Of a stretch of 64,000 bases of DNA, positions 1 to 64,000 are shown in pieces. How positions within the stretch are numbered: position 1 is the first letter of the stretch; every line of letters begins with the position of its first letter. This DNA comes from Staphylococcus sp. CAG:324 (lineage in GTDB: Bacteria > Bacillota_I > Bacilli_A > ML615J-28 > CAG-313): the NCBI GenBank assembly GCA_000433035.1, contig FR890814.1:5443-69442 (forward strand). The letters are read 5' to 3'. A model generated the notes under the pieces. The model worked only from the letters and a program-made list of their open reading frames with translations. It did not search any database and was not told where the DNA came from. The translations under genes and the position numbers were made by a program.

Positions 1-347
1 TCTTCAGTTTCTTTATATTTAATCAATCGATGGGTTTTCCAATTTCCATCTATGTATACATAATCTCCTTCTTCAAAACCTTCCATATTATATGTTAATT
101 TATATGGAAATACAGATCCTTCTATATTTAATTTCCATCCTTTTGAATTTCCAATTGGTCTTTCTTCATAATCTGTTTTCTGATAATGACTATTATATAA
201 TAATGACACCATTATTTGGTAGTTTCCTCCACCTAATGCGAATAACGGATACTCATAAATCATTCTTCCCGTTTTAATATGAACATCAACTTTTCCTACA
301 CTATTATGATAACTTATTTCTGATTTATTAATTTTGCTATCATCCAT
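1..347 (-). CDS. Hypothetical protein, N-terminal fragment whose 3' end lies beyond the window start. It is Tyr/Asp/Gly-rich and possibly YD/RHS-like.
   Basis: Minus-strand ATG at 345-347, 3 nt downstream of the preceding stop. The frame stays open to position 1 (MDDSKINKSEISYHNSVGKVDVHIKTGRMIYEYPLFALGGGNYQ...). It is absent from the ORF track because no stop falls inside the window. Confidence 0.35.
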   Translation of the reverse strand, partial: MDDSKINKSEISYHNSVGKVDVHIKTGRMIYEYPLFALGGGNYQIMVSLLYNSHYQKTDYEERPIGNSKGWKLNIEGSVFPYKLTYNMEGFEEGDYVYIDGNWKTHRLIKYKETE

Positions 348-350
348 TTT

Positions 351-1730
351 CTACCACCCTAATTCTTTTAGGACTTTTTCAACTACTTCACTATCTTTTA
401 TTAGTTTCATTGTCGTTTCACTATTACATAATACTCTTCTATTTCCTCTACCACTGATGAAAATAACATCCCCCTCTTTAGAATCAACAATTGCTTCCCT
501 TATTGCTTGCTCTCTATCTTCTATTATCTTTGAAGAAACTTTATCTTCTAAATATCCTTTTAATTCCAAACAGATATCTAGCACTTTTTCTTTGCCATTG
601 TCGCTTTCTGTTAGATATACATCATCTACCTTTTCTTTTAATAACTCCATTGCATACTTTCTTGCTTTTTTACGACTAGCTATAAAATCCGTCGTTTTAA
701 ATCTTGGCTCCCAATTTTGATATCCGTAACCCATTGAACCGATTACAACTTTAATTTGATTGATTTCTTTCTTATCTTTTAGCTTTTGTAAACTTTCTAA
801 TACTTTTGGTAAATGACTATCTATCACTATCATTCTACCTTTTCTTTGATAAACTTCTGATCTTCCTGGTATTTTAATTTTTTGAATACATGTATTATAC
901 TCATTGATATCAAACATTCCCATTGCTTCTAAAACAGTGAGTGCTCCTACAATATTTAATGCATTATAATCCATCATCATTTCCGTTTTTAATGCATATG
1001 TTTTATTTTTAACTTTAACTTTCATTTGCAAGCCTGCTTTTGTACTTTCTAGTTCATATAATAGACTCGTTATATCTTCTTTATTTACTCCCTTTACTGT
1101 CGCAATATAATTGCTACTATAAACATACTTTTTACACTCATTTGCTTCTAACAATTCTTCTAAAAATTCTTTATCATAATCTTCAAAACCATAGATACAT
1201 AAGCTTTCTTTTTCCATTCCCTCAAAGAAGGATTTCTTTATTGCTTTGTACTCTTCTTTGCTATATTGATCTTCATTATGTAATGCATTGAAATTAGTTA
1301 ATACTCTAACATCAAATGGTATATCTTTTGTTAAGCCCTTTTCAATTGCGGTTTCATTAACCTCTAACACTAAGTATTCTGCTCCATATGCTTCTACTTC
1401 TTCAATGATTTCTAATACATCATCTTCACTATTAAATGTTATTTCGCATGCTTCATCTGGTCTAATAATGGTTGCAGGAGAATCTATTTTTGCACTACTA
1501 TATAATACACTTTTCTTTCCCAATCTTTTTAAATACTCATGTATTATATTAGCGACCGTTGTTTTTCCACTGCTACCTGTTATTCCGATAATTTTTATTT
1601 CTTCTTTTCTGTTTTTTTCTTTTGTTACTCCACATTTAAATTCTGCTTTTAATCTTTTTATTTTTCTTGCTTGTTTATTTCTTAGTTCTTTATTGTTTTC
1701 TAATTTTTCTCTTAATTTTGATAGTTTCAT
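351..1730 (-). CDS. Mur ligase family protein. It has the central ATP-binding domain and the C-terminal domain but no N-terminal Mur domain (MurT/CapB/FPGS-like architecture).
   Basis: P-loop GITGSSGKTT and DIPFDVRVLTNFN (Mur ligase central domain). The start was moved to the internal ATG (MKLSKL) preceded by AAAGGAG 8 nt upstream. The track start at 1793 would overlap the upstream gene by 47 nt. Confidence 0.55.
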   Translation of the reverse strand: MKLSKLREKLENNKELRNKQARKIKRLKAEFKCGVTKEKNRKEEIKIIGITGSSGKTTVANIIHEYLKRLGKKSVLYSSAKIDSPATIIRPDEACEITFNSEDDVLEIIEEVEAYGAEYLVLEVNETAIEKGLTKDIPFDVRVLTNFNALHNEDQYSKEEYKAIKKSFFEGMEKESLCIYGFEDYDKEFLEELLEANECKKYVYSSNYIATVKGVNKEDITSLLYELESTKAGLQMKVKVKNKTYALKTEMMMDYNALNIVGALTVLEAMGMFDINEYNTCIQKIKIPGRSEVYQRKGRMIVIDSHLPKVLESLQKLKDKKEINQIKVVIGSMGYGYQNWEPRFKTTDFIASRKKARKYAMELLKEKVDDVYLTESDNGKEKVLDICLELKGYLEDKVSSKIIEDREQAIREAIVDSKEGDVIFISGRGNRRVLCNSETTMKLIKDSEVVEKVLKELGW

Positions 1731-1746
1731 TTTTCTTTCTCCTTTG

Positions 1747-2826
1747 TTAGTCATCTGGGGTAATGGATGCATAATAATATTTGACACTTCCATTTAGACT
1801 TCCCAATTTTATTTCTCTATCACTAGACAAATAAATATGAACTGTAAATGTATATTCTACATAACTTGTTCCCATCATTGCGTTTAAATCCGTTGTTTCT
1901 TTTACTTCTACTTTTACTAAACTTGAATCATTTGCCTTTATCGATACTTCTATCGCACTGGAATAATTATTTTCTACTTCTATATATAATTTTTCACCAT
2001 TGCTTGATGCAATTGTTAACTCATCGGTTTTTAAACTACCTTTTTCTTGTGTCCAACTTACCGCATATGTTTTTGGTAAAAAACTTGTTGATATTACTTC
2101 TACTACAAAATTTTTGGTTGTTGTTACACTTTCATATGTAATTGTTGCTTCTAAGGTTGAATAGGCATCGCTCTCTCCATTATGTACATTGGCTGTATTT
2201 CCTGTAATTGTAATAGATGTTCCCGTTTTAACTACCCATGTAATACTCGAACCATTTGATCCTGCTGATGGTAAAGTAAAATCCGTAGTTACTTTTGTAT
2301 CAATTCTTAAATTATTGCTATCTTCTTCTACTCTTTCGCTTGGTGTCATTTCTCTTAATAAAACTGTTACATGAAAAACTTGTATTGCCTCAGCACTACC
2401 ATAACTCACTCGAGCTTTTAACAAAGGATTTTGTTCATATAACTTTCTATTAACCTTTGCTATATTTTCTTCTATCTCTATTCCTTCTCCTTCAACACTC
2501 CATACAATACTTGATCCATTGATACCTTTTGTTGGCAAAGGAAAATCTTGTGTAATTGCTTCCACATCCACTTCTAATTCTATTTTACTTGCGTCATATT
2601 CTACTCTTTCTTCATCACTCATACTTAAAATTTCTGTTACTTTACTTCTAATTATTAAATCTAAATTTGTTGCATTTATCTGCGTACCTTCTTCATAGAC
2701 TTCCCCTTCATCCCTTTTGACTTCTACTAATAGTACTTCTATTTCACCATTTTCGTTATACTCAATTTCTTCTACTTCTAATCTTCTTCGATTCGGAAAT
2801 TCTGTATTTCTATCTTTTATTTGCAT
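1747..2826 (-). CDS. Phage tail-fibre-like protein. The N-terminus carries an FPNRRRL...EGTQINATNLD motif, followed by two bacterial Ig-like (ABIg-type) repeats.
   Basis: Repeated DFPLPTKGINGSSIVWSVEG / DFTLPSAGSNGSSITWVVKTG motifs. The N-terminal motif is typical of prophage tail-fibre/XkdV-like proteins in Firmicutes. RBS AAGGAG lies 9 nt upstream. Confidence 0.45.
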   Translation of the reverse strand: MQIKDRNTEFPNRRRLEVEEIEYNENGEIEVLLVEVKRDEGEVYEEGTQINATNLDLIIRSKVTEILSMSDEERVEYDASKIELEVDVEAITQDFPLPTKGINGSSIVWSVEGEGIEIEENIAKVNRKLYEQNPLLKARVSYGSAEAIQVFHVTVLLREMTPSERVEEDSNNLRIDTKVTTDFTLPSAGSNGSSITWVVKTGTSITITGNTANVHNGESDAYSTLEATITYESVTTTKNFVVEVISTSFLPKTYAVSWTQEKGSLKTDELTIASSNGEKLYIEVENNYSSAIEVSIKANDSSLVKVEVKETTDLNAMMGTSYVEYTFTVHIYLSSDREIKLGSLNGSVKYYYASITPDD

Positions 2827-2830
2827 TTTC

Positions 2831-3112
2831 TTATTCTCCTTTATTTAATATTTGTTTTATAATTTGATTTGTTCCTGTGGCACTTTCTCCACTAGCAATT
2901 CCTACCACTATGGCTATCCATATATTTTCTGCTTTAAATATTATCTCTGGATTTGTTAGATATATCAATATTCCTAAAATTCCACCCACAATTGCCATCA
3001 CTATTGGTATCAATTTCTTTGCCTCTTTTTTCTTTCTAAATATTACTTTGTATATTTCTCCTATTATATAGCATAGCACTACTATAATTGGTATACTTGT
3101 AAATTCCACCAT
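2831..3112 (-). CDS. Phage holin, A118/Phage_holin_5-like, with three predicted TM segments.
   Basis: TM1, then a K-rich loop, then LIPIVMAIVGGILGIL, then IVVGIASGESATGTNQ. This parallels the Listeria A118 Hol layout (...WLPTVSILIGAILGAL...AGALAGAGGTGLFEQ). RBS AAAGGAG is present. Confidence 0.5.
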   Translation of the reverse strand: MVEFTSIPIIVVLCYIIGEIYKVIFRKKKEAKKLIPIVMAIVGGILGILIYLTNPEIIFKAENIWIAIVVGIASGESATGTNQIIKQILNKGE

Positions 3113-3273
3113 TTTTCTCCTTTCTGATATCTTGTGGTTAGCTACTCCTTTTGATATCCCTGATTTGTAAACAATTAATTAATCTTTACTCCTTCTATTA
3201 TACTTTTCTCTCTTTTCTTTTTTGGTACACTTTGTCCTAAATTTTTCTTTCAATAAAGGGCTTTTTTATTTAG

Positions 3274-3297
3274 TTTTAAGACATATTTGTCTTAAAA
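3274..3297. repeat. Perfect 10-bp inverted repeat TTTTAAGACA-tatt-TGTCTTAAAA in the holin upstream region.
   Basis: Read directly from the sequence. It lies between the ImmA-like gene's 3' end and the holin start. Confidence 0.5.
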
Positions 3298-3301
3298 TAT
3301 T

Positions 3302-3427
3302 AAAAATAGTATTTTTTGTTCATTAAATATATTATTTTTTAGGATACTTTTTCCTAATTTTTTTTAAAAAAATAAAAATAGTATTTTTAAAGTGTCCAAT
3401 TTTGGTGCTTACTTCAAAAATACTATT
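3302..3427. repeat. Two identical direct copies of the 15-mer AAAAATAGTATTTTT (3302-3316 and 3374-3388), plus an inverted partial copy AAAAATACTATT (3416-3427). Each 13-mer is a near-palindrome.
   Basis: Read directly from the sequence. This could be an operator array or simply an AT-rich coincidence. Confidence 0.35.
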
Positions 3428-3434
3428 GTATTTA

Positions 3435-5282
3435 TTATGGTAATCTGATTGATACATCTAATTCTTCTAATCTATTATTCCAAGATGGAAGGCCTTCATT
3501 ATAACATTCTTCAATTAAAAACATAATTATAAAATCTTCTTGTTTTCCTCTATTTCCTATTGTATATCCTGCCTTTTCCATTAATTTATATGTGATTCTT
3601 GGATGTAATTTTAATCCTCCACATATTGCAAGTAGTTTATTTAATTCTGGTATTCTTTTTCCTTTTCGATAATTCCAAATTGTCTTTTCATCTAAAAAAA
3701 CAAGTTCACCTATTATTTTATTAGATTTATATCCCAATTCTTGAATTAAAACATTTAAACATTCTCCAAATGATCCTATCATTTTATCTAAAATTTTACT
3801 TGCTTCGCTTATTTCTTCAAATGCTATATCTGTACATCCCGTAACTCCAATTATCCTACTATTTTGAATTGATTCCATATTCAATTCTAATTTTATATTT
3901 TGTTGGTTACTAGTGTTTTTACAAATATAATAGGAAGAGTATGCCATATTATTTAAATTACTTTGAAAAGTCCCAATTATATTAAAAGCTAGGCAACATT
4001 CATCAACATGTTCTCTTGCATAATCAGTTAAAACTATTTTACCTTTTTTAGATACTTGCACATATTCTTTATGGTTAATCGCAAAAAAGCCATCTGCATA
4101 TATCAGTTTTCTTTCTTTCATTAATGCATCTAACCATTTATTATTTATTCTAAACTGAATGGCTTCCTTAAAACTAATCATATAAGTTAAAGCCTCATCT
4201 TCATTCTGATAATTGAAATAGTATGCTGGCTTATATTCCTTATCAATATAGCAATTGATACCTATTATATTTTTAAAACCTAATTGAAGCAATCTAATTT
4301 TTACAGCTTTTTTAGTGACTTTAAAAAAATTTGCTAAATTAAGAATTGCCCTTTCATATATTTGAGAATTTTTTAAAGTTCCATCTTGGTTTTTAATTTT
4401 TTCAATTGTTGATAAAAATTTTTCAACTGTAACTTTTTTAGGCATTAAAATTCTAGGTGTTAACGCACTTGCTTGCCATTCTAACCACTCTATTTTGTTG
4501 GATATGGACAATGACTTAAATTCTATATCTTCCTTTTTAAATACTATTGGTTTATTTTCTTGATTCAATAGATATTGTAGTTCAAAAAAATTTTTATGAT
4601 ATTCCCAATGGACACATTCATGAATAATTGTATTATTCTGACTTTCAATTAACTTCATAAATTCTGTTTTGTTATTGATTACTATGGTTCCACTTGATAT
4701 AACTCTTTTTTCCTCATTATCCATAGTTTCTTCTGATTCAATAAAATAGGTTTTGCCAAAAATATCTTCATTTAATGGTTCATATATTATTTTTAAATTC
4801 ATTTTATTGGCAATGTCTAAAACAGGCAGAGCCATTGGTTTTTCTAAAGCTTGAGGGCAATATTTTTCTAAAAACTTTGTTGCATGATAATCAAGGGAAG
4901 AAACCGAAAAATAGGGAATTAAATTTTTTGATAAATTCTTCTCTGCCTTATATTGCTTTTTTACATACTCTTCACATTTTAATAAATTCAAATTTTTTAA
5001 ACCATGGTTCAGTTCTGCTTCATAGAGTAATCCTAACCAATATTCAATAATATTTTTGTTTTTTACTTCTATTAATAATTTTAGTGAAACATAAAATTTG
5101 ATTTGATTACATTTTTCGCCTTTTTCAAAAGTAATTTTCATTACTTTGAATTTCTTTAAATTCCAATTATCATCATTTATACATATTTTATTCTCATTTA
5201 TGTATTGAGTTATAATTTTTGTTAATTGTAAACCATACTTTTTTTCAAAATATTCTTTAAAATCCCTATATTTAGTATTCAC
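3435..5282 (-). CDS. Large ImmA/IrrE-family (peptidase M78) metallopeptidase-domain protein of 615 aa.
   Basis: HExxHxxxH motif (IHECVHWEYH) followed by EWQASALTPRILMP, which is the ImmA/IrrE signature. The C-terminal ~300 aa is of unknown function. The gene has a GTG start preceded by GGAGG. Confidence 0.5.
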   Translation of the reverse strand: MNTKYRDFKEYFEKKYGLQLTKIITQYINENKICINDDNWNLKKFKVMKITFEKGEKCNQIKFYVSLKLLIEVKNKNIIEYWLGLLYEAELNHGLKNLNLLKCEEYVKKQYKAEKNLSKNLIPYFSVSSLDYHATKFLEKYCPQALEKPMALPVLDIANKMNLKIIYEPLNEDIFGKTYFIESEETMDNEEKRVISSGTIVINNKTEFMKLIESQNNTIIHECVHWEYHKNFFELQYLLNQENKPIVFKKEDIEFKSLSISNKIEWLEWQASALTPRILMPKKVTVEKFLSTIEKIKNQDGTLKNSQIYERAILNLANFFKVTKKAVKIRLLQLGFKNIIGINCYIDKEYKPAYYFNYQNEDEALTYMISFKEAIQFRINNKWLDALMKERKLIYADGFFAINHKEYVQVSKKGKIVLTDYAREHVDECCLAFNIIGTFQSNLNNMAYSSYYICKNTSNQQNIKLELNMESIQNSRIIGVTGCTDIAFEEISEASKILDKMIGSFGECLNVLIQELGYKSNKIIGELVFLDEKTIWNYRKGKRIPELNKLLAICGGLKLHPRITYKLMEKAGYTIGNRGKQEDFIIMFLIEECYNEGLPSWNNRLEELDVSIRLP

Positions 5283-5428
5283 AATGCCCCGCCTCCATAT
5301 AATCTTTCAACATATTATATCAAATTATGACATTATTTTCCAATTATTTTATAAATATATTTTCTAAATATAAAAAAGGATTAATCAAAAATTAAATTTG
5401 CTTGATTAATTCCTTTTATATTCAAATA

Positions 5429-7165
5429 TTATTCACTAATCTTCTCTAATAATAATACTAAATTATACCCTGAATTTTCCTTATAAGTAATATCAATTTT
5501 ATCACCTACTTGTAAAAATCTAGCATCTAAACATAAGTTAACATCTACTTCAAAATAAACATTTTGATGCTCTTCAACCATAAATTGAATCTTATTACCC
5601 AAATCTCTAATTCTACTTACAGTAACAGTTTCTTTTTCTTCGTTACCTGAGGAAATAATACCTTTGTTAGCAAGCAATAATTCGTATTCTTGTTTAGCTG
5701 CCTCTAATGTATCACCCATTGCCACTAGCGTTCCATCTTCAACATTAATTAAAACTATCTTTTGTGATAGAACATCATTTTTTAAAACTACAAAATAAGT
5801 CGGAACCTTATGATATGTAATTAATATCGGCCAAGTTGAATCTAAATTTTGTGCTTTTACCCTCTCATCATTTTGTGCAATTTCTCTAGCACGCATTTCT
5901 GTAATACCAGGATTGCTATAACGAATACTTTCTTTCGTCTTTAAATTGATGGTAATAAACCCAATTGAAGTTTGATCATTAGAATTAGGTGATGTAATAC
6001 AAGATACATAATATGTATTGCCATCTTTGATAAAATAATTGTATCCATCGCTTAACTGAAAAACTTCCTTTTTGGCAAACAAAGTATTCCAAAAGCCATT
6101 TTTATATGTCAAAGCATTATCCGCTTGTTTGGCGACAACTGCTTCATCCACTGCCCTTTGAAGCCAATCCGGTTTATGATTATCATTTAAAGCATAATGC
6201 GTCATCTTTCCACTACGAGGATCAACAACTAATACTCCATTTGGCGTTTCACCTGAAAATACACCAATTTCTTTTTTTATCGTCGGAATAACCCAATAAG
6301 GATTGCCATCATTATCAATCTCAAAATATTTGTCATTATACATTAATGTTGGATAATTGGTTCTAATATGCCGATCTAAATCTTTACCAAAGATAGCTGA
6401 TGGCATATATTTTAAACCCTCTCCATCTGGATATGCAACAAGTTTTGCTTCTTGAGTTATCACATTTACTTCAATATATCCAATTGTTCCTTTATCACCA
6501 CGCGATAAGGCAACAAAAGGTGTGGCATATTCAAGGGGAGTAACTCTTATTAACTCTGTTTTGTCATTACGATTGACACTAATCAAAGTAAAATTATCAT
6601 AATCAATAGAATATTGAGATCCATATTCATCAAGACGAGCTTCTGCTAGACGAAAAGCTAAATCTTTATCAATACGAGGTAACAATACTTCTCCTGAATC
6701 ATAATCAAAAATCGTATTTAAATCCTCACTATTGCCCTGTTTTATTTCTAATTGATTAGCATAAGCCTTTGCGTTAAAAATTTTAAGACCTGTCAAATTA
6801 AACAAGATAATTATCCCCAAAAAAATACAAACAACAAGAAAAATACCTCTCATTATTAAATGGTTTGTTTGATATTTATCAGTTATATCTTTAAATACTT
6901 TCTCAAATTTGCCTGTTCTTTTATTAAAACGATAAGTTGTATATTTCGTATTTTTATCATTTTTTTGATATCTCTTTTTGATTATAGCATAAATAATTGC
7001 TACAGGAAATGCCAACACAAGCATCAAATAAAAATAAAAACTAATATCTCTAAAATTTAAAAAGGGCAACCAAAAATACCAAAATAAAAACAAGGATAAT
7101 AAATAAACGATATAAATGACAATGTAGTGTTTAGATAACCATTCACATTTTTTCTTTTCTTCCAT
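5429..7165 (-). CDS. Membrane protein with three N-terminal TM helices and a large C-terminal extracytoplasmic domain. Function unknown.
   Basis: The ORF is 578 aa. Hydrophobic segments are at residues ~15-35, ~40-62 and ~103-125. RBS AGGAG is present. Confidence 0.5.
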   Translation of the reverse strand: MEEKKKCEWLSKHYIVIYIVYLLSLFLFWYFWLPFLNFRDISFYFYLMLVLAFPVAIIYAIIKKRYQKNDKNTKYTTYRFNKRTGKFEKVFKDITDKYQTNHLIMRGIFLVVCIFLGIIILFNLTGLKIFNAKAYANQLEIKQGNSEDLNTIFDYDSGEVLLPRIDKDLAFRLAEARLDEYGSQYSIDYDNFTLISVNRNDKTELIRVTPLEYATPFVALSRGDKGTIGYIEVNVITQEAKLVAYPDGEGLKYMPSAIFGKDLDRHIRTNYPTLMYNDKYFEIDNDGNPYWVIPTIKKEIGVFSGETPNGVLVVDPRSGKMTHYALNDNHKPDWLQRAVDEAVVAKQADNALTYKNGFWNTLFAKKEVFQLSDGYNYFIKDGNTYYVSCITSPNSNDQTSIGFITINLKTKESIRYSNPGITEMRAREIAQNDERVKAQNLDSTWPILITYHKVPTYFVVLKNDVLSQKIVLINVEDGTLVAMGDTLEAAKQEYELLLANKGIISSGNEEKETVTVSRIRDLGNKIQFMVEEHQNVYFEVDVNLCLDARFLQVGDKIDITYKENSGYNLVLLLEKISE

Positions 7166-7174
7166 TTTTTTCTC

Positions 7175-7627
7175 CTATTCATAAATCACATTTTTTAAAT
7201 CTATTCTCATCTCACCAATCACATGATTTAAATATTTTTGAAAAGCCTTAGCTTCTTCTAAAAATTTTGTAAGATATTTTATTTTAATTTCTTCACTACA
7301 TGTATTCATTTCATTATATTTAAAATATCGGTGAACAAGTTGATTTCTTTTTGACAATATGCTTTCTAAATAATCCATATCATCACTTGGCAAAACATCA
7401 TATTTTCTGACAATTCCCATTAATTGACCAAAAGTCATATTTTCCATTTCCTCTGCTAATTTTTTAGTTTCTTCATCTATTTTTTGAAAATAAAGTGGAG
7501 AAACCTTCTTATATTTTGTAAAGACATTTAAAATTTTTGCAATTTTTGTTCCTTCAATTAAATAATGTTCTATATTTTGTACACTTTCAATTATCTTCCC
7601 TACTAAATAATATGTATCATTTTCCAT
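7175..7627 (-). CDS. Hypothetical protein of 150 aa.
   Basis: Intact ORF in an operon-like arrangement with the flanking minus-strand genes. Confidence 0.4.
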   Translation of the reverse strand: MENDTYYLVGKIIESVQNIEHYLIEGTKIAKILNVFTKYKKVSPLYFQKIDEETKKLAEEMENMTFGQLMGIVRKYDVLPSDDMDYLESILSKRNQLVHRYFKYNEMNTCSEEIKIKYLTKFLEEAKAFQKYLNHVIGEMRIDLKNVIYE

Positions 7628-7637
7628 AGTTTATTCC

Positions 7638-8363
7638 TTAATATAAATTTCTAATTCTATTTCTATATTTTTTATATAATACTTCATTATGTTCATCACC
7701 ACCTATCGTATTAGCGCTTTGGTAGATAGGTGCAATTATATGATTTTCATCATACAATCGAATAACTTCTAAAACTAAACTTTGTGCAATAAAGCTGCCT
7801 ATAATACTAGATACTGAACCAATTTTTGTACCTTGATATTCAAAAACACCATCTCCATATGGTACATGATTATCAATAACGATGTCTGCTAACTCATATA
7901 ATTTTTTGCCATTCATTGTTCTAGATTTACTTTTTTTAGATAGATCAACACTTGTAATTACAATGAGTGGATGATGATTTGCTTTAACAATTTCCGCCAT
8001 TTCCACTGGAACTGCATTAATACCTGAATTAGAAACAATGATAAACGGTTCTTTTTCTTTTTTGTTAATTGCATTGAAAATGATTGTAGCAAGACCCGTC
8101 ATCCTTTCTAATTGTGTACTTCTAATTGCACCTTCATGTTGCATTAAAAAAGGTTCTAAAATAGGATTGATACCAACTAGACCACCCGAACGATAAAATA
8201 ACTCTTCACAAAACATATGTGAATGTCCTGTTGCAAAAACATGTACTAGATTATTCTTTACTAATGAATCATACATTACTTTTGCCGCAAGTTCCATCTT
8301 ATTTTTTTCCTCAATACTAACTTTTGTTAAAATTTTATTTACTTCTTGTAAAAAACTATCCAT
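7638..8363 (-). CDS. SIS-domain protein (UPF0309-type sugar isomerase domain).
   Basis: HVFATGHSHM...VSNSGINAVPVE is typical of SIS-fold sugar phosphate isomerase-like proteins. Confidence 0.55.
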   Translation of the reverse strand: MDSFLQEVNKILTKVSIEEKNKMELAAKVMYDSLVKNNLVHVFATGHSHMFCEELFYRSGGLVGINPILEPFLMQHEGAIRSTQLERMTGLATIIFNAINKKEKEPFIIVSNSGINAVPVEMAEIVKANHHPLIVITSVDLSKKSKSRTMNGKKLYELADIVIDNHVPYGDGVFEYQGTKIGSVSSIIGSFIAQSLVLEVIRLYDENHIIAPIYQSANTIGGDEHNEVLYKKYRNRIRNLY

Positions 8364-8448
8364 TATATCACCAAATATATTTTATCACAATACTATTTTT
8401 TTTTCAAATAAAGATAGCGAATTTTGATGATATAATAAAAATATTGTA

Positions 8449-8598
8449 ATTTATTTGCAAATAAAAAGTTTTTTATTATAATGCTTGACTAGTAAAAGTT
8501 TTAAGAATTCCTCAAACTATGAAGGATATTTATTTTTAAATAATTTTACTTTGTAAGAAGGAGGGTACTAAGATAAAAGCTTGACCTTCTTTTTTTAT
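8449..8598 (+). promoter_or_regulatory. pyrP promoter (TTGCAA-16-TATAAT) and a ~140-nt leader. The leader contains an intrinsic-terminator-like hairpin AAGAAGG...CCTTCTT followed by TTTTTTT (8555-8598), immediately upstream of the RBS.
   Basis: Read directly from the sequence. No plus-strand gene lies upstream, so the terminator sits in the 5' UTR and may act as an attenuator. Confidence 0.4.
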
Positions 8599-8622
8599 AA
8601 CATAATACAACGGAGGAAAAAA

Positions 8623-10011
8623 ATGTCAGAAAACAAAAATTTAATTCTTGATGCAAATGATCGTCCAGAAATTGGTAAATGGTTTGCATTAAGTTTCCAA
8701 CACGTCTTTGCAATGTTTAGTGCCACGGTATTAGTACCTTTATTAACTGGTTTACCAATATCCACTGCTCTATTTGCCTCAGGAATTGGAACACTCATTT
8801 ACATCTTATGTACGAAATCAAAAGTACCAATTTATCTCGGATCTAGTTTTGCCTATATTTCATATATTCAGACTGCTAAATTAGCATCGGGAAATAATTT
8901 TGGCTCTGCTTTAACAGGTCTAGTTATTGTAGGTCTTGTTTATGTTGTTGTCGCTTTAATTATTAAAATTGTTGGAGTTAACTGGTTAAATAAATTATTA
9001 CCTCCTGTTGTTATTGGTCCTACTATTATTGTTATTGGTTTAGGTCTTGCCGCAAATGCTGTAAAAAATGCTGGATTTTATTTTGCGCCAACAACATGTG
9101 AAATTTGTGGTAATACACCAACAGTTTTATATGATTGGCGAATGATTGTCGTATCTATCATTACAATGTTTGTTATTGCTTTTATTTCAATTAAGGCAAA
9201 AGGCTTTTTAAAAGTGATTCCTTTTCTAGTTGGCATTGTCATTGGATTTGCAGTATCTATTTTAATTGGTTTTATCCCTAATAAAGATTGTGGACCATTA
9301 GTTGATTGGCAACCTCTAAAAGAAGTCATTACTCATCCTGCAAATTGGTTTAGATTGCCAGAATTTAAATTTCTTGGCTGGAAAAATGCTGATTTAGGCG
9401 CTGGAATATCAATGGTAAAAATTGATTTTTCAGCTGCAATTTCTGTTATTCCACTTGCTTTTGTGACAATCTGTGAACATATTGGTGATCACAAAGTTTT
9501 AGGTAGTATTACACAAAAAGATTATTTAACAGATCCAGGACTTCATCGTACTCTTCTTGGTGATGGAATTGCTACTGCGGTTGCAGGATGCATTGGTGGT
9601 CCCGCTAATACTTCTTATGGTGAAAATACATCAGTTGTAGGTATGACAAAAATTGGCTCTGTTTGGGTAACGGGGGGAGCCGCTGTAATTGCTATTTTAT
9701 TATCGTTTTGCAATATAATTACAACCTTGATTGCATCTATTCCTGCTGCAGTAATGGGGGGAGTATGTTTAATCCTTTATGGGTTCATTGCTTCAAATGG
9801 ATTAAAAACTCTGATTGATGCTAAAGTAGATATGTCTGATACCAGAAACTTAATTATTGTTTCTGTCATGTTGGTTATTGGTCTTGGTGCTGGTACTTTA
9901 AAGATAACAAATGATATCCAATTTTCAGGTATGGCACTTGCTACAATCTTTGGTATTGTATTAAATCTCACTTTACCAAAAGAATTTGCAAAAAATAAAG
10001 ATAAAAAGTGA
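8623..10011 (+). CDS. pyrP: Uracil permease (NCS2 family, UraA/PyrP-like).
   Basis: SFQHVFAMFSATVLVP, GIGTLIY and KVPIYLGSSFAYIS closely match E. coli UraA motifs. The start was moved to ATG 8623 (MSENK), which is preceded by GGAGG. Confidence 0.8.
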   Translation: MSENKNLILDANDRPEIGKWFALSFQHVFAMFSATVLVPLLTGLPISTALFASGIGTLIYILCTKSKVPIYLGSSFAYISYIQTAKLASGNNFGSALTGLVIVGLVYVVVALIIKIVGVNWLNKLLPPVVIGPTIIVIGLGLAANAVKNAGFYFAPTTCEICGNTPTVLYDWRMIVVSIITMFVIAFISIKAKGFLKVIPFLVGIVIGFAVSILIGFIPNKDCGPLVDWQPLKEVITHPANWFRLPEFKFLGWKNADLGAGISMVKIDFSAAISVIPLAFVTICEHIGDHKVLGSITQKDYLTDPGLHRTLLGDGIATAVAGCIGGPANTSYGENTSVVGMTKIGSVWVTGGAAVIAILLSFCNIITTLIASIPAAVMGGVCLILYGFIASNGLKTLIDAKVDMSDTRNLIIVSVMLVIGLGAGTLKITNDIQFSGMALATIFGIVLNLTLPKEFAKNKDKK

Positions 10012-10048
10012 AATAAAATTGAATAAAACAAAAGTAATTTGCATTCTA

Positions 10049-10084
10049 TCTTAAAATAGAATGCTTTTTTGTAAACGATTACTA
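10049..10084 (+). terminator. Rho-independent terminator of pyrP (GCATTCTAT-cttaaa-ATAGAATGC followed by TTTTTT).
   Basis: Perfect 9-bp stem followed by a T-run. Confidence 0.6.
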
Positions 10085-10153
10085 AATCATTTTACTTTCT
10101 CTAAAAAAATATTTAGGTTAGAATATTATTAATTAAGATATGAGGTATAATTT

Positions 10154-11386
10154 ATGAAAGGTTCTGTACTAATTGGACAATCAGGCGGTCCAACAGCTGT
10201 TATCAATGCTAGTTTACAAGGAATTATTGAAGAAGCCTTCAAAAATCCTCTTGTAACTAACGTTTATGGAGCTCTCAATGGCATTGATGGCATTTTAAAT
10301 CATCAAATTATTGATTTTAAATATGAAACAAAAGAAAATTTATCTTTACTTAAAACTACTCCTAGTTCTATTCTTGGTTCAGTTAGATTTAAATTAGAAG
10401 ATTATCAAAAAAATGATGAAATTTATAAAACTATCGTTTCTATTTTTACTAAATTGAATATTAAATATTTCTTTTATATTGGTGGAAATGATTCAATGGA
10501 TACTTGTTATAAAATTAGTCAGTATTTTAAAGCTATTCATTTTGAATGTATGGTAATTGGAGTGCCTAAAACCATTGATAATGACTTAGTTCATACTGAT
10601 CATACACCAGGATATGGTTCTAGTATTAAATATATTGCTACAACAATTGCCGAAATATACCAAGACATTGAATGCTATAAAAAAGGTAAGGTTACAATTG
10701 TTGAAATTATGGGACGTGATGCTGGATGGCTTACAGCAGGCACAAAACTTGCTTCATTATCCAATAATGGTCCTGATTTAATCTATTTGCCTGAAGTTCC
10801 ATTTGATATTGAAACCTTTTTAAAAAAGGTTAAACATATTTATGATAAAAAAGGCCATGCTTTAATTGCCATATCTGAGGGTATTAAAGACAAAGAGGGA
10901 AAATATATCTTAACATATCGTTTATTCAACAATAATGATGATTTTGGTCATCTACAATTAGGTGGAGTTGGACAAGTAATTGCGGAAACTATCAATAGAG
11001 AATTGAAACTTCCTATTAGAAGTATTGAATTAAATATTCCCCAAAGATGTGCATCTCACATTTCCTCACTTACCGATATTGAAGAAGCTTATAATTGTGG
11101 GAAAAAGGCTCTTCAATTTGCCACCTTAAACCATACTGGAAAAATGATTGCTATAAAACGTATTTCTCATAATCCTTATCAAATAACTTATGAAATGGTT
11201 GATTTAGCAAATGTTGCTAATTTTGTAAAAAAAGTTCCACAAAATTATATAACTAATGATGGATGTAACATTACAAAAGATTTTATCGAATATGCTTTAC
11301 CTTTAATTCAGAAAGAACCTTTAATCATTTATACAAATGGAATGCCAACTTTTGCTAAATTAAAGAAAAAAATAATTGATTTTTAA
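10154..11386 (+). CDS. 6-phosphofructokinase of the PPi-dependent/long (Pfp-like) clade.
   Basis: N-terminal GQSGGPTAVINAS and the MGRDAGWL motif. Confidence 0.7.
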   Translation: MKGSVLIGQSGGPTAVINASLQGIIEEAFKNPLVTNVYGALNGIDGILNHQIIDFKYETKENLSLLKTTPSSILGSVRFKLEDYQKNDEIYKTIVSIFTKLNIKYFFYIGGNDSMDTCYKISQYFKAIHFECMVIGVPKTIDNDLVHTDHTPGYGSSIKYIATTIAEIYQDIECYKKGKVTIVEIMGRDAGWLTAGTKLASLSNNGPDLIYLPEVPFDIETFLKKVKHIYDKKGHALIAISEGIKDKEGKYILTYRLFNNNDDFGHLQLGGVGQVIAETINRELKLPIRSIELNIPQRCASHISSLTDIEEAYNCGKKALQFATLNHTGKMIAIKRISHNPYQITYEMVDLANVANFVKKVPQNYITNDGCNITKDFIEYALPLIQKEPLIIYTNGMPTFAKLKKKIIDF

Positions 11387-11411
11387 AAGGTAGTATTATA
11401 AATACTACCTT

Positions 11412-13049
11412 TTATTTTTTATCGTCTTCTTCAATATTATTATTTTTTTCTTGACTATAGATTATGGCATGGTGAATAAATTCACTAAATAAAGCATGTG
11501 CTCGATTCGGTCTTGAACTAAATTCTGGATGAAATTGACAAGCAATAAACCATGGATGATTTTTAAGTTCAACTATTTCAACCAATCCAGTTTCAGGATT
11601 TATCCCACTTACAATCATGCCGGCATTTTGAATTCTATCCAAATATTTATTATTAAATTCATATCGATGGCGATGGCGCTCTTTAATGACAGTCTGCTTA
11701 TAAGCTTCAAATGCTTTTGTATTCTCTTTTAAAAGACAATCATATGCTCCTAGCCTTAAAGTTCCACCTAAATTAATTCCTGTATATTGATCAGGCAAAT
11801 AGTCAATGATGGGGTTAGTTGTGTTTTCACATAACTCTGTTGAATCAGCATCGCTTATTCCCAAAACATTTCTAGCAAACTCAATAGTTGCTAGTTGCAT
11901 ACCAAGACAAATACCTAAAAAAGGAATATTATTTTCTCTAGCAAATTTAATCGCTTGAATTTTACCATCAATTCCTCTAGGACCAAATCCTCCAGGTACT
12001 AAGATTCCATCACAGTCTTTCAAATAATTTTCAACATTATCTTCAGTTACATCATCTGCTAAAATCCAATTGATATTTATCTTTTTGCCATACCTATATC
12101 CTGCATGTTTTAATGCTTCATTGATAGATAAATAAGCATCCTGTAATTGAACATACTTACCAACAAGAGCAATATTTACTTCACCTGACAATTTTTTTAT
12201 TGTTCTAATTAAATTATTCCATTCTATCATATTTGGTGCTTCTGTTTCAAGTCTAAAAAAATCACATATATACTGATCAGCACCTTGATTATAAAGATTA
12301 TTAGCAACTTCATATAGTATCTTCACATCTTTTGAAACAACTACTGCTTTTTTATCCACATCACAAAAAGATGAAATTTTCTCTCTTAATTCATCATTAA
12401 TATCAACCTCTGATCTCAATACTAGCATATCAGGTTGAATACCAAGTGATCTAAGTTCTTTTACGCTATGTTGAGTAGGCTTCGTTTTTAACTCCGATGC
12501 TGCTTTAACAAAAGGAATTAAAGTAGTATGAACATAAAAAGTATTATTATATCCAACATCTCTTCTCCACTGTCTAATTGCCTCTAAAAATGGTAAAGAT
12601 TCAATATCACCAACAGTTCCTCCAATTTCAGTAATGATAACATCAGCCTTAGAGGTTGTAGCTGCCGATAAAAGTCTTGCTTTAATTTCATTGGTAATAT
12701 GAGGAATTACTTGAACGGTTTTACCAAGGTAATCTCCAGATCTTTCCTTATTAATAACTGCCTGATAAATTTTACCAGAAGTAACACAAGATTCCTTTGT
12801 CAAATCCTCATCAATAAATCTTTCATAATGTCCTAAATCTAAATCAGTTTCAGCCCCGTCAACTGTAACATATACTTCTCCATGTTGATAAGGACTCATT
12901 GTTCCTGGATCAATATTAATATATGGATCAAATTTTTGCATAAAAACTTTCAATCCACGATTTTTTAACAATCTTCCTAACGATGAGGCAACAATTCCCT
13001 TGCCAAGACTAGAAACTACTCCACCTGTTACAAATATATATTTTGCCAT
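11412..13049 (-). CDS. pyrG: CTP synthase.
   Basis: [20 protein letters not shown]-terminus and the glutamine amidotransferase GICLGMQ motif. The start was moved to the second ATG, which has a GGTGA RBS. Confidence 0.9.
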
Positions 13050-13166
13050 TATCTTCACCATTCCATTCTAAATTTTAATACTAAAAAAAGAAAAAACCCG
13101 ATACAACGGGAAGTGCGCTTTTTTAAGCGCCCTTAATATTATATAAAAAAAGAAATCATTTGTCAA
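13050..13166 (-). promoter_or_regulatory. pyrG promoter (TTGACA-17-TATAAT) and a reiterative-transcription-type leader. The transcript starts GGGCGC, has a 5' hairpin GCGCUU-aaaa-AAGCGC, and carries an intrinsic terminator CCCGUUGUAUCGGG followed by a U-run whose 5' flank is CUUCCC.
   Basis: Minus strand reads TTGACAAATGATTTCTTTTTTTATATAATATTAAGGGCGC...CACTTCCCGTTGTATCGGGTTTTTTCTTTTTTT. This is analogous to the B. subtilis pyrG GGGC leader (Meng, Turnbough & Switzer). Confidence 0.55.
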
Positions 13167-13251
13167 ATAAAATTTAACACATTTTGTCGAAAACGTTTTC
13201 TGATAATTTTTCTTTACTTTTTTTTTTTAATATATTATAATATTAGAGTAA

Positions 13252-13320
13252 AAGTCATATATTTCTGATAATATGGTTCAGAAGTCTCTACATTATCACC
13301 GTAAATGATAATACTATGGT
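13252..13320 (+). ncRNA. Purine riboswitch of the guanine class (C at the discriminator position).
   Basis: UCAUAUA...UCUGA-UAAUAUGGU-UCAGA...AGUCUCUACA...UUAUCA-CCGUAAA-UGAUAA...UAC-UAUGG matches the P1/P2/P3 layout of the xpt G-box. An upstream TATAAT lies at 13236-13241. Confidence 0.6.
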
Positions 13321-13394
13321 AACAATTGAATAATTGCTTAAAAACCGCTGTTATGGCTTTTTACAACAAAAAATTTTTAAGGAGGACTTCTTTA

Positions 13395-14912
13395 ATGGAA
13401 GACAAAAAACAAAAAAATGTTGGGAAGCTCGACAGCTTTTTTGGCGTTTCTAAAGCAGGCTCAACAATTAAAGTAGAAGTGTTAGCTGGTGTTGCAACAT
13501 TTCTTGCGATGGCTTACATCTTAACTGTTAATCCTAATTCTATGTTATGGGGTGGTACAGCAGATGTACGTTGGTCGTCAGTATTTATTGCTACTGCTCT
13601 TGGTGCTGTAATTGGTACTTTATTAATGGCCCTACTTGCTAAAATGCCTCTTGCTCAAGCATCTGGTATGGGATTAAATTCAATGGTTGGTTCTATTCTT
13701 GGTGGAGCATTTGGATTTACCTTCTCATTTGGTAACGCTATGTTACTAATTTTAATTAGTGGTATTATCTTCTTACTTCTTTCTGTAATACCAGCTGGAC
13801 GTGATAAAGAAACCAAAAAATTAATTACTTTAAGAGAATTGATTTTTATTGGTATGCCAAAACCTGTTCGTACCGCAATACCTGTTGGTATTGGTTTATT
13901 TATTGCCTTCATTGGTTTACAAAATTCTCATCTTGTTCAAAATAATGATTTTACTCTTTTACAATTTGTTGATTTTACGCAAGCAGGAGCATGGGCAAAA
14001 GGTGGCGATGCTAGAGCAGCAGTAGTAGCACTTTTTAGTTTTGTTGTCATTGCTGTTCTTTCACATTTTAAAGTCAAAGGTGCCGTTGTTTTTGGTATTC
14101 TTGCCGCAACTTTACTTGCATGGCCATTAGGAGTTACTAATATTGATTATCTTCTTGGTAAAACGGATGGCGTAACTTGGAAATTCTGGGAAAATTTTGC
14201 TAATTTCTTTTCATTTGATCCAAATAATGGTGGTATCTTCGGTGCTGCTTTTACAGAAGGTTTTAACTTTCCAAAAGATTCTTTGATGACATGTGTAATG
14301 TTAATTATTACTTTTGCAATGATTGATATGTTTGATACAATGGGTACAGTTGTTGGATGCTGTGCTAATGCTAATTTATTAGACGAAAATGGTGTTCCAA
14401 AAAATTATGATAAAATCATGCTATCAGATTCAGTTGCTACATGTACTGGTGCAATCTTAGGTACTTCAACGGTTACAACTTTTGTTGAATCTGGTGCTGG
14501 TGTTGCAGCAGGTGGAAAAACAGGTTTAACTGCTTTAGTTACTGCTATCTTATTCTTATTATCAATTTTCTTATTACCAGTATTTGCTTTTATTCCAAGT
14601 GCAGCAGCAGCAGGTGCTTTATTATATGTTGGTGTATTAATGATGTCTAATGTTAAAAATATTGATTTCTCATCACCTAAATCTGCCGTTCCTGCTTTTG
14701 TTACAATTGCAATGATGCCTTTTGCCTATTCAATTACTGATGGTATTGGTCTTGGTCTTATAACTTATGTTATTATTTCAATATTTACTTTCTTTATAGA
14801 TTTGATTAAATATGCTTGTCATAAAGGTGAAAAACCTAAATGGGATATTTCAGTTGTAGCTATTATAGTAACTGCGTTATTCTTAGTATATTTCTTAGTT
14901 CCAACTGTTTAA
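13395..14912 (+). CDS. pbuG: Guanine/hypoxanthine permease (NCS2/AzgA-PbuG family).
   Basis: VSKAGSTIKVEVLAGVATFLAMAYILTVNP is the AzgA/PbuG N-terminal signature. RBS GGAGG lies 9 nt upstream of the ATG at 13395. Confidence 0.75.
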   Translation: MEDKKQKNVGKLDSFFGVSKAGSTIKVEVLAGVATFLAMAYILTVNPNSMLWGGTADVRWSSVFIATALGAVIGTLLMALLAKMPLAQASGMGLNSMVGSILGGAFGFTFSFGNAMLLILISGIIFLLLSVIPAGRDKETKKLITLRELIFIGMPKPVRTAIPVGIGLFIAFIGLQNSHLVQNNDFTLLQFVDFTQAGAWAKGGDARAAVVALFSFVVIAVLSHFKVKGAVVFGILAATLLAWPLGVTNIDYLLGKTDGVTWKFWENFANFFSFDPNNGGIFGAAFTEGFNFPKDSLMTCVMLIITFAMIDMFDTMGTVVGCCANANLLDENGVPKNYDKIMLSDSVATCTGAILGTSTVTTFVESGAGVAAGGKTGLTALVTAILFLLSIFLLPVFAFIPSAAAAGALLYVGVLMMSNVKNIDFSSPKSAVPAFVTIAMMPFAYSITDGIGLGLITYVIISIFTFFIDLIKYACHKGEKPKWDISVVAIIVTALFLVYFLVPTV

Positions 14913-14924
14913 TTATGATTAAAG

Positions 14925-14962
14925 TTACTCATTAAATTTATGAGTAACTTTTTTTTGCAAAA
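14925..14962 (+). terminator. Terminator after pbuG (AAAGTTACTCAT-taaattt-ATGAGTAACTTT followed by TTTTTT).
   Basis: 12-bp perfect stem followed by a T-run. Confidence 0.6.
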
Positions 14963-15018
14963 AATCACTATCTATCGTTAAATTATGATAAAATACATAT
15001 AATATTAAGAGGTAATTT

Positions 15019-16383
15019 ATGATTGTTGCAAATGATAAACAATATTTATTTGAAAAAATGAAAGTTCCTAAAGCGGTGATGTATTTAGTCATTCCAACAA
15101 TAATTAGTCAGTTAATAACAATTATTTATAATTGGGCTGATATCTTTTTTGTTGGACAACTAAACGATACATTTCAAATGGCTGCTATTACTATTTGTTA
15201 CCCAGCTTTTATGATGACAACTGCCCTTTCTAATTTGCTTGGTATTGGTGGTGCAAGTGCCATATCTAGAGCTCTTGGCAATAATAATTATGATAAAATT
15301 AAAAAAATATCTACGATGAGTCTTTTATTATCAATTATTTTATCCATTTTATATTCTTTAATCGTATTCGCATTAAACAAACCACTTCTATATTTGTTAG
15401 GTGCTGACAATGATACCATTCATTTTGCTGAAGAATATTTATTTTGGGTAGTTATAATCGGTTCCTTACCATCTGTTGTAAATTATAGTCTTTCTCATTT
15501 AATTAGAGCAACAGGAAAATCTCAATCTGCAAGTATTGGTATTGCTATGGGAGGAATTATAAATATAATTTTAGATCCTCTCTTTATTTTTGTTTTTAAA
15601 TTAAATGTAACTGGTGCTGCAATTGCTACCTTCATCTCTAATTTGCTTGCTTGTATATACTTCATCGTTTATTTAATAATTACTAGAAAAACTTCCATTT
15701 TAAATTTCTCACTTAAAAATTTAAAATGGAAAGATAAAGTAATTTTTGATATTATATCTTCTGGTCTTTCAAGCTTTTTTCTATCTTTGATGGCTCTTTT
15801 TAGTAATGCTTCTATTAACAAATTAATGTCTAGTTATAGTGCCTCAGCAATTTCAGGGGTTAATATTGCTAAAAAAGTTGATCTTTGTATTATTGCCTTT
15901 GCTCAAGGTTTTGCCCAAGGTATCCTTCCACTTATTGGATATAATTTTGCGGCAAAAAATGATAAACGTATGAAGAAAATTATTCGCTTTAGTATGATTG
16001 TATCTATTACGTTTGCAGGAATATGTGTTATTCTATTTAGTATTTTTCCTAAACAAATTGTTTCCATTTTTATTAAGGATGAACAAACAGTTACATATGC
16101 TAGCAATTTTTTAAGAATTTTATGTATAAGTATGCCCCTTACTTCAATGATTTTTATTTTTAATACTATTTTTCAAGCAACAAAACAAACTATTCGTGCT
16201 TTAATGACGATTCTTCTTCGTAAAGGATTGATTGATATTCCTCTTATGATTTTACTAAATCATTATATCCCTATATATGGTATTGTAATTTCTCAACCGA
16301 TTGTTGATTGTTCTGCTTCTATCATTGCCATTATTTTATACATTACTTTTATTAAAAAACAAAAGATGCAAAATAATAACTAA
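15019..16383 (+). CDS. MATE family efflux transporter.
   Basis: 12-TM profile and a MATE N-terminal motif (PTIISQLITIIYNWADIFFVGQL). Confidence 0.7.
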   Translation: MIVANDKQYLFEKMKVPKAVMYLVIPTIISQLITIIYNWADIFFVGQLNDTFQMAAITICYPAFMMTTALSNLLGIGGASAISRALGNNNYDKIKKISTMSLLLSIILSILYSLIVFALNKPLLYLLGADNDTIHFAEEYLFWVVIIGSLPSVVNYSLSHLIRATGKSQSASIGIAMGGIINIILDPLFIFVFKLNVTGAAIATFISNLLACIYFIVYLIITRKTSILNFSLKNLKWKDKVIFDIISSGLSSFFLSLMALFSNASINKLMSSYSASAISGVNIAKKVDLCIIAFAQGFAQGILPLIGYNFAAKNDKRMKKIIRFSMIVSITFAGICVILFSIFPKQIVSIFIKDEQTVTYASNFLRILCISMPLTSMIFIFNTIFQATKQTIRALMTILLRKGLIDIPLMILLNHYIPIYGIVISQPIVDCSASIIAIILYITFIKKQKMQNNN

Positions 16384-16422
16384 CTGATAAGTATCAGTTT
16401 CAGTTTACTATTTTGCATCTTT

Positions 16423-17208
16423 TTATTTTCGCTTAGATTGAATTTTATAGGCAATATATCTTATTAATCTTCTTGGAGCAAATCTAGTTGCAAAAATCAT
16501 TAATCTATTATTAAAACCATATATAGCAACTACCTTATTCTGCATCATCTTCTTATATCCATATTTCGCAACTTTTTGAGGTGAAGCTGGTTTTAAATTT
16601 TTTAATAAATTGCTATCATTGGCACTTGCAACATCAAAAAAATTAGTTTTAGTCGTTCCAGGACAAAGAGCAGTAACTGTCACCTTTGCTGTTTTCAATT
16701 CTTTGCTTAAAGCCTCACTAAATGATAACACAAATGATTTAGTAGCATAATAGGTTGCCATTAGTGGTCCTGGAATAAATGATGCAATTGAAGCAACATT
16801 CATAATTTTGCCAAAACCATACGCTTTCATATCTTTAGCATATAAATAACATAAATCAATTAAACTAATAATATTAATATGAACCATGTTATGATTCTTA
16901 ATCATAGAACTATCTAAAAATTCACCATAATCGCCAAATCCAGCATTATTTATTAAATAATCCACTCGACAACCCAATTCTTTGGTCTTTTGATAAATTT
17001 CAGTAGCCACATTATGGATAGTCAAATCAGCTACAATTACTTCAATCTTAATATTATACTCTTTTGTTAAATTATCCTTTAACTTGATTAATACATCTTT
17101 ACTTCTAGCTACTAAAATTAAGTTATGATGATTTTTAGCAAATATTTTTGTTAGTTCAAGTCCAATACCTTTACTAGCACCAGTTATTAATGTATAACCT
17201 TCTTTCAT
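16423..17208 (-). CDS. SDR family oxidoreductase.
   Basis: TGASKGIG glycine-rich NAD(P)-binding motif and a YxxxK catalytic motif. Confidence 0.75.
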   Translation of the reverse strand: MKEGYTLITGASKGIGLELTKIFAKNHHNLILVARSKDVLIKLKDNLTKEYNIKIEVIVADLTIHNVATEIYQKTKELGCRVDYLINNAGFGDYGEFLDSSMIKNHNMVHINIISLIDLCYLYAKDMKAYGFGKIMNVASIASFIPGPLMATYYATKSFVLSFSEALSKELKTAKVTVTALCPGTTKTNFFDVASANDSNLLKNLKPASPQKVAKYGYKKMMQNKVVAIYGFNNRLMIFATRFAPRRLIRYIAYKIQSKRK

Positions 17209-17209
17209 T

Positions 17210-18226
17210 TTATGCTGGATCTACCTTTTTATAATTTGCAATATATACTTTTTCTATTGTTTTTTCCTCTTTTTCCCAATAATTATACGTATCTTTTCTC
17301 TTAAATATTGCATATTGTATTTGATTTCTTTCTTCAAAACCTAAAAATTCATAACCAGCAACTCTCATTGAATCAAATTTAGATGTTGGATGCTTTAAAA
17401 TTACGCCAGGTATATGATCTAAAGCATATTTTACTCTAAAGGATTGCCAGTGGTAGACAGTTTCAGATGTTAAATAAAATAATTTAGATGTATCTACCAA
17501 AGCAGCCCATGAAGAATGAAAAAATTCATCAGCATGATTGTAAGGATTAAGACATGTGCACCCTTCATCGTTACGCCACCAAGCAAAAAAAGTAATTAAA
17601 AAATTTAAGAAATCAATAAATTTGTTATTTTTAAAACAGTATCCAATAAAAGTACTTTCAGGTTGATTTTCAATTGTACCTTTTTCTTGTGGCGTTAAAT
17701 AATATTTATGAAAGGAAAATCCCATTGCATAGCAACTATCTTGATTATCTGCATACCAATCAGCATATGCATAAAAATCTTTTTTGTTAAAGATTTTATG
17801 ATTTTCTAAATCTTCTTTGCCATCATGATGTAAAATAAATTCATAAAACTCTCCATAAAAAGCTTCAAATAATTCTTTTTTACTATTCCAAAAATCAACA
17901 CCAATTTTATGACTATCAATTTCATATTTAAAAGGTTCTATTTCATAATCTACAGCTATACTTGATGTTGTATTTGCATGCATATGGGTCTTTACAACTT
18001 CACAGTGATAAGAATCATTTTGATAGTTTTCTAAATCTTCTTTATTATTAAAATACGTTTCTAAAATTATATCATATGATCTTGTTGAAGATAAAAAATC
18101 TACTCCTACCTTCAAATCTAATAACATAGGTACTCTTCCTTGCATGGAAAGCAAAATATCCTTTGTTTTCTTACGTAATTCTATGCTATCATTTTTTAAT
18201 TTAAAGCAAACAACATGTTTTATCAT
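17210..18226 (-). CDS. Dabb (stress-responsive A/B-barrel) domain fused to a ~230-aa domain of unknown function.
   Basis: N-terminal MIKHVVCFKLKND...LENYQNDSYHCEV is Dabb-like. The C-terminal region is unassigned. Confidence 0.4.
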   Translation of the reverse strand: MIKHVVCFKLKNDSIELRKKTKDILLSMQGRVPMLLDLKVGVDFLSSTRSYDIILETYFNNKEDLENYQNDSYHCEVVKTHMHANTTSSIAVDYEIEPFKYEIDSHKIGVDFWNSKKELFEAFYGEFYEFILHHDGKEDLENHKIFNKKDFYAYADWYADNQDSCYAMGFSFHKYYLTPQEKGTIENQPESTFIGYCFKNNKFIDFLNFLITFFAWWRNDEGCTCLNPYNHADEFFHSSWAALVDTSKLFYLTSETVYHWQSFRVKYALDHIPGVILKHPTSKFDSMRVAGYEFLGFEERNQIQYAIFKRKDTYNYWEKEEKTIEKVYIANYKKVDPA

Positions 18227-18261
18227 TTTTAAAATTCTCCTCCATTTTATTCATTTATTAT

Positions 18262-19041
18262 TTATCCTAAGGTTATGTCCAATACCATCATAAGGACAAA
18301 CCCAACTGCTACTCCTATTGTGGCAAGATTAGAATGTTGCCCATCTTGCGATTCTGGTATCAACTCTTCTACAATTACATAAATCATTGCTCCTGCAGCA
18401 AAAGCTAATAAATATGGTATAGTAGGACTTATAATTTGAGTTAAAAATATTGTAATTAAAGCTCCCATAATTTCAGCAAGTCCTGATAAAACACCATAAA
18501 AAAATGATTTCGTTTTGGATAAACCTTCTGTTTTTAAAGGCATCGAAATAATTGCTCCTTCTGGAAAATTTTGAATTGCAATTCCGATTGCAAGAACAAA
18601 AGCACTAGACATTGAAATTTCAACATTTCCCATATATGCACTAGCTAGAACAATTCCCACAGCCATACCTTCGGGAATATTATGTAGCGTTACCGCAAAC
18701 ATTAACATTGTTGTTTTTTTGAATTTAGATTTTACACCTTCTGGTTTATCACTTTTTAAATGTAAATGAGGAATAATACTATCTAACAATAATAGAAAAC
18801 CCATTCCTAGTAAAAAACCAAGAGCAGCAGGAAACCATGATAAATTGCTAAGTTGAGAGGATTGTTCAATTGCGGGAATCAATAATGACCAAATAGAAGC
18901 AGCCATCATCACACCTGAGGCAAATCCTAATAAAATCTTTTCTAATTTATTATTAATTTTATTCTTCATGAAGAAAACCATTGCTGCTCCAAGACATGTA
19001 CCAATAAATGGTATGAAAATACCAATTGATATTTCAAACAT
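18262..19041 (-). CDS. zupT: ZIP family zinc/metal transporter.
   Basis: HNIPEGMAVG and GLAEIMGAL ZIP signatures with an 8-TM profile. Confidence 0.8.
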   Translation of the reverse strand: MFEISIGIFIPFIGTCLGAAMVFFMKNKINNKLEKILLGFASGVMMAASIWSLLIPAIEQSSQLSNLSWFPAALGFLLGMGFLLLLDSIIPHLHLKSDKPEGVKSKFKKTTMLMFAVTLHNIPEGMAVGIVLASAYMGNVEISMSSAFVLAIGIAIQNFPEGAIISMPLKTEGLSKTKSFFYGVLSGLAEIMGALITIFLTQIISPTIPYLLAFAAGAMIYVIVEELIPESQDGQHSNLATIGVAVGFVLMMVLDITLG

Positions 19042-19165
19042 ACACTATTCTCCTCATATAATATAAATTGTATTTTTATTTTAAATATATTATACACTAT
19101 TATTTTTTGCTTTAAACTTTTTTTGCTCAAAGAAAAACTCTAGATGAAAGAATTTTATCTTTCTT

Positions 19166-19426
19166 CTAGAGTTTTTTTAGAATATTTTTTAATTTGTCAA
19201 CAACCTTATCAATTGTATTATCAAAAAGGTCAGCAACTTTATTAATTGTATTTTTTTGTGGTACTAATTCTTTAGCCTCATAATCATTATTAGGAGTCGT
19301 AATCTCTTGTTCAAACTGATTTTTTTCTTCTTCAAATATCTTATTTTGATTAAAACTATTATCACCTAATTTTAATCCTATTACAAAAAAGAAAAAGATT
19401 GCAATTATAATAATCAATTTCTTCAT
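19166..19426 (-). CDS. Small secreted protein of 86 aa.
   Basis: N-terminal signal/TM segment MKKLIIIIAIFFFFVIGL. A terminator hairpin lies downstream (AACTCTAGA...TCTAGAGTT). Confidence 0.35.
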   Translation of the reverse strand: MKKLIIIIAIFFFFVIGLKLGDNSFNQNKIFEEEKNQFEQEITTPNNDYEAKELVPQKNTINKVADLFDNTIDKVVDKLKNILKKL

Positions 19427-19435
19427 AAAAAACTC

Positions 19436-19705
19436 CTAATAATAATTCATAATTTTAATAACTGATGAAGGATCAGAAATATCATAAAAAAATAAATAAA
19501 AAATAGTATATTTATATATAACTTTTAAATGACTAACAATTGGTTTCTCTAATGATATTTGCGGATTAACATTGACAAAAAAACATTCTACTTCAGTTTC
19601 TTCATTAATACTCCTCAAATTTTCAAATCCTAATAAAATATTATTGATGAAAGAAAAAATAATCAACCCTGTAACAATAAGAACCTTATAATTAATATAA
19701 ATCAC
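19436..19705 (-). CDS. Small membrane protein of 89 aa.
   Basis: One predicted TM segment. The call is weak. Confidence 0.25.
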   Translation of the reverse strand: MIYINYKVLIVTGLIIFSFINNILLGFENLRSINEETEVECFFVNVNPQISLEKPIVSHLKVIYKYTIFYLFFYDISDPSSVIKIMNYY

Positions 19706-19715
19706 CCGTTATATT

Positions 19716-20774
19716 TTATTCTGATTGTCCATTATATAGACCACTATGAACTGCTAAATTAATTCCATTGGCAATGATTTTTGATAAATCTTCTACTTCA
19801 ACATCAATTTCTTTTGGTGTAACCATAAGATTATATCCTTGAGGAGTCAATACTTCTTCAATTAAGGTTCGCTGTTGTTCTTCTGTTAGTTTTCCAAAAG
19901 GTCCTAAAAATGCTTCTTTATGTGTATCACTCATATCCTCAACACTATTTAAATTTTCATAAACAAGCGTTGGTGATAATTTATTAGCATACGATGTTTT
20001 ATTTTCTGACTCTAAATAAAGATATTTTAAAGTCATTTGAATGGCATCAACAGTTATCGTTGTTGCATCCACAACCGTTGGAACACCAATTGCAATTACA
20101 GGAATTCCTAAAGTTTGAAGCGATAATTCTTTTCTTTTATTACCCACTCCCGAACCTGGCTTAATTCCCGTATCGGTTAATTGAATTGTTTTATTTATTC
20201 TTTTTATTGAGTTAGTTGCTAGTGCATCCACAACAATAACAAAATCAACATCAATTTTTTTGATCATTGATTCAATTATATCATATGTTTCAATTCCTGT
20301 TGTTCCCATAACACCCGGTGACATCGCAGAAACACAAGAAAAACCTTCTGATAAAGCATCAATTAAATATAGATGTCTTGTAACAATTGTATTATCTATA
20401 ACATATGGACCTATTGCATCTGGTGTTACATTGCTATTTCCAAGACCTACAACAAAAGCTTTTTTTCCAACTAAATGTAATTCTTCTAACATATCTTTCA
20501 ATACAGTTGCTAATGTATGTTCAATATCCTCTAATGTTTTAGTATCATGAATATTACAATTACTTAAATCAATTGTGTAATAATTTCCGGGTTGTTTTTG
20601 AAGTATAGTTGCTGCTTGATTGCCAACAATATTTTTGGTAACAGAAATATTTTTTATTTCAAACTCTTCATTTCCAAAATCCGGTAATTGTTTACCTTGA
20701 TACTTTTCATACTCATCTTTAGCAAGATCGGTTCTTCCGATAATAATTTTTTCATTTGTTTTTATTCCATTCAT
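19716..20774 (-). CDS. gpr: Germination protease (spore protease, peptidase A25).
   Basis: RTDLA, FVVGLGNSNVTPDAIGP and GIPVIAIGVPTVVDA motifs. Confidence 0.75.
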   Translation of the reverse strand: MNGIKTNEKIIIGRTDLAKDEYEKYQGKQLPDFGNEEFEIKNISVTKNIVGNQAATILQKQPGNYYTIDLSNCNIHDTKTLEDIEHTLATVLKDMLEELHLVGKKAFVVGLGNSNVTPDAIGPYVIDNTIVTRHLYLIDALSEGFSCVSAMSPGVMGTTGIETYDIIESMIKKIDVDFVIVVDALATNSIKRINKTIQLTDTGIKPGSGVGNKRKELSLQTLGIPVIAIGVPTVVDATTITVDAIQMTLKYLYLESENKTSYANKLSPTLVYENLNSVEDMSDTHKEAFLGPFGKLTEEQQRTLIEEVLTPQGYNLMVTPKEIDVEVEDLSKIIANGINLAVHSGLYNGQSE

Positions 20775-20902
20775 ATTTTCACCTCAAAATATTATTGGTA
20801 AATTTTTTAAAAAATATGCTTGTTGTCGAAAAGATTTTTGCCTTTTTACTTTATAATTTTGGAAAATTTTGTTATAATAACTATACTATAGGAGGAATTT
20901 TT

Positions 20903-21877
20903 ATGAAAGATGATGATTTAATATATCTATTTACTGGTACCTCTGAAATTTTTATTAAAAATCGAATGAATCGTATTATTCAAAGTTTTAAAAAAATGGA
21001 AACCACAATTATAAAATACGATATGGATATAACCCCCTTATCCCAAATAATTGAAGATGCAATCACAGTTCCTCTTTTAGAAGATTTAAAAATTATTATA
21101 ATTAAAAATCCCAAATTTTTAACTAAAGGACTAGATTCACCTAAAAGTGATGTAAAAAATTTTATTAAATATTTAAAAAAACCTATTGATTCCACAATTC
21201 TTATCATCGATGCTACAAATTGTGTTATTCATCAAACAAATGAAATTTATAAAACTTTAAGAAATGTAGCTAGAATTATTGATTATCCCGAACCAGAAGA
21301 AATCGAAATTAAAGGTTGGATTGTTAGAAGTTTTGATAGTAATAATATTGATATAAAAGATGATGCATTAAATCTTTTAATGGAATATATTGGTGATGAT
21401 CAATCAAGGCTATCTCAAGAAATTAATAAATTAACATCCTATATTGGTCGAGGTGGTACAATCTATAAAAAAGACATTAAATTGTTGGTTCCTAAAAATG
21501 TTAATAATGAAATCTATCATTTAATTAAAGCAATTATTAATCATGATTTAAATGAAACCTACCAAATATATAACAATCTATCCAATAATACCAAAGATCC
21601 TTTAATGATTATTTCTTTAATTTCAAATAAATTTAAAGAACTACTCTCTACATATCGATTATTAAAGTTTGGATATAGCCAAAGTGATATTGCTAAATTT
21701 TATAATATTTCTAATGGAAAAGCGTATTATCTTGTTCAAGAAGCAAAATCTTTTAATTTATCTGATTTAGAATATTACATTGATAAACTCTCAGAATTAG
21801 ATTATCAAATTAAAAGTGGAAAATTGGATAAAACAATTGGTCTTGAACTTTTGCTTTTAAAACTCCCAACTCAATAA
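20903..21877 (+). CDS. holA: DNA polymerase III delta subunit.
   Basis: Size and the N-terminal LIYLFTG...NRMNRI pattern. It sits in the conserved comEC-rpsT-holA-gpr neighbourhood. The start was moved to ATG 20903 after GGAGG. Confidence 0.65.
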   Translation: MKDDDLIYLFTGTSEIFIKNRMNRIIQSFKKMETTIIKYDMDITPLSQIIEDAITVPLLEDLKIIIIKNPKFLTKGLDSPKSDVKNFIKYLKKPIDSTILIIDATNCVIHQTNEIYKTLRNVARIIDYPEPEEIEIKGWIVRSFDSNNIDIKDDALNLLMEYIGDDQSRLSQEINKLTSYIGRGGTIYKKDIKLLVPKNVNNEIYHLIKAIINHDLNETYQIYNNLSNNTKDPLMIISLISNKFKELLSTYRLLKFGYSQSDIAKFYNISNGKAYYLVQEAKSFNLSDLEYYIDKLSELDYQIKSGKLDKTIGLELLLLKLPTQ

Positions 21878-21884
21878 AAGAAAA

Positions 21885-21927
21885 AAGAAACTAACTTATG
21901 TTTTTTAAAACATATTTTAGTTTCTTT
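21885..21927. terminator. Bidirectional terminator between the convergent holA and rpsT genes (AAAGAAACTAA...TTAGTTTCTTT).
   Basis: 11-bp perfect inverted repeat with T-runs on both sides. Confidence 0.55.
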
Positions 21928-21940
21928 ATTTTTTGTCGTT

Positions 21941-22204
21941 TTAGGCCATTTGATTCAAGGCTTTAGCTAAACGAGATTTTTGGTGTGCAGCATAATTTTT
22001 ATGATGAATGCCTTTTGAAACAGCTTTATCAATTTTTTTGCAAGCAAAATTAAACGCTTCTTGCGCTTTAACTTTGTCACCTGTTGCTACTGCAACATCA
22101 AATGATTTGATTGCAGTTTTAAGTGAAGAAGAAAATGAATTATTTAGTAGTCTTCTCTTATTATTAGTAATATCTCGTTTCTTTTGTTGCTTAATGTTTG
22201 CCAT
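21941..22204 (-). CDS. rpsT: 30S ribosomal protein S20.
   Basis: MANIKQQKKRDITNNKRRLLN. The start was moved to the ATG after GGAGGTG. Confidence 0.85.
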   Translation of the reverse strand: MANIKQQKKRDITNNKRRLLNNSFSSSLKTAIKSFDVAVATGDKVKAQEAFNFACKKIDKAVSKGIHHKNYAAHQKSRLAKALNQMA

Positions 22205-22284
22205 TAGTTTCACCTCCGAGGATAATTCATTGCTAATTATAACATAAAATTAAAAAAAGGTAAAGTAAAATATTCTTTTTCTTT

Positions 22285-24489
22285 TTACCAACTATTTATG
22301 ATATTATATTTTGATAATAATTTATTTTTTCTGATACAAATCGTTTTGCTATAACTTGTTATATATAATTTCGTCTGAATATTGTAAACTGTATTGGAAT
22401 GAGGAAAAGAAAATTGATTCAAATACCCATTCATACAAATAGCAATTTTATTTGGATTAGATATATCAAAGCCAATTTTATTTAAAAAAGAAAGAGAACT
22501 CGATGTATTAGAACCATGATGAGCAATTTTTAAAATGTCTACATCATCTTTGGTTAATTCTATTTTTTCTTCAACAACTTTTGTTATATCCCCTGTAAAA
22601 AGATATTTTTTACCAAATAAATTTGCTAATATGACTAAACTATTATTATTAGAATTTTGATAATCTTTTGTTGGCGATAACACTTTTAATTCTATATCTC
22701 TTAAAGTAATTTTATCATTTGCTTTTAACCCTGCATTTGAAATAGATGCAGGTATTTTATTTTTTGTTTGAGTATCATATCTATTATAATAGACACTTTT
22801 TACATTAAAATGATCTATAATGGAAGAAAGCATACCATTATGATCACTATCACTATGAGTAATGATAATTAAATCTAATCTTTTAATTCCCTGTTTTTTT
22901 AAAAATAATATAATATCATCATAACCAAATTCTCCTGTATCAATTAAAATATTGGCTTGATTGTGACTACTTCTAATTAAGGTTGCCTCACCCTTAGGTA
23001 AATCAATAAAATAAACCTCATTATTATAATTAAAAAAACTAATATTATTCCAATATAATAATATTAATAATAAAGCTATACCTCTTCTATAAATTTTTCT
23101 TTTTAATTCTAAATTTTTTAGTATAAAATAAATTATGAAATAATAAACAAAAATAACTATTATATTTACTGAGGGAAAAGTAATTGTAAATATTTTTATA
23201 TTAGCAAAAAAGTGAGTGAAAGTTTCAAAAAATAAATATACATAATTAAAAATACATTCTAGTAAAGGAAAAATTGCTACTAAAAAAGCCATTGGTAAAA
23301 TGATATAAGTAATAAAAGGTATATATAAGATATTATAAAAAATTGAAAGAAAATTAATATCAGGATTAATATTAGTAATGATGGGAAGTGTCACAAGCAA
23401 TGAAAGAATACTTATTTTTAATGATGTTATAAAAAATTGATATTTACTAGATGTTGTTAAAAGATGACTTGATATAATAATAATAAATGATGTTATATAT
23501 GATAAAATAAAACTATATTGATAAATATAAAAAGGATTAATGAATAAAACCATAATCATATTGATACAAATCATATCAATACTTGATAATTGATAATTCA
23601 ATACTTTATTGATTAACCTTAAAATATAACTAATAATAACTCTTAATACTGAAATTAATAATCCAGTCACAAAAAAGTATATAAATAAAATTATTATTGT
23701 AAAGATATAAATCTTATATTCTTTTAAATGAACTTTTTTAAGAATAAATTTTATACACATTGCAAGAATATTAATATGTAAACCTGAAATTACAAAAAGA
23801 TGGCTAATACCAATATTACTAATATCTTGTTGTAATGATTCATCTAAATCATTTTTATTTCCAATTGTTAATGCTTTTATCATTGCGGCTGATTTTGTTT
23901 TTAAAACCTTATCAAAATAGTGATTCATTGCTTCATTCATCTGATAGATAGAAAAACCTTTTTTAATATATTCCATTTTTTCAATATTTAAGATGCCAAT
24001 AATGTTTTGATATGTTAGATAATGATGATAGTTGAATCCACCTTGATAATGGGCAGTACTTCCTTTTGATAATTCACCTTTTAGATGATATATCCCACCA
24101 CATTGCAAATACGTATCGCTATAGGTAATGACTTTTTCTAATCCAACTTTAAATATTACTTGATAAGATGTATTCGTTTTCTTTATTTTAATTACTTTTC
24201 CAATTTTATCAAAATCTTGTTGAAAATTTTTCTTTTGTAGATATAATCTTGTAAAAAAATTTATAAATATAAAAGCAAGAATAATAACAAGAATGATCGA
24301 TAATTTTAAAGATTTTTTACACAAATATCCAAAATAAAGAATTAAAAATAATATTAAAAAAATATTTATTTTATGGTATAAGACAAAAAGAATAACAATT
24401 AAAAAAACGATTATACAATAATTATTTTTTAAAAGATTAAATAGTGATGTATACTTTAATTTCCTCAAATAATGCATTGCCAATTCCAC
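22285..24489 (-). CDS. comEC: DNA internalization competence protein ComEC/Rec2.
   Basis: Polytopic N-terminus plus a C-terminal metallo-beta-lactamase motif IITHSDSDHNG. It overlaps comEA by ~50 nt, so the true start may be internal. Confidence 0.8.
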   Translation of the reverse strand: MELAMHYLRKLKYTSLFNLLKNNYCIIVFLIVILFVLYHKINIFLILFLILYFGYLCKKSLKLSIILVIILAFIFINFFTRLYLQKKNFQQDFDKIGKVIKIKKTNTSYQVIFKVGLEKVITYSDTYLQCGGIYHLKGELSKGSTAHYQGGFNYHHYLTYQNIIGILNIEKMEYIKKGFSIYQMNEAMNHYFDKVLKTKSAAMIKALTIGNKNDLDESLQQDISNIGISHLFVISGLHINILAMCIKFILKKVHLKEYKIYIFTIIILFIYFFVTGLLISVLRVIISYILRLINKVLNYQLSSIDMICINMIMVLFINPFYIYQYSFILSYITSFIIIISSHLLTTSSKYQFFITSLKISILSLLVTLPIITNINPDINFLSIFYNILYIPFITYIILPMAFLVAIFPLLECIFNYVYLFFETFTHFFANIKIFTITFPSVNIIVIFVYYFIIYFILKNLELKRKIYRRGIALLLILLYWNNISFFNYNNEVYFIDLPKGEATLIRSSHNQANILIDTGEFGYDDIILFLKKQGIKRLDLIIITHSDSDHNGMLSSIIDHFNVKSVYYNRYDTQTKNKIPASISNAGLKANDKITLRDIELKVLSPTKDYQNSNNNSLVILANLFGKKYLFTGDITKVVEEKIELTKDDVDILKIAHHGSNTSSSLSFLNKIGFDISNPNKIAICMNGYLNQFSFPHSNTVYNIQTKLYITSYSKTICIRKNKLLSKYNIINSW

Positions 24490-24976
24490 TTACCTTTTTT
24501 AACTCATCAATATTTAAAAAGAATCCATTATTATTGCGATATTCAATAATTGCAGTAGCTTTTGTAATTCCAATTTTAGGAATCATCATTAATTGATCTA
24601 TAGTACAAGTATTGATGTTGATTGGTTCTTGTTCTAAATTATCAATTGTATTAGAAGGAATAACAATTTTAATATTTTCATTGATAATACTAACCAAATT
24701 AATATTATCTAAATTGGCATTTATTGTAACTCCCCCAGCTAATTCAATTACATCATTGACTAAAGAACCAACTTCTATTTTATATATACCAGGATATATC
24801 ACCTCGCCTCTAATATCTACCATACAATATTCTTGCTGATTGGTATTGAAAGAGGCACTAGAATCAGAACTTAACTCGGGGGAGTTATTACAAGCGTTCA
24901 AAAACAATATAATAGAAATTATACCAATAAATAAAAGTTTTCTAATCTTATATAGCATATGTAATGCCTCCTTCAC
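24437..24976 (-). CDS. comEA: Competence protein ComEA (helix-hairpin-helix DNA receptor).
   Basis: C-terminal tandem HhH (IDQLMMIPKIGITKATAIIEYR...ELKKVSGIGNALFEEI). Confidence 0.8.
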   Translation of the reverse strand: MKEALHMLYKIRKLLFIGIISIILFLNACNNSPELSSDSSASFNTNQQEYCMVDIRGEVIYPGIYKIEVGSLVNDVIELAGGVTINANLDNINLVSIINENIKIVIPSNTIDNLEQEPININTCTIDQLMMIPKIGITKATAIIEYRNNNGFFLNIDELKKVSGIGNALFEEIKVYITI

Positions 24977-25016
24977 TTATATAAATACGAACGTAATATT
25001 CAAAATTACGTTAAAA

Positions 25017-25061
25017 AACCTATATTTTAATAAATAAAATAATTTTATTAAAATATAGGTT
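25017..25061 (-). terminator. Terminator of the cadA-like ATPase gene. An 18-bp perfect inverted repeat AACCTATATTTTAATAAA / TTTATTAAAATATAGGTT is followed on the minus strand by a T-run.
   Basis: Read directly from the sequence. Confidence 0.5.
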
Positions 25062-25070
25062 TTACTCATA

Positions 25071-27008
25071 TTATGTATTTGCATTTACAACTTTTATATT
25101 TTTATATAACTTATACTTTGTATTCACTCTCATTGCATTTAAAATTGCAAGAATAGATACACCTACATCACCAAATACAGCAAACCACATATTTGTAATG
25201 CCTAAAGCAGATAAGACTAAAATCAGCACTTTTATAATGATGGAAAAGATAATATTTTGAAAAACAATAATCATTGTTTTTTTAGCAATCGTTTTTGCTA
25301 CCGAAATACCACGCAAATCATCTTTCATCAAAACAATATCTGAAGCCTCAATAGCTGCATCACTACCTACTGCTCCCATCGCAATACCAATATCTGATCT
25401 CATCAAAACAGGTGCATCATTAATACCATCACCAACAAAGCATAATACTTCCTTATCTTTTTTACTATTCAATAATTCTTCTACTTCTTCTACTTTATTT
25501 TGAGGAAGAAGGGATGCTTTGTAACCTGTTAAACCTACCTCTGTGGCAACTTTTTGAGCAATTTCATCATTATCACCTGTAAGCATAATGGTTTTACAAT
25601 TCATTTTATTTAATTCACTAATGACATCCTTTGTTTCTTCTTTTATTTCATCTTCTATCAAAATTGAACCAATAAATTCATCGTTTTTAGCAACATAAAT
25701 AATTGTTCCTAAAGCTTTTTCTTTTGTAAAATCAATGCCCTTTTCTATCATTAACTTTTCATTACCACAAAAAATAACTTGATTCCCTTTTTTTGCCATA
25801 ATTCCTTGACCTGCAATATTTGTCAAAATGTAGTCATTTTCCAAATCTTGATGATAAGCATTCATAATTGATTTTGCAATTGGGTGATTAGAATTTTGTT
25901 CTGCAATTGCTGCTAAAGATAAAATTTCTTCTTTTCTTTCTATTGGAGTTATTTTTGTAACTACAAAATTTCCTTTAGTTAAAGTACCTGTTTTATCAAA
26001 AACAAAAATATTTGCTTGATTTAATTTTTCTAGATAATTAGAACCCTTTATTAAAATGCCATATCGGGAAGAAGCGCCGATACCCGCAAAAAATGAAAGA
26101 GGAATGGAAATTACTAAAGCACAAGGACAAGAAACAACTAAAAAGCTTAATGCACGATACACCCAAACCGACCATTCTTTAGTAATAACACTAGGAAGAA
26201 TCGCAAGGGCTAAAGCAATACATACCACTATGGGTGTATAATATTTTGCGAATTTAGTAATAAAATTCTCAGCTTTAGATTTTTGACTACTAGCATTTTC
26301 AACAAGATCTAATATTTTAGAAACGGTTGAATCATAAAATTCTTTACGAACCTCCACTTCAATCTGTGATGTTAAATTCACACATCCGCTAATTACATCA
26401 TCATTGACATGAACATCTCTTGGCAATGATTCACCTGTTAATGCTTTCGTATCTAAAGTAGAAGATCCCTTCAAAATAACACCATCTAAAGGAATTTTTT
26501 CACCTGGATTGATTACAATAATATCTTTAACCTTTACACAAGTAGGATCAACTTTCTCTATAATTTGATCTTTTTTTAAATTAGCATAATCTGGGCGAAT
26601 ATCCATTAGAGCAGAAATAGACTTTCTTGATTTTCTAGTTGCATAATTTTGGAAAAATTCACCTACTTGATAAAATAACAAAACTGCACAAGCCTCATCA
26701 AAACCCTCAATCGCTTTTCCAGTACTTCCTAGATAAATGGCTAGCGAAAAAGCACCAAGCGTTGCAATACACATTAAAAAATTTTCATCAAAAATTTGAC
26801 CATGTAAAATATTACGAAATGCTCTTAGTAAGACATCATAGCCTATTATTATATACACTACTAAATACAAAACAAATGGCAAAAGCCAACCAAATTGACC
26901 TGAAACAAGCGTTCCTAAATTTATAGTTTTATCAATGATTAAAATAATACTAAACATTGATAAAGCAATAAGGATACGAATGAAGTTTTTCTTTTCCTTT
27001 TTACTCAT
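25071..27008 (-). CDS. cadA: Heavy-metal (Cd2+/Zn2+-type, P1B) translocating P-type ATPase without an N-terminal HMA domain.
   Basis: CPC motif (VVSCPCALVISIPL), DKTGTLT and GDGINDAP. Confidence 0.85.
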   Translation of the reverse strand: MSKKEKKNFIRILIALSMFSIILIIDKTINLGTLVSGQFGWLLPFVLYLVVYIIIGYDVLLRAFRNILHGQIFDENFLMCIATLGAFSLAIYLGSTGKAIEGFDEACAVLLFYQVGEFFQNYATRKSRKSISALMDIRPDYANLKKDQIIEKVDPTCVKVKDIIVINPGEKIPLDGVILKGSSTLDTKALTGESLPRDVHVNDDVISGCVNLTSQIEVEVRKEFYDSTVSKILDLVENASSQKSKAENFITKFAKYYTPIVVCIALALAILPSVITKEWSVWVYRALSFLVVSCPCALVISIPLSFFAGIGASSRYGILIKGSNYLEKLNQANIFVFDKTGTLTKGNFVVTKITPIERKEEILSLAAIAEQNSNHPIAKSIMNAYHQDLENDYILTNIAGQGIMAKKGNQVIFCGNEKLMIEKGIDFTKEKALGTIIYVAKNDEFIGSILIEDEIKEETKDVISELNKMNCKTIMLTGDNDEIAQKVATEVGLTGYKASLLPQNKVEEVEELLNSKKDKEVLCFVGDGINDAPVLMRSDIGIAMGAVGSDAAIEASDIVLMKDDLRGISVAKTIAKKTMIIVFQNIIFSIIIKVLILVLSALGITNMWFAVFGDVGVSILAILNAMRVNTKYKLYKNIKVVNANT

Positions 27009-27033
27009 AAGTTATACTTCCCAATTATATGTT

Positions 27034-27252
27034 TTATAAAATGATTGTACAATCAGGCTCAACTCTTTTACAAGTTTTAATAACTTCCCTCATAATTTCA
27101 TCTGCCTTAGTCTCATCTAATTCAATTGTCATCTTTTGTGTTATGAAACTAATATGAATTGAAGAAACTCCTTCAATTTTCGCAACAGCTCTTTCCATTT
27201 TGGCCGCACAATTAGCACAATCCAAATCTTCTAATTTATACACTTTTTTCAT
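27034..27252 (-). CDS. Stand-alone heavy-metal-associated (HMA) domain protein with a DCANCA metal-binding motif.
   Basis: The LEDLDCANCAAKMERAV ferredoxin-like HMA fold has CANC replacing GMxCxxC. The start was moved to MKKVYKL, which follows GAGAGGA. Confidence 0.7.
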   Translation of the reverse strand: MKKVYKLEDLDCANCAAKMERAVAKIEGVSSIHISFITQKMTIELDETKADEIMREVIKTCKRVEPDCTIIL

Positions 27253-27263
27253 TTCAATTCCTC

Positions 27264-27629
27264 TCATTCTGTGACGTGTTCAATCGCCATTTTATAAATT
27301 TTTAACACATGATCATCATCAAGTGAATAAAAAACTTCTTTACCAACTTTTCTAGATTTAATTAATCTCGCTAGTCTTAAAACCTTTAATTGATGAGATA
27401 TAGCTGATTTCGTCATCTCTAATAGTTTAGCAATATCACAAACACAAAGTTCATCTTCAACTAAAACGGATAATATCTTTGTTCTTGTTTCATCCCCTAA
27501 AACTTTAAAAAGTTCTGTAACGAAAAATAGATTTTCCTCACTAGGCATTAAATTTTTAGCGTGTTCAATTTTATCATCATGCGTATAATTATTTTTACAA
27601 TCTAATAATTGTTCACTCATCATATGCAC
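27264..27629 (-). CDS. cadC: ArsR/SmtB family metal-sensing repressor (CadC-like).
   Basis: ELCVCD alpha3 metal site, N-terminal Cys, and the SHQLKVLRLARLI recognition helix. Confidence 0.8.
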   Translation of the reverse strand: MHMMSEQLLDCKNNYTHDDKIEHAKNLMPSEENLFFVTELFKVLGDETRTKILSVLVEDELCVCDIAKLLEMTKSAISHQLKVLRLARLIKSRKVGKEVFYSLDDDHVLKIYKMAIEHVTE

Positions 27630-27642
27630 TTCCTTTTCTGTT

Positions 27643-27668
27643 AACAGTTGAATAGTTATTCAACCGTT
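27643..27668. promoter_or_regulatory. 12-2-12 inverted repeat AACAGTTGAATA-gt-TATTCAACCGTT immediately upstream of cadC. This is a candidate CadC/ArsR operator.
   Basis: Read directly from the sequence. The architecture matches SmtB/CadC-family operators. Confidence 0.4.
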
Positions 27669-27734
27669 AGTATTATAATATATTATATGCAAAATGTCAA
27701 TTAAAATGATACAAATAATATGAATAAAAAATAA

Positions 27735-27772
27735 AAATCAAATAGAAGGATTTTTTACCTTCTATTTGATTT
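27735..27772 (-). terminator. rplS terminator (AAATCAAATAGAAGG-loop-CCTTCTATTTGATTT).
   Basis: 15-bp perfect stem followed by a U-run on the minus strand. Confidence 0.6.
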
Positions 27773-27784
27773 TTTATACTTAAA

Positions 27785-28135
27785 CTATCTACGCTCTTTA
27801 ATACGAGCAGCTTTTGCAGATAACGAACGAATGTAACTAAGTTTAGCACGACGAACTTTACCAAGACGTACAACTTCAATTTTAGCAATCATTGGTGAAT
27901 GAAGTGGAAAAATCTTTTCAACTCCAACACCAGAAGACATCTTGCGTACAGTAAATGTAGCGCTAATTCCTTCTTTACCATGACGATAAATAACAAGACC
28001 CTCAAAAACTTGGATTCTTTCTTTTTCGCCTTCTTTGATTCTTACGTGTACTTTAACAGTGTCACCAGCGCGGAACTCAGGAATATCAGTTTTCATATAA
28101 CTTTTTGTAACCGCATTCAGTAATTGTTGACTCAT
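27785..28135 (-). CDS. rplS: 50S ribosomal protein L19.
   Basis: [46 protein letters not shown]. Confidence 0.9.
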
Positions 28136-28292
28136 AATTCACTCTCCTTATCATCCAAAATTCATTCGTATACAACTTATTACTATTTATAGTATACCAG
28201 CGGAATATTGTGCTTTGATATAATCGTAAGTACTATACCATTTCGTATTATACCATATTTTTACTTATTTATCAAGTAATAAGATTTCTATT

Positions 28293-29051
28293 CTATAGTT
28301 CCTTTTTTGTATAAATAACTTGATGATGTGTAATATCTTTCATATGATGATCAAACATTTTAGCAATCGCATCTTTTTTATACTCTAACGTATACGAATT
28401 CAGATAAATCACATCATAGTCTTTTTCCAAAGCCCAATTAATCTCAGACCATGGCGTTGAAAAATAATCTTCATTGATTTCATTATCCCAATTATCTAAA
28501 TAAGTATACATAAGTAAAAAGCGATACAAGGTTTTTTTATTATCAATTCTTCCCCATTTTTCCTCAAATTCATTAAATTGCCATTCTGGAACCATTTTCT
28601 TAATGCGATCTCTTGTTGGCGCATCAATAGGTTCGGCTCCTTTAATTGGTGCTTTCATATCACGAATCACAATGGTTGTAAATTTTTTCATTTCATTAAA
28701 AATAGTTTCATAATATTCTTGACTAATTTCATGCCATACACTACTAAAAATAATTAAACTTTTTTTAGGCGTATGCTTTAATAAAGTTAAAACCTCATCC
28801 CATTTAGAAGTAAAAGTAATTTCTGGAGAAATATTTTTTGCTATCATAATGATTTCTTCATTAATATCAAAACCAACAAGTTTGGTAATATTTTTATCCG
28901 TTACTGACTCAATTCTTCTAAGTAGTCTACCATTTGCACAACCAAATTCAACTACTAAAGAATACTCATTCATATCAATATGTCTTAAAAAGAATAATTT
29001 ATCTTCCATTCCTTTTTCTAATTTTTTAATATAACCATTTAAATTTTTCAT
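28293..29051 (-). CDS. Class I SAM-dependent methyltransferase.
   Basis: Motif I VVEFGCANG. Confidence 0.45.
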   Translation of the reverse strand: MKNLNGYIKKLEKGMEDKLFFLRHIDMNEYSLVVEFGCANGRLLRRIESVTDKNITKLVGFDINEEIIMIAKNISPEITFTSKWDEVLTLLKHTPKKSLIIFSSVWHEISQEYYETIFNEMKKFTTIVIRDMKAPIKGAEPIDAPTRDRIKKMVPEWQFNEFEEKWGRIDNKKTLYRFLLMYTYLDNWDNEINEDYFSTPWSEINWALEKDYDVIYLNSYTLEYKKDAIAKMFDHHMKDITHHQVIYTKKEL

Positions 29052-29204
29052 ATATTCTATCTCCTTTCAATACTATTATACCATATTTAGAAAAACTTGT
29101 AAATATGAAAAGTTTTCATAAAAACATTTTCATTTATATTTATTCTTTTTATACACTTTTTATTAAAATTATGATATAATAAATGAATATAAGGAGAATA
29201 GAAT

Positions 29205-30062
29205 ATGCTAGACATTGGTGAAATTGGAAAATTTATTGTAAAAAGAGAAACGGATATTAGTTACACTTTGAGTCCTGATGATATTGATTTAACAAATTAT
29301 GTTTTTTTGCATTTCAATCAGGCAACAAGAAAACTAAACATTGGTGAGAAAATTGAAGCCTTTTTATATTATGATCAAAAGAAAAGGCTATGTGCAACAA
29401 TGGAGAAACCACTAATTACAACTAAGCAATCAGGGTTTGTTGAAGTGGTAAATATTTGTGATGGAGGAGTTTTTGTCAATATTGGAATTGCTAAAGATAT
29501 TTTACTTTCAAATGATTATTTACCTAATAATAAACTAGCATGGCCACAACTTTCTGAAAAATTACCTTGTATTCTTAAAGCAAAAAAAGACCAATTGGTT
29601 GCAAAAATTATAAACAAAGAGGATTTAAAAAATTTAAAAATAGAACCTCTTTCTATTGGGACTAAAGTAGTCGCAACTGTTTGTAGACTTTTAAGTGATG
29701 GCATTGGTCTTTATACAAATGATTTTCAGTATATATATGTACATAAAAGTATGATGCGAAAAAAATATCATTTAGGAGAAATCGTTGAAGTGACTATTAT
29801 TAATATCAATAAAGAGGGAAATGCCAATGGCAGTTTTATTCAACAAAAAGAATTCGCTAGATTGGATGATTCTAAGCTCATTTTAAATTATTTAAAAACG
29901 ATGGGAGGAATTGTTCATCTTGGCAATGCTTCTTCTCCAGAAGAAATTAAAAAATTTTTTCCAATGAGCAAAAGTGCCTTTAAAAGAGCAGTTGGAGCTC
30001 TTTATAAAGATAAAATAATAGTAGTTGATGATGATTCAATAAAATTAATAAATAATAAATAA
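29205..30062 (+). CDS. cvfB: CvfB/YitL family S1-like RNA-binding protein.
   Basis: Tandem S1-like repeats plus a C-terminal winged-helix region. The size (285 aa) fits. Confidence 0.6.
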   Translation: MLDIGEIGKFIVKRETDISYTLSPDDIDLTNYVFLHFNQATRKLNIGEKIEAFLYYDQKKRLCATMEKPLITTKQSGFVEVVNICDGGVFVNIGIAKDILLSNDYLPNNKLAWPQLSEKLPCILKAKKDQLVAKIINKEDLKNLKIEPLSIGTKVVATVCRLLSDGIGLYTNDFQYIYVHKSMMRKKYHLGEIVEVTIININKEGNANGSFIQQKEFARLDDSKLILNYLKTMGGIVHLGNASSPEEIKKFFPMSKSAFKRAVGALYKDKIIVVDDDSIKLINNK

Positions 30063-30131
30063 AATTATAAAAGCAGATAGATGATTTACAAATTCAATCT
30101 ATCCGTTTTTATTTATTTTATACACTCTATT

Positions 30132-30584
30132 TTAGCATCCACAATCATCTTTTCCCGTAACAACTTCAAAATCGTTTTGATTTTCCTTTTCTAATCTTTG
30201 ATATCCTCCAAGATAAATGATAACCTTTTTATATTTTGCTTTTTTTAAAGCTTGTTGTAATTGTTGCACCCAACTGCCATCCTCATCTATAATAAAAATT
30301 GTTTTATCTTTTGAGTACATACTCTCTATTCTATAGATAAATTCATCCATATTGCCTTTTTCTATATCATAATTTATAAATCCACGAAAATGGCCTTTCG
30401 CAAAAGCATTATCTAAATCTCTTACATCAACCAAACAATAATTCTTTTTATTAGAATCAATATATTTATATATCTCATCTATAAAAGAGCGCTCTTCTCC
30501 TATTTGATAGACAGTTGTTTTTTGACAACTAGAAATCACTAAAAGCATCATTACAATTACAAAAATTAGATTAATTTTTTTCAT
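30132..30584 (-). CDS. Rhodanese-like domain lipoprotein, probably inactive (the catalytic Cys is replaced).
   Basis: Lipobox-like signal (LLVISSCQ). The rhodanese N-terminal motif is CLVDVRDLDNAFAKGHFRGFIN. Confidence 0.45.
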   Translation of the reverse strand: MKKINLIFVIVMMLLVISSCQKTTVYQIGEERSFIDEIYKYIDSNKKNYCLVDVRDLDNAFAKGHFRGFINYDIEKGNMDEFIYRIESMYSKDKTIFIIDEDGSWVQQLQQALKKAKYKKVIIYLGGYQRLEKENQNDFEVVTGKDDCGC

Positions 30585-31302
30585 TTTTAATCTCCTCTAA
30601 CATTTTTATATCTTGTTGGGACAAAGTATATTTTTCAAGTAGATCTGGTCTTTGTTTATAAGTTTTTTTCAATGCTTGATATCTTTTCCACTTTTCAATA
30701 TTAGCATGGTGACCGGATAAAAGAATTTCCGGTACTTTTTTATTATCATAAATTGCAGGCCTTGTATATTGAGGATATTCTAATAATCCCATAGTAAATG
30801 ATTCACCACTTGTAGACTCATCACTAATTACACCAGGAATTAAACGTGAAATAGCATCAACAAGTGCACATGCAGGAATTTCACCACCAGTTAAGACATA
30901 ATCACCAATTGATATTTCTTCATCAACATATTCTAAAATTCTTGCGTCAATTCCTTCATAATGACCACAAATAATAATAAAGTGATTATATTTACGAAGA
31001 GTTTCCACTTTTTTTTGATTCAGTAACACTCCACTAGGTGAGGTTAAAATTTTATACGCATTTTCAAAATCAGCGATATCTTTCATTGCTAAATGAATGG
31101 GTTCAACACTGATAAGCATTCCTGCTCCTCCACCATAAGCATAGTCGTCTACAGTTAAATGTTTATGAGTTGAATAATTACGAAAATTTATAATATTGAT
31201 CTCAATTATTTGTTTTTCAATTGCTCTTTTAAGAATTGAACTAGAAACAATTCCTTCAATCATTTCAGGAAAAAGAGTTAAAATATCAAATTTTACTGAC
31301 AT
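30571..31302 (-). CDS. trmD: tRNA (guanine37-N1)-methyltransferase.
   Basis: FDILTLFPEM...GGGAGM...ICGHYEGIDARI. Confidence 0.9.
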   Translation of the reverse strand: MSVKFDILTLFPEMIEGIVSSSILKRAIEKQIIEINIINFRNYSTHKHLTVDDYAYGGGAGMLISVEPIHLAMKDIADFENAYKILTSPSGVLLNQKKVETLRKYNHFIIICGHYEGIDARILEYVDEEISIGDYVLTGGEIPACALVDAISRLIPGVISDESTSGESFTMGLLEYPQYTRPAIYDNKKVPEILLSGHHANIEKWKRYQALKKTYKQRPDLLEKYTLSQQDIKMLEEIKNEKN

Positions 31303-31799
31303 AAATCGATTACCTTCACAATAATTTTATCTTCTAAAATGTGTATAATATATTCATCTACAAAAGGAATTAACATTTTATCTGCTTTCGTTTTTATTTC
31401 TAAAATATATCCTTGTGGCACTTCAATCAAATCCCAAACTTCACCTAAATTATTGTCATTTTCATCAACCACTTTTAATCCAATCAAATCATCTAAATAA
31501 TACTCATCCGAATTTAATGTTGGAAAATCCTCATATTTAGCATAAATATCACAACCAATATAATGAGAAACTAAATTAATATCGTTTAAGTTATCAATTT
31601 GAATTAAAATCGTTTTTTTATGAATTCTCATTGAAGTAACGACTGCCTCTTTTGCTATTTTTTTACTTTTCAGATAAATATGGGCTCCTATTCTAAAACG
31701 ATAATCTATAAAATCACTTTCAGAATAAATTTTTAATTCCCCTTTTATTCCAAAAACACCAATGATTTTTCCAATATTGATTAATTTATCGCTTTGCAT
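31293..31799 (-). CDS. rimM: 16S rRNA processing protein RimM.
   Basis: Size, the IGKIIGVFGIKGELKI motif, and its position upstream of trmD. Confidence 0.8.
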   Translation of the reverse strand: MQSDKLINIGKIIGVFGIKGELKIYSESDFIDYRFRIGAHIYLKSKKIAKEAVVTSMRIHKKTILIQIDNLNDINLVSHYIGCDIYAKYEDFPTLNSDEYYLDDLIGLKVVDENDNNLGEVWDLIEVPQGYILEIKTKADKMLIPFVDEYIIHILEDKIIVKVIDLCQ

Positions 31800-34215
31800 T
31801 TGTTTGTTCCTCTTTCAAATCTTTTTTATTGTGATATAATCTCATAATTAATAGTGAATTTAAAATTGCTAAAAGAGAAATTCCAACATCAGAAAAAATA
31901 GCAATGCCTAGTGGTAGTTCCATCTTTTCACCATCTTTCGTAACAAAAAATCCTAATAGAATAGCAAGAATCATCACAATAAATTTAACTGTTAAACTTA
32001 AAATGATATTTTGAATTACTTTTCTTCTTGTATATTTTGCAATTTTAAATGCCTCATTAATCTTTAACAAATTATCCCCCATTATTACCATATCAGCAAT
32101 CGCAATGGTAGCATCACTTCCTGTATTCCCCATTGCAATTCCAATATCTGCACTAGCAATAACAGGGGCATCATTGATACCATCGCCTATAAAAATAGTT
32201 TTCCCCACTGATTGTTTTTTAATTTCTTCTAAAATTTCTACTTTTTGATGAGGTAATAATTCTGCATGATATCCATCAACGTCAATTTGCTTGGCCACAC
32301 TGCTAGCAATTGCTACTGAATCCCCCGTTAACATAAAACACTTCTTTCCATATTTGTGCAAATATTTAATCGTTGTAAGGGCTTCTTCTTTAATAACATC
32401 CCCAATTTCAACATATCCTTGATAAATTTTATTCTTTACAATATGAACAACTAAATTACAACTTTCAATTTGAGGTAATTCAATTTTATTCGCATTCATT
32501 AATTTATCATTTCCTATTAAAATTTTGTTGCCATTGATAGTAGCCTTCGCTCCTCCTGTAATATCTTGAAAATCTGTAATAATCTCTGGAAAAATCTTAT
32601 CCCGACCAAAATTATCAACAATTGAAATTCCGATTGGGTGATTAGAATAATATTCCGCATGAATCAATATATTCAATAATCTTTCTTCTGTCACTTCTTC
32701 CACCATTGGAACAACCTTGACAACATTAAAAACGCCTTTTGTAATCGTTCCCGTTTTATCAAAAACAACATTTTCTACCTTATTTAAAGTTTCAATATAA
32801 TTGCTACCTTTAACAAGAATTCCCCTTCTACTACAAGTTCCAATTGAAGAAAAGTAACAAAGAGGAATAGATATAACAAGAGCACAAGGGCATGATATTA
32901 CTAAAAATTCCATTGCAGTATAGATCCAATGTCTAAAATTACTAGTATCAAAGATACTACCTAGAACAGATATCATCAATGCTAAAAATACCACAATAGG
33001 CGTATAATATTTCGCAAAACGTGTAATCATCGTTTCAGCTTTCCCTTTACTGCTCGTAGCATTTTCCACCAAATCCATAATTTTAGAAATCATTGAATCA
33101 CCATATGGTTTAGTAACTTGAATTTCAATAATTTTTCCCATATTAACACTACCACTTAAAATTTCACTACCTATATCAACACTTCTTAACATACTTTCAC
33201 CTGTTAAATTTTTAGTATCAATATTCGTTTTACCATTAAACACTTTTCCATCAGTTGGAATAATTTCACCCTTATTTACAATAACAATATCACCAGGCAT
33301 CAAGGTTTCTACATCTACTTCAGTTATTTCAGTATCTAATTTTAATTTTGCCGTTTTCACATCAAAGTCTAATAAATCTTTGATAGAACGTCTAGAATGA
33401 TTGATGGCTTTATTTTGTAGAAATTCACCAATCTGATATAAAGCAACAACCATTACAGCTTCACTTGCGTGGGATGTACAAAAAGCTCCGATACTTGCAA
33501 CACTCATTAAAAAAGTTTCATCTAATAAATGACCTTTAAATAAATTTTTAAAAAATCTTGTTAAAACGGGATATCCAATTAAAAGATAAGGAACAATGTA
33601 GCAATAAAAAGGAATAACAAAAAAAGCACTAATGATACACATAATAACAAAAATTGTTATACCTGTTGAAAAAGTAATGACGGTTTTCTTAGAAAGTTTT
33701 TTTTCATCTTCAAAGCGCTGAAGTTTATTCATCTTACTATCAACAACAATAATTCGATCATCTACATGATGGGCAATTCGATTTACATTTACAAATAAAT
33801 TATCAATAACATTTTTGCTATACGTTTCAATTATAAATCTACCTGTTGAAAAATCAACAATAATTTGTTCATAATCTAACGATTTTTTCGCAATGGTTTC
33901 AATCCTTGCGGCACAATGAGCACAATCCAAATTCTTTAAATATAGAACTTTCCGATATTTTTCTTTATTATCAATTCTAATCATCATTGCCTTTTTTTCA
34001 TATTCATGAATAGCTTTTAAAATTAGTTCTTCAATTTTAAATAATTCTTGCTCAGTTAATTCTAAAGTTGAATCATATTCAATATGTATTACATTTTTAC
34101 TATTTTCAATAGAAACTGATTTAATCGGTTCAATCTTTTTGATTTCATTGCATATTCTTTTAAAATTTTTATTACTGGTAACTTTTAAAAGTTGATAATT
34201 CTTAACTTGAATCAT
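31786..34215 (-). CDS. Heavy-metal P1B-type ATPase with an N-terminal HMA domain (LDCAHCAARIE) and a CPC motif.
   Basis: VISCPCALVISIPL, DKTGTITKG and GDGINDAP. Its 3' end overlaps the rimM start by 14 nt. Confidence 0.85.
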   Translation of the reverse strand: MIQVKNYQLLKVTSNKNFKRICNEIKKIEPIKSVSIENSKNVIHIEYDSTLELTEQELFKIEELILKAIHEYEKKAMMIRIDNKEKYRKVLYLKNLDCAHCAARIETIAKKSLDYEQIIVDFSTGRFIIETYSKNVIDNLFVNVNRIAHHVDDRIIVVDSKMNKLQRFEDEKKLSKKTVITFSTGITIFVIMCIISAFFVIPFYCYIVPYLLIGYPVLTRFFKNLFKGHLLDETFLMSVASIGAFCTSHASEAVMVVALYQIGEFLQNKAINHSRRSIKDLLDFDVKTAKLKLDTEITEVDVETLMPGDIVIVNKGEIIPTDGKVFNGKTNIDTKNLTGESMLRSVDIGSEILSGSVNMGKIIEIQVTKPYGDSMISKIMDLVENATSSKGKAETMITRFAKYYTPIVVFLALMISVLGSIFDTSNFRHWIYTAMEFLVISCPCALVISIPLCYFSSIGTCSRRGILVKGSNYIETLNKVENVVFDKTGTITKGVFNVVKVVPMVEEVTEERLLNILIHAEYYSNHPIGISIVDNFGRDKIFPEIITDFQDITGGAKATINGNKILIGNDKLMNANKIELPQIESCNLVVHIVKNKIYQGYVEIGDVIKEEALTTIKYLHKYGKKCFMLTGDSVAIASSVAKQIDVDGYHAELLPHQKVEILEEIKKQSVGKTIFIGDGINDAPVIASADIGIAMGNTGSDATIAIADMVIMGDNLLKINEAFKIAKYTRRKVIQNIILSLTVKFIVMILAILLGFFVTKDGEKMELPLGIAIFSDVGISLLAILNSLLIMRLYHNKKDLKEEQTNAKR

Positions 34216-34505
34216 TTGATCACCCCACTATTGAGCGTTTGTTCTAAAAAAGATTTAATTTTATCATCCTTTAAGCGATAAAATATTTGTTTACCATATC
34301 TACTAGCCTCCACTATCCTAGCATCTTTTAATAACCTTAAATGATGTGAAGCAAGAGGTTGACTTATGTTTAAATGACTAGCTAATTGATTGACACTACT
34401 TTCTTGTGTTAATAAATATATAACGATTTCTAATCGAACGATATCTCCTAATAAATTAAGAGTTGTAGCTAAATTTTTTATTGAATTTATATTTATAGAT
34501 TCCAT
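34212..34505 (-). CDS. ArsR/SmtB family HTH regulator containing no cysteine.
   Basis: LASHHLRLLKDARIV recognition helix. There is no ELCVCD-type or alpha5 His-rich site. It overlaps the ATPase start (ATGA). Confidence 0.65.
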   Translation of the reverse strand: MESININSIKNLATTLNLLGDIVRLEIVIYLLTQESSVNQLASHLNISQPLASHHLRLLKDARIVEASRYGKQIFYRLKDDKIKSFLEQTLNSGVIK

Positions 34506-34646
34506 ATTTTTTAACCTCTATATATAAATATATGTTTATACGTTTATATATTATACCAATATATTTTTTTATTACAATTATTAGGCTTAAGAAAAAGACA
34601 TTTTATAAGAATCAAATCATTATAAAATGCCTTTTTTATATCTATC

Positions 34647-34910
34647 TTAATCCTCTTTTGCATCAAACTCTATTTCCAGACTTTGCTTTTGGCGAATAGC
34701 TGCCGCATGAGCTATCGTTCTAATTGCGCTTGCAACCCGACCCTTTTTCCCTATAACTCTTCCCAAATCATCTTGATGAACTAAAGCTTTCACTAAAACT
34801 TTTTCTCCTTCTACAAAACTAGTTGTACACACTTCATCAGGATGAGTTACAAGGGGCTTGATTAATTGGGCAACTAAGCTTTCATAATTCAATTCAGCCA
34901 TTCTTATCAC
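34647..34910 (-). CDS. KH-domain RNA-binding protein (YlqC-like).
   Basis: GRVIGKKGRVASAIRTI is a KH GxxG loop. It sits in the conserved position downstream of rpsP. Confidence 0.75.
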   Translation of the reverse strand: MIRMAELNYESLVAQLIKPLVTHPDEVCTTSFVEGEKVLVKALVHQDDLGRVIGKKGRVASAIRTIAHAAAIRQKQSLEIEFDAKED

Positions 34911-35183
34911 CTATTCAGCTTTGGCTTTTTCTTCTAAGAATTTAACAATTAATCCTTCTTTTGTAAGTAGTGATTTAACAGTATCCGTTGGTTTTGCACC
35001 TGCCTTTAACCATTTCATTACTTTTTCAGTATCGAATTTGATAGTAGCAGGATTAGTTAGTGGATTGTATGTTCCTACAACCTCAATATAACGCCCATCA
35101 CGAGGATTGCGAGAATCGGTTGCTACAATACGATAAAAAGGATTCTTTTTTGATCCATATCTTTGAGATCTTAATCTTACCAT
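34911..35183 (-). CDS. rpsP: 30S ribosomal protein S16.
   Basis: [34 protein letters not shown]. The start was moved to the ATG after AGGAGG. Confidence 0.9.
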
Positions 35184-35214
35184 AAATTTGTACCTCCTAT
35201 ATTTAATACAAAAG

Positions 35215-35264
35215 TAGTATAACATATTTTAAAGCAAGTGTCAAGTATTTTAACTTGACACTTG
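35215..35264 (-). promoter_or_regulatory. rpsP promoter TTGACA-18-TATACT. The -35 element lies inside one arm of a 12-bp perfect inverted repeat (CAAGTGTCAAGT / ACTTGACACTTG), which also serves as the terminator of the upstream gene.
   Basis: Read directly from the sequence. Confidence 0.45.
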
Positions 35265-35501
35265 TTAACTATTGAAATATTTAATCATACCATTAATAAA
35301 ATCAATTTGTTTTTTTAAATTTGCAATTTTATCACTTGATGTCATCTTTAAATTGGTTTTCACTTCTTTTTCAAAATCATTTATCGTTAAAGGGTCTTGA
35401 TTCAAATAAATATACCATTTAGGATTATATCTCAAATAATTGGTATAAATTTCACTTGAATAAATTTTATCCAAAACACTTTTTACCATTAATCCCACCA
35501 A
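35265..35501 (-). CDS. Hypothetical protein of 78 aa.
   Basis: Intact ORF. Its start overlaps the upstream gene's end by 13 nt. Confidence 0.35.
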   Translation of the reverse strand: MVGLMVKSVLDKIYSSEIYTNYLRYNPKWYIYLNQDPLTINDFEKEVKTNLKMTSSDKIANLKKQIDFINGMIKYFNS

Positions 35502-35857
35502 CTATTGTAATTATTATTATAAATTCCTGTTGGTTTACCTCCAAAACTTTGCGTAATCTGTAGTACTTTTTGAATCGTATTTAATGTTTTACTGATTGAA
35601 TCTGGATCAATCTTTTTTACATAATTAATTACGTTTTTAATGCTTGTTTGGGATAATAAATCTTCAATCGTATTGGCATTCGTTTTTGTTGTTTTATTTG
35701 CAACTGTTTGGTACTTCTGCCACATTGGATCCCCTTCGCCTAAAATTACCCAATTTTCATATACTTTTTGCCACGTATATGTACCATTTAAAACATCATC
35801 TTTGACGCCCGGATATCTTGCAACAAAATCTCTGAATTCATCCATTCTGCTTGCCAT
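35489..35857 (-). CDS. Hypothetical protein of 122 aa.
   Basis: Intact ORF. Confidence 0.35.
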   Translation of the reverse strand: MASRMDEFRDFVARYPGVKDDVLNGTYTWQKVYENWVILGEGDPMWQKYQTVANKTTKTNANTIEDLLSQTSIKNVINYVKKIDPDSISKTLNTIQKVLQITQSFGGKPTGIYNNNYNSWWD

Positions 35858-35949
35858 TTTAAATTCCTCCCTACTTTAATTTATTAATATGATAAATTTT
35901 TTGTGACAAAAGTTTGAAAAAAACATAGAATACAAGTGAAAGGAGAAAT

Positions 35950-36207
35950 ATGATGTTTCAATTTTTAAAAAAGAGCGGACAAAGAAATAATAACTATACT
36001 CCATCTTATCCTAGTCCCTACCAAAGTCAGCCATATCAACAGCCTAACTATATGCAACCAAATACCAATCAATATGATTTAAATATGATTCATACAGAAA
36101 TCAATGAACTCAAAAGAGAAATTAATGATTTATATCAACGCATAAATCGACTTGAAAGCTTTTTAGGAGTACGAGATAATAATCAACCTAATTCAAATTT
36201 TTCATAA
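35950..36207 (+). CDS. Q/N/P/Y-rich small protein with a C-terminal coiled coil. It could be a spore-coat-like low-complexity protein.
   Basis: YPSPYQSQPYQQPNYMQPNTNQ followed by INELKREINDLYQRINRLESF. Confidence 0.35.
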   Translation: MMFQFLKKSGQRNNNYTPSYPSPYQSQPYQQPNYMQPNTNQYDLNMIHTEINELKREINDLYQRINRLESFLGVRDNNQPNSNFS

Positions 36208-36499
36208 GATGATAAATTGATATTCCCGTTTTATCATAAAAATTTTTATTGTATCGTTTTTCTAATGCTATACTATTCACTGTCATTCGATATTCTATGT
36301 AGGACGTTTTTAGTGTCTCAAAACTAATTTTATGCTTTACATACTTTTCTACATTATTATAAAAATTAATAATTTTAATCATTTCTTCTGTTGTAAACAT
36401 ATCATAGTCGATATTATAACTATCATTATTTTCTTTTACATTATCCACAATGTTATTAGCGTTTACTTTTATATGTTTTCTACTTTTCATATTCTTCAC
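36188..36499 (-). CDS. Hypothetical protein of 103 aa.
   Basis: Intact ORF. It converges on the preceding gene. Confidence 0.3.
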   Translation of the reverse strand: MKNMKSRKHIKVNANNIVDNVKENNDSYNIDYDMFTTEEMIKIINFYNNVEKYVKHKISFETLKTSYIEYRMTVNSIALEKRYNKNFYDKTGISIYHLMKNLN

Positions 36500-36610
36500 C
36501 CCATTTATTATAACACAAAAATTGCCATTTAGGCAAAAGAATTAACACTACAAAAATTTATGCATACTATAAAGTAGAAACGAGACTGTTTCAAAAAAAG
36601 GAGGGAAACT

Positions 36611-36753
36611 ATGTATCAACCTAACTATGGTTATAATTGTTGCGCACAAACTAATCCTTGTTGTGGCACAGGCAACACATTTGGTGGTTATGGCTACGCT
36701 TTAATCCTTGTGTTATTCATTTTATTAGTAATTATTGGTACTGCACGTTGGTA
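36611..36753 (+). CDS. YjcZ-family small sporulation protein of 47 aa.
   Basis: MYQPNYGYNCCAQTNPCCGTGNTFGGYGYALILVLFILLVIIGTARW. The GYALILVLFILLVIIG hydrophobic tail is typical of YjcZ. The gene has a strong RBS AAGGAGG. It is missing from the ORF track because it is under 60 aa. Confidence 0.6.
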
Positions 36754-36801
36754 ATTTAAACCAAACTCTCAAAAAGGTTCTAGGAGGAACCTTTTTTGAT
36801 T
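36720..36801. repeat. Left copy of an 82-bp direct repeat, comprising the last 34 nt of the yjcZ-like CDS plus its bidirectional terminator (AAAAAGGTTC-taggag-GAACCTTTTT).
   Basis: It matches 45378-45459 at 81 of 82 positions. Confidence 0.8.
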
Positions 36802-38537
36802 TATATTTTATCACTAATCTTTTTTAACATATTGTTAAAAGTAGAATTTTTTCGTTCTCTTAATTGTTTTATAGTTCCATACTCAATAATTTTACCATCA
36901 TTCATTACAATTACTTTGTCACAATTTAAAATATTATAAATACGATGAGAAGTAATCAACATTATTTTATCATTCATTTTATATAATTTACTTAATATAT
37001 CTTTTTCATTTGTTACATCTAGTGCTGAGGTGATTTCATCTAATAAAAATAATTTAGCATTTTTGTATATTGCATTTGCAATATTAATACGTTGAATTTC
37101 ACCACCTGATAAATTATCCTCATAATTTGAAATTTTTGTTTTATCTTTTTCTGGCAAACTTTCAATTAAATTATTTAATTTAGCCTCTTCTATACTTTTT
37201 TGATAATTTTTTTCATCAAATTCAAGTGGATAAATAATATTATCCCTTATACTAACATTAAATAATTTTAAATCTTGTTGTACATATGCAATATTATTTC
37301 TCAAAGAAAATAAACTAATTTTATTTAAATCTATATTATTAATAAGAATTTGTCCTTCATTAGGAATTATGATTCTAGTTATTAAATCAAAAAGTGTTGT
37401 TTTCCCTCCTCCAGACATTCCTACTATACCTAATTTTTCTCCTTTTTCAACTTTAAAATTTAATTTTTTTACTTCGAACAATCCATCACCATATTTAAAA
37501 CTTACATCAATAAATTCAATACTATAGATATCGTCTATATTAATACCATCATATATATTTGTTTCTGGTTCTATGCTATAAATTTCATCCAGCTTTTCCA
37601 TAGAATTTTTTATAATTTTTGAAGAAATATTTACATTTAATAGCACTCTAAAAGAGCTATAAATTTTAGGTATTATTGTTAAAAAAGATATTAATATACC
37701 AGTTGTTATAGTACTAAAATCTTTTATAATATACCATATTCCAATAAAAATTATTACAATATACATTATATTTATTATTAAATCTCCCATTATAAATCTA
37801 TTTAAGCTATGAGTAATTGAAGTCTTTTTTTTATGCTTATAAAGGCTATCAAGCCATAAATTAAATTTTTCATTTTCCTTTTGGTGGCCATTTGTTATTT
37901 TAATTTTTTTTATTCTTTTGCATGAAGTCAAAATTAATTCTTGACCACTTTCTAAAATCTCAATATATTCTTTATCATTTTTTTTACTAATCTTGGAAAT
38001 AAATTTAGCTAAAAAATAAAATAGAGGAAATAAAGCAAAAATAATTATTGCAAATTTTTTATCAATTTTAATCATTGTTATAACAACAATTAATAAAAAT
38101 ATACTTTCAGAAAAAAAGCCAACAATATCATTTACAAAATAAACTTCTCCAATCTTCCCTGTTTCTCTAGTTATTCTTGACATAACCTGAGAATCACTAT
38201 ATTTATTTATTTTTAAATATTTTGCATTTAATACACACTCAAAAGCAGTCCTTCTCAATGATGAAGTAATATAATTACCAAGCTTAGTTGATAAAAATGT
38301 TTTAAAAATATCTAATAATAATAACGATAATGATATACTAATCATTTTAATTATTATTATTATTAACAAATTTACATCTTTATTAGGAACTACTTTATCT
38401 ATGATATCTACTATTATTAATGAATTCTTTAATTTTAAATAGGAAATTGCTATCATTAAAATTATTAATATTATTATTATAAATATTTGTTTTTTTGTAC
38501 AATTTACAAGTATTTTATGTGTATTAATTGTTTTCAT
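36801..38537 (-). CDS. ABC transporter with fused permease and ATPase domains (lasso peptide D-type exporter; RiPP export and immunity).
   Basis: N-terminal 6-TM domain. Walker A GMSGGGKTT, signature LSGGE and Walker B LLDEITSALD. Its stop codon abuts the direct repeat. Confidence 0.75.
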   Translation of the reverse strand: MKTINTHKILVNCTKKQIFIIIILIILMIAISYLKLKNSLIIVDIIDKVVPNKDVNLLIIIIIKMISISLSLLLLDIFKTFLSTKLGNYITSSLRRTAFECVLNAKYLKINKYSDSQVMSRITRETGKIGEVYFVNDIVGFFSESIFLLIVVITMIKIDKKFAIIIFALFPLFYFLAKFISKISKKNDKEYIEILESGQELILTSCKRIKKIKITNGHQKENEKFNLWLDSLYKHKKKTSITHSLNRFIMGDLIINIMYIVIIFIGIWYIIKDFSTITTGILISFLTIIPKIYSSFRVLLNVNISSKIIKNSMEKLDEIYSIEPETNIYDGINIDDIYSIEFIDVSFKYGDGLFEVKKLNFKVEKGEKLGIVGMSGGGKTTLFDLITRIIIPNEGQILINNIDLNKISLFSLRNNIAYVQQDLKLFNVSIRDNIIYPLEFDEKNYQKSIEEAKLNNLIESLPEKDKTKISNYEDNLSGGEIQRINIANAIYKNAKLFLLDEITSALDVTNEKDILSKLYKMNDKIMLITSHRIYNILNCDKVIVMNDGKIIEYGTIKQLRERKNSTFNNMLKKISDKI

Positions 38538-39852
38538 TTGTATACCTCTTGTTAAAAATAGTATATTTTAGATTATAATCTATATCATTTTTTTTATAAT
38601 TTATATTTAAATTACTATTATTTAATTTCTCTATCATATAAAACTTTAATATTTTAAAAACAAGTTGGCACCAATTATAATTAAAATCATTAGTATTATC
38701 ATATATTGCTTTACAACCACCTCCACAATGATAAAATGCAAAACATTTATTACAATTTTTTAATTTATCATTATTATTTTTTACTATATTATTAACATTA
38801 TTATTATCTATTTCTATAGTTTTATTTATCTCCCCTATTTTATATAAATTATTTTTTGAATTTTTATCAAATTGAATGCAAGATGTTAAAAATCCATTTG
38901 GATGACAATATATTGTATTTAACGAAGTTCCTTTACAATATCCATTTAATCTCAATTCTTCACCTATAAAAGATTTAGCTCTTTCTTTTAGTACTTTTCT
39001 AGCATCTTTATATATATTTAAATATTCATCATTACTAATAGTATTTATAAAATTATTTCCATCAATAGTAGGAACATATCTTGTAAACTGAACTGATGAT
39101 AATTTTGGAACATTATTTAAAAAAAATTTAGCAATTTTTTCACCAAATCCAATTGATTTATTGGTTAATACTGTATTAAAACTAACTTTGCAATTATTTT
39201 CAGAAATGTATCTAGCATTTTTAATTACTATCATTGTAATGTCCTTACCAGATATACTCTGCCTAGTAAAACCATTTATTTCTGAAGGTCCATCAATTGA
39301 AAAACATACTTCATTAAAATTTTCACTTAACCATTTAGCTTGATTTATACTAAAAAAACCATTTGTTATTATTCTTTTCAAACAAAGAGTATTATTTTCT
39401 TTGCATTTTTTTATTGCATATTGAATAAATCTTTTTAATAATGAAAAATTATATGTTGGCTCACCACCGCCATGAAAAGTTAAGTCAATCCATGGAGTTT
39501 TTTTATTAATAATTTTAGCATTATTTATTAATATATTTACTATTTTTTTATATTTATTAAAACTTAGAAAACTATTATTACAATTAGTGCCAGAAGATGA
39601 ATAACAATATTTACACTTTAACATACATTTGTTACTTATAATTATTGTAGCAGAATTCCCATAATATTTATTCCCTATTATCAATCTAGTTTTGCTATTA
39701 AATTTATTAATTGTTCTACAACCTAAATACTTAAAAACTATATTATTTATATCTTCTATATCCAAATCATTTGCTTCTATTACTAAATCATATTTTGGAA
39801 CATAATAAAATTTTTCCAATTTAAATACATTTAACACATTTTTTTCCTCCAT
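38524..39852 (-). CDS. Radical SAM enzyme with a C-terminal SPASM domain (RiPP maturase).
   Basis: CMLKCKYC is a Cx3Cx2C motif. The C-terminal Cys cluster is CKGTSLNTIYCHPNGFLTSC...CNKCFAFYHCGGGCKAIY. The ~70-aa N-terminal extension may be an RRE. Confidence 0.75.
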   Translation of the reverse strand: MEEKNVLNVFKLEKFYYVPKYDLVIEANDLDIEDINNIVFKYLGCRTINKFNSKTRLIIGNKYYGNSATIIISNKCMLKCKYCYSSSGTNCNNSFLSFNKYKKIVNILINNAKIINKKTPWIDLTFHGGGEPTYNFSLLKRFIQYAIKKCKENNTLCLKRIITNGFFSINQAKWLSENFNEVCFSIDGPSEINGFTRQSISGKDITMIVIKNARYISENNCKVSFNTVLTNKSIGFGEKIAKFFLNNVPKLSSVQFTRYVPTIDGNNFINTISNDEYLNIYKDARKVLKERAKSFIGEELRLNGYCKGTSLNTIYCHPNGFLTSCIQFDKNSKNNLYKIGEINKTIEIDNNNVNNIVKNNNDKLKNCNKCFAFYHCGGGCKAIYDNTNDFNYNWCQLVFKILKFYMIEKLNNSNLNINYKKNDIDYNLKYTIFNKRYTNENN

Positions 39853-39865
39853 TTAAAACTATAAG

Positions 39866-39884
39866 GGAGGATTAATACCTCCCA
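39866..39884 (-). promoter_or_regulatory. GC-rich intercistronic stem-loop GGGAGG-uauuaau-CCUCCC between the precursor and rSAM genes.
   Basis: 6-bp G/C stem in otherwise ~20 % GC DNA. Only a weak U-tract follows, suggesting a partial terminator or processing/stability element of the kind common after RiPP precursor genes. Confidence 0.4.
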
Positions 39885-39902
39885 CTTTGATAAACGTATT
39901 AA

Positions 39903-40016
39903 TTAAGCACATTTATCATAACCATAACCATCATCATTATCTTTTCCAGTTGAACCAGTTAATTCAAACATATCACCTAAAATAATATATGATGGCTTTT
40001 CATAATTATTATTCAT
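39903..40016 (-). CDS. Lasso peptide precursor of 37 aa: MNNNYEKPSYIILGDMFELTG | STGKDNDDGYGYDKCA.
   Basis: RBS AAAGGAGGTG lies 7 nt upstream. The leader matches YxxPxLx3Gx5Tx (Y5, P8, G14, T20; only L is replaced by Y), with the penultimate leader residue Thr. The core begins with Ser, has Asp at positions 7 and 8 for isopeptide formation, and has bulky Tyr in the tail. This is the only sizeable intergenic gap in the operon. Confidence 0.6.
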   Translation of the reverse strand: MNNNYEKPSYIILGDMFELTGSTGKDNDDGYGYDKCA

Positions 40017-40031
40017 TATTGACACCTCCTT

Positions 40032-41468
40032 TCAGACTTTTAATACGGGAAACCTTGATATTTCAATAAATTGCTTTTTTATTATATTAGAATCAGTAAT
40101 AACTATTTCATCTATTTCTACCCATGAATGAAATTCGAATAAATTAGTAATATGATACGAAGATTTACCAATTACGACTTGAGATGGAATTCCAATAGTA
40201 ATTAGTGCTGTACACAAAGATATTGATCTTTCTAAGCATAGCATACCTTCATTATTTTCTTTACCAATCTTACGTAAAATCGGAATAATTTTACTAACAT
40301 AATTACAAAAATCAATACTAGAATAGTTTAAAGTGTTTTGTTCAATTAAATATTTATTTTTATGAAACAAAGTATTTATTAGTTTTATAGCATAAGAAAC
40401 CCCTTTTTTATGAATTAATGAAATAGATTTTATATAATTTCTAGTCATATGTTCAAAATCCGTAGAATTTATTTCAAAAGAATTTTTGACCAATTCTTCG
40501 TTATACAAAAGAGTCATTAATTTATCATAACAAAATGTTTCATTTATATCCATATATAATTGGTTAACATTACATACATTTGGATAATTAACTATATATT
40601 TATCAACATTATTAGCTAAATTAATTAACAAATTTATTTTCTTGTTTAAAAATGGACTCAATATATTTGTTTGATAATTTAAAATATTTTTTATAAAATT
40701 ATAATTATTCAATAATTCTATTTGATATATATTATTTTTTTTAGTTCCTAAAATTATAACTTTACTTAATTTTATAGTATTTTGATATTGTATATTTTGG
40801 AAATAATATTTTTTACTTTTTGTTAATAAAACACTATCAAAATCTATTGGTTGCTTATCTAAACTTTTTTTTATTCCAATACCAACATTAATTCCTTGAC
40901 AATTCAATTGTTTATCTATTATACAAAAAACATCATCACTCAAAATTTCATAATTATATTTATTATTTAATTCTATAGATATTGATGTCTTACCATACCC
41001 AGACTTTCCCAACAACGCTACTCCTTCATTTGTTGTTTTATTAACCAATAATGCTCCATGAAAAATTATTTTGTTATTTTCTAAAAACGCAATGGATAAT
41101 GGATCTAAAAAATACTGAAAAAACATATTTCTTTTATTATATATTTTTTTTATATAGAAAATAAACTTTTTTTTCAAAAATAACCATTTTGCATAACTTC
41201 CATCTTTATAAAAAATATTATATTCTTGATTGTTTTTATCATAAATAAAACTACCAATTAATAATTCATATTTAATTCCTTTCTTATGAATTTTGGGTAT
41301 ATAATTATTATCAAAATTATATTCAAATATGTAACTTTCCTTATTTGCTATATGATTATTTTTACAATTTGAACCTAAAATATTGAATATAAAATTTGTA
41401 TTTTCTAAATCATTCGTTTTTATTTCAAAATTTTCACCAAATACATTAAATTTTAGTATATCATTCAT
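40032..41468 (-). CDS. Fusion protein with an N-terminal HPr-kinase-like (HprK C-terminal domain) kinase and a C-terminal lasso B2 transglutaminase-like leader peptidase.
   Basis: The kinase part reads FHGALLV...GVALLGKSGYGKTSISIEL...ILSDDVFCI, which follows the HprK P-loop pattern HG.lv..G.G.L..G.SG.GKSE.aLEL....L..DD. The peptidase part reads EGMLCLERSISLCTALITIGIPSQVVIGKSS...FEFHSWVEIDEIVITD, giving a Cys-His-Asp triad as in McjB-type B2. Confidence 0.6.
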   Translation of the reverse strand: MNDILKFNVFGENFEIKTNDLENTNFIFNILGSNCKNNHIANKESYIFEYNFDNNYIPKIHKKGIKYELLIGSFIYDKNNQEYNIFYKDGSYAKWLFLKKKFIFYIKKIYNKRNMFFQYFLDPLSIAFLENNKIIFHGALLVNKTTNEGVALLGKSGYGKTSISIELNNKYNYEILSDDVFCIIDKQLNCQGINVGIGIKKSLDKQPIDFDSVLLTKSKKYYFQNIQYQNTIKLSKVIILGTKKNNIYQIELLNNYNFIKNILNYQTNILSPFLNKKINLLINLANNVDKYIVNYPNVCNVNQLYMDINETFCYDKLMTLLYNEELVKNSFEINSTDFEHMTRNYIKSISLIHKKGVSYAIKLINTLFHKNKYLIEQNTLNYSSIDFCNYVSKIIPILRKIGKENNEGMLCLERSISLCTALITIGIPSQVVIGKSSYHITNLFEFHSWVEIDEIVITDSNIIKKQFIEISRFPVLKV

Positions 41469-41721
41469 TTATCAATATTCCAATACTTATCATACTATTA
41501 ACAAATTCGTTGTAATCTTTTTCAATTATACTTGTATCTATATTATATTTTTCTTTCATAAATTGAATAATTTCAAACGAAGTTTTTCCCTTTTTTATTA
41601 AATCTAAAATACAATAACTTGTATAATTTATAGAAATAAATTGTCCATTATTTAAATTAGTAATAATTGCTTCTTCATCTATTAAAGTAATATCAACATT
41701 TTTAGATATATTTAATTTCAT
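41461..41721 (-). CDS. Lasso B1 protein (PqqD-like RiPP recognition element).
   Basis: At 86 aa it fits a PqqD-family fold (TSFEIIQFMKEKYNIDTSIIEKDYNEFVNSMISIGIL). It overlaps both neighbouring genes. Confidence 0.65.
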   Translation of the reverse strand: MKLNISKNVDITLIDEEAIITNLNNGQFISINYTSYCILDLIKKGKTSFEIIQFMKEKYNIDTSIIEKDYNEFVNSMISIGILINE

Positions 41722-43258
41722 AATTTTCCTCCATCTTTTTTAACCAATTAAAAACCAATATTGTATCTATTATTAAAAATTTATATTTTATTATTTCATT
41801 TTTATTATTTAATATTTTATCTATAACTTTAAAATCAAAGAAACAAGAAAAATTACTTTTCTTAATTTGATTTATTTTATAAATTATTTTATCAATTGAA
41901 TTAAATAATAATTTTTCACTTAAAACTCCATAACAACTTTTTGAATTTCTTGAAATTATAGAAAAAGGTATATTTTCTTTAAAAGCAAATTTTAAAATAG
42001 GTTTAGCAATGATTTTTCCACCATAAGGTAATGCTTTATAAATTTTAGGAATACTATTTGAGAAAGATATTAAATCTTTATCTATATATGGATTTATATC
42101 TATTACATTATATTTATTAGCTAAATATAATCTCATTGCTTCTCTTTGTAATAAAACCGCATATAGTCTTTGATTATTTGACTTAACATTTTCACATTTA
42201 ATAAATGTTTTTTTTCCTTCTATTTGTTCATTTATAACATATGGAACATCTATAAATTCTACAATTCCATTTAAATGATTTAAATACGATTTTTTAAAAA
42301 AACTACTAACATTTATAAATATTTTATCGTCATTAAATCTTTGTAAATATCCTCCAAAAATTCCATCACCATTTAATCCACTTAAAATATACTTTATATT
42401 TTTTTCTTTCATAAATTGGTAGGTTTTATCCCACCAATAAATACTTGTATGAATAAATGGATATATAATATTTTCATTTAATAATAAATATTCATCTATA
42501 TTATTAATTTTATCAGACATATCAATAAATATTAATTGAATATTATATCTTTTACAAAACTCTACTGCAAAATTACTTTCATCCACTTGATAATATTTAT
42601 TTGATGTCCAATGTATACAAATAAAGTCTTTCTTTAATAAATATAAACAATAAGCAATTACAATAGAATCTATTCCACCACTCATTGAAACACAAATTTT
42701 ACTATTTATTCCTTTTGTTCTTTTTTCTACTGACTTAATAACCAATTTTTTTGCTTCTTTTACGTAATCATTAAAAGTATATAAATTATATTTTATATCC
42801 TTTTCAATACAATTTTGATAAAGTATCTTTAATTTATTATTATCTATTGATACTAAAGTTCCATAATCTATTAATTTTATATTATTAAAAGGAAAAAAAT
42901 AATTTCTTTGTATAATTCCTAATATAGCTTGTTTATCAATTTCAATTATTTCTTTTTTTAAATATAAATTATAGTAATCATCTGTTACTAACAGCATATT
43001 ATTTATATTTTTATAATATAATATGACATTTGATGTATTGGATATATATATATAATCTAAACCTCTATAATTAAAAATTAAAATACAGTCTCCATCAATT
43101 TCTTGAAATTTAATACCATTATCTATAAATAAAAGAATTTTTTCAATAATATTTTTAATATCATCAAATATTCTTCCTAATACAATTATTTTGATTAAAT
43201 TATTATGAACTTTAATCTGATATTCTTCCTTATATGTTTTAGTAATTATAATTTTCAT
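41702..43258 (-). CDS. Lasso cyclase C (asparagine synthetase B-like, ATP-dependent macrolactam synthetase).
   Basis: PP-loop SMSGGIDS. Size and neighbourhood fit. Confidence 0.65.
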   Translation of the reverse strand: MKIIITKTYKEEYQIKVHNNLIKIIVLGRIFDDIKNIIEKILLFIDNGIKFQEIDGDCILIFNYRGLDYIYISNTSNVILYYKNINNMLLVTDDYYNLYLKKEIIEIDKQAILGIIQRNYFFPFNNIKLIDYGTLVSIDNNKLKILYQNCIEKDIKYNLYTFNDYVKEAKKLVIKSVEKRTKGINSKICVSMSGGIDSIVIAYCLYLLKKDFICIHWTSNKYYQVDESNFAVEFCKRYNIQLIFIDMSDKINNIDEYLLLNENIIYPFIHTSIYWWDKTYQFMKEKNIKYILSGLNGDGIFGGYLQRFNDDKIFINVSSFFKKSYLNHLNGIVEFIDVPYVINEQIEGKKTFIKCENVKSNNQRLYAVLLQREAMRLYLANKYNVIDINPYIDKDLISFSNSIPKIYKALPYGGKIIAKPILKFAFKENIPFSIISRNSKSCYGVLSEKLLFNSIDKIIYKINQIKKSNFSCFFDFKVIDKILNNKNEIIKYKFLIIDTILVFNWLKKMEENYEIKYI

Positions 43259-43274
43259 AATTAATACCTACATT

Positions 43275-44759
43275 TTATTTTATCAATAATGGTTTTCTAT
43301 AATATGGCTGTATACAAAAACATTTAAAAATAGAATTATTTTTTAATTTATACAAATACATATTAAATCCAATATTTCTATTTATATCTAAATAATGAGG
43401 AAATTTATTTAAATCAATTATTAAAGTTGTTTCTACTAATCCATTCTTAATTTTAACTATTTCATCAATATACCCATAATAAAATTCCTTTTCTTTTTCA
43501 TAATCATATAAAGAATTAAATGTTGGTGCATAAAATAAACTTTTTATTATATTATTATTTATCATACGTAAAGTTATAGGTATATATGGATCTATAAATT
43601 CACCAGTTTTTCTATATCCAAATATATTTAAATGAATTACCATATTTTCTTCCATTCTAGGTTTTATTTGTATATATAAAAGATTATCTTTTTTTATGTA
43701 TTTAAAATCAGTTATTATATTGTTGTAAAATACTAAATGATGAGGTAATACCTTATTTCTTTTTGTAAAATTAAAATAACCTAAATAATATTTTTCAAAA
43801 TATTTAATTAATTCTAAATTATTAAAAAATCTATCAAATATAGCCAAATTATCTAATAAATCATCATTATCTTTAATTTTATTTTTTAATAACTTTTTAC
43901 ATTTCAATAAAATAGTTTTATCATTAAAAATATAACTTAACTCTAAAAATATTTTGGATACCATTTTTAATGAAACATTATTATAACGTAAAATAAAAAT
44001 TATTTCATGATAGTCAAAATAAATAAAATATTTTTTTATGTACAAATATAAATCAATTGCATATTGTAAATTTATTTTTTTTTGATTTCTTAAAAACTCT
44101 ATATTTCTTGTAAACTCTAAATAATATATAATTAAACAACAAAATGTTTCATTTAAATTAAATGTTTTTACATTATTAGATAATATTTCTATTTGATTAA
44201 TTGTTTTTATTAGAGGTTTATACAAATGAAATTTTGTTTTTAATTCAATAGTAATAACTTGTTTTTTATATATTACTAATATCTTTTTTTCTCCACAAAT
44301 TTCAATTGTTTTATTCCTTATATCTTTAAATTTTTTAAATTTATTTCTAACTAAATCTACAAACTTTTCCTCTTCATCATTACTAATAATAATATCTATA
44401 TCATCAAACTGTCTTATATTATGTAAATCATATATTAATTTTTCTAAAATTATTCCTTTATAAAGGATATAATTTATATGGTTTTCTTCAAGTAGCTTTA
44501 TTAATTCAATAAATACTTCATTATATATATTTTTTTTTACTAATAAATATTTTTTTATACTATGAATTTTATTTGCAATATTTAAAAATTTTTTAATATT
44601 TAATAATTTAGAATAAAACCTTAAAAATATTTTTTGATTATATAATAATCTTAGCACTTCCTGACAATCAATGTCTGCAAAATAATCATTTTCTAGATTT
44701 TCATTCCTTATTAAACTTACTATAAATTTTTCTTCTTTTTTTATAATTTTTTCCTCCAT
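43275..44759 (-). CDS. Putative nucleotidyltransferase (NTP_transf_5-like) of the kind found in Firmicute kinase-associated lasso clusters.
   Basis: YKGIILEKLIYDLHNIRQFDDIDIIIS is a GS/hG...D.D-type nucleotidyltransferase motif. Confidence 0.45.
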   Translation of the reverse strand: MEEKIIKKEEKFIVSLIRNENLENDYFADIDCQEVLRLLYNQKIFLRFYSKLLNIKKFLNIANKIHSIKKYLLVKKNIYNEVFIELIKLLEENHINYILYKGIILEKLIYDLHNIRQFDDIDIIISNDEEEKFVDLVRNKFKKFKDIRNKTIEICGEKKILVIYKKQVITIELKTKFHLYKPLIKTINQIEILSNNVKTFNLNETFCCLIIYYLEFTRNIEFLRNQKKINLQYAIDLYLYIKKYFIYFDYHEIIFILRYNNVSLKMVSKIFLELSYIFNDKTILLKCKKLLKNKIKDNDDLLDNLAIFDRFFNNLELIKYFEKYYLGYFNFTKRNKVLPHHLVFYNNIITDFKYIKKDNLLYIQIKPRMEENMVIHLNIFGYRKTGEFIDPYIPITLRMINNNIIKSLFYAPTFNSLYDYEKEKEFYYGYIDEIVKIKNGLVETTLIIDLNKFPHYLDINRNIGFNMYLYKLKNNSIFKCFCIQPYYRKPLLIK

Positions 44760-44782
44760 TAAAATATTTTAAATATAAAATT

Positions 44783-45259
44783 TTATAATAAAAATTCACA
44801 TAATGTTTGATTATTATAATCCCCATAATAATAATCTATCAATTCTAAAGATTTTCCATTTATTTTAAATAACTCTAAATTAATATTTTTTTGTGAAATA
44901 TTTTTAAAAAATTCTATATCTTTTTTTACTATTTTTTGAATTTCTAATTGTTTTATATATGAATTTATAGTAAACTCACTTAAACTTTTAGACAAATTTA
45001 AACTTTCAATTTCATAACAATATTCCATTGAATCATAATTTATTGGCATACTATTGGTAACAAATATATTATTATTATCATTTCTAATTATTATTGGGTA
45101 ATTGCAATTATAATTATCTATAAAATTAATAAATAAAATATAATTAATAAAAGTGATTTGGTTATCAAAAAAGCAATTGATTATTAATTTTTCATTTTTT
45201 AAAATAATTTGTATTTTAATATCTCTTACTTTAGTATTAATAATTTTTTTAGATTCCAT
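44783..45259 (-). CDS. Hypothetical protein of 158 aa, the first gene of the island operon.
   Basis: Intact ORF with a GGAGG RBS. Confidence 0.35.
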   Translation of the reverse strand: MESKKIINTKVRDIKIQIILKNEKLIINCFFDNQITFINYILFINFIDNYNCNYPIIIRNDNNNIFVTNSMPINYDSMEYCYEIESLNLSKSLSEFTINSYIKQLEIQKIVKKDIEFFKNISQKNINLELFKINGKSLELIDYYYGDYNNQTLCEFLL

Positions 45260-45302
45260 AAATACTTAACCTCCATTATATATTTAAATAATTTTCGATT
45301 TT

Positions 45303-45345
45303 ATTATACATTTTTTTGTGTGTATATTTTGTCAATATTTGTAAA
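45303..45345 (-). promoter_or_regulatory. Island operon promoter with an extended -10 TGTATAAT and an upstream TTGACA at non-canonical spacing.
   Basis: Minus strand reads TTGACAAAATATACACACAAAAAAATGTATAATAAAATCG. Confidence 0.4.
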
Positions 45346-45377
45346 AAAAATTAAATAAATAATATTTATATATTATT

Positions 45378-45459
45378 TTTTATTAGTAATTATTGGTACT
45401 GCACGTTGGTAATTTAAACCAAACTCTCAAAAAGGTTCTAGAAGGAACCTTTTTTGATT
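45378..45459. repeat. Right copy of the 82-bp direct repeat. It is an orphan duplicate of the yjcZ 3' end plus terminator and carries one G-to-A difference in the terminator loop.
   Basis: It aligns to 36720-36801. Confidence 0.8.
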
Positions 45460-46127
45460 GAATAATCATTAATAAACTTGTTTTCATTCATTACTAAAAA
45501 AAATATTGATTATTTATAACTTATCAACCATAAAAGTACATCATAGAATACATGTAAATGATAAAAATTTCAAAACATATCAACATTACCAAATAGCCAA
45601 AAGATTGTTCAAGGCAGAAACTATTGAAATATTGAAAGAAGCAAATAAAGAACCATATAAAAATTATTCTCCCTCTTCAACCAGTCTAATTCTAATGCCT
45701 ATTGTTGGCAAAACTGCTCACTATTCTTTCTACCTCAAACAAATACATACATAAAAACTACAATCGGTCAAACTATTACTCAAATATTGACTAAAATGAA
45801 CAATAATGAATTGCTCTTCATCATCTAGTATCATTACAAGTATGGAATAAAAATAGACCTCTTCACAATTGATAAATTACATATGATTTTCTAATGGTTC
45901 TTTAGTAAAATTTAAAATAAATATTATTCTATTCTTCACAATACATGAAGCATTTCAATGTCATTATTTATAATAATACTAGTGCAACTACTATAGATGA
46001 TAAGATAGAATTAGAATACGATATGAAACATAAATTTGGTTAATCAAAAATTTTTTAAAAACTAAGTCTAATTTATTTCTTTTATTCTCTTTTTTTAGTA
46101 TAATAAATTCAAAGAGGTAACAAAATT

Positions 46128-46706
46128 ATGATTTTAATGAAAGATATTATTAAAGAAGGAAATCCTATCCTTCGTCAAAAATGCCTTGATGTAGAACTTC
46201 CTTTAAAAGAGGCCGATGAAAAAATAATTCAAACTATGATTGAGTATTTGATAAACTCTCAAGATGATGAACTTGCTAAAAAATACAATTTAAGACCTGG
46301 CGTAGGTCTTGCGGCACCCCAAATTGGAATAAATAAAAACATGTTGGTTATTTTAGCCTATGATGAAGATGGTAACTTTCATTTTTACCCAATGATTAAT
46401 CCAAAACTTTTAAGTTACTCTGAAGAAAAAACTTATTTAGAAGGTGGTGAAGGATGTCTTTCGGTTGATCGCGAGGTCAATGGATATGTGCATAGAGCTA
46501 AACGAGTCACTGTCGAAACAAATTTATATAATCACGGAAACCTTGTTCACACAAGGTTACGACTTAAAAACTATATCTCAGTTGTTTTTCAACATGAATA
46601 CGATCATTTAAACGGCATCTTATTTGTAGATCGTATTAATCACCAAAATCCTTTTGAAATTTTGCCTAATTCAACTGCAGTCAAATTTAAAAATGATGAT
46701 GAATAG
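46128..46706 (+). CDS. def: Peptide deformylase.
   Basis: GVGLAAPQIG, EGCLSV and QHEYDHLNG motifs. Confidence 0.85.
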   Translation: MILMKDIIKEGNPILRQKCLDVELPLKEADEKIIQTMIEYLINSQDDELAKKYNLRPGVGLAAPQIGINKNMLVILAYDEDGNFHFYPMINPKLLSYSEEKTYLEGGEGCLSVDREVNGYVHRAKRVTVETNLYNHGNLVHTRLRLKNYISVVFQHEYDHLNGILFVDRINHQNPFEILPNSTAVKFKNDDE

Positions 46707-46787
46707 TTTTTTATCCATCAATTGAAACTATCTTTTTACGAATAAAATACTACTAATTGGTTCGTCAATTAGTAGTATTTTTTATCA

Positions 46788-47141
46788 TTATTTAAATATC
46801 TCTTTTATCAAATCAAAATTTTGAAAAAAATTAAGGATAAGACCGATTAAAAAACTTGTTAGATTTAAAATAAATGATATTTTTATAGCTTTTTTAAAAC
46901 TTTTAAAATATATCAGATAAAAGCAACCTTCAATCAAAACAATTAAACTTTCTAAAACAATACATATTGTTGCATAAAACAAATATGTCTGAAAAGGATA
47001 ATTGAGCAAAAAATAATTAAGGGCAAGATTGGTTACCGTATTTATTATAATAGAGAATACATATATTCGATAATTTTTATATCCTAAAATGAATAACATC
47101 CCATTTTCAATTATTAAAGTCAAAATTAATGCTTTTATCAT
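46788..47141 (-). CDS. Small polytopic membrane protein of 117 aa.
   Basis: Three to four hydrophobic helices. It overlaps the upstream MFS gene (ATGA). Confidence 0.4.
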   Translation of the reverse strand: MIKALILTLIIENGMLFILGYKNYRIYVFSIIINTVTNLALNYFLLNYPFQTYLFYATICIVLESLIVLIEGCFYLIYFKSFKKAIKISFILNLTSFLIGLILNFFQNFDLIKEIFK

Positions 47142-48178
47142 ACACTTTTTTCAACTTTCCGATTTACATATAAAATGATAAAAAGGGTTAAAACAATTGA
47201 AACACACAAAAGCAAAAGATAAGGAAGATTAAGATATACATACAACTCCCCAATTAAATAACCTATAAATAAAACTGAAGCTAAAAGTCCAAAACTAAAT
47301 CCCTCATAATATTGAAACATTTTATTCGACAAAAATAAAGTAAGTGGCATTGTTGTGTTGAATAAAAGTGTGGAAAAAAGATAAATATATAAATTACTTC
47401 TAAAGAAAAAATATCCTATCAAAGATAGAGGAAGTGTAAGCATCACAGTCCATCTAATACCAATGAAATCAGCTAGGATTCCCCCGAAAGCTTTACCTAA
47501 ACTAGCAAAAAGAGCAATTACGATTAGCACATCAGGTGTTGACTCAAACAATGGGGTTGTTGTCTTTCCCATTATCGCTCTAATTGTTACCGCAAGTATT
47601 AATAGCATAATACATTTCATCTTTTTTTTGTCTGATATTTTAAAAGATGGTTTTGGTTCAACTATTATTATTTCATCTTTTAGAAAGTGGCAAATACTAC
47701 CTAAAATAAGAGTTAAAACAACAAATATTTTCAATACAATACTTTTATATAAATAGGTTCCTAGTGCAAGCCCACAAGCACCAAGTGAGACAAAAAGACC
47801 TAAATAAGCAAGTTTATCACAAGAAAGATAGATACTATATTTGCCACCTACAATGTGAAACATAGCGTTGCCAATTCCAATCAAAAATAAACTCAAATAT
47901 CTAGATAAAGGAAAGGCAGAACCAACAACCAACATAATTAAAGAAATAGTTAAAACAATGTTTTCGTTTCCTATTTTATCCATTATATAACCAAATAGTG
48001 GTTGCGATAAAAAAGCCAAAGTATTATAACCAATAAAAACAATAATAATAATCGTATTAGATTCAGTAATATAGAGTCTATTAAAGATAGTATATGCACA
48101 TATTCCATCAACTAATAAATGAAGAAAAGAAAGTAACCAAACTTTTACTTTTAATGATGTGTTTATTTTCATTTTCAA
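47138..48178 (-). CDS. MFS transporter.
   Basis: The profile has roughly 10 to 12 TM segments. Confidence 0.6.
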   Translation of the reverse strand: MKMKINTSLKVKVWLLSFLHLLVDGICAYTIFNRLYITESNTIIIIVFIGYNTLAFLSQPLFGYIMDKIGNENIVLTISLIMLVVGSAFPLSRYLSLFLIGIGNAMFHIVGGKYSIYLSCDKLAYLGLFVSLGACGLALGTYLYKSIVLKIFVVLTLILGSICHFLKDEIIIVEPKPSFKISDKKKMKCIMLLILAVTIRAIMGKTTTPLFESTPDVLIVIALFASLGKAFGGILADFIGIRWTVMLTLPLSLIGYFFFRSNLYIYLFSTLLFNTTMPLTLFLSNKMFQYYEGFSFGLLASVLFIGYLIGELYVYLNLPYLLLLCVSIVLTLFIILYVNRKVEKSV

Positions 48179-48852
48179 ATACTTTGATAGTAAGCATAAA
48201 GAATCATACTTCTACTTTTTTCAATTTTACTTTTTATATCCAGTTTTATATCCTCATTTAGACCATCTTTTTGATAATCCTCATATTGAACCCTTTCTTT
48301 AGAATAACCAATAAATTGATATCCAGTAAGTTCTTTCGGAGCATTTATTGAATTTTCATAAGTTTCAAAAAGCGTTGTTACATATTCTTCCCTTTCACCA
48401 ATATTACCATCTTGAATTGTAATCACCTCAATTTTAACTCTAGCAAGTTCTGATGTTTGTAAAAAGGTATCCAATTTCTCATTTTCAATAAAAAGTGGAT
48501 AATATTTGATTGAAGTATAAGACGTACCTTCAATTTTTTCATTGAGGGTTAAAAAAGTTTTGTCTATTTCTAATGCCAAAATGTCATCAATGGTTTCAAA
48601 TGAATGATTAGTTGCAATCCATCCTAAAAAAGTATACCCCTCTAAAAACATTTCATCATATTGTGAATAATAATAATTAGAATATCTAGATAATTCTTCT
48701 TCTTCTTTTAAACGAAATGCAAGACCATCATACTGATAGATTTGAATATTATTATAAATTGGCCTACAACTCATCACATCTAGATAAGTAAAAGCCATTA
48801 AAAACATCATAAAAAAACCCTTAACTAATGTTTTCATTTTATCTCCTTTCAT
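48175..48852 (-). CDS. Secreted protein with Listeria-Bacteroides (Flg_new) type repeats.
   Basis: Signal peptide and repeated GYTFLGW / GYQFIGY motifs. Confidence 0.45.
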   Translation of the reverse strand: MKGDKMKTLVKGFFMMFLMAFTYLDVMSCRPIYNNIQIYQYDGLAFRLKEEEELSRYSNYYYSQYDEMFLEGYTFLGWIATNHSFETIDDILALEIDKTFLTLNEKIEGTSYTSIKYYPLFIENEKLDTFLQTSELARVKIEVITIQDGNIGEREEYVTTLFETYENSINAPKELTGYQFIGYSKERVQYEDYQKDGLNEDIKLDIKSKIEKSRSMILYAYYQSI

Positions 48853-48908
48853 ATCTTTTCATTTATACTTCAATTATAACAAACTTAAATTTATTTTACA
48901 ATAAAAAG

Positions 48909-49661
48909 TTATAAATTTATTTCTAAAACAACAGGAGCATGATCACTACCTAAAATATGCGTCATAATATCAGACTCTTTGATATGCTCTTGCAATTGAT
49001 TAGAAACAATAAAATAATCTATACGCCAACCTATATTTTTTTCTCTTGCCAAAAAACGATAACTCCACCATGAATATATTACCTTTTGAGGATATAGATA
49101 CCTAAAAGTATCTGTAAAGCCACTTGACAAAAGTAAACTAAACTTATCTCGTTCTTCCCTAGAAAAACCAGGATGAAACTGATTTTGTTGAGGATTGGCA
49201 AGATCGATATCCTCATGAGCAACATTTAAATCGCCACAAAGAATAACTTCTTTTTTTTGTTTCAGTTTTACCAAATATTCTCTTAAATCATCTTCAAATT
49301 CCATCCGATATGAAAGCCTTTGTAATCCTTCTTTACTATTTGGCGAATAAACTGTAACAAAATAAAAATGATCATACTCTAGGGTAATTACTCTTCCTTC
49401 ATCATTATGTTTATCTAACCCTAAACCATATGTAACATTGAGAGGTTTTTCCTTAGTATAAATTAAGGTTCCACTATAACCTTTTCTAATTGCACTATTT
49501 AAATAATAATAATAACCATTTTTTTGTAAATCTGCTTGACCATCTTGCATTTTGGTTTCTTGAATAGCAAAAATATCAGCATCCATTTGATCAAAAAATG
49601 TATGAAAACCTTTGTTCATACAAGCTCTAAGACCATTCACATTCCAACTAACAAATTTCAT
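48909..49661 (-). CDS. xth: Exodeoxyribonuclease III.
   Basis: MKFVSWNVNGLRA...LQETK...GDLNVAHEDIDL...SDHAPV. Confidence 0.85.
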   Translation of the reverse strand: MKFVSWNVNGLRACMNKGFHTFFDQMDADIFAIQETKMQDGQADLQKNGYYYYLNSAIRKGYSGTLIYTKEKPLNVTYGLGLDKHNDEGRVITLEYDHFYFVTVYSPNSKEGLQRLSYRMEFEDDLREYLVKLKQKKEVILCGDLNVAHEDIDLANPQQNQFHPGFSREERDKFSLLLSSGFTDTFRYLYPQKVIYSWWSYRFLAREKNIGWRIDYFIVSNQLQEHIKESDIMTHILGSDHAPVVLEINL

Positions 49662-49672
49662 TTTTTCCCCTT

Positions 49673-50461
49673 CTATAATAAATTTAACTTCTTTACTGCC
49701 TTGTATAAACCATCATTAGATATATCATCAGTAACCATTGTTGCACTCCTTTTAGCAAGCCTACTACCATTGCCCATCGCAACACTAGTTCCTACCGCTT
49801 GAAACATCAAGGCATCATTATCCCCATCGCCAAAAGCATACATATTTTTCTTTTGATATCCCATCATATTAGCAATTCTATGAATTCCACTAGCTTTGGA
49901 TAAACCACTTGGTAAAACATCAGCCCCATAATTACCCCAATCAATGAAATCTAAAGTTGTAAATTTTTTACGATATGCATCAATGATATCATTACTTGCA
50001 AAAATCCAAATTTGTAAAACTTCTTTTGATGTATCAAATGGTTGATGATTCAAGTTTCTAACTCGAGCTTGGATATAATTTGTAAAATTATGATAACTTT
50101 CCTCATTAAAAAAGTTAATCACAATCTCATCTTTTAGAATAAGCCCTAGTGAAATATTCTGTTCACTTGCACGTTGTAAAAAAACTTTGATGATTTCTTT
50201 ATCTATTCCCTCACCATAGTATATATCATTATGCATATATATTTCTTGACCATTCGTTAAATTCATCCCTTTAAAATATTTTTCATATGGTTTAAGCGTA
50301 CCAAGAGTAACATAAGATCTTCCTGATGATAAATATAAATCATAATTTTGTCTTTTTCTTAATTCTTCTAACATATATTTTGTTGATGGCAAAATTGATT
50401 TCGTTTTACTGTCAAATAAAGTTCCATCAATATCAAAAAATAGGGCAATTTGTTGATTCAT
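49673..50461 (-). CDS. Cof-type HAD-IIB phosphatase.
   Basis: FFDIDGTL...FGDGDNDALM. Confidence 0.75.
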   Translation of the reverse strand: MNQQIALFFDIDGTLFDSKTKSILPSTKYMLEELRKRQNYDLYLSSGRSYVTLGTLKPYEKYFKGMNLTNGQEIYMHNDIYYGEGIDKEIIKVFLQRASEQNISLGLILKDEIVINFFNEESYHNFTNYIQARVRNLNHQPFDTSKEVLQIWIFASNDIIDAYRKKFTTLDFIDWGNYGADVLPSGLSKASGIHRIANMMGYQKKNMYAFGDGDNDALMFQAVGTSVAMGNGSRLAKRSATMVTDDISNDGLYKAVKKLNLL

Positions 50462-50592
50462 ATATAAACCTCAATATTTTCTTTGTTTTAAATTATAGCA
50501 TAAAAGATCCTGAATTTCAACAAGTTGACTTTTAGTTAAAAATGGTGTATAATAATTTGATATTATAAAAATTTTATGAAAGGATTAAATTT

Positions 50593-52293
50593 GTGAAAAA
50601 TAATACAACTTTACAAAAAGGTAAAAAACCCAACAATGATATTAAACTTTACTCTCTTGGTGGCCTTGGCGTAGTTGGAATGAATATGTATATTGTCGAG
50701 TGTAATGATGAAATTATCATTATGGACGCTGGAATTTTGTTTGCAGACGACGACGTCCATGGCGTTAGTTATATCATTCCTGACTTTACATATTTAAAAC
50801 AAAATCAGAAAAAGATTGTCGGCCTTTTTATTACCCATGGTCATGAAGATCATATAGGTGCCATTCCCTTTTTATTGAAACAAGTAGAAATTCCAACTAT
50901 CTATGCAAGTGGCATCGCAATTGGTATTATAAAGAATAAAATGTTAGAATTCAGTAATATTAATTATAATTTAAAAGAGTATACTGAAAACTCAATTTAT
51001 AAATATAAAAATTTTGAAGTTTCTTTTTTTCGCACCAACCACAGCATTCCTGATTCTTTTGGAATTGCCATTAAAACACGTCTTGGCTATATTGTAAATA
51101 CTGGCGATTTTAAATTTGACTTTATGCCAATAGGTGAAAAATCAAATTATTATAAAATAACTTCTCTTGGCAAGGAGGGTGTACTTTGTTTAATGGCTGA
51201 TAGTACCAATGCAGATATCTCTCAATTTTCTTCAAGTGAAAAAAAAGTTGGTATTACTCTAATGAATCTCTTTTCCCAAATTGAAGGAAGAATTATTGTT
51301 GCAGCTTTTGCCTCAAATGTTTACCGAGTTCAACAAATCATAGAAGCCTCTATTGCTTCAGGTAGAAAAGTCGTTGTTTTCGGTCATAGTATGGAAAAAA
51401 CGATTGAAATCGCTAGTAAACTAAAATATATTACCTATCCTAAAGGTTGGGTTTTAAATTCAAGAGAATTAAAAAAGCAAAATACCGATTTTGTTACAAT
51501 CCTTTGTACAGGTTCTCAAGGAGAGCCGATGGCCGCCTTGTCACGAATTGCGAATGGAACCCATAAACAAATTAAATTATTACCAAATGACACTGTCATT
51601 TATTCTAGTAAAGCGATTCCTGGTAATGAATTATTCATCAATCGAAATATAAATAAACTAGTCCATGCTGGCGCCCATGTTATTCAAAATAGTCCTCTAA
51701 CCGATACGCACACAACAGGCCATGCTTCACAAAATGAAATTAGAATGATGCTTTCCTTTATGCAACCAAAATATTTTATGCCTGTTCATGGTGAATATTT
51801 AATGTTAAAAGAACATGCTAAAATTGCTAGTGAAACTGGTGTGAAAAAAGAAAACTGTTTTGTTCTCGATACTGGTGATGTTCTTGCTTTCAATGATAAA
51901 GGAGCAAAAGTTTTTAAGAAAAAAATTCCTGCATCAGAAGTATACATTGATGCTTCCTTAAGCGATGTAGATAGCAATATCTTGAAAGAAAGAAAACATA
52001 TGGCAGATGAAGGACTTTTGGCAATCACTTTTACTATTACCAAACATAAACGTTTAATCGGTAGTGTAGTCGTTAAATCTAGTGGCTTTGCGGACTTCGA
52101 GTCATCTAAATCACTAGAAAATAGTATTCGTCAAAAAACACTTGATCTTTTTACTAATGGACTAAAAGAACACAAAAATATAAATATAAAAGCTCTTGAA
52201 AAACAAATTATAGTAGGACTGAATCAATTTATTTATCAAAAAATTGAACGAAGACCTTTGATTGTACCTATTATTAATGTTATTAATAATTAA
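50593..52293 (+). CDS. rnj: Ribonuclease J.
   Basis: Beta-lactamase/beta-CASP HGHEDHIG motif. The size (566 aa) fits. Confidence 0.85.
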   Translation: MKNNTTLQKGKKPNNDIKLYSLGGLGVVGMNMYIVECNDEIIIMDAGILFADDDVHGVSYIIPDFTYLKQNQKKIVGLFITHGHEDHIGAIPFLLKQVEIPTIYASGIAIGIIKNKMLEFSNINYNLKEYTENSIYKYKNFEVSFFRTNHSIPDSFGIAIKTRLGYIVNTGDFKFDFMPIGEKSNYYKITSLGKEGVLCLMADSTNADISQFSSSEKKVGITLMNLFSQIEGRIIVAAFASNVYRVQQIIEASIASGRKVVVFGHSMEKTIEIASKLKYITYPKGWVLNSRELKKQNTDFVTILCTGSQGEPMAALSRIANGTHKQIKLLPNDTVIYSSKAIPGNELFINRNINKLVHAGAHVIQNSPLTDTHTTGHASQNEIRMMLSFMQPKYFMPVHGEYLMLKEHAKIASETGVKKENCFVLDTGDVLAFNDKGAKVFKKKIPASEVYIDASLSDVDSNILKERKHMADEGLLAITFTITKHKRLIGSVVVKSSGFADFESSKSLENSIRQKTLDLFTNGLKEHKNINIKALEKQIIVGLNQFIYQKIERRPLIVPIINVINN

Positions 52294-52367
52294 GAATTAA
52301 AAAATAAAATGATTACAATAAAACCAATTTACTTAAGAATGAAAGTTGGCTTAATTGTAATCATTTT

Positions 52368-53234
52368 TTATTCAATATTATTATTTAATTCCTCTTGAAA
52401 AAGATGAAAAACATCTGATGTAACAATAGAATCATTTAAAGCATTGTGATCTTGTTCAGTTTTAGCTTTTGTATTAAATAATTGATAAGCATTAAACAAT
52501 CCTATATCCGTTTTGATTCCATAATAATTTTTAATAATTTGCATCAAATTGACAAATTTTTTCCTATCTGCAAGCGGTTTTAAATGATGAAGTTGATAAA
52601 AGGCATCAAGCATTATAATATCATTGCGACCCCATACATAAATTGTTGGTTGATATAATGATAAAATATTTTTTAATTTATTATAAAATTGATAACATGA
52701 AGGAGCATTTCTAATCGACTCCTCGGTTGTTTTTAAAAATTCAGCTGTTCTTGAATTGATACCAATTTGATGTTTAGGTTTTATCATTCCCCAATCTGTT
52801 GAAATGGCATTACCCTCGCTATCTTCTAGATAAAATCCATATTGAATAATTTCCGAAACAAAACCACCACCATGATTATATCCATGGGGAGGCATTGTAA
52901 ACTCTAAATCTAAAAACATTCGATATCCATCTCGATTAAGAATTTTCTTTACACCTTGCTTAATTGTTGAAAGATCATAATAAATAATCGTCTTTCTTGG
53001 AAGATGCCTCATCATTTTAACAAAACTAATCACTTCATAAACTTTATATCCACTTTGTTCAATTCTTTCATCTTTGCAAGTGAAGTGAACGACTAGTCCT
53101 TCACTTATATATGGTTTAAATTTTTTATATTGACTTCTTGATAAATAAAACATTTGTACTTTATGATTTAAAAGAATCTCAAAAATTCTTGTATCGTCGC
53201 TAAAGCCTCTAATAGTGCCATATACCAGTCGCAT
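52368..53234 (-). CDS. DEDDh 3'-5' exonuclease (DnaQ/KapD-like) with an N-terminal extra domain.
   Basis: FLDLEFT (Exo I) and HNALNDS (Exo III H-x4-D). Confidence 0.55.
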   Translation of the reverse strand: MRLVYGTIRGFSDDTRIFEILLNHKVQMFYLSRSQYKKFKPYISEGLVVHFTCKDERIEQSGYKVYEVISFVKMMRHLPRKTIIYYDLSTIKQGVKKILNRDGYRMFLDLEFTMPPHGYNHGGGFVSEIIQYGFYLEDSEGNAISTDWGMIKPKHQIGINSRTAEFLKTTEESIRNAPSCYQFYNKLKNILSLYQPTIYVWGRNDIIMLDAFYQLHHLKPLADRKKFVNLMQIIKNYYGIKTDIGLFNAYQLFNTKAKTEQDHNALNDSIVTSDVFHLFQEELNNNIE

Positions 53235-53256
53235 ACTTTCACTCCTTTCGACAAAA

Positions 53257-53466
53257 TCATAATGTTATTTCATGCATTTTTATTAGTTCTAATATTGCTT
53301 GGCTTCTTCCCTTAACCCCTAATTTTTGAATTACATTTGATATATGATTACGAACAGTCTTACTACTAATATTCAATTTTGTGGCAATCTCTTCAGTATC
53401 ATTGTTTTGTATTAATAGTTCAAAAATTTGTCTTTCTCTGATTGTTAAAAACCTCTTTATCGGCAT
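53257..53466 (-). CDS. LuxR/GerE-family small transcriptional regulator (GerE-like).
   Basis: 69 aa that is entirely a HTH_LuxR domain (LTIRERQIFELL...SSKTVRNHISNVIQKLGV). Confidence 0.6.
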   Translation of the reverse strand: MPIKRFLTIRERQIFELLIQNNDTEEIATKLNISSKTVRNHISNVIQKLGVKGRSQAILELIKMHEITL

Positions 53467-53508
53467 TTTCTTCCCACACTTTCATTGGTATATTATGCTT
53501 AAAATTAA

Positions 53509-55323
53509 TTAGAGGTTACTTGATTGATTTAATTTTTCTAAAAGGTTTTTTGCAACATCATTGGGAAGTCCCAGTGACTTTAATTTATCAATTGAAGCAT
53601 TCTTTATATCCGCAATTGTTTCAAAATAAGTTAATAAAATTGCTTTGCGTTTTTTACCAATTCCCTCCACTTCATCTAATACTGAATTGAAAGTTGCTTT
53701 ATTGTGTGTTTTTTGAAAAAAGGTTATGGCAAAACGATGTACTTCATCTTGCATAGATTCTAGTAATAAAAATAAATCACTTTTCTTATCAATAGCAAGT
53801 TCTTCATATTTTGTCGTCATTATCGCTCTTGTTCTATGTCTGTCATCTTTTAAAAGACCAATCAAATTGATTTCATCTTCAATATGCAGTTTTTTCAAAA
53901 TAGTATAAGCTGCCTTAATTTGTGTTCTACCACCATCTACAATAATCAAGGATGGTAATTTTTCTTTTTCTAAAAGAAGTCTACGATATCTTCTTTCAAT
54001 CACTTCCATCATTGTATGATAGTCATCTGGCCCTTTTACCGTTTTCACCTTATATTTACGATACTCTTTAGGTACAGGTTTACCATCAACATATTTAACC
54101 ATTGCACTTACGGCACTAGCCCCTTGAATATTAGAATTATCAAATAATTCTATTGTTTTGGGATATGCAATATTTAATCTTTTGGCAAGTTCTTGTAAGG
54201 GAATCATAGTTTTAGATATTTCAATTAGACGTAATTTTTTTAAATTATCAATGTTGTTTTTGGCATTTTCCATCACATTTTCTAATAACTGCTTTTTAAT
54301 TCCTTTAACAGGTGTTGTCATTTTAATGTTTAATAATTCTTCAATGATTTCCATTCCCTCAAGATATGGTACAATAATTTCTTTGGGATGAATATTTGAA
54401 CCACTATCATAAAACTGATAAATATAGGATAAAACTGCATCATCAACATTTTCTATTAAATCAAAAATTTCACCATTACGCTCAATAATTTTTCCAAGAC
54501 GCATATGGAGAACTTGAATGGATATCATCCCATCTTTTTGAAAATAACCAAAAATATCTCTAGGAATATTATCATTTAATTCCATTGTTTGTTTTTGTAC
54601 CACAGTATCAATTGATGTTAATAAATCCCGATATTCAATTGCTTCTTCATAGCGCATTTGCGTCGATGCCTCAATCATCAATTGATTTATTCTTTGGACA
54701 AGTTCTGTATTATTACCATTTAAAAAACGTACAATACTTTTGATATTTTCATCATAGTCACTTCTTTGAATATCATTTTCACAGGGAGCAAGACATTGAC
54801 CTAAATGAGCATATAAACATTTCTTTTTCGGAATATGATTACATTTTCTAAACGGATAAACTTTATTTAAAATCTCAACAATGTCCTTACAAGCCTTTGC
54901 ATTTGGATAGGGACCAAAAACATATTGATTTTTTCTTCTGAATTCTTTTTTTATATCTCTTGTATATAAAATACGAGGATTTTCTTCTTTAGTTAAAACA
55001 ATATAAGGATAAGTTTTATCATCCATTAATAAAATATTATATTTAGGACGATTTTTTTTAATGAAGTTAGATTCTAATAAAAATGCTTCTAATTCAGAAT
55101 GAGTAATAATATATTCAAAATCAACCACATCTTGAAGCATTCTTGTTGTTTTGGCATCATGACTTCCAGTAAAATAACTTTTTAAGCGATTTTGTAATAT
55201 TTTAGCCTTACCAACATATATAATTTCTCCCTCTTGATTATACATTTGATAACAACCAGGTTTTTTGGGTACAAGTGATAATTTTGTTTTAATTCTTCCT
55301 AAAATTTCTTCGTTTTGCGACAT
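53509..55323 (-). CDS. uvrC: Excinuclease ABC subunit C.
   Basis: GIY-YIG (GCYQMYNQEGEIIYVGKAK) and a C-terminal HhH. Confidence 0.9.
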   Translation of the reverse strand: MSQNEEILGRIKTKLSLVPKKPGCYQMYNQEGEIIYVGKAKILQNRLKSYFTGSHDAKTTRMLQDVVDFEYIITHSELEAFLLESNFIKKNRPKYNILLMDDKTYPYIVLTKEENPRILYTRDIKKEFRRKNQYVFGPYPNAKACKDIVEILNKVYPFRKCNHIPKKKCLYAHLGQCLAPCENDIQRSDYDENIKSIVRFLNGNNTELVQRINQLMIEASTQMRYEEAIEYRDLLTSIDTVVQKQTMELNDNIPRDIFGYFQKDGMISIQVLHMRLGKIIERNGEIFDLIENVDDAVLSYIYQFYDSGSNIHPKEIIVPYLEGMEIIEELLNIKMTTPVKGIKKQLLENVMENAKNNIDNLKKLRLIEISKTMIPLQELAKRLNIAYPKTIELFDNSNIQGASAVSAMVKYVDGKPVPKEYRKYKVKTVKGPDDYHTMMEVIERRYRRLLLEKEKLPSLIIVDGGRTQIKAAYTILKKLHIEDEINLIGLLKDDRHRTRAIMTTKYEELAIDKKSDLFLLLESMQDEVHRFAITFFQKTHNKATFNSVLDEVEGIGKKRKAILLTYFETIADIKNASIDKLKSLGLPNDVAKNLLEKLNQSSNL

Positions 55324-55366
55324 ATATCACCTATATTAAGTACTTCCCCTTGTAAAGGGGAAGTAT

Positions 55367-55705
55367 TTATTTTTTTAAATTTTCTAAAATTTCATTAATA
55401 TGGTTCCCATAAGCTAAAGATTCATCATATTTAAACCGCAGTTCAGGTGTTTTTCTTAAATCAATTCGTTTAGCAAGTATGCTTCTTAGATATCCTTTAG
55501 ATTTCTCTAAATCTTCTTTTGTTGACTCAATTTCTCCTAAATTTCCTAAAACGGTGTAATAAACCGTTGCGATGGATAAATCATTAGTTAATGAAACCTT
55601 GGTAATTGAAACATATTTCAATTTATTATTATTCGTACTATCAAAAAGAATATTTGCAAGTTCTCTTTCAATAATCTTTTCTACTCTTTCAATTCGGTAT
55701 GCCAT
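55367..55705 (-). CDS. rbfA: Ribosome-binding factor A.
   Basis: Sequence and its position after infB. Confidence 0.85.
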   Translation of the reverse strand: MAYRIERVEKIIERELANILFDSTNNNKLKYVSITKVSLTNDLSIATVYYTVLGNLGEIESTKEDLEKSKGYLRSILAKRIDLRKTPELRFKYDESLAYGNHINEILENLKK

Positions 55706-55708
55706 TCA

Positions 55709-58165
55709 TTACTCTCTTTCTGCTTCTTCCATAACGAAGCACTCAATAATATCTCCCACTTTAATATCGTTATAATTTTCAATTGTAATACCGCATTCAT
55801 ACCCTGCTTTCACTTCTTTAACATCATCTTTAAAGCGACGAAGGCCAGCCATTTTGCCAGTATAAATTACAATACTATCACGAATCAAACGAACACCACC
55901 ATTCCTAAAGATAGTTCCGCTCGTTACATAACTGCCGGCAATTGTTCCAATTCTGCTAACCTTAAATAGTTCTCTAACTTCTGCTTGACCAGTAATCTTT
56001 TCTTCAAATACAGGATCAAGAAGTCCTTTAACCGCTCTTTCAATATCCTCTTGAAGTTTATAAATAATATTATATAATCGAATCTCAACTCCTTGCTCTT
56101 TGGCAAAATCACTAATTTGTGAAGTTGGACGAACATTAAATCCCACAATAATAGCCTTAGAAGCAACCGCTAAAATAATGTCATTATTTGTAATACCACC
56201 AACCCGAGCTCCAATTATATTGATATTCGTTCCCTCAATATTTATTTTTTCAAGTAATCCTTTAATAGCTTCAATAGAACCTTGAACATCACATTTAATG
56301 ATTAAATTAAGGGTTTTATCAGCATTTTCATTCTTAAATAAATCTGTTAAAGATGCTGCCTTACCGACACCTTTTTCTTCATTGAATTTATTTTGAGCTC
56401 GAACTTCTGCTATTTCCCTTGCTTTTCTTTCATCATTTAAAACCATGAACTTTTCTCCTGCAAAAGGCACTTCTACAAGACCTGTTACTGATACTGGTTT
56501 AGATGGCCCTGCACTTAAAACCGATCTTCCAAGTTCATCTTCCATTGAGCGAACTTTACCATAAGTTGTACCCACAACAATGATATCACCAACTTTAATC
56601 GTTCCATTTTGAACAAGAAGTGTAGCAATTGGACCTCTTCCCTTATCAAGTCGTGCTTCAATTACAGTTCCGATACCAAGACGATTAGGATTAGCCTTAT
56701 ATTCCTTTAAATCACTTACAAGAATAATCATTTCTAATAATTCATCCACACCTTTACCAGTTAAAGCAGAAATATTAACAAAAATGGTATCACCACCCCA
56801 ATCTTCACTAACAAGGTTATATTCCGTCAATTCGGTTTTAACTCGGTCAGGATTAGCTCCCGGTTTATCCATTTTATTTATTGCAACAATAATTGGTACG
56901 CCTGCTGCTTGAGCATGTTCAATTGCTTCTTTTGTTTGTGGCATCACGCCATCATCTGATGCAACTACAAGAACAACAATATCGGTAATTTGCGCTCCTC
57001 TTGCCCTCATTTCAGTAAATGCGGCATGTCCTGGTGTATCAATAAAAGTTATTGTTTTATTATTTTTAACAACTTGATACGCTCCAATATGTTGCGTAAT
57101 ACCTCCTGCTTCTCCTGTTACAACATGACTAGAACGAATAGTATCTAAAAGCGTTGTTTTTCCATGATCAACATGTCCCATAATTGTAACGATTGCTGGA
57201 CGACTAGATAAATCTTCTGCTTTATCTTCTACTTCTAATTCATCAAAGCGTGTCATATCTGTAATTTTTTTATCTTTCAATTCAAAATCATACTCAATAG
57301 CAATCAGTTCTATTGTATCACGATCTAACGCTTGGGTAGCACTAGCCATAATTCCCATTGATACAAACAATTTTTTAACAAGCTCCGTAACACTAACACC
57401 CAGTCCATTAGCAACTTCCATAACACTCATACCACTTTCAAAATATAAAACATGATCTTCTAACTTATCATTACTAGGCATATTGCTTGTACGTTTTTCT
57501 TTTTTGGCATTATTATTTTTATTTTTATTGCTATTTTTTTTGCGCTGCTTGATATCTGTAATATTTTCTGATGAGCCTGCTTTTTTGACTCTAGCACTTC
57601 TGGTTTCTCGTGTTAAATTATACTCATCTTCTTCTAAATAGTCACCATATTTTTCTAATATTTTTTCATCAACCCGAGGAACAATAATCTCTTCAACATA
57701 TTTTGGTCTTGGTTGGGATTTTATATTTGTTTTAGGTTGTTGTTTACTATTGCCACTATTATTGTTATTACTATTACTATTGTTATTATTATGTGAATTA
57801 TTATTTGTTTGTATTACAGAATTTTTTTGATTTTCCCTCTTTTCAGATGATTTTAAAGAATTGGAAACAGGTTTAGAGTTATTTGGTATAGAACTCTTTG
57901 ATGGTTTTTGATTAGAAAAAGATTTTGATTTTAATTCATCTTCTTGTTTATTTGAACCAATTCTAACAGCTGGTCTATTTAATGATTTGGGTTTATTTGA
58001 TTTAAAAGGATAAGAAACTCCATACATTTTTGCAAGTTTTTTCTCCAAATCTTTAGAAACCTCATATTCTTCAGTTATTTTTTCAGTAAAAATAACATTA
58101 GATAATTTGTTAATGAGTTCAACCGTGGTTGTCTTTAAATTTTCTGCAAGTTCTTTAACTTTCAT
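55709..58165 (-). CDS. infB: Translation initiation factor IF-2.
   Basis: [13 protein letters not shown]-domain. The N-terminus has a low-complexity N/S/K-rich linker. Confidence 0.95.
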
Positions 58166-58473
58166 TAAAAGTCACCTCTTTCTATTTCCTTTTTTAAAGC
58201 CTTAGCAAATCCTAAATCAGAAATTCCAATTATCTTAATAACTTCTATGCCAAGAGCTTTTGAAAGTTCCTCTGTAGAATATTTATTTATGATAGGTACT
58301 TGATAAAAATAAGCTTTTTTATCAATTTTATCATATGTAGCATCAGATGCATCAGTTGCTACAAAAATTAATTTTATTTGTTTGGTTGGTAAAACCTTAA
58401 TAACTGAATCAGTCCCAAGAATCACTTTACCAGCCCTTCTTGCTAATCCAAGTAAATTTAATACTTTATTCAA
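58165..58473 (-). CDS. ylxQ: L7Ae-family RNA-binding protein (YlxQ).
   Basis: Conserved nusA-infB operon position. The size is 102 aa. Confidence 0.75.
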
Positions 58474-58475
58474 AT

Positions 58476-58760
58476 TTATTTTCCCTCATTTAATAACTCT
58501 AATAATTCATCAAAAATATAATCTGGTATTTCTATTTCTAAATGATGATGAAGAATTTGTTTTCTTTTAGCAAGCATAATGGCACTTTTTTTCTTACTAA
58601 GATATGCACCATGTCCTCTTACTTTACCCGTTAAATCAATAACAACTTCATTCTCAGGTGTTCTAACAATCCTAAACATTTCCATTTTAGGATGTTGTTC
58701 ATTCGTTGCCACACATTTGCGAAGTGGCACTTTTCTTACTTTTAAACTACCACTCATCAT
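58476..58760 (-). CDS. ylxR: YlxR (DUF448) RNA-binding protein.
   Basis: RKCVATNE...GRGAYL-type motif and operon position. Confidence 0.75.
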   Translation of the reverse strand: MMSGSLKVRKVPLRKCVATNEQHPKMEMFRIVRTPENEVVIDLTGKVRGHGAYLSKKKSAIMLAKRKQILHHHLEIEIPDYIFDELLELLNEGK

Positions 58761-58766
58761 TCACCT

Positions 58767-59849
58767 CTAATATCCATAAACGTTAGGTGTAAAACTAATA
58801 CCATCACGATATGCCGTTGTTTCATCTTTGATATCAATTTTCCAACCAGTTGTTAAAGAAGCAAGTCGAACATTTTGACCACCTTTACCAATAGCAAGCG
58901 AAAATTGCTCATCTGGTACAATTACAGTCGATTTTCTTGTTGTTTCATCAGTTAAAACCGAAATAACTTTTGCGGGAGTCAAAGCCTCAGCAATCAAAAT
59001 TATAGGATTGTCACTCCAATTAAAGATATCAATTCTTTCACCTGATAAAGCTTCATTAATCTGTTTTACTCTTGAGCCTTGAAGACCGACACAAGAACCT
59101 TTTGCATCAACATTAGGATTATTACTTTTAACCGCAATTTTAGTACGACTACCTGGTTCTCTTGCAATTGCCATTACTTCAATTACTCCGCTTGCAACCT
59201 CTGGTATATACATTTCAAATAAACGTTTGATTAAATCACGATTAGATCTCGAAACAAAAACCTTAGGACCTTTTCCAGTTTCTTCTACTTTTGTAATACA
59301 TACTTTCATTACAGTACCTACTTCACATCTTTCACCTGGTAAAATTTCATCTAAAGGCATAAATGTTACAACATCTAATCCAATATTTAATCCAATTACA
59401 CTATCTGTTTTTTTAATGACAGTACCACTAACAACTTCTCCTTCACGATCTTTAAAATATTCATAAGCCCGTTTACCACCTAATTCTTTTAATCCTTGAA
59501 TAAAAATTTGTTTAAATCGCGTTGCACCTTTTCTACCAATTTGAGAAAATTTGACTTCACGTCTAAATTCACTGCCAACTCTTACTCTAGCTCGAATTTC
59601 TTTAGCATCATCAAGCGTTATTTGACCTTCGGGACCTTCGGGATTGATTTCATCTACAACATGAAAAGTTTCAAAAATACGAATATTTTTTTGTTCATCA
59701 TTAAATTCAACTTCAATTTCACCTTTACATCCTTCTAACTGACATGCCTTAATTAAAGCAGTTCTTACTGCTACTAATACATCAGAAATTTCTATATGTC
59801 TTTCGGCTGCGATTGTTTCTAATTGTTCATAAAAGCCTTTACTAATCAT
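58767..59849 (-). CDS. nusA: Transcription termination/antitermination factor NusA.
   Basis: S1 and tandem KH domains, and position. Confidence 0.9.
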   Translation of the reverse strand: MISKGFYEQLETIAAERHIEISDVLVAVRTALIKACQLEGCKGEIEVEFNDEQKNIRIFETFHVVDEINPEGPEGQITLDDAKEIRARVRVGSEFRREVKFSQIGRKGATRFKQIFIQGLKELGGKRAYEYFKDREGEVVSGTVIKKTDSVIGLNIGLDVVTFMPLDEILPGERCEVGTVMKVCITKVEETGKGPKVFVSRSNRDLIKRLFEMYIPEVASGVIEVMAIAREPGSRTKIAVKSNNPNVDAKGSCVGLQGSRVKQINEALSGERIDIFNWSDNPIILIAEALTPAKVISVLTDETTRKSTVIVPDEQFSLAIGKGGQNVRLASLTTGWKIDIKDETTAYRDGISFTPNVYGY

Positions 59850-59852
59850 TTT

Positions 59853-60341
59853 TTATTCATTCCTCCTAAAATCTACGGCTAGTCTTATTTTAGCAACAGC
59901 TGCTCTTGGGATAACGACAAGTCTTTGTCTTTGATTCAAAAAAATTTCCAATTTAAATTCTTCCGCATTTGCTTCTCTTAAATAACCACTTATCTCTTTT
60001 AAATTATATGCATTTTCCATTTTTTGATAAGTTTTCAGATAAACAAATTGATTTATTGCTTTTTGAATATCTTTTTCTGTCAATAATTCTCTTTCAATCC
60101 CTAATGATGTAACTTCTAAATAGTATCCATCAGGAATCAAATCATTAACTTCATCTAGAATTTCAGCATTAATTGAAGCGACTTCATCAATATCTAAACT
60201 AAACGTTTCGAGATCATCAATCACAATACTAATAATATTGGTTCCAAATTCTTTACGCACTTTCACATCAATTAATTCTTTTTGGTGTTTATCTACAATA
60301 TTTGACGCTGATTCTTTTATTTTTAATAAATATTCACTCAT
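59853..60341 (-). CDS. rimP: Ribosome maturation factor RimP.
   Basis: Operon position and size. Confidence 0.8.
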   Translation of the reverse strand: MSEYLLKIKESASNIVDKHQKELIDVKVRKEFGTNIISIVIDDLETFSLDIDEVASINAEILDEVNDLIPDGYYLEVTSLGIERELLTEKDIQKAINQFVYLKTYQKMENAYNLKEISGYLREANAEEFKLEIFLNQRQRLVVIPRAAVAKIRLAVDFRRNE

Positions 60342-60451
60342 TATAATCCCTCCATTAAAAATGGTGAGCTCTCATTTAGCTCACCTTGTTGAACAATATT
60401 TGCTTAAATATATTGTATCACAGATTTTTATTTAAGTCAAGATATTCAATT

Positions 60452-63061
60452 CTAATTATTATGCTTTTTATATCCAAATGCTTTAGCAATTTCCATTACT
60501 ATTACAATCATAAACGATAATCCTAAACATATTAGTAAATCTTTTAACTGAAGAGCAACTAAGCCAAAGACATTCGTATTTAAACCTGGAGTATAAATAA
60601 CAACCAATTGTAAAATAAAACCAATTACAAAAGCAAAATTCAACGATTTATTATTAAAAATGTTTTGTTTAAAAATAGATTTTTCACTTTTAATATTATA
60701 CGAATGAAATAATTGTAAACTAGATAAAGTGAAAAAAGCCATCGTTTGACCAACGATATGATCTTGTTTAGAACCAATTAAATAAGCAACTAAAGTTAAT
60801 ACACCAATTAAAATACCTTCTAAGGCAATCTCATATCCCAATTTATTAGCAAAAAATCCTTCGGTTTTTGGTCTTGGCATTTTATCCATCTCATCATTGG
60901 AAGCTTTTTCCATTCCAAGACCAAAAGCTGGTAAAGAATCGGTTATTAAATTAATCCATAAAAGATGAATAGGAGAAAGTGGTACTCCTAAATTAAGACC
61001 AAAAAGAGCAATGAAAGAAGCAAGGAAAATTGTTAGGACTTCTCCAATGTTACTCGATAAAAGATATTTTACACATTTTTTAACATTATTGTAAATACCT
61101 CTTCCCTCTTTAACTGCTTCTACAATAGTAGTAAAATTATCATCGGCTAAAATCATATCTGCAGCTTCTTTAGAAACATCCGTACCTGTAATTCCCATTG
61201 CACAACCAATATCGGCCTTTTTTAGAGCTGGCGAATCATTGACACCATCTCCGGTCATTGAAACTACTTTCCCTTTTTTTTGCCACATTTCAACAATTCT
61301 TACTTTATCCTCAGGGGATACTCTCGCATAAACAGCATAATCTTCAATCTGATTACCTAATTCTTCATCAGACATTTTTTGCAATTCCTCTGATGAAATG
61401 GCTCTATATCCATCTTTTAGAATATTTAGTTCCTTTGCGATTGCCGAAGCAGTTGTAATATGGTCGCCTGTAATCATGATGGTTCTAATTCCTGCCTTAC
61501 TAGCAACCTCTATTGCCTCTTTAACTTCTGGTCTAGCCGGATCAATCATACCCACTAAACCAAGAAAAGTTAAATTCTCTTCTAAGTTTTCATTACATTC
61601 GGGTTTATTTGCATGAGCCTTGATTCCTAAGCCTAAAACCCTTAATGCCCGCGATGCCATATTCGTATTTGCATTTAAAATTTCTTGTTTTTCCTTATCA
61701 CTTAATAATGCATGATGTAATATAATATCCGGTGCTCCTTTAGTAATACTAAGATAATGATTATTCACCTTTACTACAACTGTCATCATTTTTCTAATTG
61801 AATCAAAGGGTAAATCTGCTACTCTTTCTATTTTATCAATTGGTCTGCCATATAAATTATTGAATTCAATTAAAGCTGTCTCAGTAGGATCACCTATGCG
61901 TTTTTCTACACCATCTACATTAGTGATTTGAGCATCACAACAAAGAGCAAAGTAAGTGATTAATTCTTTATCATCTTCAGTTAAATTTTTAAGTTTTTTA
62001 TTTGTATGATGATATAATTCTTGAACGGTCATTTTATTTTGCGTTAACGTTCCTGTCTTATCACAACATATAATAGATGTGGATCCAAGAGTTTCTACCG
62101 CAGGTAATTTCTTAACAATTGCATTCTTTTTAGCCATATTGCCAACACCAATGGCAAGAATAATTGTCACAACCGTTGCAAGTCCCTCAGGAATAGCGGC
62201 AACTGCTAAAGCAATGGCTGTTTTAAAAGCATCTAGTAAATATGTATCTGATGTTCCTTTCGTTGTTAACATTTCTAAAAAGAAAACGACAACACATATA
62301 ATAATAGACATGATCCCAATCACTTTACCAACTTGTGATAATTTTCGTTGCAAAGGGGTAGTCTGATTGTCATCTCCAATTAGCATTCCTGCAATTTTAC
62401 CGATTTCTGTTTTCATTCCAACTTCTGTTACAACTGCTTTGGCTTTTCCGTTTGTTACAAAGGTTGAGGAAAATAACATATTTTTACGATTACCTAAAGC
62501 AATTTCTTTATCCTCTATTCCATCAATGACATCAGAAATTTTTTCTACCGTTACTGATTCACCAGTTAATGCTGATTCATCCACTCTTAAATGAGAACAT
62601 TCAATAATTCTTGCATCAGCAGGAATAAAATCCCCTGCTTCAACCATAATAATATCTCCCACAACTAAGTGAATCGTTTCAATTGGAATCACTTTTCCAT
62701 CTCTTAAAACTTTACACATTGGAGATGACATTTTTTTTAATGCCTCTAAACTTTTTTCAGCTTTGTTTTCTTGAATGATTCCAAGAATTGCATTAATAAT
62801 TATAACAATAAAAATTATTAAACTTTCAACCCATTCACGAGGATCAATAATAAGTGATACGACTGCTGCTACCATTAAAATAATAATCAAAACATCTTTA
62901 AATTCTAAAAAGAATTTAATTAACATACTTTGTTTTTTCTTTTCAGTTAATTCATTTTTGCCATTCTTATCTAATCTATTCTGTGCCTCATTACTAGTAA
63001 GTCCCTTATCAAGATTAGTATTTAATTTTTTTTCTACCTCATTAATTTTAAATTTATACAT
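60452..63061 (-). CDS. P2-type cation-transporting ATPase (Ca2+/Mn2+ efflux type).
   Basis: ICCDKTGTLT, PEGL (AIPEGLATVV), TGDGVNDSPALKKADIG and a 10-TM profile. Confidence 0.85.
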   Translation of the reverse strand: MYKFKINEVEKKLNTNLDKGLTSNEAQNRLDKNGKNELTEKKKQSMLIKFFLEFKDVLIIILMVAAVVSLIIDPREWVESLIIFIVIIINAILGIIQENKAEKSLEALKKMSSPMCKVLRDGKVIPIETIHLVVGDIIMVEAGDFIPADARIIECSHLRVDESALTGESVTVEKISDVIDGIEDKEIALGNRKNMLFSSTFVTNGKAKAVVTEVGMKTEIGKIAGMLIGDDNQTTPLQRKLSQVGKVIGIMSIIICVVVFFLEMLTTKGTSDTYLLDAFKTAIALAVAAIPEGLATVVTIILAIGVGNMAKKNAIVKKLPAVETLGSTSIICCDKTGTLTQNKMTVQELYHHTNKKLKNLTEDDKELITYFALCCDAQITNVDGVEKRIGDPTETALIEFNNLYGRPIDKIERVADLPFDSIRKMMTVVVKVNNHYLSITKGAPDIILHHALLSDKEKQEILNANTNMASRALRVLGLGIKAHANKPECNENLEENLTFLGLVGMIDPARPEVKEAIEVASKAGIRTIMITGDHITTASAIAKELNILKDGYRAISSEELQKMSDEELGNQIEDYAVYARVSPEDKVRIVEMWQKKGKVVSMTGDGVNDSPALKKADIGCAMGITGTDVSKEAADMILADDNFTTIVEAVKEGRGIYNNVKKCVKYLLSSNIGEVLTIFLASFIALFGLNLGVPLSPIHLLWINLITDSLPAFGLGMEKASNDEMDKMPRPKTEGFFANKLGYEIALEGILIGVLTLVAYLIGSKQDHIVGQTMAFFTLSSLQLFHSYNIKSEKSIFKQNIFNNKSLNFAFVIGFILQLVVIYTPGLNTNVFGLVALQLKDLLICLGLSFMIVIVMEIAKAFGYKKHNN

Positions 63062-63075
63062 TTTTCCTCCTTGCT

Positions 63076-63245
63076 ATAAAAAAAGACCCCTAACCGTTTT
63101 CGGCTAAAGGTCTTGCAATCATAAAATGATTAATGATAATTATATCCGAATAGCATATTTTACTATTGGTTTGACGAATATAATCTATAACACTATTAGT
63201 GTTATATTGCTACTCCCCTTTAAGGAATTTCTTTTATACAGACCA
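63076..63245 (-). ncRNA. yybP-ykoY (Mn2+) riboswitch leader of the P-type ATPase, with an intrinsic terminator.
   Basis: The minus strand carries the hallmark AAAGGGGAGUAGC. The 5' end GGUCU duplicates the terminator's 3' arm (AGACC...GGGUCU followed by U7), so P1.1 formation would sequester AGACC (antitermination). The terminator ends 10 nt before the RBS. Confidence 0.6.
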
Positions 63246-63273
63246 TTATAATTCAAACGATTTAGTTTGTCAA
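63245..63273 (-). promoter_or_regulatory. Consensus sigma-A promoter TTGACA-17-TATAAT driving the riboswitch and ATPase.
   Basis: Minus strand reads TTGACAAACTAAATCGTTTGAATTATAATGGTC. Confidence 0.6.
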
Positions 63274-63378
63274 GAAAATGATTTTATATATTTACAAAAA
63301 TAGTATATGCAAAATAGTTTTTTTATATTCTATTTATTATATATAATATTTTAATAAACAAATTTTTCCGATTTTTTG

Positions 63379-64000
63379 TCAATTTAAATCCTTATTAGAT
63401 GGATTATCAATTAATTTTCCCTTTTTAGTAAATCTTGATCCATGACAAGGACAATCCCAAGTTTGTTCTTCATCGTTCCAAACCAAAGCACAACCAAGAT
63501 GAGGACATCTTTTGGTTCTAAAATTTAATAAATTTTTTAAATAACTACCCAGATTAATAAATAATTGTTTTTTAAAAATATTACGATTGGGACGATATAA
63601 TTTTTGATATACATTCCTTCTATTCATTACTAAATCTCTTAATATCAAAGCACTAATCATAGACTGAGTCATCCCCCATAAATTGAAACCTGTTGCCACA
63701 TATAAGATTTCTGAGAAATTGCTATATTTACCGATATAGGGTATATCATCAAGCGTTATACAATCTTGGTTAGCCCACATATATTCAATTTTCGCATTTG
63801 GATAATAATTATTCACAAAAGAAATCAAATTCTCATAGTGATATCCACCATTTGCTGTCTTATGATCATTACCACCAATGAGTAAATATTCTTTATACTT
63901 TCTAAAATAGAACCCCGTTGTTTCTAAATTCGTATAAGTACCACCTATATCTTCATCATTTTTAATAGCAATAACATAGGAACGATTTTGAAACATTTTT
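63379..64000 (-). CDS. FAD-dependent oxidoreductase with a C-terminal Rieske [2Fe-2S] domain. This is a C-terminal fragment; the N-terminus lies beyond the window.
   Basis: CPHLGCALVWNDEEQTWDCPCHGSRF is a CxH...CxxH Rieske motif. Confidence 0.6.
   Translation of the reverse strand, partial: KMFQNRSYVIAIKNDEDIGGTYTNLETTGFYFRKYKEYLLIGGNDHKTANGGYHYENLISFVNNYYPNAKIEYMWANQDCITLDDIPYIGKYSNFSEILYVATGFNLWGMTQSMISALILRDLVMNRRNVYQKLYRPNRNIFKKQLFINLGSYLKNLLNFRTKRCPHLGCALVWNDEEQTWDCPCHGSRFTKKGKLIDNPSNKDLN

Follow-up and report, generated by a model that had tools for sequence, protein, structure and literature searches.

The window, a stretch of 64,000 nucleotides from Staphylococcus sp. CAG:324 (GCA_000433035.1 FR890814.1:5443-69442), belongs to an uncultured low-GC Bacilli-class bacterium of the human gut. 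Positions 1-5282 carry five ORFs, all of them on the minus strand and all of them found where an earlier note on this sequence had placed them. The genes, together with the sequence features lying between and next to them, are as follows:

1..347, minus strand: first 115 codons of a Rhs/YD-repeat polymorphic toxin gene, from the translation; the remainder lies left of the window
351..1730, minus strand: predicted MurE-derived ATP-dependent amide ligase, 459 aa (Pfam, PDB alignment, AF2/Foldseek)
1747..2826, minus strand: protein X, 359 aa (two Pfam aBig_2 repeats, AF2 model)
2831..3112, minus strand: phage-type holin of the Hol44 family, 93 aa (Pfam PF16079, Phage_holin_5_2; PHROG_1129)
3113..3434, no strand: AT-rich control region separating the regulator gene from that of the holin (repeat scan)
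3215-3246 and 3332-3363, read on the minus strand: two copies of TTAGGAnAAAGTnTnCCnAAAAAA in the control region (repeat scan)
within 3113..3434: three copies of AAAAATAGTATT(TTT) (repeat scan)
3274-3297: palindrome TTTTAAGACA/TGTCTTAAAA (repeat scan)
3435..5282, minus strand: predicted M78 (ImmA/IrrE-like) peptidase with a C-terminal XRE helix-turn-helix, candidate regulator, 615 aa (PHROG, motifs, profiles)
5314..5343, minus strand: highest-scoring promoter-like site ahead of the regulator gene, TTGGAA-18-TATAAT with TG (consensus scan, 10/12)

The Rhs toxin and the conserved module

Leftward extension of the contig by means of near-identical public contigs showed that the Y/D-rich fragment at the edge of the window is the start of a Rhs/YD-repeat toxin of ~1,630 aa; in the contig of locus L002 (99.93% identical) the gene extends to 1,634 aa and is followed by an ORF of 160 aa. 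The window fragment gives a weak Pfam match to DUF6531, while a family profile built from 12 Rhs sequences matches solved Rhs structures at 1e-47 and also finds teneurins and TccC, and together with the extension it identifies the protein encoded at 1-347 as the N-terminus of a YD-repeat protein. RHS_repeat was detected in 11 of these 12 members (best 4.8e-15), the match of the window lineage's own protein being weak (0.005), and PT-HINT in four of them. The conserved core ends in RYYSPELCRF...NDPxNxxDPxGH and is followed by unrelated sequence, the C-termini diverging past about residue 1365; among 14 loci of one species, whose ligases are 99-100% identical, there are at least 11 unrelated C-terminal domain types. 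Variable ORFs of 131-191 aa lie directly after the toxin gene and are presumably immunity genes, and downstream of Rhs in L010 we observed a SUKH-3 gene, a putative immunity gene, along with additional, orphan PT-HINT cassettes. The suggestion that a polymorphic-toxin module continues past the window start was thus borne out, the next gene encoding a Rhs toxin of 1,594-1,634 aa with a hypervariable C-terminus and a variable ORF downstream.

The holin gene comes first in the operon, followed by the genes for the Ig-like protein X, the two-domain ligase derived from MurE and the Rhs toxin and then by a small variable ORF, with intergenic gaps of 3-16 nt. The order holin, X, ligase and Rhs recurs in metagenome-assembled genomes of gut Bacilli, down to 34% ligase identity; L007-L017 and about 60 metagenome loci, at unrelated chromosomal sites, share this gene order, and one contig of 322 kb bears two paralogous copies of the module. 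We found no description of the holin/X/ligase/Rhs combination in the literature; polymorphic toxins and holin-dependent release are known already, and the locus is a variant of these. It is a bacterial-warfare toxin operon in which Rhs, holin, Ig-like helper and reduced ligase travel together, and positions 1-5282 probably span the candidate regulator together with the promoter-proximal half of a conserved operon for production and release of a polymorphic Rhs toxin.

Two other origins had been proposed for this gene string. A decayed prophage end, in which the remnant of a lysis cassette would by chance sit beside unrelated genes, is very improbable: the holin and the 615-aa protein are both of phage-borne families and a serine recombinase lies downstream in L001, but the four-gene core is kept as a unit across many species at differing, unrelated chromosomal sites, genes for capsid, tail or terminase were not found within 10 kb, X and the ligase clade are unmatched in 50,697 phage records, and 2.9 million viral contigs yielded one distant, frameshifted match. 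The ordinary prophage with an amidase endolysin nearby, which the earlier note had named as the scenario speaking against its reading, was likewise not encountered, there being no endolysin within 10 kb. An anti-phage defence or abortive-infection module is harder still to credit. The locus does combine a protein that damages membranes with an enzyme and a protease-HTH sensor, and L002 has an AAA_21-like gene further left; however, none of the six proteins from the window gave a PADLOC match, and what is chiefly conserved beside these genes is a polymorphic toxin whose C-terminal cassettes and small downstream ORFs vary, the signature of inter-bacterial antagonism.

The candidate regulator and its control region

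The 615-aa protein is a full-length match to the phage-borne family phrog_4031 (8.4e-125) and has homologues in S. suis and Ruminococcus phages. It carries HECVH at 4608-4622, followed by EWQA..RILMP, and the motifs HExxH and E...A...LMP are invariant in 4 homologues; it also has an N-terminal region of about 200 aa and a conserved HxDECC middle region. Peptidase_M78 (PF06114) matches all four members of the family (best 8.6e-8), the window copy reaching 0.22 and 11.7 bits vs a cut-off of 22, and the protein can be kept as a putative peptidase of the ImmA/IrrE type that it had been called, M78-like at the family level. No XRE partner had been seen beside it; in fact an XRE-type helix-turn-helix is fused at its C-terminus, at about 3573-3785, where profile comparison against the PDB gave HigA (8e-5), C.BclI (1e-4) and also P22 C2, and HTH_3 was detected in two of the four family members. 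In ImmA/ImmR (ICEBs1, phage phi105) and IrrE/DdrO a M78 zinc peptidase and a XRE repressor typically form a de-repression switch; here, by contrast, peptidase and XRE are fused in one 615-aa chain. A homologue of 638 aa (30% identical) occupies the same position in L007-9, L114-118, L123 and L132, whereas about half of the loci have, in place of the M78-HTH gene, one for a small XhlA-like membrane protein, thus the regulator is not obligatory.

The repeats and the palindrome of the control region are candidate operators or promoter elements, and no terminator-like site was found in 3113..3434. As to the promoter-like site at 5314..5343, it is weak evidence, since such sites are, in total, no more numerous in the region than expected from shuffled sequence.

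The holin and the proposed release of the toxin

The window holin matched PF16079 with 51 bits vs a cut-off of 29.2 and the PHROG_1129 holin with 1e-14, and has hydrophobic helices at roughly 6-24, 34-52 and 63-78. It had been described as an A118-type holin; the holin assignment holds, although the Pfam match is to the Hol44 family and not to that of A118, both of which we take to belong to holin superfamily V. The gap of 4 nt between its stop and the ATG of X and the ribosome-binding site (AAAGGAG) inside the 3' end of the holin gene were both seen as reported, and in L007 and L010 the two reading frames overlap. Orthologues 60-70% identical occupy the same position in distant loci. Most loci have Hol44, and in L129, L133 and L135 its place is taken by Holin_LLH (PF09682, about 1e-5), which by Pfam family is a non-orthologous replacement by an unrelated holin; this swap in distant loci argues that the holin function itself is needed. 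A recognisable holin is missing from L134, L143 and L016, which carry a 4-TM protein without family assignment, and L014 and L015 are cut or ambiguous.

No signal peptide was found in the Rhs proteins, nor any LXG or WXG domain by Pfam, and the holin function probably serves the release of this signal-less toxin in a T10SS-like manner. The idea of a holin-dependent export locus for a cell-wall-modifying enzyme therefore needs to be divided: conserved linkage and non-orthologous holin replacement favor the export, whereas the Mur-like enzyme does not fit as cargo. The ligase is ATP-dependent and thus presumably cytoplasmic, and the likely cargo is the Rhs toxin, perhaps also X.

In Yersinia entomophaga, type 10 secretion by a holin/endolysin/spanin cassette releases Rhs-cocoon Tc toxins (PMC10847048), and holin-dependent toxin export has a more general precedent (PMC9527704). 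There as in the window module, a very large signal-less toxin with a YD shell is coupled genetically to a phage-derived holin, which makes membrane permeabilisation the obvious release route. The Yersinia system, however, is Gram-negative and needs endolysin and spanin, whereas the window locus has a holin and no dedicated peptidoglycan hydrolase nearby (±10 kb); endolysin and peptidoglycan hydrolase Pfam families were absent among the genes within ±10 kb in five annotated contexts (L001, L002, L007-9 and L010-11). Moreover, the window module is invariably accompanied by the Mur-like ligase and the Ig-like protein, its host lineage of Bacilli is predicted to be thin-walled or wall-reduced, and its toxin is polymorphic in the antibacterial style.

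Clostridia have holin-like exporters of their own, TcdE in C. difficile and TpeE and UviB in C. perfringens, in loci sometimes provided with a dedicated small sigma factor; a sigma/HTH-like gene of 165 aa lies upstream in L010. Those loci resemble the present one in pairing a large signal-less toxin of Firmicutes with a small holin-like membrane protein, but TcdE falls in another holin superfamily than the window holin, the cargo is not Rhs, and neither a ligase nor X is present.

The odds are somewhat in favor of derepression by the M78-HTH protein, cytoplasmic toxin build-up and holin-mediated release acting jointly. The M78-HTH protein would repress the operon until a signal causes it to be inactivated by proteolysis, along the lines of ImmA/ImmR or IrrE/DdrO; the Rhs toxin would then build up in the cytoplasm, kept harmless by the putative immunity protein, until the holin makes the membrane permeable and the ~185-kDa toxin escapes together with X, possibly with the death of the producer, in a release that would resemble type 10 secretion without endolysin. 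Such a release is plausible because thin, atypical or absent walls are predicted for the host lineages, some of which are without sortases; these lineages have m-DAP-type but incomplete peptidoglycan pathways (PMC10868615). We infer holin export and M78-HTH regulation, as well as the ligase activity discussed below, from linkage and motifs.

Export of Rhs through machinery encoded at some other site (T7SSb, or Sec with an unknown factor), the holin being there for altruistic lysis or as a leftover, is improbable. Known Gram-positive Rhs toxins do use such routes: WapA toxins of B. subtilis and S. suis have a Sec signal and wall-binding domains (PMC12704120), and a Listeria Rhs toxin is reported to be associated with T7SSb (PMC10327511); some of our loci, in addition, have no recognisable holin. 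The window family shares with these toxins the Rhs shell, the polymorphic C-terminal toxin and the downstream immunity gene, here putative, but it has no Sec signal, no LXG/WXG domain by Pfam and no link to T7SSb, and it brings accessory genes of its own. The tight packing of the holin gene against X (4 nt, or overlapping frames in L007 and L010) and the 60-70% conservation of the holin across species also speak against this route, and, were the holin dispensable, its replacement in distant loci by one from a different family would be hard to explain.

The two-domain ligase and protein X

Pfam found Mur_ligase_M (4.5e-24) and Mur_ligase_C (4.9e-10) in the ligase, and no other domain. It aligns to residues 80-471 of MurE models and 102-481 of T. 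maritima MurE (PDB 4bub); since these alignments begin at MurE residue ~80-102, the ligase is without domain 1, in whose place stand about 42 aa of basic helices. The protein had been regarded as N-terminally truncated, which is correct for the missing domain and incorrect for the ORF, intact from its start at 1730 with the family-conserved MKL... A 480-aa reading from 1793 was rejected, as it overlaps the upstream gene and the family-conserved start is at 1730. TIGR01085 murE scored 147.9 bits vs a cut-off of 257.3 and all NF0011xx models stayed far under their cut-offs, so that, with domain 1 absent, a murE annotation is unwarranted. The AF2 model (pLDDT 83.8) has T. maritima MurE as its best Foldseek match (domains 2-3, TM 0.70, about 22% identity in the structural alignment); MurT (structural) and CphA1 (fold and NCBIfam) are also among the matches. 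Invariant across 25 homologues are GSSGKTT (the P-loop, at 1557-1577), E123, H151 and K165, and K56, N259 and R290 are invariant as well; the conserved set includes the two Mg ligands, the position of the carbamylated Lys and the Asn and Arg that bind adenine. The amino-acid-binding motif of MurE, DNPR, is kept in part, D being invariant and N-G-K variable, hence the amine partner is not predictable.

Protein X, whose gene is always directly upstream of that of the ligase, begins with a module of beta-hairpin and helix, which is followed by two Ig-like aBig_2 repeats (80 bits in Pfam), a C-terminal beta-sandwich and a tail that is unstructured in the AF2 model (pLDDT 86.6); no signal peptide was found in it. 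Of its earlier description as a tail-fibre-like protein with two ABIg repeats, the repeats stand and the tail fibre does not: tblastn with X and with its N-terminal 70 aa gave no match in 50,697 phage records, the sole PHROG match is a family without assigned function over the aBig region, and Foldseek retrieved generic Ig arrays only. X is poorly conserved except for its C-terminal tail, S-x-x-P/G-x-D, which reads S-I-T-P-D-D in the window (codons at 1750-1767); S354 and D359 are the sole invariant residues of the C-terminal half, and the final residue is Asp in 30 of 32 distinct versions of X and Glu in one. The tail codons vary synonymously, and in most loci the ribosome-binding site of the ligase gene lies past the stop codon of X.

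In cyanophycin synthetase (CphA1), a Mur-like domain termed M attaches Arg to a C-terminal Asp whose side chain it has phosphorylated (PMC9262961). Like the window ligase, the CphA1 M domain is a Mur-ligase-like module without UDP-binding domain, acting on the C-terminal Asp of a peptide chain to add an amino acid, of which the window enzyme would have a putative equivalent; it differs in being fused to ATP-grasp and N domains and in working on a polymer, whereas the window ligase is nearer to MurE and its activity on the tail of a folded protein is hypothetical. Since the ligase keeps the Mur catalytic residues and CphA1 acylates a C-terminal Asp, we propose X as its substrate. It is possible, and we put it forward tentatively, that the ligase modifies the C-terminal Asp of X before release and so arms X for the toxin: it would activate a carboxylate of this Asp with ATP and join to it an amine, either of an amino acid (Lys, DAP, Arg) or of a lysine in another protein, and the modified X would be an adaptor, anchor or targeting module. 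The conserved tail could instead be a docking or export signal.

Modification of X may be likened to the activation of the terminal D-Glu by MurE and of the terminal Asp by CphA1 M. By this analogy the MurE-derived enzyme might be a protein ligase placing a diamino acid or a protein lysine on the terminal Asp of X, yielding a handle or an X-toxin conjugate, although we hold this specific form to be somewhat doubtful. If true, a peptidoglycan-stem-like handle on X would permit sortase-independent wall anchoring where sortases are missing or, alternatively, a covalent X-toxin conjugate would target the holin-released Rhs toxin; either would amount to a kind of post-translational protein ligation not described before and to a novel principle by which polymorphic toxins are delivered.

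That the ligase acts in a MurT-like way on a peptidoglycan precursor (lipid II or muropeptide) and not on X is unlikely. A cross-link-blocking residue would then locally weaken the producer wall, substituting for the absent endolysin after the holin fires, or else the wall would be altered to resist the producer's own toxin, X being an unrelated adaptor or chaperone. MurE is the nearest relative by sequence and fold and MurT is among the structural matches, endolysin is missing from all annotated contexts, and the m-DAP-type but incomplete pathways of the host lineages would suit such a role. However, the ligase is without UDP-binding domain, no GatD-like partner was seen, and the hallmarks of MurT, a Cys4 insert and a DUF1727 C-terminal domain, did not appear in a protein for which Pfam gave Mur_ligase_M and Mur_ligase_C only; moreover, the invariant C-terminal Asp of the upstream X would be left unexplained. 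A hypervariable toxin domain next to a constant ligase makes toxin-specific self-protection unlikely.

Compared with MurE, the window ligase is alike in sequence, fold and ATP and Mg catalytic residues, and MurT too is without domain 1; the differences are its missing UDP-binding domain, scores below all MurE equivalog cut-offs, partial DNPR and lack of a GatD partner. Its gene is linked to a toxin and not to the division and cell-wall (dcw) cluster, and it is not the housekeeping gene with conserved synteny that the earlier note had considered. The ligase family forms a separate clade with about 92 representatives at E<=1e-30; among the matches listed beyond that value, alignments start at about residue 90-100 of proteins of ~490 aa, the pattern expected of full-length MurE.

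Gene layout and the polymorphic Rhs protein

The string of minus-strand ORFs that the earlier note described in window 1-5282 is present as reported there, with intergenic gaps of 3, 16 and 4 nt and with the ribosome-binding site of the 359-aa gene lying inside the end of the 93-aa gene. The 359-aa Ig-like accessory protein is named X hereafter, and the 459-aa MurE-derived protein is referred to as the ligase.

Features of window 1-5282
1-347, minus strand: open fragment of 115 codons (ORF reading)
351-1730, minus strand: Mur-ligase-like gene, 459 aa (Pfam Mur_ligase_M and Mur_ligase_C)
1747-2826, minus strand: gene for X, 359 aa (Pfam aBig_2 twice, 80 bits)
2831-3112, minus strand: 93-aa gene (Pfam Phage_holin_5_2, Hol44 family, 51 bits)
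3113-3434: AT-rich spacer of 322 nt between the 93-aa and 615-aa genes
3435-5282, minus strand: 615-aa gene (no Pfam match for this protein in the window scan)

The fragment at 1-347 gave a sub-threshold Pfam match to DUF6531. L002 (GCA_018377585.1), a contig 99.93% identical to the window across 11.4 kb, was used to extend the window leftwards; in L002 the fragment of 115 codons extends to a 1,634-aa protein, which is followed by a 160-aa ORF. The exact ligase protein is present on 12 public contigs, and the large proteins on three of them are identical to about residue 1365 and unrelated beyond it, the small downstream ORF being different in each. Among 14 loci with ligases 99-100% identical we found at least 11 unrelated C-terminal domains, which start after the motif RYYSPELCRF...DPxGH, usually with a glycine-rich hydrophobic stretch.

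A profile built from 12 of the large proteins matched solved Rhs proteins at 1e-47, as well as T6SS Rhs cores, teneurins and TccC, and Pfam detected RHS_repeat in 11 of the 12, PT-HINT in 4 and DUF6531 also in 4. Thus, the gene previously listed as encoding a "Y/D-rich protein" is real, its product being now identified as the N-terminus of a polymorphic Rhs toxin. No signal peptide was read from the sequence of the Rhs protein and no LXG or WXG domain was detected by Pfam. The N-terminal half of the Rhs proteins has an inserted region (residues ~380-560 in the coordinates of locus L001), which in one homologue of the Rhs family set A5 matches Laminin_G_3, a concanavalin-like lectin, at 7.6e-7 and could be a receptor-binding domain. 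In one strain (L001 16830-18422) a serine recombinase of 530 aa (Resolvase/Recombinase/Zn_ribbon_recom) is inserted together with two small ORFs immediately behind the ORF downstream of the Rhs gene and before a 640-aa gene, which in L002 directly follows that ORF; a Zn_ribbon_recom remnant is also found upstream of the module in loci L007-9. These recombinase genes hint at site-specific mobility or cassette exchange.

Conservation of the module and its putative release route

In every locus with enough sequence an X homologue precedes the ligase and an Rhs gene follows it. This order is kept at 55% ligase identity (L007-L011), at 58-33% (L012-L017) and in about 60 metagenome loci from human and other animal guts and from fermentation samples. 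Contig ODUN01000006.1 (322 kb) carries two paralogous holin-X-ligase-Rhs modules, L097 and L114, whose ligases are 53% identical, one with a regulator of the 615-aa type and the other with one of a 638-aa type. The ligase homologues, all of ~450 aa and devoid of domain 1, were found only in metagenome-assembled genomes of uncultured gut 'Bacilli bacterium', 'Acholeplasmatales bacterium' and 'Erysipelotrichales bacterium'; the carrier lineage is uncultured and abundant in the human gut, its NusA being present on more than 1,000 contigs.

The flanks of the module vary between species and include housekeeping genes. Within 10 kb of it, the annotated flanks contain neither capsid, tail or terminase genes nor any endolysin-type family, and PHROG scans of the upstream region of L016, an Erysipelotrichales metagenome-assembled genome, revealed no phage structural genes. 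Neither X nor the ligase clade has a counterpart among 50,697 phage records, and 2.9 million viral contigs yielded a single match to the module, distant and frameshifted. The decayed prophage considered in the earlier note is therefore rejected, as is a defence locus, for which PADLOC returned no match. Window 5429-7627, between the 615-aa gene and a SIS-domain gene, encodes a 578-aa protein that has hydrophobic helices within the first ~125 residues and matched no family, and a 150-aa protein with weak HEPN-like matches; both are absent from the module in other species.

Over its whole length the 615-aa protein belongs to phrog_4031 (8.4e-125), and related proteins are encoded by Streptococcus suis prophages and by phages of Ruminococcus. 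When four homologues are aligned, the M78 signature (HExxHW and EWQA..RILMP) and an HxDECC motif are seen to be kept; Peptidase_M78 was detected by Pfam in 4/4 family members, with a best value of 8.6e-8 and only 0.22 for the window copy. The last 100 residues of the 615-aa protein match XRE helix-turn-helix proteins (HigA 8e-5, C.BclI 1e-4); thus the XRE partner, not visible in the earlier note, is fused to the peptidase. In a second group of modules a 638-aa homologue, 30% identical, occupies the same position before the holin, whereas a third group has a 95-aa membrane and coiled-coil protein (phrog_1863) instead, and L010 carries an HTH_3 gene and a small sigma/HTH-like gene. This candidate regulator is thus tied to the module, yet can be exchanged. 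Repeated motifs in the spacer (3113-3434) could be operators; promoter-like sites in this region do not exceed the number expected by chance, and a terminator-like site was not found there.

Most loci have a Hol44 orthologue, 60-70% identical, immediately ahead of X. The distant L129, L133 and L135 differ, their module encoding a Holin_LLH as its membrane protein (PF09682; E ~1e-5, on the gathering score), and this occupation of the same module by a different holin family argues more strongly than any other observation here for holin function being part of the system. The rule holds for most loci; others have a 4-TM protein of no recognised family or are cut off by the contig end.

By function, the locus falls among polymorphic Rhs toxin systems and, putatively, among those with holin-dependent, T10SS-like toxin release. 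The nearest precedent is the T10SS of Yersinia, a holin/endolysin/spanin cassette that releases Rhs-cocoon Tc toxins (PMC10847048). Our locus fails the definition of a T10SS on the hydrolase. The lineages named for the carrier genomes are predicted to have thin, atypical or absent peptidoglycan and a small number of PBPs and endopeptidases; some of the orders would lack sortases (PMC10868615). Toxin release without an endolysin is plausible on the basis of these wall predictions, made at the level of the lineages. Polymorphic Rhs toxins are major weapons in bacterial competition, and their export routes in Gram-positive or wall-reduced bacteria are known for only a few; the module points to a holin-based route, needing no endolysin, in an abundant gut lineage.

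A MurE-derived ligase lacking domain 1

The nearest NCBIfam model to the ligase is MurE, with 147.9 bits where the cut-off is 257.3. The ligase aligns from model position 80 onwards and matches residues 102-481 of T. maritima MurE (4bub); the UDP-binding domain 1 is therefore missing, and the ligase fails the definition of MurE both on this domain and on the score. Domain 1 is replaced by a basic helix of ~42 residues with a conserved MKLxxLKxKLE start. Six positions are invariant among 25 homologues and match catalytic positions established in MurD and MurE: K56 is the P-loop Lys, E123 and H151 are the two Mg ligands, K165 occupies the place of the carbamylated Lys, N259 is the adenine-binding Asn, and the sixth is R290. 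The DNPR motif, by which MurE reads meso-DAP, is D-N-G-K in the ligase with only the Asp invariant, so that it does not predict the amine substrate.

An exhaustive profile search placed the ligase family in a separate group of ~92 representatives at E<=1e-30; the matches listed below that level start to align near residue 90-100 of proteins of ~490 aa, the pattern expected of full-length MurE. A housekeeping murE is rejected by the absence of domain 1, the sub-cut-off scores, the separate clade, the two paralogues on one contig and the constant vicinity of X and Rhs. No fusions of the ligase with X or Rhs were found among 150 representatives, and the six long matches that were checked comprise a canonical MurE that is duplicated and, for the rest, a distant, insert-bearing variant of the ligase. 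Such distant Mur-like ligases without domain 1, of 530-620 aa and with large inserts, are represented by P0266, P0274, P0285, P0299 and P0248, and a frameshifted copy (L174 1503-3092) adjoins an Ala/Thr-rich fibre-like protein on a 6.4-kb IMG/VR contig. The representatives P0162-P0165, from the cluster of window 351-1730, bear the JGI name 'UDP-N-acetylmuramoylalanyl-D-glutamate--2,6-diaminopimelate ligase'. KO-based peptidoglycan predictions for reduced Bacilli could count the ligase as murE, and this misnaming could lead genome-based wall predictions to score these lineages wrongly as peptidoglycan producers (PMC10868615).

The AlphaFold model of the ligase (pLDDT 83.8, pTM 0.85) superposes best on MurE (TM 0.70), followed by MurF, MurC, MurT and the cyanophycin synthetase M domain. 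The main rival to the substrate proposal made below, which we consider unlikely, is that the ligase acts like MurT, on lipid II or on a muropeptide, and so takes the place of the missing endolysin.

Protein X as a candidate substrate

The model of X (pLDDT 86.6) comprises an N-terminal beta-hairpin with helices (residues 14-80), two aBig Ig-like domains and a C-terminal beta-sandwich (254-351) followed by an eight-residue unstructured tail; Foldseek retrieved only generic Ig arrays (S-layer proteins, cadherins, contactins). The DRxxxYPNR N-terminus may resemble that of Firmicute tail fibres; the tail-fibre-like character given to X in the earlier note is not supported, PHROG, Foldseek and phage records giving no tail-fibre match. 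Homologue searches with X gave 7 and 25 matches, few because X evolves fast, and homologues were taken from the loci instead. Their middle is variable, with 0-2 aBig repeats, and the N-terminus of some clades is unrelated; all keep the C-terminal sandwich and the tail.

In an alignment of 15 sequences only S354 and the last residue, D359, are invariant in the C-terminal half, the tail consensus being S-[TIV]-x-[PG]-x-D. The 32 distinct X C-termini upstream of an intact ligase end in Asp in 30 cases, in Glu in one and in Ile in one, the latter from a locus that is probably frameshifted. Conservation of this Asp acts on the protein, because in most loci the ligase Shine-Dalgarno lies past the stop codon of X and both GAT and GAC serve as the Asp codon; a ribosome-binding-site constraint is rejected there, and could apply only to the Gly-Val codons in the L142/L143/L016 clade.

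X is the most economical candidate for the carboxylate substrate of the ligase, a tentative proposal which we regard as somewhat more probable than the MurT-like action and well short of an even chance. It is based on the invariant adjacency, the invariant terminal Asp and the precedent of MurE- and CphA-type chemistry. The terminal D-Glu on which MurE works has a free alpha-carboxylate besides the side-chain carboxylate that the enzyme activates, and the C-terminal Asp of X presents two carboxylates in the same geometry; the ligase would activate one of them, and in the absence of domain 1 a macromolecular substrate would find room. In cyanophycin synthetase the M domain, Mur-ligase-like and without a UDP-binding domain as is our ligase, phosphorylates the side chain of a newly added Asp and adds Arg (PMC9262961).

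Full-text literature searches retrieved no paper in which a Mur ligase is connected with Rhs, holins or polymorphic toxins, and none describing Mur-type protein ligation; the searchable literature likewise yielded no case of a Mur-type ligase recruited to a toxin system. Were X the substrate, a protein-modifying activity would be new for this well-studied enzyme family, and a Mur-derived protein ligase, a minority reading, would be categorically new should experiments confirm it.

The most divergent clade (36-38% ligase identity) encodes a second X-like protein of 319-342 aa. In L142 (298-1326) it is upstream of the ligase with the tail ...GVND, whereas in L143 (3688-4695) it is downstream, ends in ...LEYNYLT and has no such tail; a 319-aa ORF of L016 (11335-12294) is positioned as in L143. 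Upstream in L016 there are fibre-like proteins of 280-363 aa and a 4-TM protein, with similar genes in L134 and L143.

Elsewhere in the window, a minus-strand region (36801-45259) has a GC content of 18-20% as compared with ~28% in the rest, and encodes Asn_synthase-like, Transglut_core3, NTP_transf_5, radical-SAM and ABC exporter proteins; this gene content resembles that of a RiPP cluster of the lasso-peptide type to which an rSAM tailoring enzyme has been added.

Follow-up and report, generated by a model that had tools for sequence, protein, structure and literature searches.

The leader of the CTP synthase gene pyrG in the window (the whole 64,000-nt stretch of DNA that was analysed) is probably a CTP-sensitive reiterative-transcription attenuator of the Bacillus subtilis pyrG type, carried by an uncultured, Anaeroplasma-like gut bacterium of the Acholeplasmatales. 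A sequence-only reading of the same DNA had proposed such a CTP-sensing attenuator, and the proposal is supported by the leader sequence, by comparison with related genomes and by folding models. The mechanism itself is already known; the leader is a further example with in silico support from sequence and modelling, and it opens no new question. The start site, slippage, terminator activity and CTP response of this particular leader are properties that we infer.

According to Meng, Turnbough & Switzer (2004), as summarised in PMC7039003, the B. subtilis pyrG transcript, beginning GGGCUC, is terminated at the attenuator when CTP is high; when CTP is low, the GGG is lengthened by as many as ~10 G residues, which base-pair with a pyrimidine-rich tract on the 5' side of the attenuator. 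The elements given there as required are the initially transcribed GGGC (the initially transcribed region being GGGCTC; PMC7039003) and this pyrimidine-rich tract. In the window, both are present in the right order before the CTP synthase gene.

In the proposed mechanism, RNA polymerase would start at the G run of GGGCGC, 5 nt past a consensus -10 box. With ample CTP, C would be added at +4 and transcription would proceed normally, the 5' end of the transcript folding as a GCGC hairpin; the CCCG/CGGG stem would then form just before the U-run, and most transcripts would stop before pyrG. With scarce CTP, the polymerase would stall before +4, and GGG would slip on the template CCC, yielding extra G residues. 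Lying directly 5' of the hairpin, these could pair with the CUUCCC tract directly 3' of it, giving a helix of ~12 bp with one bulged A. Such a helix would capture the three C residues needed by the terminator and could form before the 3' arm CGGG; with the terminator disabled, transcription would read through into pyrG.

Organization of the pyrG Leader

The pyrG gene (11412..13049, minus strand) encodes a 545-aa protein with matches to CTP_synth_N (1.2e-125) and GATase (1.1e-40). The product is a CTP synthase in public records, where an identical protein is named 'CTP synthase [Acholeplasmatales bacterium]'. The start codon is the ATG at 13049, in agreement with homologue alignments and with the 545-aa calls in public assemblies. 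An in-frame ATG at 13061 (minus strand), 12 nt upstream of the real start, would give a 549-aa open reading frame; this longer call is found in many short public contigs (P0002 and similar ones), and long contigs have the 545-aa call. The short contigs (1.8-2.3 kb) with the 549-aa call were considered as possible transcript assemblies, in which the start site or added G residues might be visible, a view that was rejected, as they are DNA fragments with arbitrary ends.

All leader elements lie on the minus strand between 13166 and 13049. The promoter scan revealed a 12/12 consensus match, TTGACA-17-TATAAT (13166-13138), as the sequence-only reading had stated. The -35 hexamer TTGACA (13161..13166) is kept in the related leaders L001, L173, L175, and L177, and the -10 hexamer TATAAT (13138..13143) is invariant across the four aligned relatives. 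A 5-nt spacer, ATTAA, separates the -10 box from GGGCGC (13132-13127), which was thus found where the start had been placed. The predicted initially transcribed GGGC (13129..13132), assigned by its distance from the -10 box and by comparison with GGGCTC of B. subtilis, comprises the slippage-prone G run (13132-13130) and the predicted CTP-sensing C at +4 (13129). Around CGCTTAAAAAAGCGCACTTCCC, the genome reads TTAAGGG before CGC. The transcript is predicted to start at G1 or G2 of the GGGC: owing to the 5-nt spacer, G1 is the sixth and G2 the seventh base after the -10 box, and the usual start at the seventh base, i.e., at G2 and not at G1, counts against the attenuation reading. In the folding model described below, a start at G2 instead of G1 moves the response curve by one G only.

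The small 5' hairpin that had been noticed at the start of the transcript is GCGCUU-AAAA-AAGCGC (13115..13130; 6 bp, -7.1 kcal/mol), corresponding to positions +3 to +18 of the predicted transcript. A single A (A19) lies between it and the pyrimidine tract CUUCCC (13108..13113), the proposed partner of the extra 5' G residues. The attenuator hairpin CCCG-UUGUAU-CGGG (CCCGUUGUAUCGGG, 13097..13110) has four G-C pairs, a 6-nt loop (UUGUAU) and a calculated stability of -5.2 kcal/mol, and its 5' side overlaps the tract. It directly abuts the U-run UUUUUUCUUUUUUU (U6CU7; 13083..13096), which is kept in the relatives. The intrinsic terminator claimed earlier is therefore present as a hairpin and a U-run, but it is weaker than the claim implied. 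Likewise, CUUCCC was found as described, but only its last three C residues belong to the stem, of which they form the 5' side. Between the U-run and the Shine-Dalgarno sequence GGUGA (13055..13059, 5 nt before the ATG) there are 23 bases. The leader measures 83 nt, close to the estimate of about 80 nt, and its stretch from +1 through the terminator hairpin takes up only 36 nt.

Statistical Significance and Sequence Stability

The terminator scan, which required at least five pairs, did not call the hairpin of the pyrG leader, as its stem has four. With so short a stem (4 bp, -5.2 kcal/mol), missed by the scan, termination before pyrG may be inefficient. Perfect stems of at least 4 bp with at least three G-C pairs and T5 directly after them occur at 12 sites in the window versus 0.39 in shuffled sequences; the other sites are located mostly at gene ends, and the pyrG leader is the only one of the 12 with a 4-bp stem. 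The motif TATAAT-N4-7-GGGC alone is no rarer than expected by chance (one occurrence in the window versus 0.6 expected). The weak, uncalled stem and the chance expectation of the motif are what one would expect also from an ordinary strong promoter followed by an unregulated 5' UTR, in which the 5' hairpin would stabilise the mRNA 5' end, the terminator would be leaky or functionless and CTP would not be sensed. We consider this explanation improbable, since it leaves several features of the related leaders unaccounted for (see below).

Six independent public assemblies of the same organism, encoding the same PyrG, have this leader without a single base change. The few variants in other assemblies, such as a G-to-A change in the terminator loop (L188) and a T-to-C change in the U-run (L168, PyrG 97% identical), do not affect the stem pairs.

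Folding Models

The modelled RNA ran from +1 through the terminator hairpin, with n extra G residues added at its 5' end. The mean probability of the terminator pairs was 0.98, 0.98, 0.88, and 0.54 for n = 0, 1, 2, and 3, respectively, and at most 0.01 for four or more extra G residues. In the same model it remained at 0.98 with any number of extra A residues. The pairing of extra G residues with the CUUCCC arm, postulated earlier, was thus reproduced by the model. In the winning fold at four or more extra G residues, the 5' hairpin continues past the bulged A19 as far as CUUCCC and reaches about 12 bp. The five members of the GGGCGC clade all switch in this way, the terminator probability falling from 0.95-0.98 to 0.0-0.4 by n = 4-6. 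The modelled threshold of four G residues agrees with the engineering result for B. subtilis, where four extra templated G residues increased pyrG mRNA ~325-fold (PMC4403831); about four thus suffice both in the window, according to the model, and in the engineered B. subtilis leader.

In transcripts cut before the 3' arm, both of the window and of the classical leaders, the C tract is already paired as soon as extra G residues are added. When the full hairpin is present, poly-G loses at equilibrium to the terminators of the GGGCAC-type and Oceanobacillus leaders introduced below; therefore, the effect in those leaders must be kinetic. In the clade of the window, the models suggest that timing and stability both favour the antiterminator.

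Folding of the full-length leader raised another possibility, namely control of translation, with CUUCCCGUU pairing with the ribosome-binding region, and extra G residues or some other factor freeing the region. In the window, the probability of the Shine-Dalgarno sequence GGUGA being unpaired was 0.23 without extra G residues and 0.66 with at least four. The effect is not conserved, the corresponding accessibilities in L001 being 0.60 and 0.62, and the z-score of the leader fold is only -2.0. At best, such pairing could supplement attenuation. The idea that CUUCCC masks the ribosome-binding site, predicted in the window and absent from the L001 model, was dropped, and we regard translational control as highly unlikely to be what the leader serves for.

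The GGGCGC Subtype in Close Relatives

A metagenome scan with the N-terminal 150 aa of PyrG yielded mostly distant taxa; close relatives were obtained by protein search and by look-up of their contigs. The closest genome match was a metagenome-assembled genome (MAG) of Anaeroplasma bactoclasticum (83% PyrG identity), and the next-best matches were MAGs of Anaeroplasmataceae and Acholeplasmatales (~70%). The organism of the window is itself frequent in gut metagenomes, its exact PyrG being recorded in 2080 blocks of the sequence collection. Leaders of the same GGGCGC subtype as in the window were found at 73-83% PyrG identity (L001, L173/L174, L175, and L177). They have the arrangement TATAAT-N5-GGGCGC, with a second GCGC 8-9 nt downstream closing the hairpin, followed by 1-5 unpaired bases, (Y)CCCG-loop-CGGG (4-5 pairs) and a U-run. 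Their terminators, CCCG(A/U)...(U/G)CGGG, have 5 bp versus 4 bp in the window. The GCGC...GCGC hairpin is present in all GGGCGC relatives (L001, L002, L006, L173, L175, and L177), and in L002 and L006 the hairpin, formed as in the window, is combined with a longer terminator.

Thus, GGGCGC, the GCGC hairpin, CCCG..CGGG and the U-run persist at 73-83% PyrG identity, and the loops and spacers vary. Retention of all these parts while neighbouring bases change is difficult to explain if the 5' UTR is unregulated. Within the pyrimidine tract (CUUCCC, UAUCCC, AUUACCC, CUUACCC, GUACCCC), only CCC(C) is conserved and the bases beyond it vary, so that the earlier emphasis on the whole CUUCCC arm has to be narrowed to its C residues. 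As the stem pairs are invariant, covariation lends no support within the close clade; when the leaders of the five clade members are aligned, indels fall within the stems.

Several related leaders do without the element. In L172 (82% PyrG identity), the TTGACA/TATAAT promoter is almost unchanged and unrelated sequence stands in place of GGGC and the terminator, which looks like a natural loss of the attenuator. In L169, the gene upstream of pyrG is another one, of the FtsH type, and the attenuator is missing; L176 lacks GGGC. These three loci indicate that the element is dispensable, and they count in favour of the unregulated leader.

pyrG Leaders in Related Genomes

Comparison with other pyrG leaders, suggested earlier as a check, bore out the attenuation reading. 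The 230 nt upstream of pyrG were read in 80 related genomes of Acholeplasmatales, Izemoplasmatales and Haloplasma. In about 50 of them, pyrG is preceded by a -10 box, a spacer of 5-8 nt (usually 6), GGGC, and a hairpin with a U-run. In several other genomes, pyrG directly follows another gene, e.g., that of glutamine synthetase (L178), and such a leader is absent. Over all loci fetched, there were 64 distinct pyrG leaders with GGGC 5-7 nt after the -10 box. The classical form, with GGGCTC as in B. subtilis, was seen in Oceanobacillus (L075, Bacillaceae).

Among the 36 leader terminators identified by a strict stem finder, C outnumbered G in the 5' arm of 35, and G outnumbered C in none, a count that is not to be read as a probability, since the leader sequences are related to one another. 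In 93 other terminator-like hairpins of the same loci, C exceeded G in the 5' arm in 30 cases and G exceeded C in 55. A one-sided, C-rich 5' arm is what pairing with poly-G requires. The arms differ between lineages and are still complementary, e.g., GTTCTTC/GAAGAAC and GAGTCTCCT/AGGAGACTC, as well as TGCTTTCCT/AGGAAAGCA and GCGTTTCCCCA/TGGGGAAACGC. RNAalifold predicted no pairs on a MAFFT alignment of 32 GGGCAC-type leaders, because their 3' arms were aligned out of register; pairing in these leaders was judged from hairpin calls, sequence by sequence.

Neither the position of GGGC after the -10 box in 64 distinct leaders nor the invariably 5' location of the C-rich arm (35 to 0) is explained by an unregulated 5' UTR. 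The same data bear on regulation by GTP. Some B. subtilis promoters are sensitive to the initiating nucleotide, and with a G start their output follows the GTP pool. The predicted start of pyrG lies in a G run, and a GTP-sensing promoter, with downstream hairpins having no switching role, could even coexist with attenuation. However, GTP sensing needs no C at +4, no terminator and no C-rich 5' arm, all three of which are conserved; it would explain only the G, and as the account of the leader it is very improbable. Reiterative-transcription attenuation, by comparison of these sequences, appears to be the common mode of pyrG control in Acholeplasmatales, Izemoplasmatales and Haloplasma. Known from work on Bacillus and deduced for streptococci and lactococci, the mechanism would now extend to these wall-less lineages.

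Two further variants were observed. In L029-L032 and L044 (also in L034 and L072), mostly of the Izemoplasmatales type, AAAGAGC(T/A)CAC occurs where relatives have AAGGGCAC, ~80-110 nt upstream of pyrG, and the UUCUCC-armed terminator is kept. As these leaders have GAG in place of GGG, simple G slippage is not expected, and they may be regulated differently. In L047 and L076 (L061 is similar), the last ~60 nt before pyrG contain GGGCACCCCC...GAGGAGGU, a U-run and the start codon. The partner of the C tract here is the Shine-Dalgarno sequence, so that a single poly-G extension might govern termination as well as ribosome binding.

Comparison with Known Systems

The window shares with B. subtilis pyrG a sigma-A-type promoter, a GGGC start (predicted in the window), a leader terminator with a pyrimidine-rich 5' arm, and the CTP synthase gene that follows. 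Several features differ. First, the initially transcribed region is GGGCGC in the window and GGGCUC in B. subtilis. Second, the non-template bases -2/-1 are AA in the window versus TT in B. subtilis, so that the window lacks the accessory TT feature. Most close relatives of B. subtilis have A at template positions -1/-2 (TT on the non-template strand), and a pyrimidine at template -1 leads to poly-G of at least 20 nt in vitro (Shin et al.). At non-template -1, 45 of the 64 leaders have A, and nearly all of these 45 belong to the mollicute lineage; of 13 loci outside that lineage, 11 have T or C. Third, the 5' hairpin of the window, unlike B. subtilis, takes in some of the initially transcribed bases and directly adjoins the pyrimidine tract.

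The window and the GGGCGC clade have 5 nt between the -10 box and GGGC, as compared to 7 nt in the classical Bacillaceae form L075; most other leaders of the mollicute lineage have 6 nt, and most of the remaining ones 7 nt. The terminator has 4 bp (-5.2 kcal/mol) in the window and 14 bp (-22.8 kcal/mol) in L075, and at equilibrium poly-G wins in the former and not in the latter.

The GGGCAC-type leaders of Acholeplasmataceae, Anaeroplasmataceae, Izemoplasmatales and Haloplasmataceae have in common with the window TATAAT, A-rich positions -2/-1, GGGC, a CUCC/CUUCC 5' terminator arm and a length of 35-45 nt up to the U-run. Unlike the window, they have a 6-nt spacer, no 5' hairpin and terminators of 7-13 bp (-8 to -18 kcal/mol). 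A limited literature search yielded no published description of GGGCAC-type leaders in these families. The pyrG leaders of Lactobacillales, e.g., of Streptococcus agalactiae (PMC4448216), are also counted among the closest known systems. A hairpin between GGGC and the terminator, as in the window, was found in four metagenome loci (L102, L107, L108, and L145). In these it begins after GGGC, whereas the hairpin of the window includes part of GGGC; they have T or C at -1, a spacer of 7 nt in most cases, and longer terminators than the window. Finally, the known U-run slippage system likewise reads a nucleotide pool by homopolymer slippage in the initially transcribed region. It differs in that slippage is triggered by high nucleotide levels, the transcripts are released and non-productive, and no terminator/antiterminator pairing is involved.

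Rather tentatively, the mechanism in the GGGCGC clade could be viewed as reduced to a minimal equilibrium form, in which the 5' hairpin acts as a clamp holding the extra G residues beside 3-6 pyrimidines and about four G residues override a terminator of 4-5 bp; A at non-template -1 may alter the length of poly-G, or its path in the polymerase, as compared to B. subtilis. This view is doubtful. The compact 36-nt leader, with its built-in hairpin and very short terminator, would be a convenient minimal template for finding out how few extra G residues are needed and for testing whether the template -1 base sets the length of poly-G, as Shin et al. propose.

Genomic Context

The pyrG promoter faces a divergent gene for a permease (Xan_ur_permease, plus strand) preceded by a purine riboswitch aptamer (RF00167, 76.8 bits; 13235-13336, plus strand), which follows a promoter-like site TTTACT-17-TATAAT (13213-13241). 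The real start of the permease gene is probably near 13395 and not at the TTG at 13326, because public assemblies call a protein of 505 aa. The 345-bp intergenic region would therefore harbour two divergent nucleotide-sensing leaders placed back to back.

Proximity of a riboswitch-controlled gene, together with the fact that PyrR often controls pyrimidine genes in Firmicutes, could speak for attenuation mediated by a protein such as PyrR or by a ligand-binding RNA of an unknown kind. The purine riboswitch, however, lies on the opposite strand and goes with the divergent permease gene. Rfam detected no family on the pyrG leader in the whole window at the gathering threshold, and in a search of 12000-14500 at E<=10 no family, PyrR included, fell on the leader, the only hit being the purine riboswitch. 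With only 36 nt from +1 to the end of the terminator, there is no room for an aptamer. Protein- or riboswitch-mediated control is thus extremely improbable, and slippage at GGGC is the reading that we retain.

At the other end of pyrG, a perfect 12-bp hairpin TAAAAGGTAGTA-N7-TACTACCTTTTA (11384-11414) is located between the convergent ends of the phosphofructokinase gene (plus strand) and pyrG (minus strand) and could terminate both; a T-run follows it on the plus strand, the only strand flagged by the stem finder. A palindromic hairpin GGTTC-N6-GAACC occurs twice, ~8.7 kb apart (36776-36791 and 45434-45449), with identical flanks that are T-rich on both strands. The two copies could represent a bidirectional terminator that is repeated, or they could belong to a larger repeat. 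The G+C content of the window varies from 18 to 32%, being 18% at 40001-44000 and about 27-30% elsewhere.

What the first reader, a model, noticed from the sequence alone, without database searches (positions are those of the whole stretch)
13252..13320. Guanine-class purine riboswitch controlling a PbuG/AzgA permease, sharing a 330-bp divergent control region with the pyrG attenuator
All conserved purine-riboswitch elements are present: UAUA, P2 UCUGA/UCAGA with an AUAUGG loop, AGUCUCUACA, P3 UUAUCA/UGAUAA with a CCGUAAA loop, and the 3' P1 strand UAUGG. The discriminator immediately 5' of UAUGG is C, so guanine/hypoxanthine is sensed rather than adenine, matching the transporter family.

I could not confidently fold the expression platform (13321-13394). 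A weak GGC-U5 element lies at ~13360. The switch may act on termination or on translation.
Basis: partly seen in the sequence, partly recalled or inferred. Interest (0 to 1): 0.5.

Follow-up and report, generated by a model that had tools for sequence, protein, structure and literature searches.

The report
Guanine riboswitch with terminator inside gene
This is a genuine but ordinary guanine-sensing riboswitch in front of a purine-uptake gene of an uncultured gut bacterium; its one unusual feature is that the likely "off" hairpin is built partly from the first codons of the gene it controls.

Summary
Rfam RF00167 (Purine) matches 13235-13336 (+) at 76.8 bits, against a gathering score of 37. 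The pocket residues are those of the guanine-I class (U22, U47, U51, C74 = 13314). The downstream gene (13395-14912) is an AzgA/AZG-type NCS2 purine permease. 38 of 80 related permease loci carry the aptamer, and covariation among them supports P1, P2 and P3.

A conserved block (13344-13368) has two alternative partners:
- Both strands of P1 plus the 5' end, giving a four-way junction that destroys the pocket.
- Codons 8-14 (13418-13436), giving an 18-bp helix (-20 kcal/mol) that loops out the SD and AUG and ends directly at a U6 tract made of two Phe codons.

Those codons are rare ones, kept across the clade. Relatives that have a normal leader terminator encode the same peptide with common codons.

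Best reading: a guanine-OFF transcription attenuator (about 0.6). This helix shows no covariation, and nothing has been tested experimentally. The "GGC-U5" element is part of the switching block, not a terminator. The pyrG attenuator reading is supported. This is a new member of a known kind, of modest interest.

The parts
13213..13241 (+). Promoter of the riboswitch-permease transcript: -35 TTTACT (13213-18), 17-nt spacer, -10 TATAAT (13236-41).
   Evidence: Consensus scan, 10 of 12. The -10 and the -35 'TTTAC' are kept in all clade members.
13248..13248 (+). Inferred transcription start (G), 7 nt after the -10.
   Evidence: Inference. In relatives, the 5-6 nt between the -10 and this G vary freely, while G(U/A)(A/G)AAAG... 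is conserved from exactly this base onward.
13254..13320 (+). Guanine-I aptamer. P1 13254-59/13315-20; P2 13263-69/13277-83; P3 13292-98/13306-12; L2 13270-76; L3 13299-13305; J2/3 13284-91. Discriminator C74 = 13314.
   Evidence: RF00167 at 76.8 bits. Covariation across 41 related aptamers.
13323..13336 (+). Small linker hairpin CAAUU-GAAU-AAUUG. Its sequence varies among orthologs, but a hairpin is predicted there in nearly every ortholog.
   Evidence: Constrained folds of 13 orthologs.
13344..13368 (+). Switching block ACCGCUGUUAUGGCUUUUUACAACA. Positions 13344-51 can pair with J3/1 plus the P1 3' strand (13313-20). Positions 13352-64 can pair with the P1 5' strand plus the 5' end (13248-59). 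Positions 13347-68 can alternatively pair with codons 8-14.
   Evidence: The block is invariant in 9 species while the adjacent linker diverges. MFE and centroid folds. Block-shuffle controls.
13379..13397 (+). Shine-Dalgarno AAGGAGG (13379-85) and the start codon ATG (13395-97). Both lie in the 49-nt loop of the proposed terminator.
   Evidence: Sequence. ORF frame. Fold.
13418..13436 (+). 3' strand of the proposed terminator, UGUUGGGAAGCUCGACAGC, spanning the last base of codon 8 through codon 14 (Asn-Val-Gly-Lys-Leu-Asp-Ser). It contains five consecutive rare codons: GGG AAG CUC GAC AGC.
   Evidence: Pair list. Codon frequencies 6%, 15%, 1.3%, 7% and 5%. Recoding controls: 4 of 5000, and rank 56 of 4608. 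Natural control in relatives.
13437..13442 (+). U6 tract (Phe-Phe codons UUU UUU) directly after the closing G13347-C13436 pair.
   Evidence: Sequence. The tract is uninterrupted in all 13 clade sequences, but TTC-interrupted in 12 of 15 relatives that have leader terminators.
13395..14912 (+). Regulated gene: an AzgA/AZG-type NCS2 purine permease of 505 aa.
   Evidence: PF00860 at 107 bits. PDB AZG1/AZG2 at E 1.7e-52. Named 'NCS2 family permease' by source databases.
13083..13166 (-). Divergent pyrG promoter and attenuator. TTGACA-17-TATAAT (13166-13138); GGGC start (13132-29); hairpin GCGCUU/AAGCGC; pyrimidine tract CUUCCC (13113-08); terminator CCCG/CGGG (13110-13097) followed by U6CU7.
   Evidence: 12-of-12 promoter match. 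Conserved with compensatory stem changes in L002, L003, L004, L015 and L030. Mechanism as described for B. subtilis (PMC7039003).

Best explanation
A guanine-I riboswitch switches off an AzgA-type purine permease when guanine (or hypoxanthine) is plentiful, most likely by transcription attenuation.

Shown:
- The aptamer has the canonical guanine pocket.
- A conserved 25-nt block downstream of the aptamer (13344-68) is complementary to two mutually exclusive partners.

Inferred mechanism:
- Without ligand, the weak 6-bp P1 (two wobble pairs) is invaded as soon as the block is transcribed. Positions 13344-51 pair with J3/1 plus the P1 3' strand, including C74. Positions 13352-64 pair with the P1 5' strand and the 5' end.
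- The result is a four-way junction (with P2 and P3) that acts as an antiterminator, so RNA polymerase reads on.
- With ligand bound, P1 is locked and the block stays free for about 50 nt more of transcription.
- The free block then pairs with codons 8-14 (13418-36). This forms a -20 kcal/mol hairpin that loops out the SD and AUG and abuts the U6 tract (13437-42), and transcription stops about 48 nt into the ORF.
For: - Aptamer: RF00167 at 76.8 bits, with covariation. The pocket residues match the literature definitions.
- No leader terminator. All 28 aptamer-bearing relatives outside this clade have a canonical leader terminator (-5 to -21 kcal/mol); the 10 clade sequences have none better than -1.7.
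- The apo fold. For the transcript up to 13378, the MFE is the four-way junction: -18.6 for the explicit structure against -7.5 for the aptamer alone. Only 19 of 1000 block shuffles fold as well.
- The holo fold. With the early ORF included and the aptamer enforced, the block pairs with 13418-36 in all 13 distinct orthologs. The two states differ by only -4.4 to +3.5 kcal/mol.
- The hairpin 13347-13436 is both the MFE and the centroid of 13340-13445, at -20.2.
- Specificity of block x ORF pairing. The duplex energy is -17.7. It is reached by 17 of 5000 shuffled blocks, and by 7 of 25,590 other 25-nt windows of the 64-kb sequence (one of them the block itself), once the trivial antisense matches are set aside.
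- Codon evidence. Five consecutive rare codons are used. Only 4 of 5000 usage-weighted synonymous recodings pair as well, and the real sequence ranks 56th of 4608 among all recodings.
- Natural control. 15 relatives with leader terminators encode the same (G/S)KLD(S)FF motif with AAA, TTA/CTT/TTG, GAT and TCT/TCA, mostly with an interrupted TTC TTT. The clade always uses AAG, CTC/CTT/CTA, GAC, AGC/AGT and TTT TTT.
- Variants. Block variants in L097-L099 keep both pairings through register shifts. In L098, A3-U becomes G3-C in the outer 5'-end helix, a compensatory change.
- Logic. An OFF switch matches the classical P1-3'-strand/terminator designs in sister lineages.
Against: - The block x ORF helix shows no Watson-Crick covariation. 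15 of its 18 pairs never vary, and the shuffle control is uninformative. Support rests on conservation, codon usage and controls.
- The whole-hairpin fold is only modestly better than dinucleotide shuffles (z = -1.49, 12 of 200).
- A 49-nt loop is large for an intrinsic terminator.
- The ORF segment can also form a local 7-bp hairpin (-4.7 kcal/mol, 2 nt before the U-tract). That hairpin could explain part of the codon bias and could cause ligand-independent termination.
- Nearest-neighbour energies ignore ligand binding and tertiary contacts.
- The transcription start is inferred.
- There are no experimental data for this organism.
Confidence: 0.6

Rival explanations
1. Same aptamer and the same two folds, but the output is post-transcriptional rather than termination. 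Either the ligand-state helix, which ties -27 to +24 around the ribosome-binding site, lowers translation initiation, or sequestering the 5'-terminal nucleotides in the apo four-way junction protects the mRNA from 5'-end-dependent decay. Both would again give guanine-OFF.
For: - The outer 5'-end helix reaches nucleotide +1, and its partner bases lie beyond the U5 run. It shows a compensatory change in L098 and a paired deletion in the L006 type, which points to a role in the full-length RNA.
- The SD and AUG sit inside the loop of the long helix.
Against: - The computed SD accessibility hardly differs between the two states (0.59 against 0.46 unpaired). That fold stopped 18 nt after the start codon, so it did not contain the block x ORF helix. 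In the folds that do contain it, the SD and AUG lie in the helix's loop and are not paired with either strand.
- No anti-SD sequence exists in the leader.
- The helix ends exactly at an uninterrupted U6, which the clade keeps although relatives interrupt it. A translational device has no need for that.
Confidence: 0.2
2. Guanine-ON switch. Without ligand, the distal strand UAUGGC (13352-57) displaces the proximal P1 3' strand, and this long-range helix followed by U5 (13358-62) acts as a terminator. Bound guanine locks P1 and allows read-through.
For: - The distal strand abuts a U5 run.
- An A-tract precedes the 5' strand.
- The alternative helix is more stable than P1.
Against: - The stem next to the U-run has only 6 bp (2 G-C, 1 G.U) and encloses about 92 nt.
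- The U-run shrinks to U4 or U2 in L006, L098, L099 and L100, while complementarity to the 5' end is kept.
- This model leaves the rare-codon segment and its complementarity to the block unexplained.
- The logic is opposite to that of all sister lineages.
Confidence: 0.07
3. The aptamer senses a purine derivative other than guanine or hypoxanthine (xanthine, 2'-deoxyguanosine, 8-oxoguanine), as some guanine-like variants do.
For: Rare variant classes hide inside RF00167 (PMC9295807, PMC10556655). Binding was not measured here.
Against: - None of the changes that those papers use to define the xanthine-II and 8-oxoguanine classes is present. U51 is not G, and there are no insertions in J2/3 or J3/1 (xanthine-II). 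U47 is present (8-oxoG riboswitches lack it). C74 is not U (adenine). The changes that define the 2'-deoxyguanosine classes were not looked up, so that class was not compared residue by residue.
- The gene association, a purine-base permease, is the classic guanine-riboswitch association.
Confidence: 0.05
4. Decayed expression platform. The clade lost its leader terminator, the aptamer no longer regulates anything, and the pairings found are by-products of low-complexity A/U- and purine-rich sequence.
For: - The overall leader fold is not better than shuffles (z = -1.07).
- The long helix shows no covariation.
Against: - The aptamer and the block are invariant across species whose permeases are only 80-95% identical, with 58-69% codon identity at conserved residues, while the linker between them diverges with indels.
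- The rare codons are retained clade-wide.
Confidence: 0.05

Closest known systems
Guanine-I riboswitch (Rfam RF00167 Purine; B. subtilis xpt-pbuX, pbuG, purE leaders)
   Same: - Three-way junction with an L2-L3 loop-loop kiss (AAUAUGG / CCGUAAA).
- Pocket residues U22, U47, U51, C74, and the same junction lengths.
- Sits upstream of a purine-base transporter.
- OFF logic inferred, as for B. subtilis pbuG. C48 is also shared with B. subtilis pbuG (PMC2018637).
   Different: - There is no terminator between the aptamer and the start codon.
- P1 is short (6 bp, two of them wobble).
- The antiterminator uses both P1 strands plus the 5' terminus, instead of only the 3' strand.
- The 3' half and the U-tract of the proposed terminator are coding sequence.
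Classical leader terminator/antiterminator platforms in sister lineages of the same permease (e.g. L014, L031, L009)
   Same: Same aptamer, same orthologous gene, same peptide motif KLDSFF at the N-terminus. The P1 3' strand pairs with the 5' strand of the terminator as an antiterminator.
   Different: In those lineages the whole terminator (-5 to -21 kcal/mol, followed by a U-rich tail such as UUUUUUAUUUU) lies 23-126 nt (mostly 30-45 nt) upstream of the start codon, and the N-terminal codons are the common A/T-rich ones.
pbuE (ydhL) adenine riboswitch of B. subtilis (from my own knowledge)
   Same: The expression platform works by strand invasion of the aptamer's P1 (and beyond) unless ligand locks it. 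The decision is kinetic and co-transcriptional.
   Different: In pbuE the invading strand builds the terminator itself (an ON switch), and the aptamer carries U74. Here the invasion builds the antiterminator (an OFF switch), and the aptamer carries C74.
B. subtilis pyrG attenuator (CTP-sensitive reiterative transcription), for the divergent neighbour
   Same: GGGC initially transcribed region just downstream of a consensus promoter. Pyrimidine-rich 5' flank of a terminator hairpin followed by a U-run. Lies upstream of CTP synthase (PMC7039003).
   Different: An extra 5' hairpin (GCGCUU/AAGCGC) lies between GGGC and the terminator. The base at -1 differs from B. subtilis. Not tested here beyond sequence and conservation.

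Membership tests
Purine riboswitch aptamer (Rfam RF00167) | Covariance-model score at or above the curated gathering score (37 bits). | tested here: met
   76.8 bits, E 6e-12, full-length match 13235-13336.
Purine riboswitch aptamer (Rfam RF00167) | Three-way junction P1/P2/P3 with 7-nt loops able to form the L2-L3 kiss (GG of L2 with CC of L3). | tested here: met
   P1 6 bp, P2 7 bp, P3 7 bp; L2 AAUAUGG, L3 CCGUAAA. Helices covary in 41 relatives, with 95.3% of cells paired.
Guanine-I class (as opposed to adenine, xanthine-II, 8-oxoG, 2'-dG variants) | C at position 74 (Watson-Crick partner of the ligand); U would indicate adenine. | tested here: met
   C at 13314, immediately 5' of UAUGG. 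C in all 16 aligned relatives. Criterion from PMC10556655.
Guanine-I class (as opposed to adenine, xanthine-II, 8-oxoG, 2'-dG variants) | U22, U47 and U51 present, with no insertions in J2/3 or J3/1. | tested here: met
   U22 = 13260; J2/3 GUCUCUAC is 8 nt, with U47 = 13285 and U51 = 13289; J3/1 is AC. Criteria from PMC9295807 and PMC10556655. U24 and C48 lie within the natural W / H consensus (PMC2018637).
Guanine-I class | Binds guanine or hypoxanthine with high affinity and selectivity. | not testable with these tools
   Needs in-line probing, ITC or a 2-aminopurine assay on a transcript of about 13248-13325.
Transcription-attenuating (terminator/antiterminator) riboswitch | A stable hairpin immediately followed by a U-tract, mutually exclusive with a ligand-free alternative structure. 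| tested here: inconclusive
   Hairpin 13347-13436 (-20.2 kcal/mol) abuts U6 13437-42 and competes with the four-way junction. However, the loop is 49 nt, the helix shows no covariation, and termination itself cannot be tested here.
AzgA/AZG subfamily of NCS2 purine permeases (regulated gene) | Sequence homology over the whole transporter domain to characterised adenine/guanine/hypoxanthine permeases. | tested here: met
   PF00860 at 107 bits. PDB AZG1 8irl at E 1.7e-52 and AZG2 9j12 at E 2e-48. No NCBIfam equivalog hit, so substrate specificity is inferred.
pyrG reiterative-transcription attenuator (neighbour, - strand) | GGGC initially transcribed region, plus a pyrimidine-rich 5' strand of a downstream terminator hairpin. 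| tested here: met
   GGGC at 13132-29, 5 nt after a 12-of-12 promoter. CUUCCC at 13113-08 leads into CCCG/CGGG followed by a U-run. Conserved in 5 relatives with compensatory stem changes. Criteria from PMC7039003. G-insertion itself is not testable here.

The most novel reading that the evidence does not exclude
The expression platform may be an arrangement not described for purine riboswitches. Its antiterminator would be a four-way junction in which one 25-nt block captures both strands of P1 and the 5' terminus. Its terminator would have its 3' strand and U-tract formed by codons 8-16 of the regulated ORF, so that riboswitch function dictates five rare codons and an uninterrupted Phe-Phe UUUUUU in the gene. 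If so, pipelines and reporter designs that stop at the start codon would misclassify this kind of switch as 'no terminator / translational'.
Probability: 0.55. Interest if true: 0.45.

Novelty: new member of a known kind. Interest (0 to 1): 0.35.

Why it matters
As a riboswitch call, this adds one more guanine-I member, in an uncultured human-gut Mollicutes/Bacilli lineage (closest records: UMGS116 and HGM10901). It regulates the expected kind of gene, so it is routine for annotation.

The useful point is methodological. The regulatory decision element appears to extend 48 nt into the coding sequence. This has three consequences:
- It explains a striking run of rare codons.
- It shows that expression platforms can impose synonymous-site constraint on the regulated gene.
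- It warns that classifying platforms from the 5' UTR alone, or building reporters fused at the start codon, can miss the terminator.

The locus also gives a compact example of two metabolite-sensing RNA attenuators, one for purine and one for CTP, driven from back-to-back promoters.

Tried and rejected
- GGC-U5 (13355-62) as a terminator: the only local stem is 3 bp (GCU/GGC). The terminator search found nothing better than -1.7 kcal/mol in the leader of any clade member. Rejected.
- SD sequestration: no anti-SD sequence exists in the leader, and SD accessibility is similar in both states. I noticed by eye a pairing of AGAAGUCU (13281-88) with GGACUUCU (13384-91), but it never appears in MFE or centroid folds, so I dropped it.
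- A hairpin GUAACA (13319-24) / UGUUAU (13349-54): not conserved in L001 or L004. Rejected.
- ACAAC (13364-68) as a stand-alone antiterminator against the local ORF hairpin: absorbed into the full 18-bp helix model.
- Metagenome scan with the exact P3/L3/P1 string: 16 loci, all identical to species already in hand.
- Looking for covariation in the block x ORF helix: 15 of 18 pairs are invariant. Six further clade members recovered through the protein search gave register shifts and one compensatory change in the 5'-end helix, but no clean double substitutions in the terminator helix.
- Rfam E-value scan of the intergenic region for a pyrG-leader or other family: only chance-level hits.
- NCBIfam naming of the permease: no hit.
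- My first regex for aptamers in relatives was too strict (13 of 80). It was superseded by CM searches (38 of 80).
- Literature search for a precedent of a riboswitch terminator inside the ORF: nothing directly comparable in the four papers found. Absence from this limited library is not evidence of novelty.

Full report
**1. The observation**

An Rfam scan of the whole 64-kb window returns a single hit above gathering. It is RF00167 (Purine riboswitch aptamer) at 13235-13336 on the + strand: 76.8 bits against a gathering score of 37, E 6e-12, matching the full model (reproduced).

Read against the cmscan alignment and the sequence, the elements are:
- P1: GUCAUA 13254-59 / UAUGGU 13315-20.
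- J1/2: UAU 13260-62.
- P2: 13263-69 / 13277-83, with loop AAUAUGG.
- J2/3: GUCUCUAC 13284-91.
- P3: 13292-98 / 13306-12, with loop CCGUAAA.
- J3/1: AC 13313-14.

Both of its refutation criteria fail: the score is above threshold, and P1 can form.

**2. Ligand class**

The base 5' of UAUGG is C (13314 = C74). U22 (13260), U47 (13285) and U51 (13289) are present, and J2/3 and J3/1 have the canonical lengths. The literature separates guanine-I from its variants as follows:
- Adenine riboswitches carry C74U.
- Xanthine-II riboswitches carry U51G plus junction insertions.
- 8-oxoguanine riboswitches have lost U47 (PMC9295807, PMC10556655).

None of these changes is present. The two differences from B. 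subtilis xpt are U24 and C48. Both lie inside the natural consensus (position 24 = A/U; position 48 = anything but G; B. subtilis pbuG itself has C48) (PMC2018637). Binding itself cannot be tested here.

**3. Context**

A sigma-70-type promoter (TTTACT-17-TATAAT, 13213-41) precedes the aptamer. In relatives, the bases between the -10 and a conserved G vary, and conservation starts exactly at that G (13248). I take this G as the transcription start; this is an inference.

The gene behind the aptamer has SD AAGGAGG at 13379-85 and ATG at 13395, and ends at 14912. It is an NCS2 permease (PF00860, 107 bits). Its closest solved relatives are the Arabidopsis adenine/guanine permeases AZG1 and AZG2 (E 1.7e-52).

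The nearest genomes are uncultured human-gut Mollicutes/Bacilli MAGs.

**4. Relatives**

Of 80 related permease loci, 38 carry the aptamer directly upstream. All 16 aptamers aligned have C at the discriminator. On the aligned aptamers, 95.3% of cells are paired and 18 of 20 pairs show changes on both sides. Slid controls give 27-43%. The alignment was fitted to the model, so these figures lean towards the structure.

**5. The expression platform**

A terminator search shows a sharp split. All 28 aptamer-bearing relatives outside the window's clade have a canonical hairpin plus U-run in the leader (-5 to -21 kcal/mol). The 10 clade sequences have nothing better than -1.7 kcal/mol.

Within the clade, a block ACCGCUGUUAUGGCUUUUUACAACA (13344-68) is invariant, while the linker before it changes by substitutions and indels.

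Folding the transcript up to 13378 pairs this block with both strands of P1:
- 13352-57 with the P1 5' strand (13254-59).
- 13359-64 with the 5'-terminal GUAAAA (13248-53).
- 13344-51 with J3/1 plus the P1 3' strand (13313-20), which puts C74 opposite G13350.

Together with P2 and P3, this is a four-way junction. It scores -18.6 kcal/mol, against -7.5 for the aptamer alone. Only 19 of 1000 block shuffles give as stable a leader.

**6. The second partner**

When the first codons are included and the aptamer is enforced (mimicking the ligand-bound state), the same block pairs with 13418-36. The pairs are 13347-52 x 13431-36, 13355-61 x 13423-29 and 13364-68 x 13418-22. This 18-bp helix is both the MFE and the centroid of 13340-13445 (-20.2 kcal/mol; z = -1.49 against shuffles). 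It loops out the SD and AUG, and its closing G-C pair is followed directly by UUUUUU (13437-42), which is two Phe codons.

The same two states are recovered in all 13 distinct clade sequences, and their energies differ by only -4.4 to +3.5 kcal/mol. A ligand could tip a difference of that size.

**7. Is the block-ORF complementarity real?**

- The paired ORF segment uses five consecutive rare codons: GGG 6%, AAG 15%, CUC 1.3%, GAC 7%, AGC 5% of their synonymous families in this 27%-GC window.
- Only 4 of 5000 usage-weighted synonymous recodings pair with the block as well as the real sequence does (-17.7 kcal/mol). Among all 4608 recodings, the real one ranks 56th.
- 17 of 5000 shuffled blocks do as well. 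Among 25,590 25-nt windows of the 64 kb, only 7 do as well apart from the trivial antisense, and one of the 7 is the block itself.
- Natural control: fifteen relatives that keep a leader terminator encode the same (G/S)KLD(S)FF motif with AAA, TTA/CTT/TTG, GAT and TCT/TCA, usually with TTC TTT. All clade members use AAG, CTC/CTT/CTA, GAC, AGC/AGT and an uninterrupted TTT TTT.
- Codon identity to the window at conserved residues is 37/43 in codons 8-16, against 58-69% elsewhere in the gene.

**8. Limits**

- The long helix shows no Watson-Crick covariation. 15 of its 18 pairs never vary, and the shuffle control is uninformative.
- New clade members recovered through the protein search change the block in L097-L099. 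They keep both pairings by register shifts, and by A53-U30 or U54-A30 pairs created by synonymous Leu-codon changes. Clean double substitutions occur only in the 5'-end helix (A3-U to G3-C in L098).
- The ORF segment can also fold locally (7 bp, -4.7 kcal/mol, 2 nt before the U-tract). This may explain part of the codon bias and may leak termination.
- A 49-nt loop is large for an intrinsic terminator.

**9. Mechanism**

I commit to a guanine-OFF attenuator.
- Without ligand, the block invades the weak P1 as soon as it is made. That is about 50 nt before its ORF partner exists. It is then locked into the four-way junction, and the polymerase passes the U6 tract.
- With guanine bound, P1 resists invasion. 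The block stays free, pairs with codons 8-14, and transcription stops about 48 nt into the ORF.

Shown: the aptamer, the two complementarities, their conservation, and the codon anomaly. Inferred: the start site, the order of events, and termination itself. Confidence is about 0.6.

Rivals:
- The same folds acting on translation or on 5'-end-dependent decay (0.2).
- An ON switch using the distal strand plus U5 as terminator (0.07). The shrinking U-run in L006, L098, L099 and L100 contradicts this, and it leaves the codon evidence unexplained.
- A different ligand (0.05).
- A decayed platform (0.05).

**10. The pyrG side**

On the - strand, a 12-of-12 promoter (13166-13138) is followed 5 nt later by GGGC (13132-29). 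Then come a hairpin, a pyrimidine tract CUUCCC, and a CCCG/CGGG stem with U6CU7, ahead of CTP synthase (NCBIfam PyrG, 813 bits). These are the two cis-elements required for CTP-sensitive reiterative-transcription control of B. subtilis pyrG (PMC7039003). They are conserved, with compensatory stem changes, in five relatives.

Two details differ. The shared region is 345 bp rather than 330. The pairing with pyrG is not universal in the clade, since PFK is upstream in L097, L100 and L102.

**11. Verdict**

This is a correct call of a known riboswitch class in a new, uncultured lineage. It is a member by every testable criterion, so the novelty rating is 'new member of a known kind'.

The expression platform is the interesting part, and it is only computationally supported. 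Interest is 0.35. The most novel reading not excluded is a terminator encoded by the regulated ORF plus a two-strand P1-capture antiterminator (probability 0.55, interest 0.45 if true).

Noticed in passing
window 13189-13200: Perfect 12-bp palindrome GAAAACGTTTTC about 13 nt upstream of the -35 of the riboswitch promoter. The core AAAnCGTTTTCT is kept at the same distance in nearly all 12 clade members (L098 has CA for the central CG), including those without pyrG upstream. Its shape resembles LacI-family (PurR/CcpA-type) operators, which suggests a protein-level control layer on top of the riboswitch. It occurs only once in the window and is not enriched.
   Followed up: partly
window 13083-13166 (- strand): pyrG leader with a consensus promoter, GGGC start, an extra 5' hairpin GCGCUU/AAGCGC, pyrimidine tract CUUCCC, and a short GC terminator followed by U6CU7. 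It is conserved with compensatory changes in L002, L003, L004, L015 and L030. It fits the B. subtilis CTP-sensitive reiterative-transcription attenuator (PMC7039003).
   Followed up: partly
window 13387-13401: Small hairpin CUUCU/GGAAG that holds the AUG in its loop and stem. It is predicted in both riboswitch states and retained, with sequence changes, in the orthologs folded. It may tune translation independently of the ligand.
   Followed up: no
L007 5778-5879 (-) and L041 5605-5706 (-): A second purine aptamer lies downstream of the permease on the opposite strand in these relatives (90 and 89 bits with my model). Another purine-regulated gene therefore converges on the permease locus there.
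   Followed up: no
L030 (Acholeplasmatales UBA11505) 2344-2551: This permease is only about 65-68% identical to the window's protein. Yet its promoter-proximal leader, aptamer, block and first 17 codons are almost identical to the window's. That suggests either very strong constraint on the regulatory module or its exchange between lineages.
   Followed up: no
window 8623-10011 and 15019-16383: A second NCS2 transporter lies upstream: uracil-permease-like, 368 bits to NF007995 but below its cut-off. A MATE efflux gene starts 106 nt after the permease and is syntenic in L097-L099. No Rfam element precedes either gene. Whether the MATE gene is co-transcribed with the permease is unknown.
   Followed up: no
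L103, L104 (permeases 73-74% identical): These nearest out-clade relatives have no purine aptamer at all in their short leaders. The permease has therefore gained or lost riboswitch control repeatedly among close lineages: 38 of 80 loci have it.
   Followed up: no

What the first reader, a model, noticed from the sequence alone, without database searches (positions are those of the whole stretch)
31786..34646. Metal-resistance pair (Cys-free ArsR plus P1B ATPase) wedged into the conserved rpsP-KH-rimM-trmD operon with overlapping codons
Between the KH-protein gene and rimM, where Firmicutes normally have nothing (or ylqD), lie a 97-aa ArsR-family regulator and an 809-aa CPC-type ATPase. The ATPase end overlaps the rimM start by 14 nt, and the regulator overlaps the ATPase by 4 nt. 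The insert is therefore translationally embedded in a ribosome-biogenesis operon.

The regulator has no Cys and no alpha5 His cluster, so its sensing mechanism, if any, is unclear.

A second, classical cadC-HMA-cadA unit lies 4 kb away, downstream of rplS (25071-27629). Both HMA domains use the rarer DCA(N/H)CA metal motif.
Basis: seen in the sequence. Interest (0 to 1): 0.5.

Follow-up and report, generated by a model that had tools for sequence, protein, structure and literature searches.

The report
Zinc-pump operon fused to rimM-trmD
A zinc/cadmium export pump and its regulator, which has lost its metal-sensing residues, sit directly in front of and overlap two housekeeping translation genes; this is an old, vertically inherited gene order in a group of uncultured gut bacteria, not a recent insertion, and is of modest interest.

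Summary
On the minus strand the order is rpsP, KH, a 141-nt gap, a 97-aa Cys-free ArsR, an 809-aa ZntA-type P1B-2 ATPase, rimM, trmD and a rhodanese.

Two parts of the interpretation fail.

1. It is not a recent insertion. The ATPase lies directly upstream of rimM in 6 of 7 related species genomes and in 8 of 8 more distant orthologue contexts. ATPase divergence tracks TrmD divergence (Mantel r = 0.76). Outside the clade, 54 of 55 loci have compact rpsP/KH-trmD spacing.

2. It is not embedded on its upstream side. The gap holds a terminator hairpin, an extended -10 promoter and an ArsR-type palindrome. That promoter survives in relatives that lost arsR, or arsR and the ATPase. The likely transcription unit is therefore arsR-ATPase-rimM-trmD-rhodanese.

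Distant orthologues of the regulator keep the full CzrA-type alpha5 zinc site and canonical operators. The window's subclade lost three of the four ligands, yet the gene is under purifying selection (dN/dS 0.18).

Best reading: an ancestral CzrA/ZntA-like efflux operon fused to rimM-trmD, now run by a probably metal-blind autorepressor. Transcription and DNA binding are inferred, not shown.

The parts
35216..35244 (-). Predicted rpsP promoter (TTGACA-17-TATACT with an upstream TG)
   Evidence: 11 of 12 consensus positions. It is a consensus match only.
34911..35183 (-). rpsP (ribosomal protein S16)
   Evidence: TIGR00002 110.5 bits. 100% identical to the L001 protein.
34647..34910 (-). khpA-type KH-domain gene (ylqC-like)
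   Evidence: PF13083, 65 bits.
34592..34636 (-). Intrinsic-terminator-like hairpin after the KH gene, with 17-nt arms and a run of T
   Evidence: -17.9 kcal/mol, z = -4.66, 0 of 200 shuffles fold as well. repeat I8: arms 94% complementary. A hairpin plus T-run lies at the same place in every relative.
34550..34577 (-). Predicted promoter of the arsR-ATPase-rimM-trmD-rhodanese unit (TTGTAA-16-TGgTATAAT, extended -10)
   Evidence: It is conserved in L001, in L003 (where it precedes the ATPase) and in L002 (where it precedes rimM).
34523..34540 (-). [quoted passage not shown]
   Evidence: it matches its own reverse complement with 2 mismatches. It is the only site within 2 mismatches of this 18-mer in the 64-kb window. 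The core ATAAACATATATTTAT is identical in L001 and L019. L004 has ATAAACATCTATTTAT. L012 has TATAAACAATAGTTTATA. It is absent in L002 and L003, which lack the regulator.
34212..34505 (-). arsR: 97-aa ArsR/SmtB-family winged-helix regulator, Cys-free, with a degenerate alpha5 site
   Evidence: dN/dS against L001 is 0.175. Intact copies at 98-99% identity occur in metagenome clusters.
31786..34215 (-). 809-aa P1B-2 (ZntA/CadA-type) metal-exporting ATPase with two N-terminal HMA-fold domains. The first (aa 2-81) has no CxxC. The second (aa 87-159) carries DCAHCA.
   Evidence: TIGR01512, 441 bits. ZntA 4umv E = 9e-88, with the CPC, Lys and Asp transmembrane residues aligned; pLDDT 88 and tandem HMA folds. 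dN/dS 0.055.
31293..31799 (-). rimM. Its ATG lies 14 nt inside the end of the ATPase gene, and its ribosome-binding site (AGAGG) lies within ATPase codons.
   Evidence: Thirteen of the 14 clade relatives that have the ATPase overlap rimM by 1-14 nt; L016 has a 134-nt spacer. L025, outside the core clade, overlaps by 4 nt.
30571..31302 (-). trmD (tRNA m1G37 methyltransferase)
   Evidence: TIGR00088, 300 bits.
30132..30584 (-). Rhodanese-domain gene, last gene of the unit. An N-terminal signal peptide and lipobox were seen by eye.
   Evidence: PF00581, 48 bits. It follows trmD in L001-L007 (tblastn) and in L012-L015, L017 and L019 by annotation; in L015 the 152-aa gene at that position carries no Pfam hit.
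30058..30105 (-). Terminator-like hairpin and T-run after the rhodanese gene, facing the convergent cvfB-like gene
   Evidence: -15.7 kcal/mol, z = -2.85.
25071..27700 (-). Second, classical unit: promoter TTGACA-17-TATAAT (27672-27700), operator GTTGAATAACTATTCAAC (27647-27664), cadC (27264-27629), HMA chaperone (27034-27252/27267) and a 645-aa P1B-2 ATPase (25071-27008)
   Evidence: cadC carries the CadC-type alpha3N Cys residues (ELCVCD plus an N-terminal Cys) and DDH..EH.

Best explanation
This is a lineage-specific, ancestral operon fusion. A CzrA-like (alpha5-type ArsR/SmtB) repressor gene and a ZntA/CadA-type P1B-2 Zn/Cd/Pb export ATPase became the first two genes of the transcript that also carries rimM, trmD and a rhodanese gene. 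This happened in the common ancestor of a clade of uncultured, low-G+C gut Bacilli ('Mollicutes'-labelled genomes assembled from metagenomes).

Shown:
- The gene order, the overlaps, the vertical inheritance and the loss of three of four sensor ligands.
- Purifying selection on the regulator and on the pump.

Inferred:
1. Transcription from the rpsP promoter mostly stops at the hairpin after the KH gene.
2. A sigma-70-type promoter with an extended -10 box (34577-34550) starts the five-gene, fully overlapping unit.
3. ArsR97 binds the TATAAACA-TA-TATTTATA palindrome just downstream of the -10 box and represses its own operon.
4. D80 is the only alpha5 ligand left and there is no Cys. ArsR97 therefore no longer responds to Zn/Co/Cd. 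It acts as a constitutive negative autoregulator that holds the pump, RimM and TrmD at a low, steady level.
5. Metal-inducible resistance falls to the separate cadC-HMA-cadA unit, which has its own distinct operator.
6. The stop/start overlaps translationally couple rimM to the ATPase.
For: Ancestry:
- The ATPase is directly upstream of rimM in 6 of 7 species-representative relatives.
- The same holds in 8 of 8 orthologue contexts at 45-67% identity.
- The rimM-adjacent ATPases are monophyletic and separate from the 645-aa paralogues.
- A Mantel test of ATPase against TrmD identity gives r = 0.758, with 0 of 5000 permutations as high.
- G+C is unremarkable and there are no bounding repeats.
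- Outside the clade, 54 of 55 informative loci are compact.

Transcription unit:
- The terminator hairpin folds at -17.9 kcal/mol, z = -4.66.
- A terminator followed by a promoter sits in the equivalent gap in 13 of the 14 relatives where that gap could be read. In L017 only a short hairpin precedes the promoter.
- The promoter core TTGTAA..TGgTATAATATA persists in L003 (arsR lost) and in L002 (arsR and ATPase lost). In L002 it sits directly before rimM.
- No promoter match of 10 or more of 12 positions lies in the 600 nt before rimM in the seven sequences scanned (the window and six relatives). A ribosome-binding site is conserved inside the ATPase 3' end.
- There is a terminator-like hairpin after the rhodanese gene.

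Regulator:
- The closest solved relative is S. aureus CzrA, E about 1e-12.
- Orthologues in L006, L007, L016, L017 and L019 keep the full DxH-x10-HxxH site. L015 has HxxC. L014 has D,H,H,N. The window, L001, L004 and L012 have lost it.
- L006, L007, L016 and L017 carry canonical operators of the ATATGAA..TTCATAT type. L019 has an intact sensor and the same ATAAACATATATTTAT core as the window.
- The alpha5 signature and the 12-2-12 operator type are as described in PMC8790569.
- dN/dS is 0.175 for ArsR97, against 0.146 for rimM and 0.137 for trmD.

Pump:
- ZntA 4umv matches at E = 9e-88, with the CPC, Lys and Asp residues aligned, and DKTGT and GDGINDAP present.
- dN/dS is 0.055.

Precedents:
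- B. subtilis CzrA derepresses the cadA ATPase gene when Zn is in excess (PMC5189952).
- In the E. coli rpsP-rimM-trmD-rplS operon, ribosome density on rimM and trmD is about ten-fold lower than on rpsP and rplS (PMC4378010). Uncoupling them from rpsP is therefore plausible.
Against: - No transcript data were available. The terminator, promoter and operator are sequence predictions in a 27% G+C genome, where promoter-like and palindromic strings are common: 76 promoter-like sites were found against 60.5 expected.
- Read-through from rpsP-KH, or an unrecognised internal promoter, could supply rimM-trmD. One search lists 9-of-12 matches inside the ATPase gene.
- A repressor that cannot be induced, sitting in front of the essential trmD gene, is awkward unless repression is weak.
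- Metal-blindness is inferred from missing ligands only. A new site built from carboxylates, or a non-metal signal, is not excluded.
- Loss of arsR in L003, L013, L018 and L025 shows the regulator is dispensable in some lineages.
- L016 has a terminator and promoter between the ATPase and rimM, so coupling is not obligatory.
- The 8-of-8 orthologue sample was chosen through the ATPase, so it cannot reveal relatives that lost it.
Confidence: 0.55

Rival explanations
1. Recent insertion of a mobile metal-resistance cassette into the rpsP-KH-rimM-trmD operon.
For: Bacteria outside the clade have KH followed directly by rimM: 54 of 55 loci. One close relative, L002, lacks the pair.
Against: - The arrangement is present in 14 of the 15 clade relatives examined, down to 45% ATPase identity.
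- The ATPases are monophyletic and co-diverge with TrmD.
- The G+C content matches the flanks.
- There are no flanking direct or inverted repeats and no mobility genes.
- L002 keeps the terminator and the arsR-type promoter in front of rimM. That pattern is what a secondary deletion would leave.
Confidence: 0.03
2. ArsR97 is still an inducible sensor. It would use a new, non-Cys/non-His site or a non-metal signal, so the operon, including rimM-trmD, remains signal-responsive.
For: - It is under purifying selection.
- D80, D81 and E88 remain in alpha5.
- Several ArsR-family members sense non-metal signals. NCBIfam gives sub-threshold similarity to BigR, 63.5 bits against a cut-off of 155.
Against: - No candidate ligand set is conserved among the degenerate-site orthologues: window, L001, L004, L012, P0008 and P0011.
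- No specialised NCBIfam model reaches its cut-off.
- The gene has been lost outright in close relatives L003 and L013.
Confidence: 0.2
3. The overlap is genome compaction with no regulatory meaning. rimM-trmD would be expressed mainly by read-through from rpsP-KH or from an internal promoter, and the arsR promoter would matter only for the pump.
For: - AT-rich hairpins can be leaky terminators.
- Weak promoter-like matches exist within the ATPase gene, for example 32070-32042.
- L016 shows the two modules can be separated.
Against: - The overlap is kept in 13 of 14 clade relatives that have the ATPase.
- When arsR and the ATPase were deleted in L002, the promoter was retained directly in front of rimM.
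- No promoter match of 10 or more of 12 positions lies within 600 nt of rimM in the seven sequences scanned.
Confidence: 0.2

Closest known systems
Bacillus subtilis CzrA-cadA and Staphylococcus aureus CzrA-czrB (alpha5-type ArsR/SmtB zinc sensors that derepress an efflux gene)
   Same: - A winged-helix ArsR/SmtB regulator whose closest solved relative is CzrA.
- It lies next to a Zn/Cd efflux pump.
- An operator palindrome sits just downstream of the -10 box.
- Distant orthologues (L006, L007, L016, L017, L019) have the full DxH-x10-HxxH site.
- L006, L007, L016 and L017 also carry canonical TGAA..TTCA operators; the L019 operator is the AT-rich variant.
- B. subtilis CzrA controls a P1B ATPase gene, cadA (PMC5189952).
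   Different: - In the window three of the four alpha5 ligands are gone (K82, S93, I96).
- The operator core has drifted to TAAACA/TATTTA.
- The operon continues without a break into rimM, trmD and a rhodanese gene.
pI258-type cadC-cadA, with the CadC alpha3N thiolate sensor
   Same: An ArsR-family repressor gene immediately upstream of a CPC-type P1B-2 ATPase gene. The window's second unit (25071-27700) is of this kind.
   Different: ArsR97 has no Cys at all, so it cannot form an alpha3N site.
The trmD operon of E. coli (rpsP-rimM-trmD-rplS) and of Bacillus (rpsP-ylqC-ylqD-rimM-trmD-rplS; the Bacillus order is from memory)
   Same: rpsP, KH, rimM and trmD are in the same order and on the same strand.
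   Different: - A terminator, a promoter, arsR and a 2.4-kb ATPase gene separate KH from rimM.
- rplS is 2.4 kb further on, behind a rhodanese gene, a convergent cvfB-like gene and a methyltransferase gene.
- E. coli lowers RimM and TrmD output at the level of translation (PMC4378010). Here a separate, possibly repressed, promoter is predicted.
ArsR-family members that do not sense metals (HlyU, BigR, SdpR, PagR, NolR)
   Same: A small winged-helix protein that lacks the classical metal sites. These proteins appear among the PDB and NCBIfam hits.
   Different: No model for any of these reaches its cut-off. ArsR97 is an orthologue of alpha5-type sensors by synteny, not a member of those subfamilies.

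Membership tests
ArsR/SmtB family of transcription regulators | Winged helix-turn-helix of the HTH_5 type that passes the curated cut-offs | tested here: met
   PF01022 49.6 bits (cut-off 22). NF033788 77.9 bits (cut-off 55).
alpha5 (SmtB/CzrA-type) metal sensors | The DxH-x10-H-x2-(H/E) ligand set in helix alpha5 | tested here: not met
   CzrA D84/H86/H97/H100 align with D80/K82/S93/I96. The signature is as described in PMC8790569. It is met in the syntenic orthologues of L006, L007, L016, L017 and L019.
alpha3N (CadC-type) metal sensors | A CxC or CxxC(D) motif in helix alpha3 plus an N-terminal Cys | tested here: not met
   ArsR97 has no Cys. The paralogue cadC121 has ELCVCD and an N-terminal Cys.
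ArsR/SmtB family of transcription regulators | An imperfect inverted-repeat (12-2-12-type) operator overlapping or next to the promoter of the regulated operon | tested here: inconclusive
   [quoted passage not shown] It is the only site within 2 mismatches of this 18-mer in the window. It is shared with L001, L004, L012 and L019 and absent where arsR is absent. Binding was not tested.
P1B-2 (ZntA/CadA) heavy-metal ATPases | The P-type core (DKTGT, TGES, GDGxNDxP) with a score above the subfamily cut-off | tested here: met
   TIGR01512 441 bits (cut-off 313.5) and TIGR01525 506 bits. The motifs are visible in the translation.
P1B-2 (ZntA/CadA) heavy-metal ATPases | A transmembrane CPC motif plus the conserved Lys and Asp of the last two helices (ZntA K693 and D714; numbering from memory) | tested here: met
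   Alignment to Shigella ZntA 4umv, E = 9e-88. 'iscpcalvis' aligns with 'igcpcalvis', 'ltvkfi' with 'lglkgi', and 'fsdvgis' with 'ladtgat'.
P1B-2 (ZntA/CadA) heavy-metal ATPases | An N-terminal HMA domain with the D-C-x-x-C motif | tested here: met
   PF00403 25.5 bits (cut-off 24.8) on the isolated N-terminus. DCAHCA aligns with ZntA DCAACA. AF2 predicts two beta-alpha-beta-beta-alpha-beta domains at pLDDT 88. They match B. subtilis CopA tandem HMA domains and the ZntA N-terminal domain 1mwy.
P1B-2 (ZntA/CadA) heavy-metal ATPases | Zn/Cd/Pb export activity | not testable with these tools
   Needs transport or MIC assays.
trmD operon (rpsP-rimM-trmD-rplS as one transcript) | Co-transcription of rimM-trmD with rpsP, and contiguity with rplS | tested here: inconclusive
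   The order is kept, but a predicted terminator and promoter intervene. rplS is separated from trmD by three other genes, one of them on the opposite strand. Transcripts are not testable here.

The most novel reading that the evidence does not exclude
Across a clade of reduced-genome gut Bacilli, the essential tRNA methyltransferase TrmD and the ribosome-maturation factor RimM would be transcribed from a promoter guarded by a CzrA-type zinc sensor. Their expression would then be tied to zinc status in members with an intact sensor (L006, L007, L017, L019). In the window's subclade the sensor was disabled, and a metal switch became a metal-blind autoregulatory promoter for housekeeping genes.
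Probability: 0.3. Interest if true: 0.45.

Novelty: new variant of a known kind. Interest (0 to 1): 0.3.

Why it matters
The parts are textbook: an ArsR/SmtB repressor, a ZntA-type pump and the trmD operon genes. What appears undescribed is the stable linkage.

- A metal-efflux module heads the transcript of two core translation genes, with overlapping reading frames, throughout a clade.
- Two full-text searches combining rimM with terms for these ATPases found nothing relevant.
- The clade offers a natural series of regulator decay. The states are an intact alpha5 sensor, a degenerate sensor under purifying selection, regulator loss, and loss of the whole module with the promoter kept.

This series could be used to study how a signal-responsive promoter is converted to housekeeping use. 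It also shows how RimM and TrmD levels can be uncoupled from ribosomal-protein genes by a route other than the translational one used by E. coli.

For annotation, the ATPase should not be read as a horizontally acquired resistance island.

Tried and rejected
- Rfam scan of the window. It found only a purine riboswitch at 13235-13336 and nothing in the KH-arsR gap. No tRNA genes that might mark an integration site were found.
- Repeat search around the unit. It found only AT-rich chance matches plus the terminator hairpin. There are no target-site duplications or terminal inverted repeats.
- Homologue search with ArsR97. The word index returned only 12 hits, too few for a family-wide survey of sensor sites. 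Synteny-derived orthologues were used instead.
- Metagenome scan with a TrmD alignment. The two patterns it used were so conserved that it returned mostly distant bacteria. This was useful as an outgroup sample but added only L025 and L046 to the clade.
- dN/dS for the HMA chaperone (1.46). This is an artefact of an in-frame stop at codon 5 of the L001 ORF and is discarded.
- Canonical 12-2-12 register. Read in the register of L006 and L007, the window sequence has only 7 of 12 complementary arm positions, counted by eye. The palindrome is shifted by one half-site.
- Clade assignment. Whether the clade is the 'RF39' order could not be tested. The record titles say only 'uncultured Mollicutes' or 'Bacilli bacterium'.


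Full report
**Observation**

The minus strand of 30132-35225 carries these genes in order:
- rpsP (34911-35183)
- a KhpA-type KH gene (34647-34910)
- a 141-nt gap
- a 97-aa ArsR-family gene (34212-34505)
- an 809-aa P-type ATPase gene (31786-34215)
- rimM (31293-31799)
- trmD (30571-31302)
- a rhodanese-domain gene (30132-30584)

All identities pass the curated Pfam and NCBIfam cut-offs.

The chain of overlaps also continues, with 10 nt between rimM and trmD and 14 nt between trmD and the rhodanese gene.

The second unit, cadC-HMA-645-aa ATPase at 25071-27629 downstream of rplS, is real too.

**What the parts are**

*The ATPase.*
- It is a ZntA/CadA-type P1B-2 pump: TIGR01512 441 bits, and its best solved relative is Shigella ZntA 4umv at E = 9e-88.
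- The transmembrane CPC, Lys and Asp residues align with ZntA, and the phosphorylation and nucleotide-binding motifs are intact.
- The N-terminal 160 residues are predicted with pLDDT 88 to form two ferredoxin-like HMA folds. These match the tandem HMA domains of B. subtilis CopA and the ZntA N-terminal domain.
- The first fold has no CxxC. The second carries DCAHCA, which aligns with ZntA DCAACA. This is the usual zinc-type motif, not a rare one.

*The regulator.*
- Its closest solved relative is S. aureus CzrA, at E about 1e-12.
- It has no Cys.
- At the four CzrA alpha5 ligand positions (D84, H86, H97, H100; numbering from memory, consistent with the chain numbering) it has D80, K82, S93 and I96.

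**Is it an insertion?**

A scan of species-representative genomes with TrmD found seven close relatives. All are uncultured gut 'Mollicutes' or 'Bacilli' genomes assembled from metagenomes of human, rabbit, goat and sheep gut.

- Six of the seven have an orthologous ATPase immediately upstream of rimM. TrmD identity falls as low as 66%.
- Only L002 lacks it.
- Context look-ups for eight more distant ATPase orthologues, at 45-67% identity, found ATPase-rimM-trmD in all eight. Six have an arsR gene in front, and most have the rhodanese gene behind.
- The ATPase stop overlaps the rimM start by 1-14 nt in 13 of these 14 relatives.
- The rimM-adjacent ATPases form one clade, apart from the 645-aa paralogues.
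- Their pairwise identities track those of TrmD: Mantel r = 0.758, with 0 of 5000 permutations as high.
- G+C content is the same as in the flanks, and no repeats bound the unit.

In a broad outgroup sample from metagenomes, 54 of 55 informative loci have rpsP/KH within 1.5 kb of trmD. The exception, L025, is another rpsP-KH-ATPase-rimM locus.

The arrangement is thus specific to a clade but ancestral within it.

**The upstream boundary**

The 141-nt gap is not empty. It holds three features, in this order:
1. A 17-bp-stem hairpin followed by a T-run. It folds at -17.9 kcal/mol with z = -4.66 (repeat I8).
2. TTGTAA-16-TGgTATAAT, an extended -10 promoter.
3. [quoted passage not shown] It is the only site within 2 mismatches of this 18-mer in the window.

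The same terminator-then-promoter layout is visible in 13 of the 14 relatives where this gap could be read. L017 shows only a short hairpin before its promoter, and L005 is cut at the contig end.

Two natural deletions are informative.
- L003 has lost arsR. It keeps the terminator and promoter in front of the ATPase.
- L002 has lost both arsR and the ATPase. It keeps the terminator and the same promoter core directly in front of rimM.

No promoter match of 10 or more of 12 positions lies in the 600 nt before rimM in the seven sequences scanned (the window and six relatives). A ribosome-binding site for rimM is embedded in the ATPase 3' end. A terminator-like hairpin follows the rhodanese gene.

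I infer that the transcription unit is arsR-ATPase-rimM-trmD-rhodanese, separate from rpsP-KH. The module heads the rimM-trmD transcript rather than being embedded in the rpsP transcript. This rests on sequence prediction only.

**The regulator in evolutionary context**

Syntenic orthologues show four states of the alpha5 site:
- Full DxH-x10-HxxH: L006, L007, L016, L017, L019.
- HxxC variant: L015.
- D,H,H,N: L014.
- Lost: the window, L001, L004 and L012. In the ATPase tree these fall in one subclade, together with L003 and L013.

Operators also vary.
- L006 and L007 carry AATATATGAAGA-AA-TATTCATATGTT.
- L016 carries ATATGAACAAGTATTCAAAT.
- L017 carries two TGAAT-x4-ATTCA repeats.
- These are canonical operators of the 12-2-12 type described for this family (PMC8790569).
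- L019 has an intact sensor but the same AT-rich core, ATAAACATATATTTAT, as the window. The window palindrome is therefore a genuine operator variant, not a relic.

arsR has been lost independently in L003, L013, L018 and L025. Even so, ArsR97 is not decaying.
- Between the window and L001, dN/dS is 0.175 at dS = 0.40. This is comparable to rimM (0.146) and trmD (0.137).
- Intact copies at 98-99% identity recur in metagenomes.

**Mechanism proposed**

The ancestral state was a CzrA-like, Zn/Co-responsive repressor controlling a ZntA-like pump, as in B. subtilis CzrA-cadA (PMC5189952), fused to rimM-trmD.

In the window's lineage the repressor lost its allosteric site but kept DNA binding. It would now act as a metal-blind negative autoregulator of a low-level, constitutive operon.

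The classical cadC unit has its own perfect TTGAATA-AC-TATTCAA operator. It would supply inducible resistance without cross-talk.

Placing rimM-trmD behind a terminator and under a modest promoter would give the low expression relative to rpsP that E. coli achieves by translational means (PMC4378010).

My confidence by step:
- Ancestry and vertical inheritance: about 0.9.
- The transcription-unit model: about 0.65.
- Metal-blind autorepression: about 0.5.

**Rivals**

- A recent mobile insertion is essentially excluded.
- A new sensing mode for ArsR97 is not excluded.
- Nor is expression of rimM-trmD mainly by read-through or from an internal promoter.

**Novelty**

Searches of the paper library for this linkage found nothing relevant. 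The components are standard. The conserved fusion and the sensor-decay series are a new variant of a known kind, of modest interest.

Noticed in passing
window 13235-13336 (+): Purine riboswitch aptamer (RF00167), 76.8 bits against a gathering score of 37. It is the only Rfam hit in the window.
   Followed up: no
window 30132-30584 (-): The rhodanese-domain protein that ends the operon starts with a signal peptide and a lipobox-like ISSC, and ends in DDCGC (seen by eye). A gene in this position follows trmD in most relatives. A likely extracytoplasmic rhodanese lipoprotein co-transcribed with trmD is unexplained.
   Followed up: partly
window 27034-27267 (-); L001 14035-14268: The HMA chaperone ORF was listed as 77 aa and as overlapping cadC by 4 nt. 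It probably starts at M6 (27252), because the L001 orthologue has a stop at codon 5. The cadC/HMA overlap is then not real.
   Followed up: yes
window 33973-34212 (-), ATPase residues 2-81: The first N-terminal domain of the ATPase is a confidently predicted HMA-like ferredoxin fold with no CxxC. An N-terminal domain without a CxxC is present in all orthologues of the clade (N-termini; alignment A4). Its role is unknown.
   Followed up: partly
L016 7446-7585: In the most divergent orthologue locus (45% ATPase identity), the ATPase and rimM are separated by 134 nt that hold a terminator hairpin and a TTGACT..TATAAT promoter. The two modules are insulated there.
   Followed up: partly
L046 2078-6714: A human-gut contig from outside the core clade has a 130-aa ArsR and an 852-aa P1B ATPase, whose first HMA domain has a normal CAHC motif. 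They lie 493 nt upstream of rimM-trmD, with no rpsP-KH upstream. This is either an early-branching state or an independent juxtaposition.
   Followed up: partly
L004 718-1035: This degenerate-alpha5 orthologue has DHDC in the alpha3 region, where CadC has its CxC motif. It may be a different, partial metal site.
   Followed up: no
L012 (GCA_023664905.1, contig JAMPET010000002.1): The source labels this 501-kb contig's ATPase as 'Prevotella sp.'. Its gene content (YlbD, YlbE, UPF0223, S16-KH-ArsR-ATPase-RimM-TrmD) is Bacilli-like. The bin is probably mislabelled.
   Followed up: no
window 35265-36499 and loci L012-L019: A conserved block of YjcZ_2, UPF0223, a small ORF, YlbD_coat and YlbE precedes rpsP in most relatives. 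Names associated with sporulation and spore coat appear here in a reduced-genome gut lineage.
   Followed up: no
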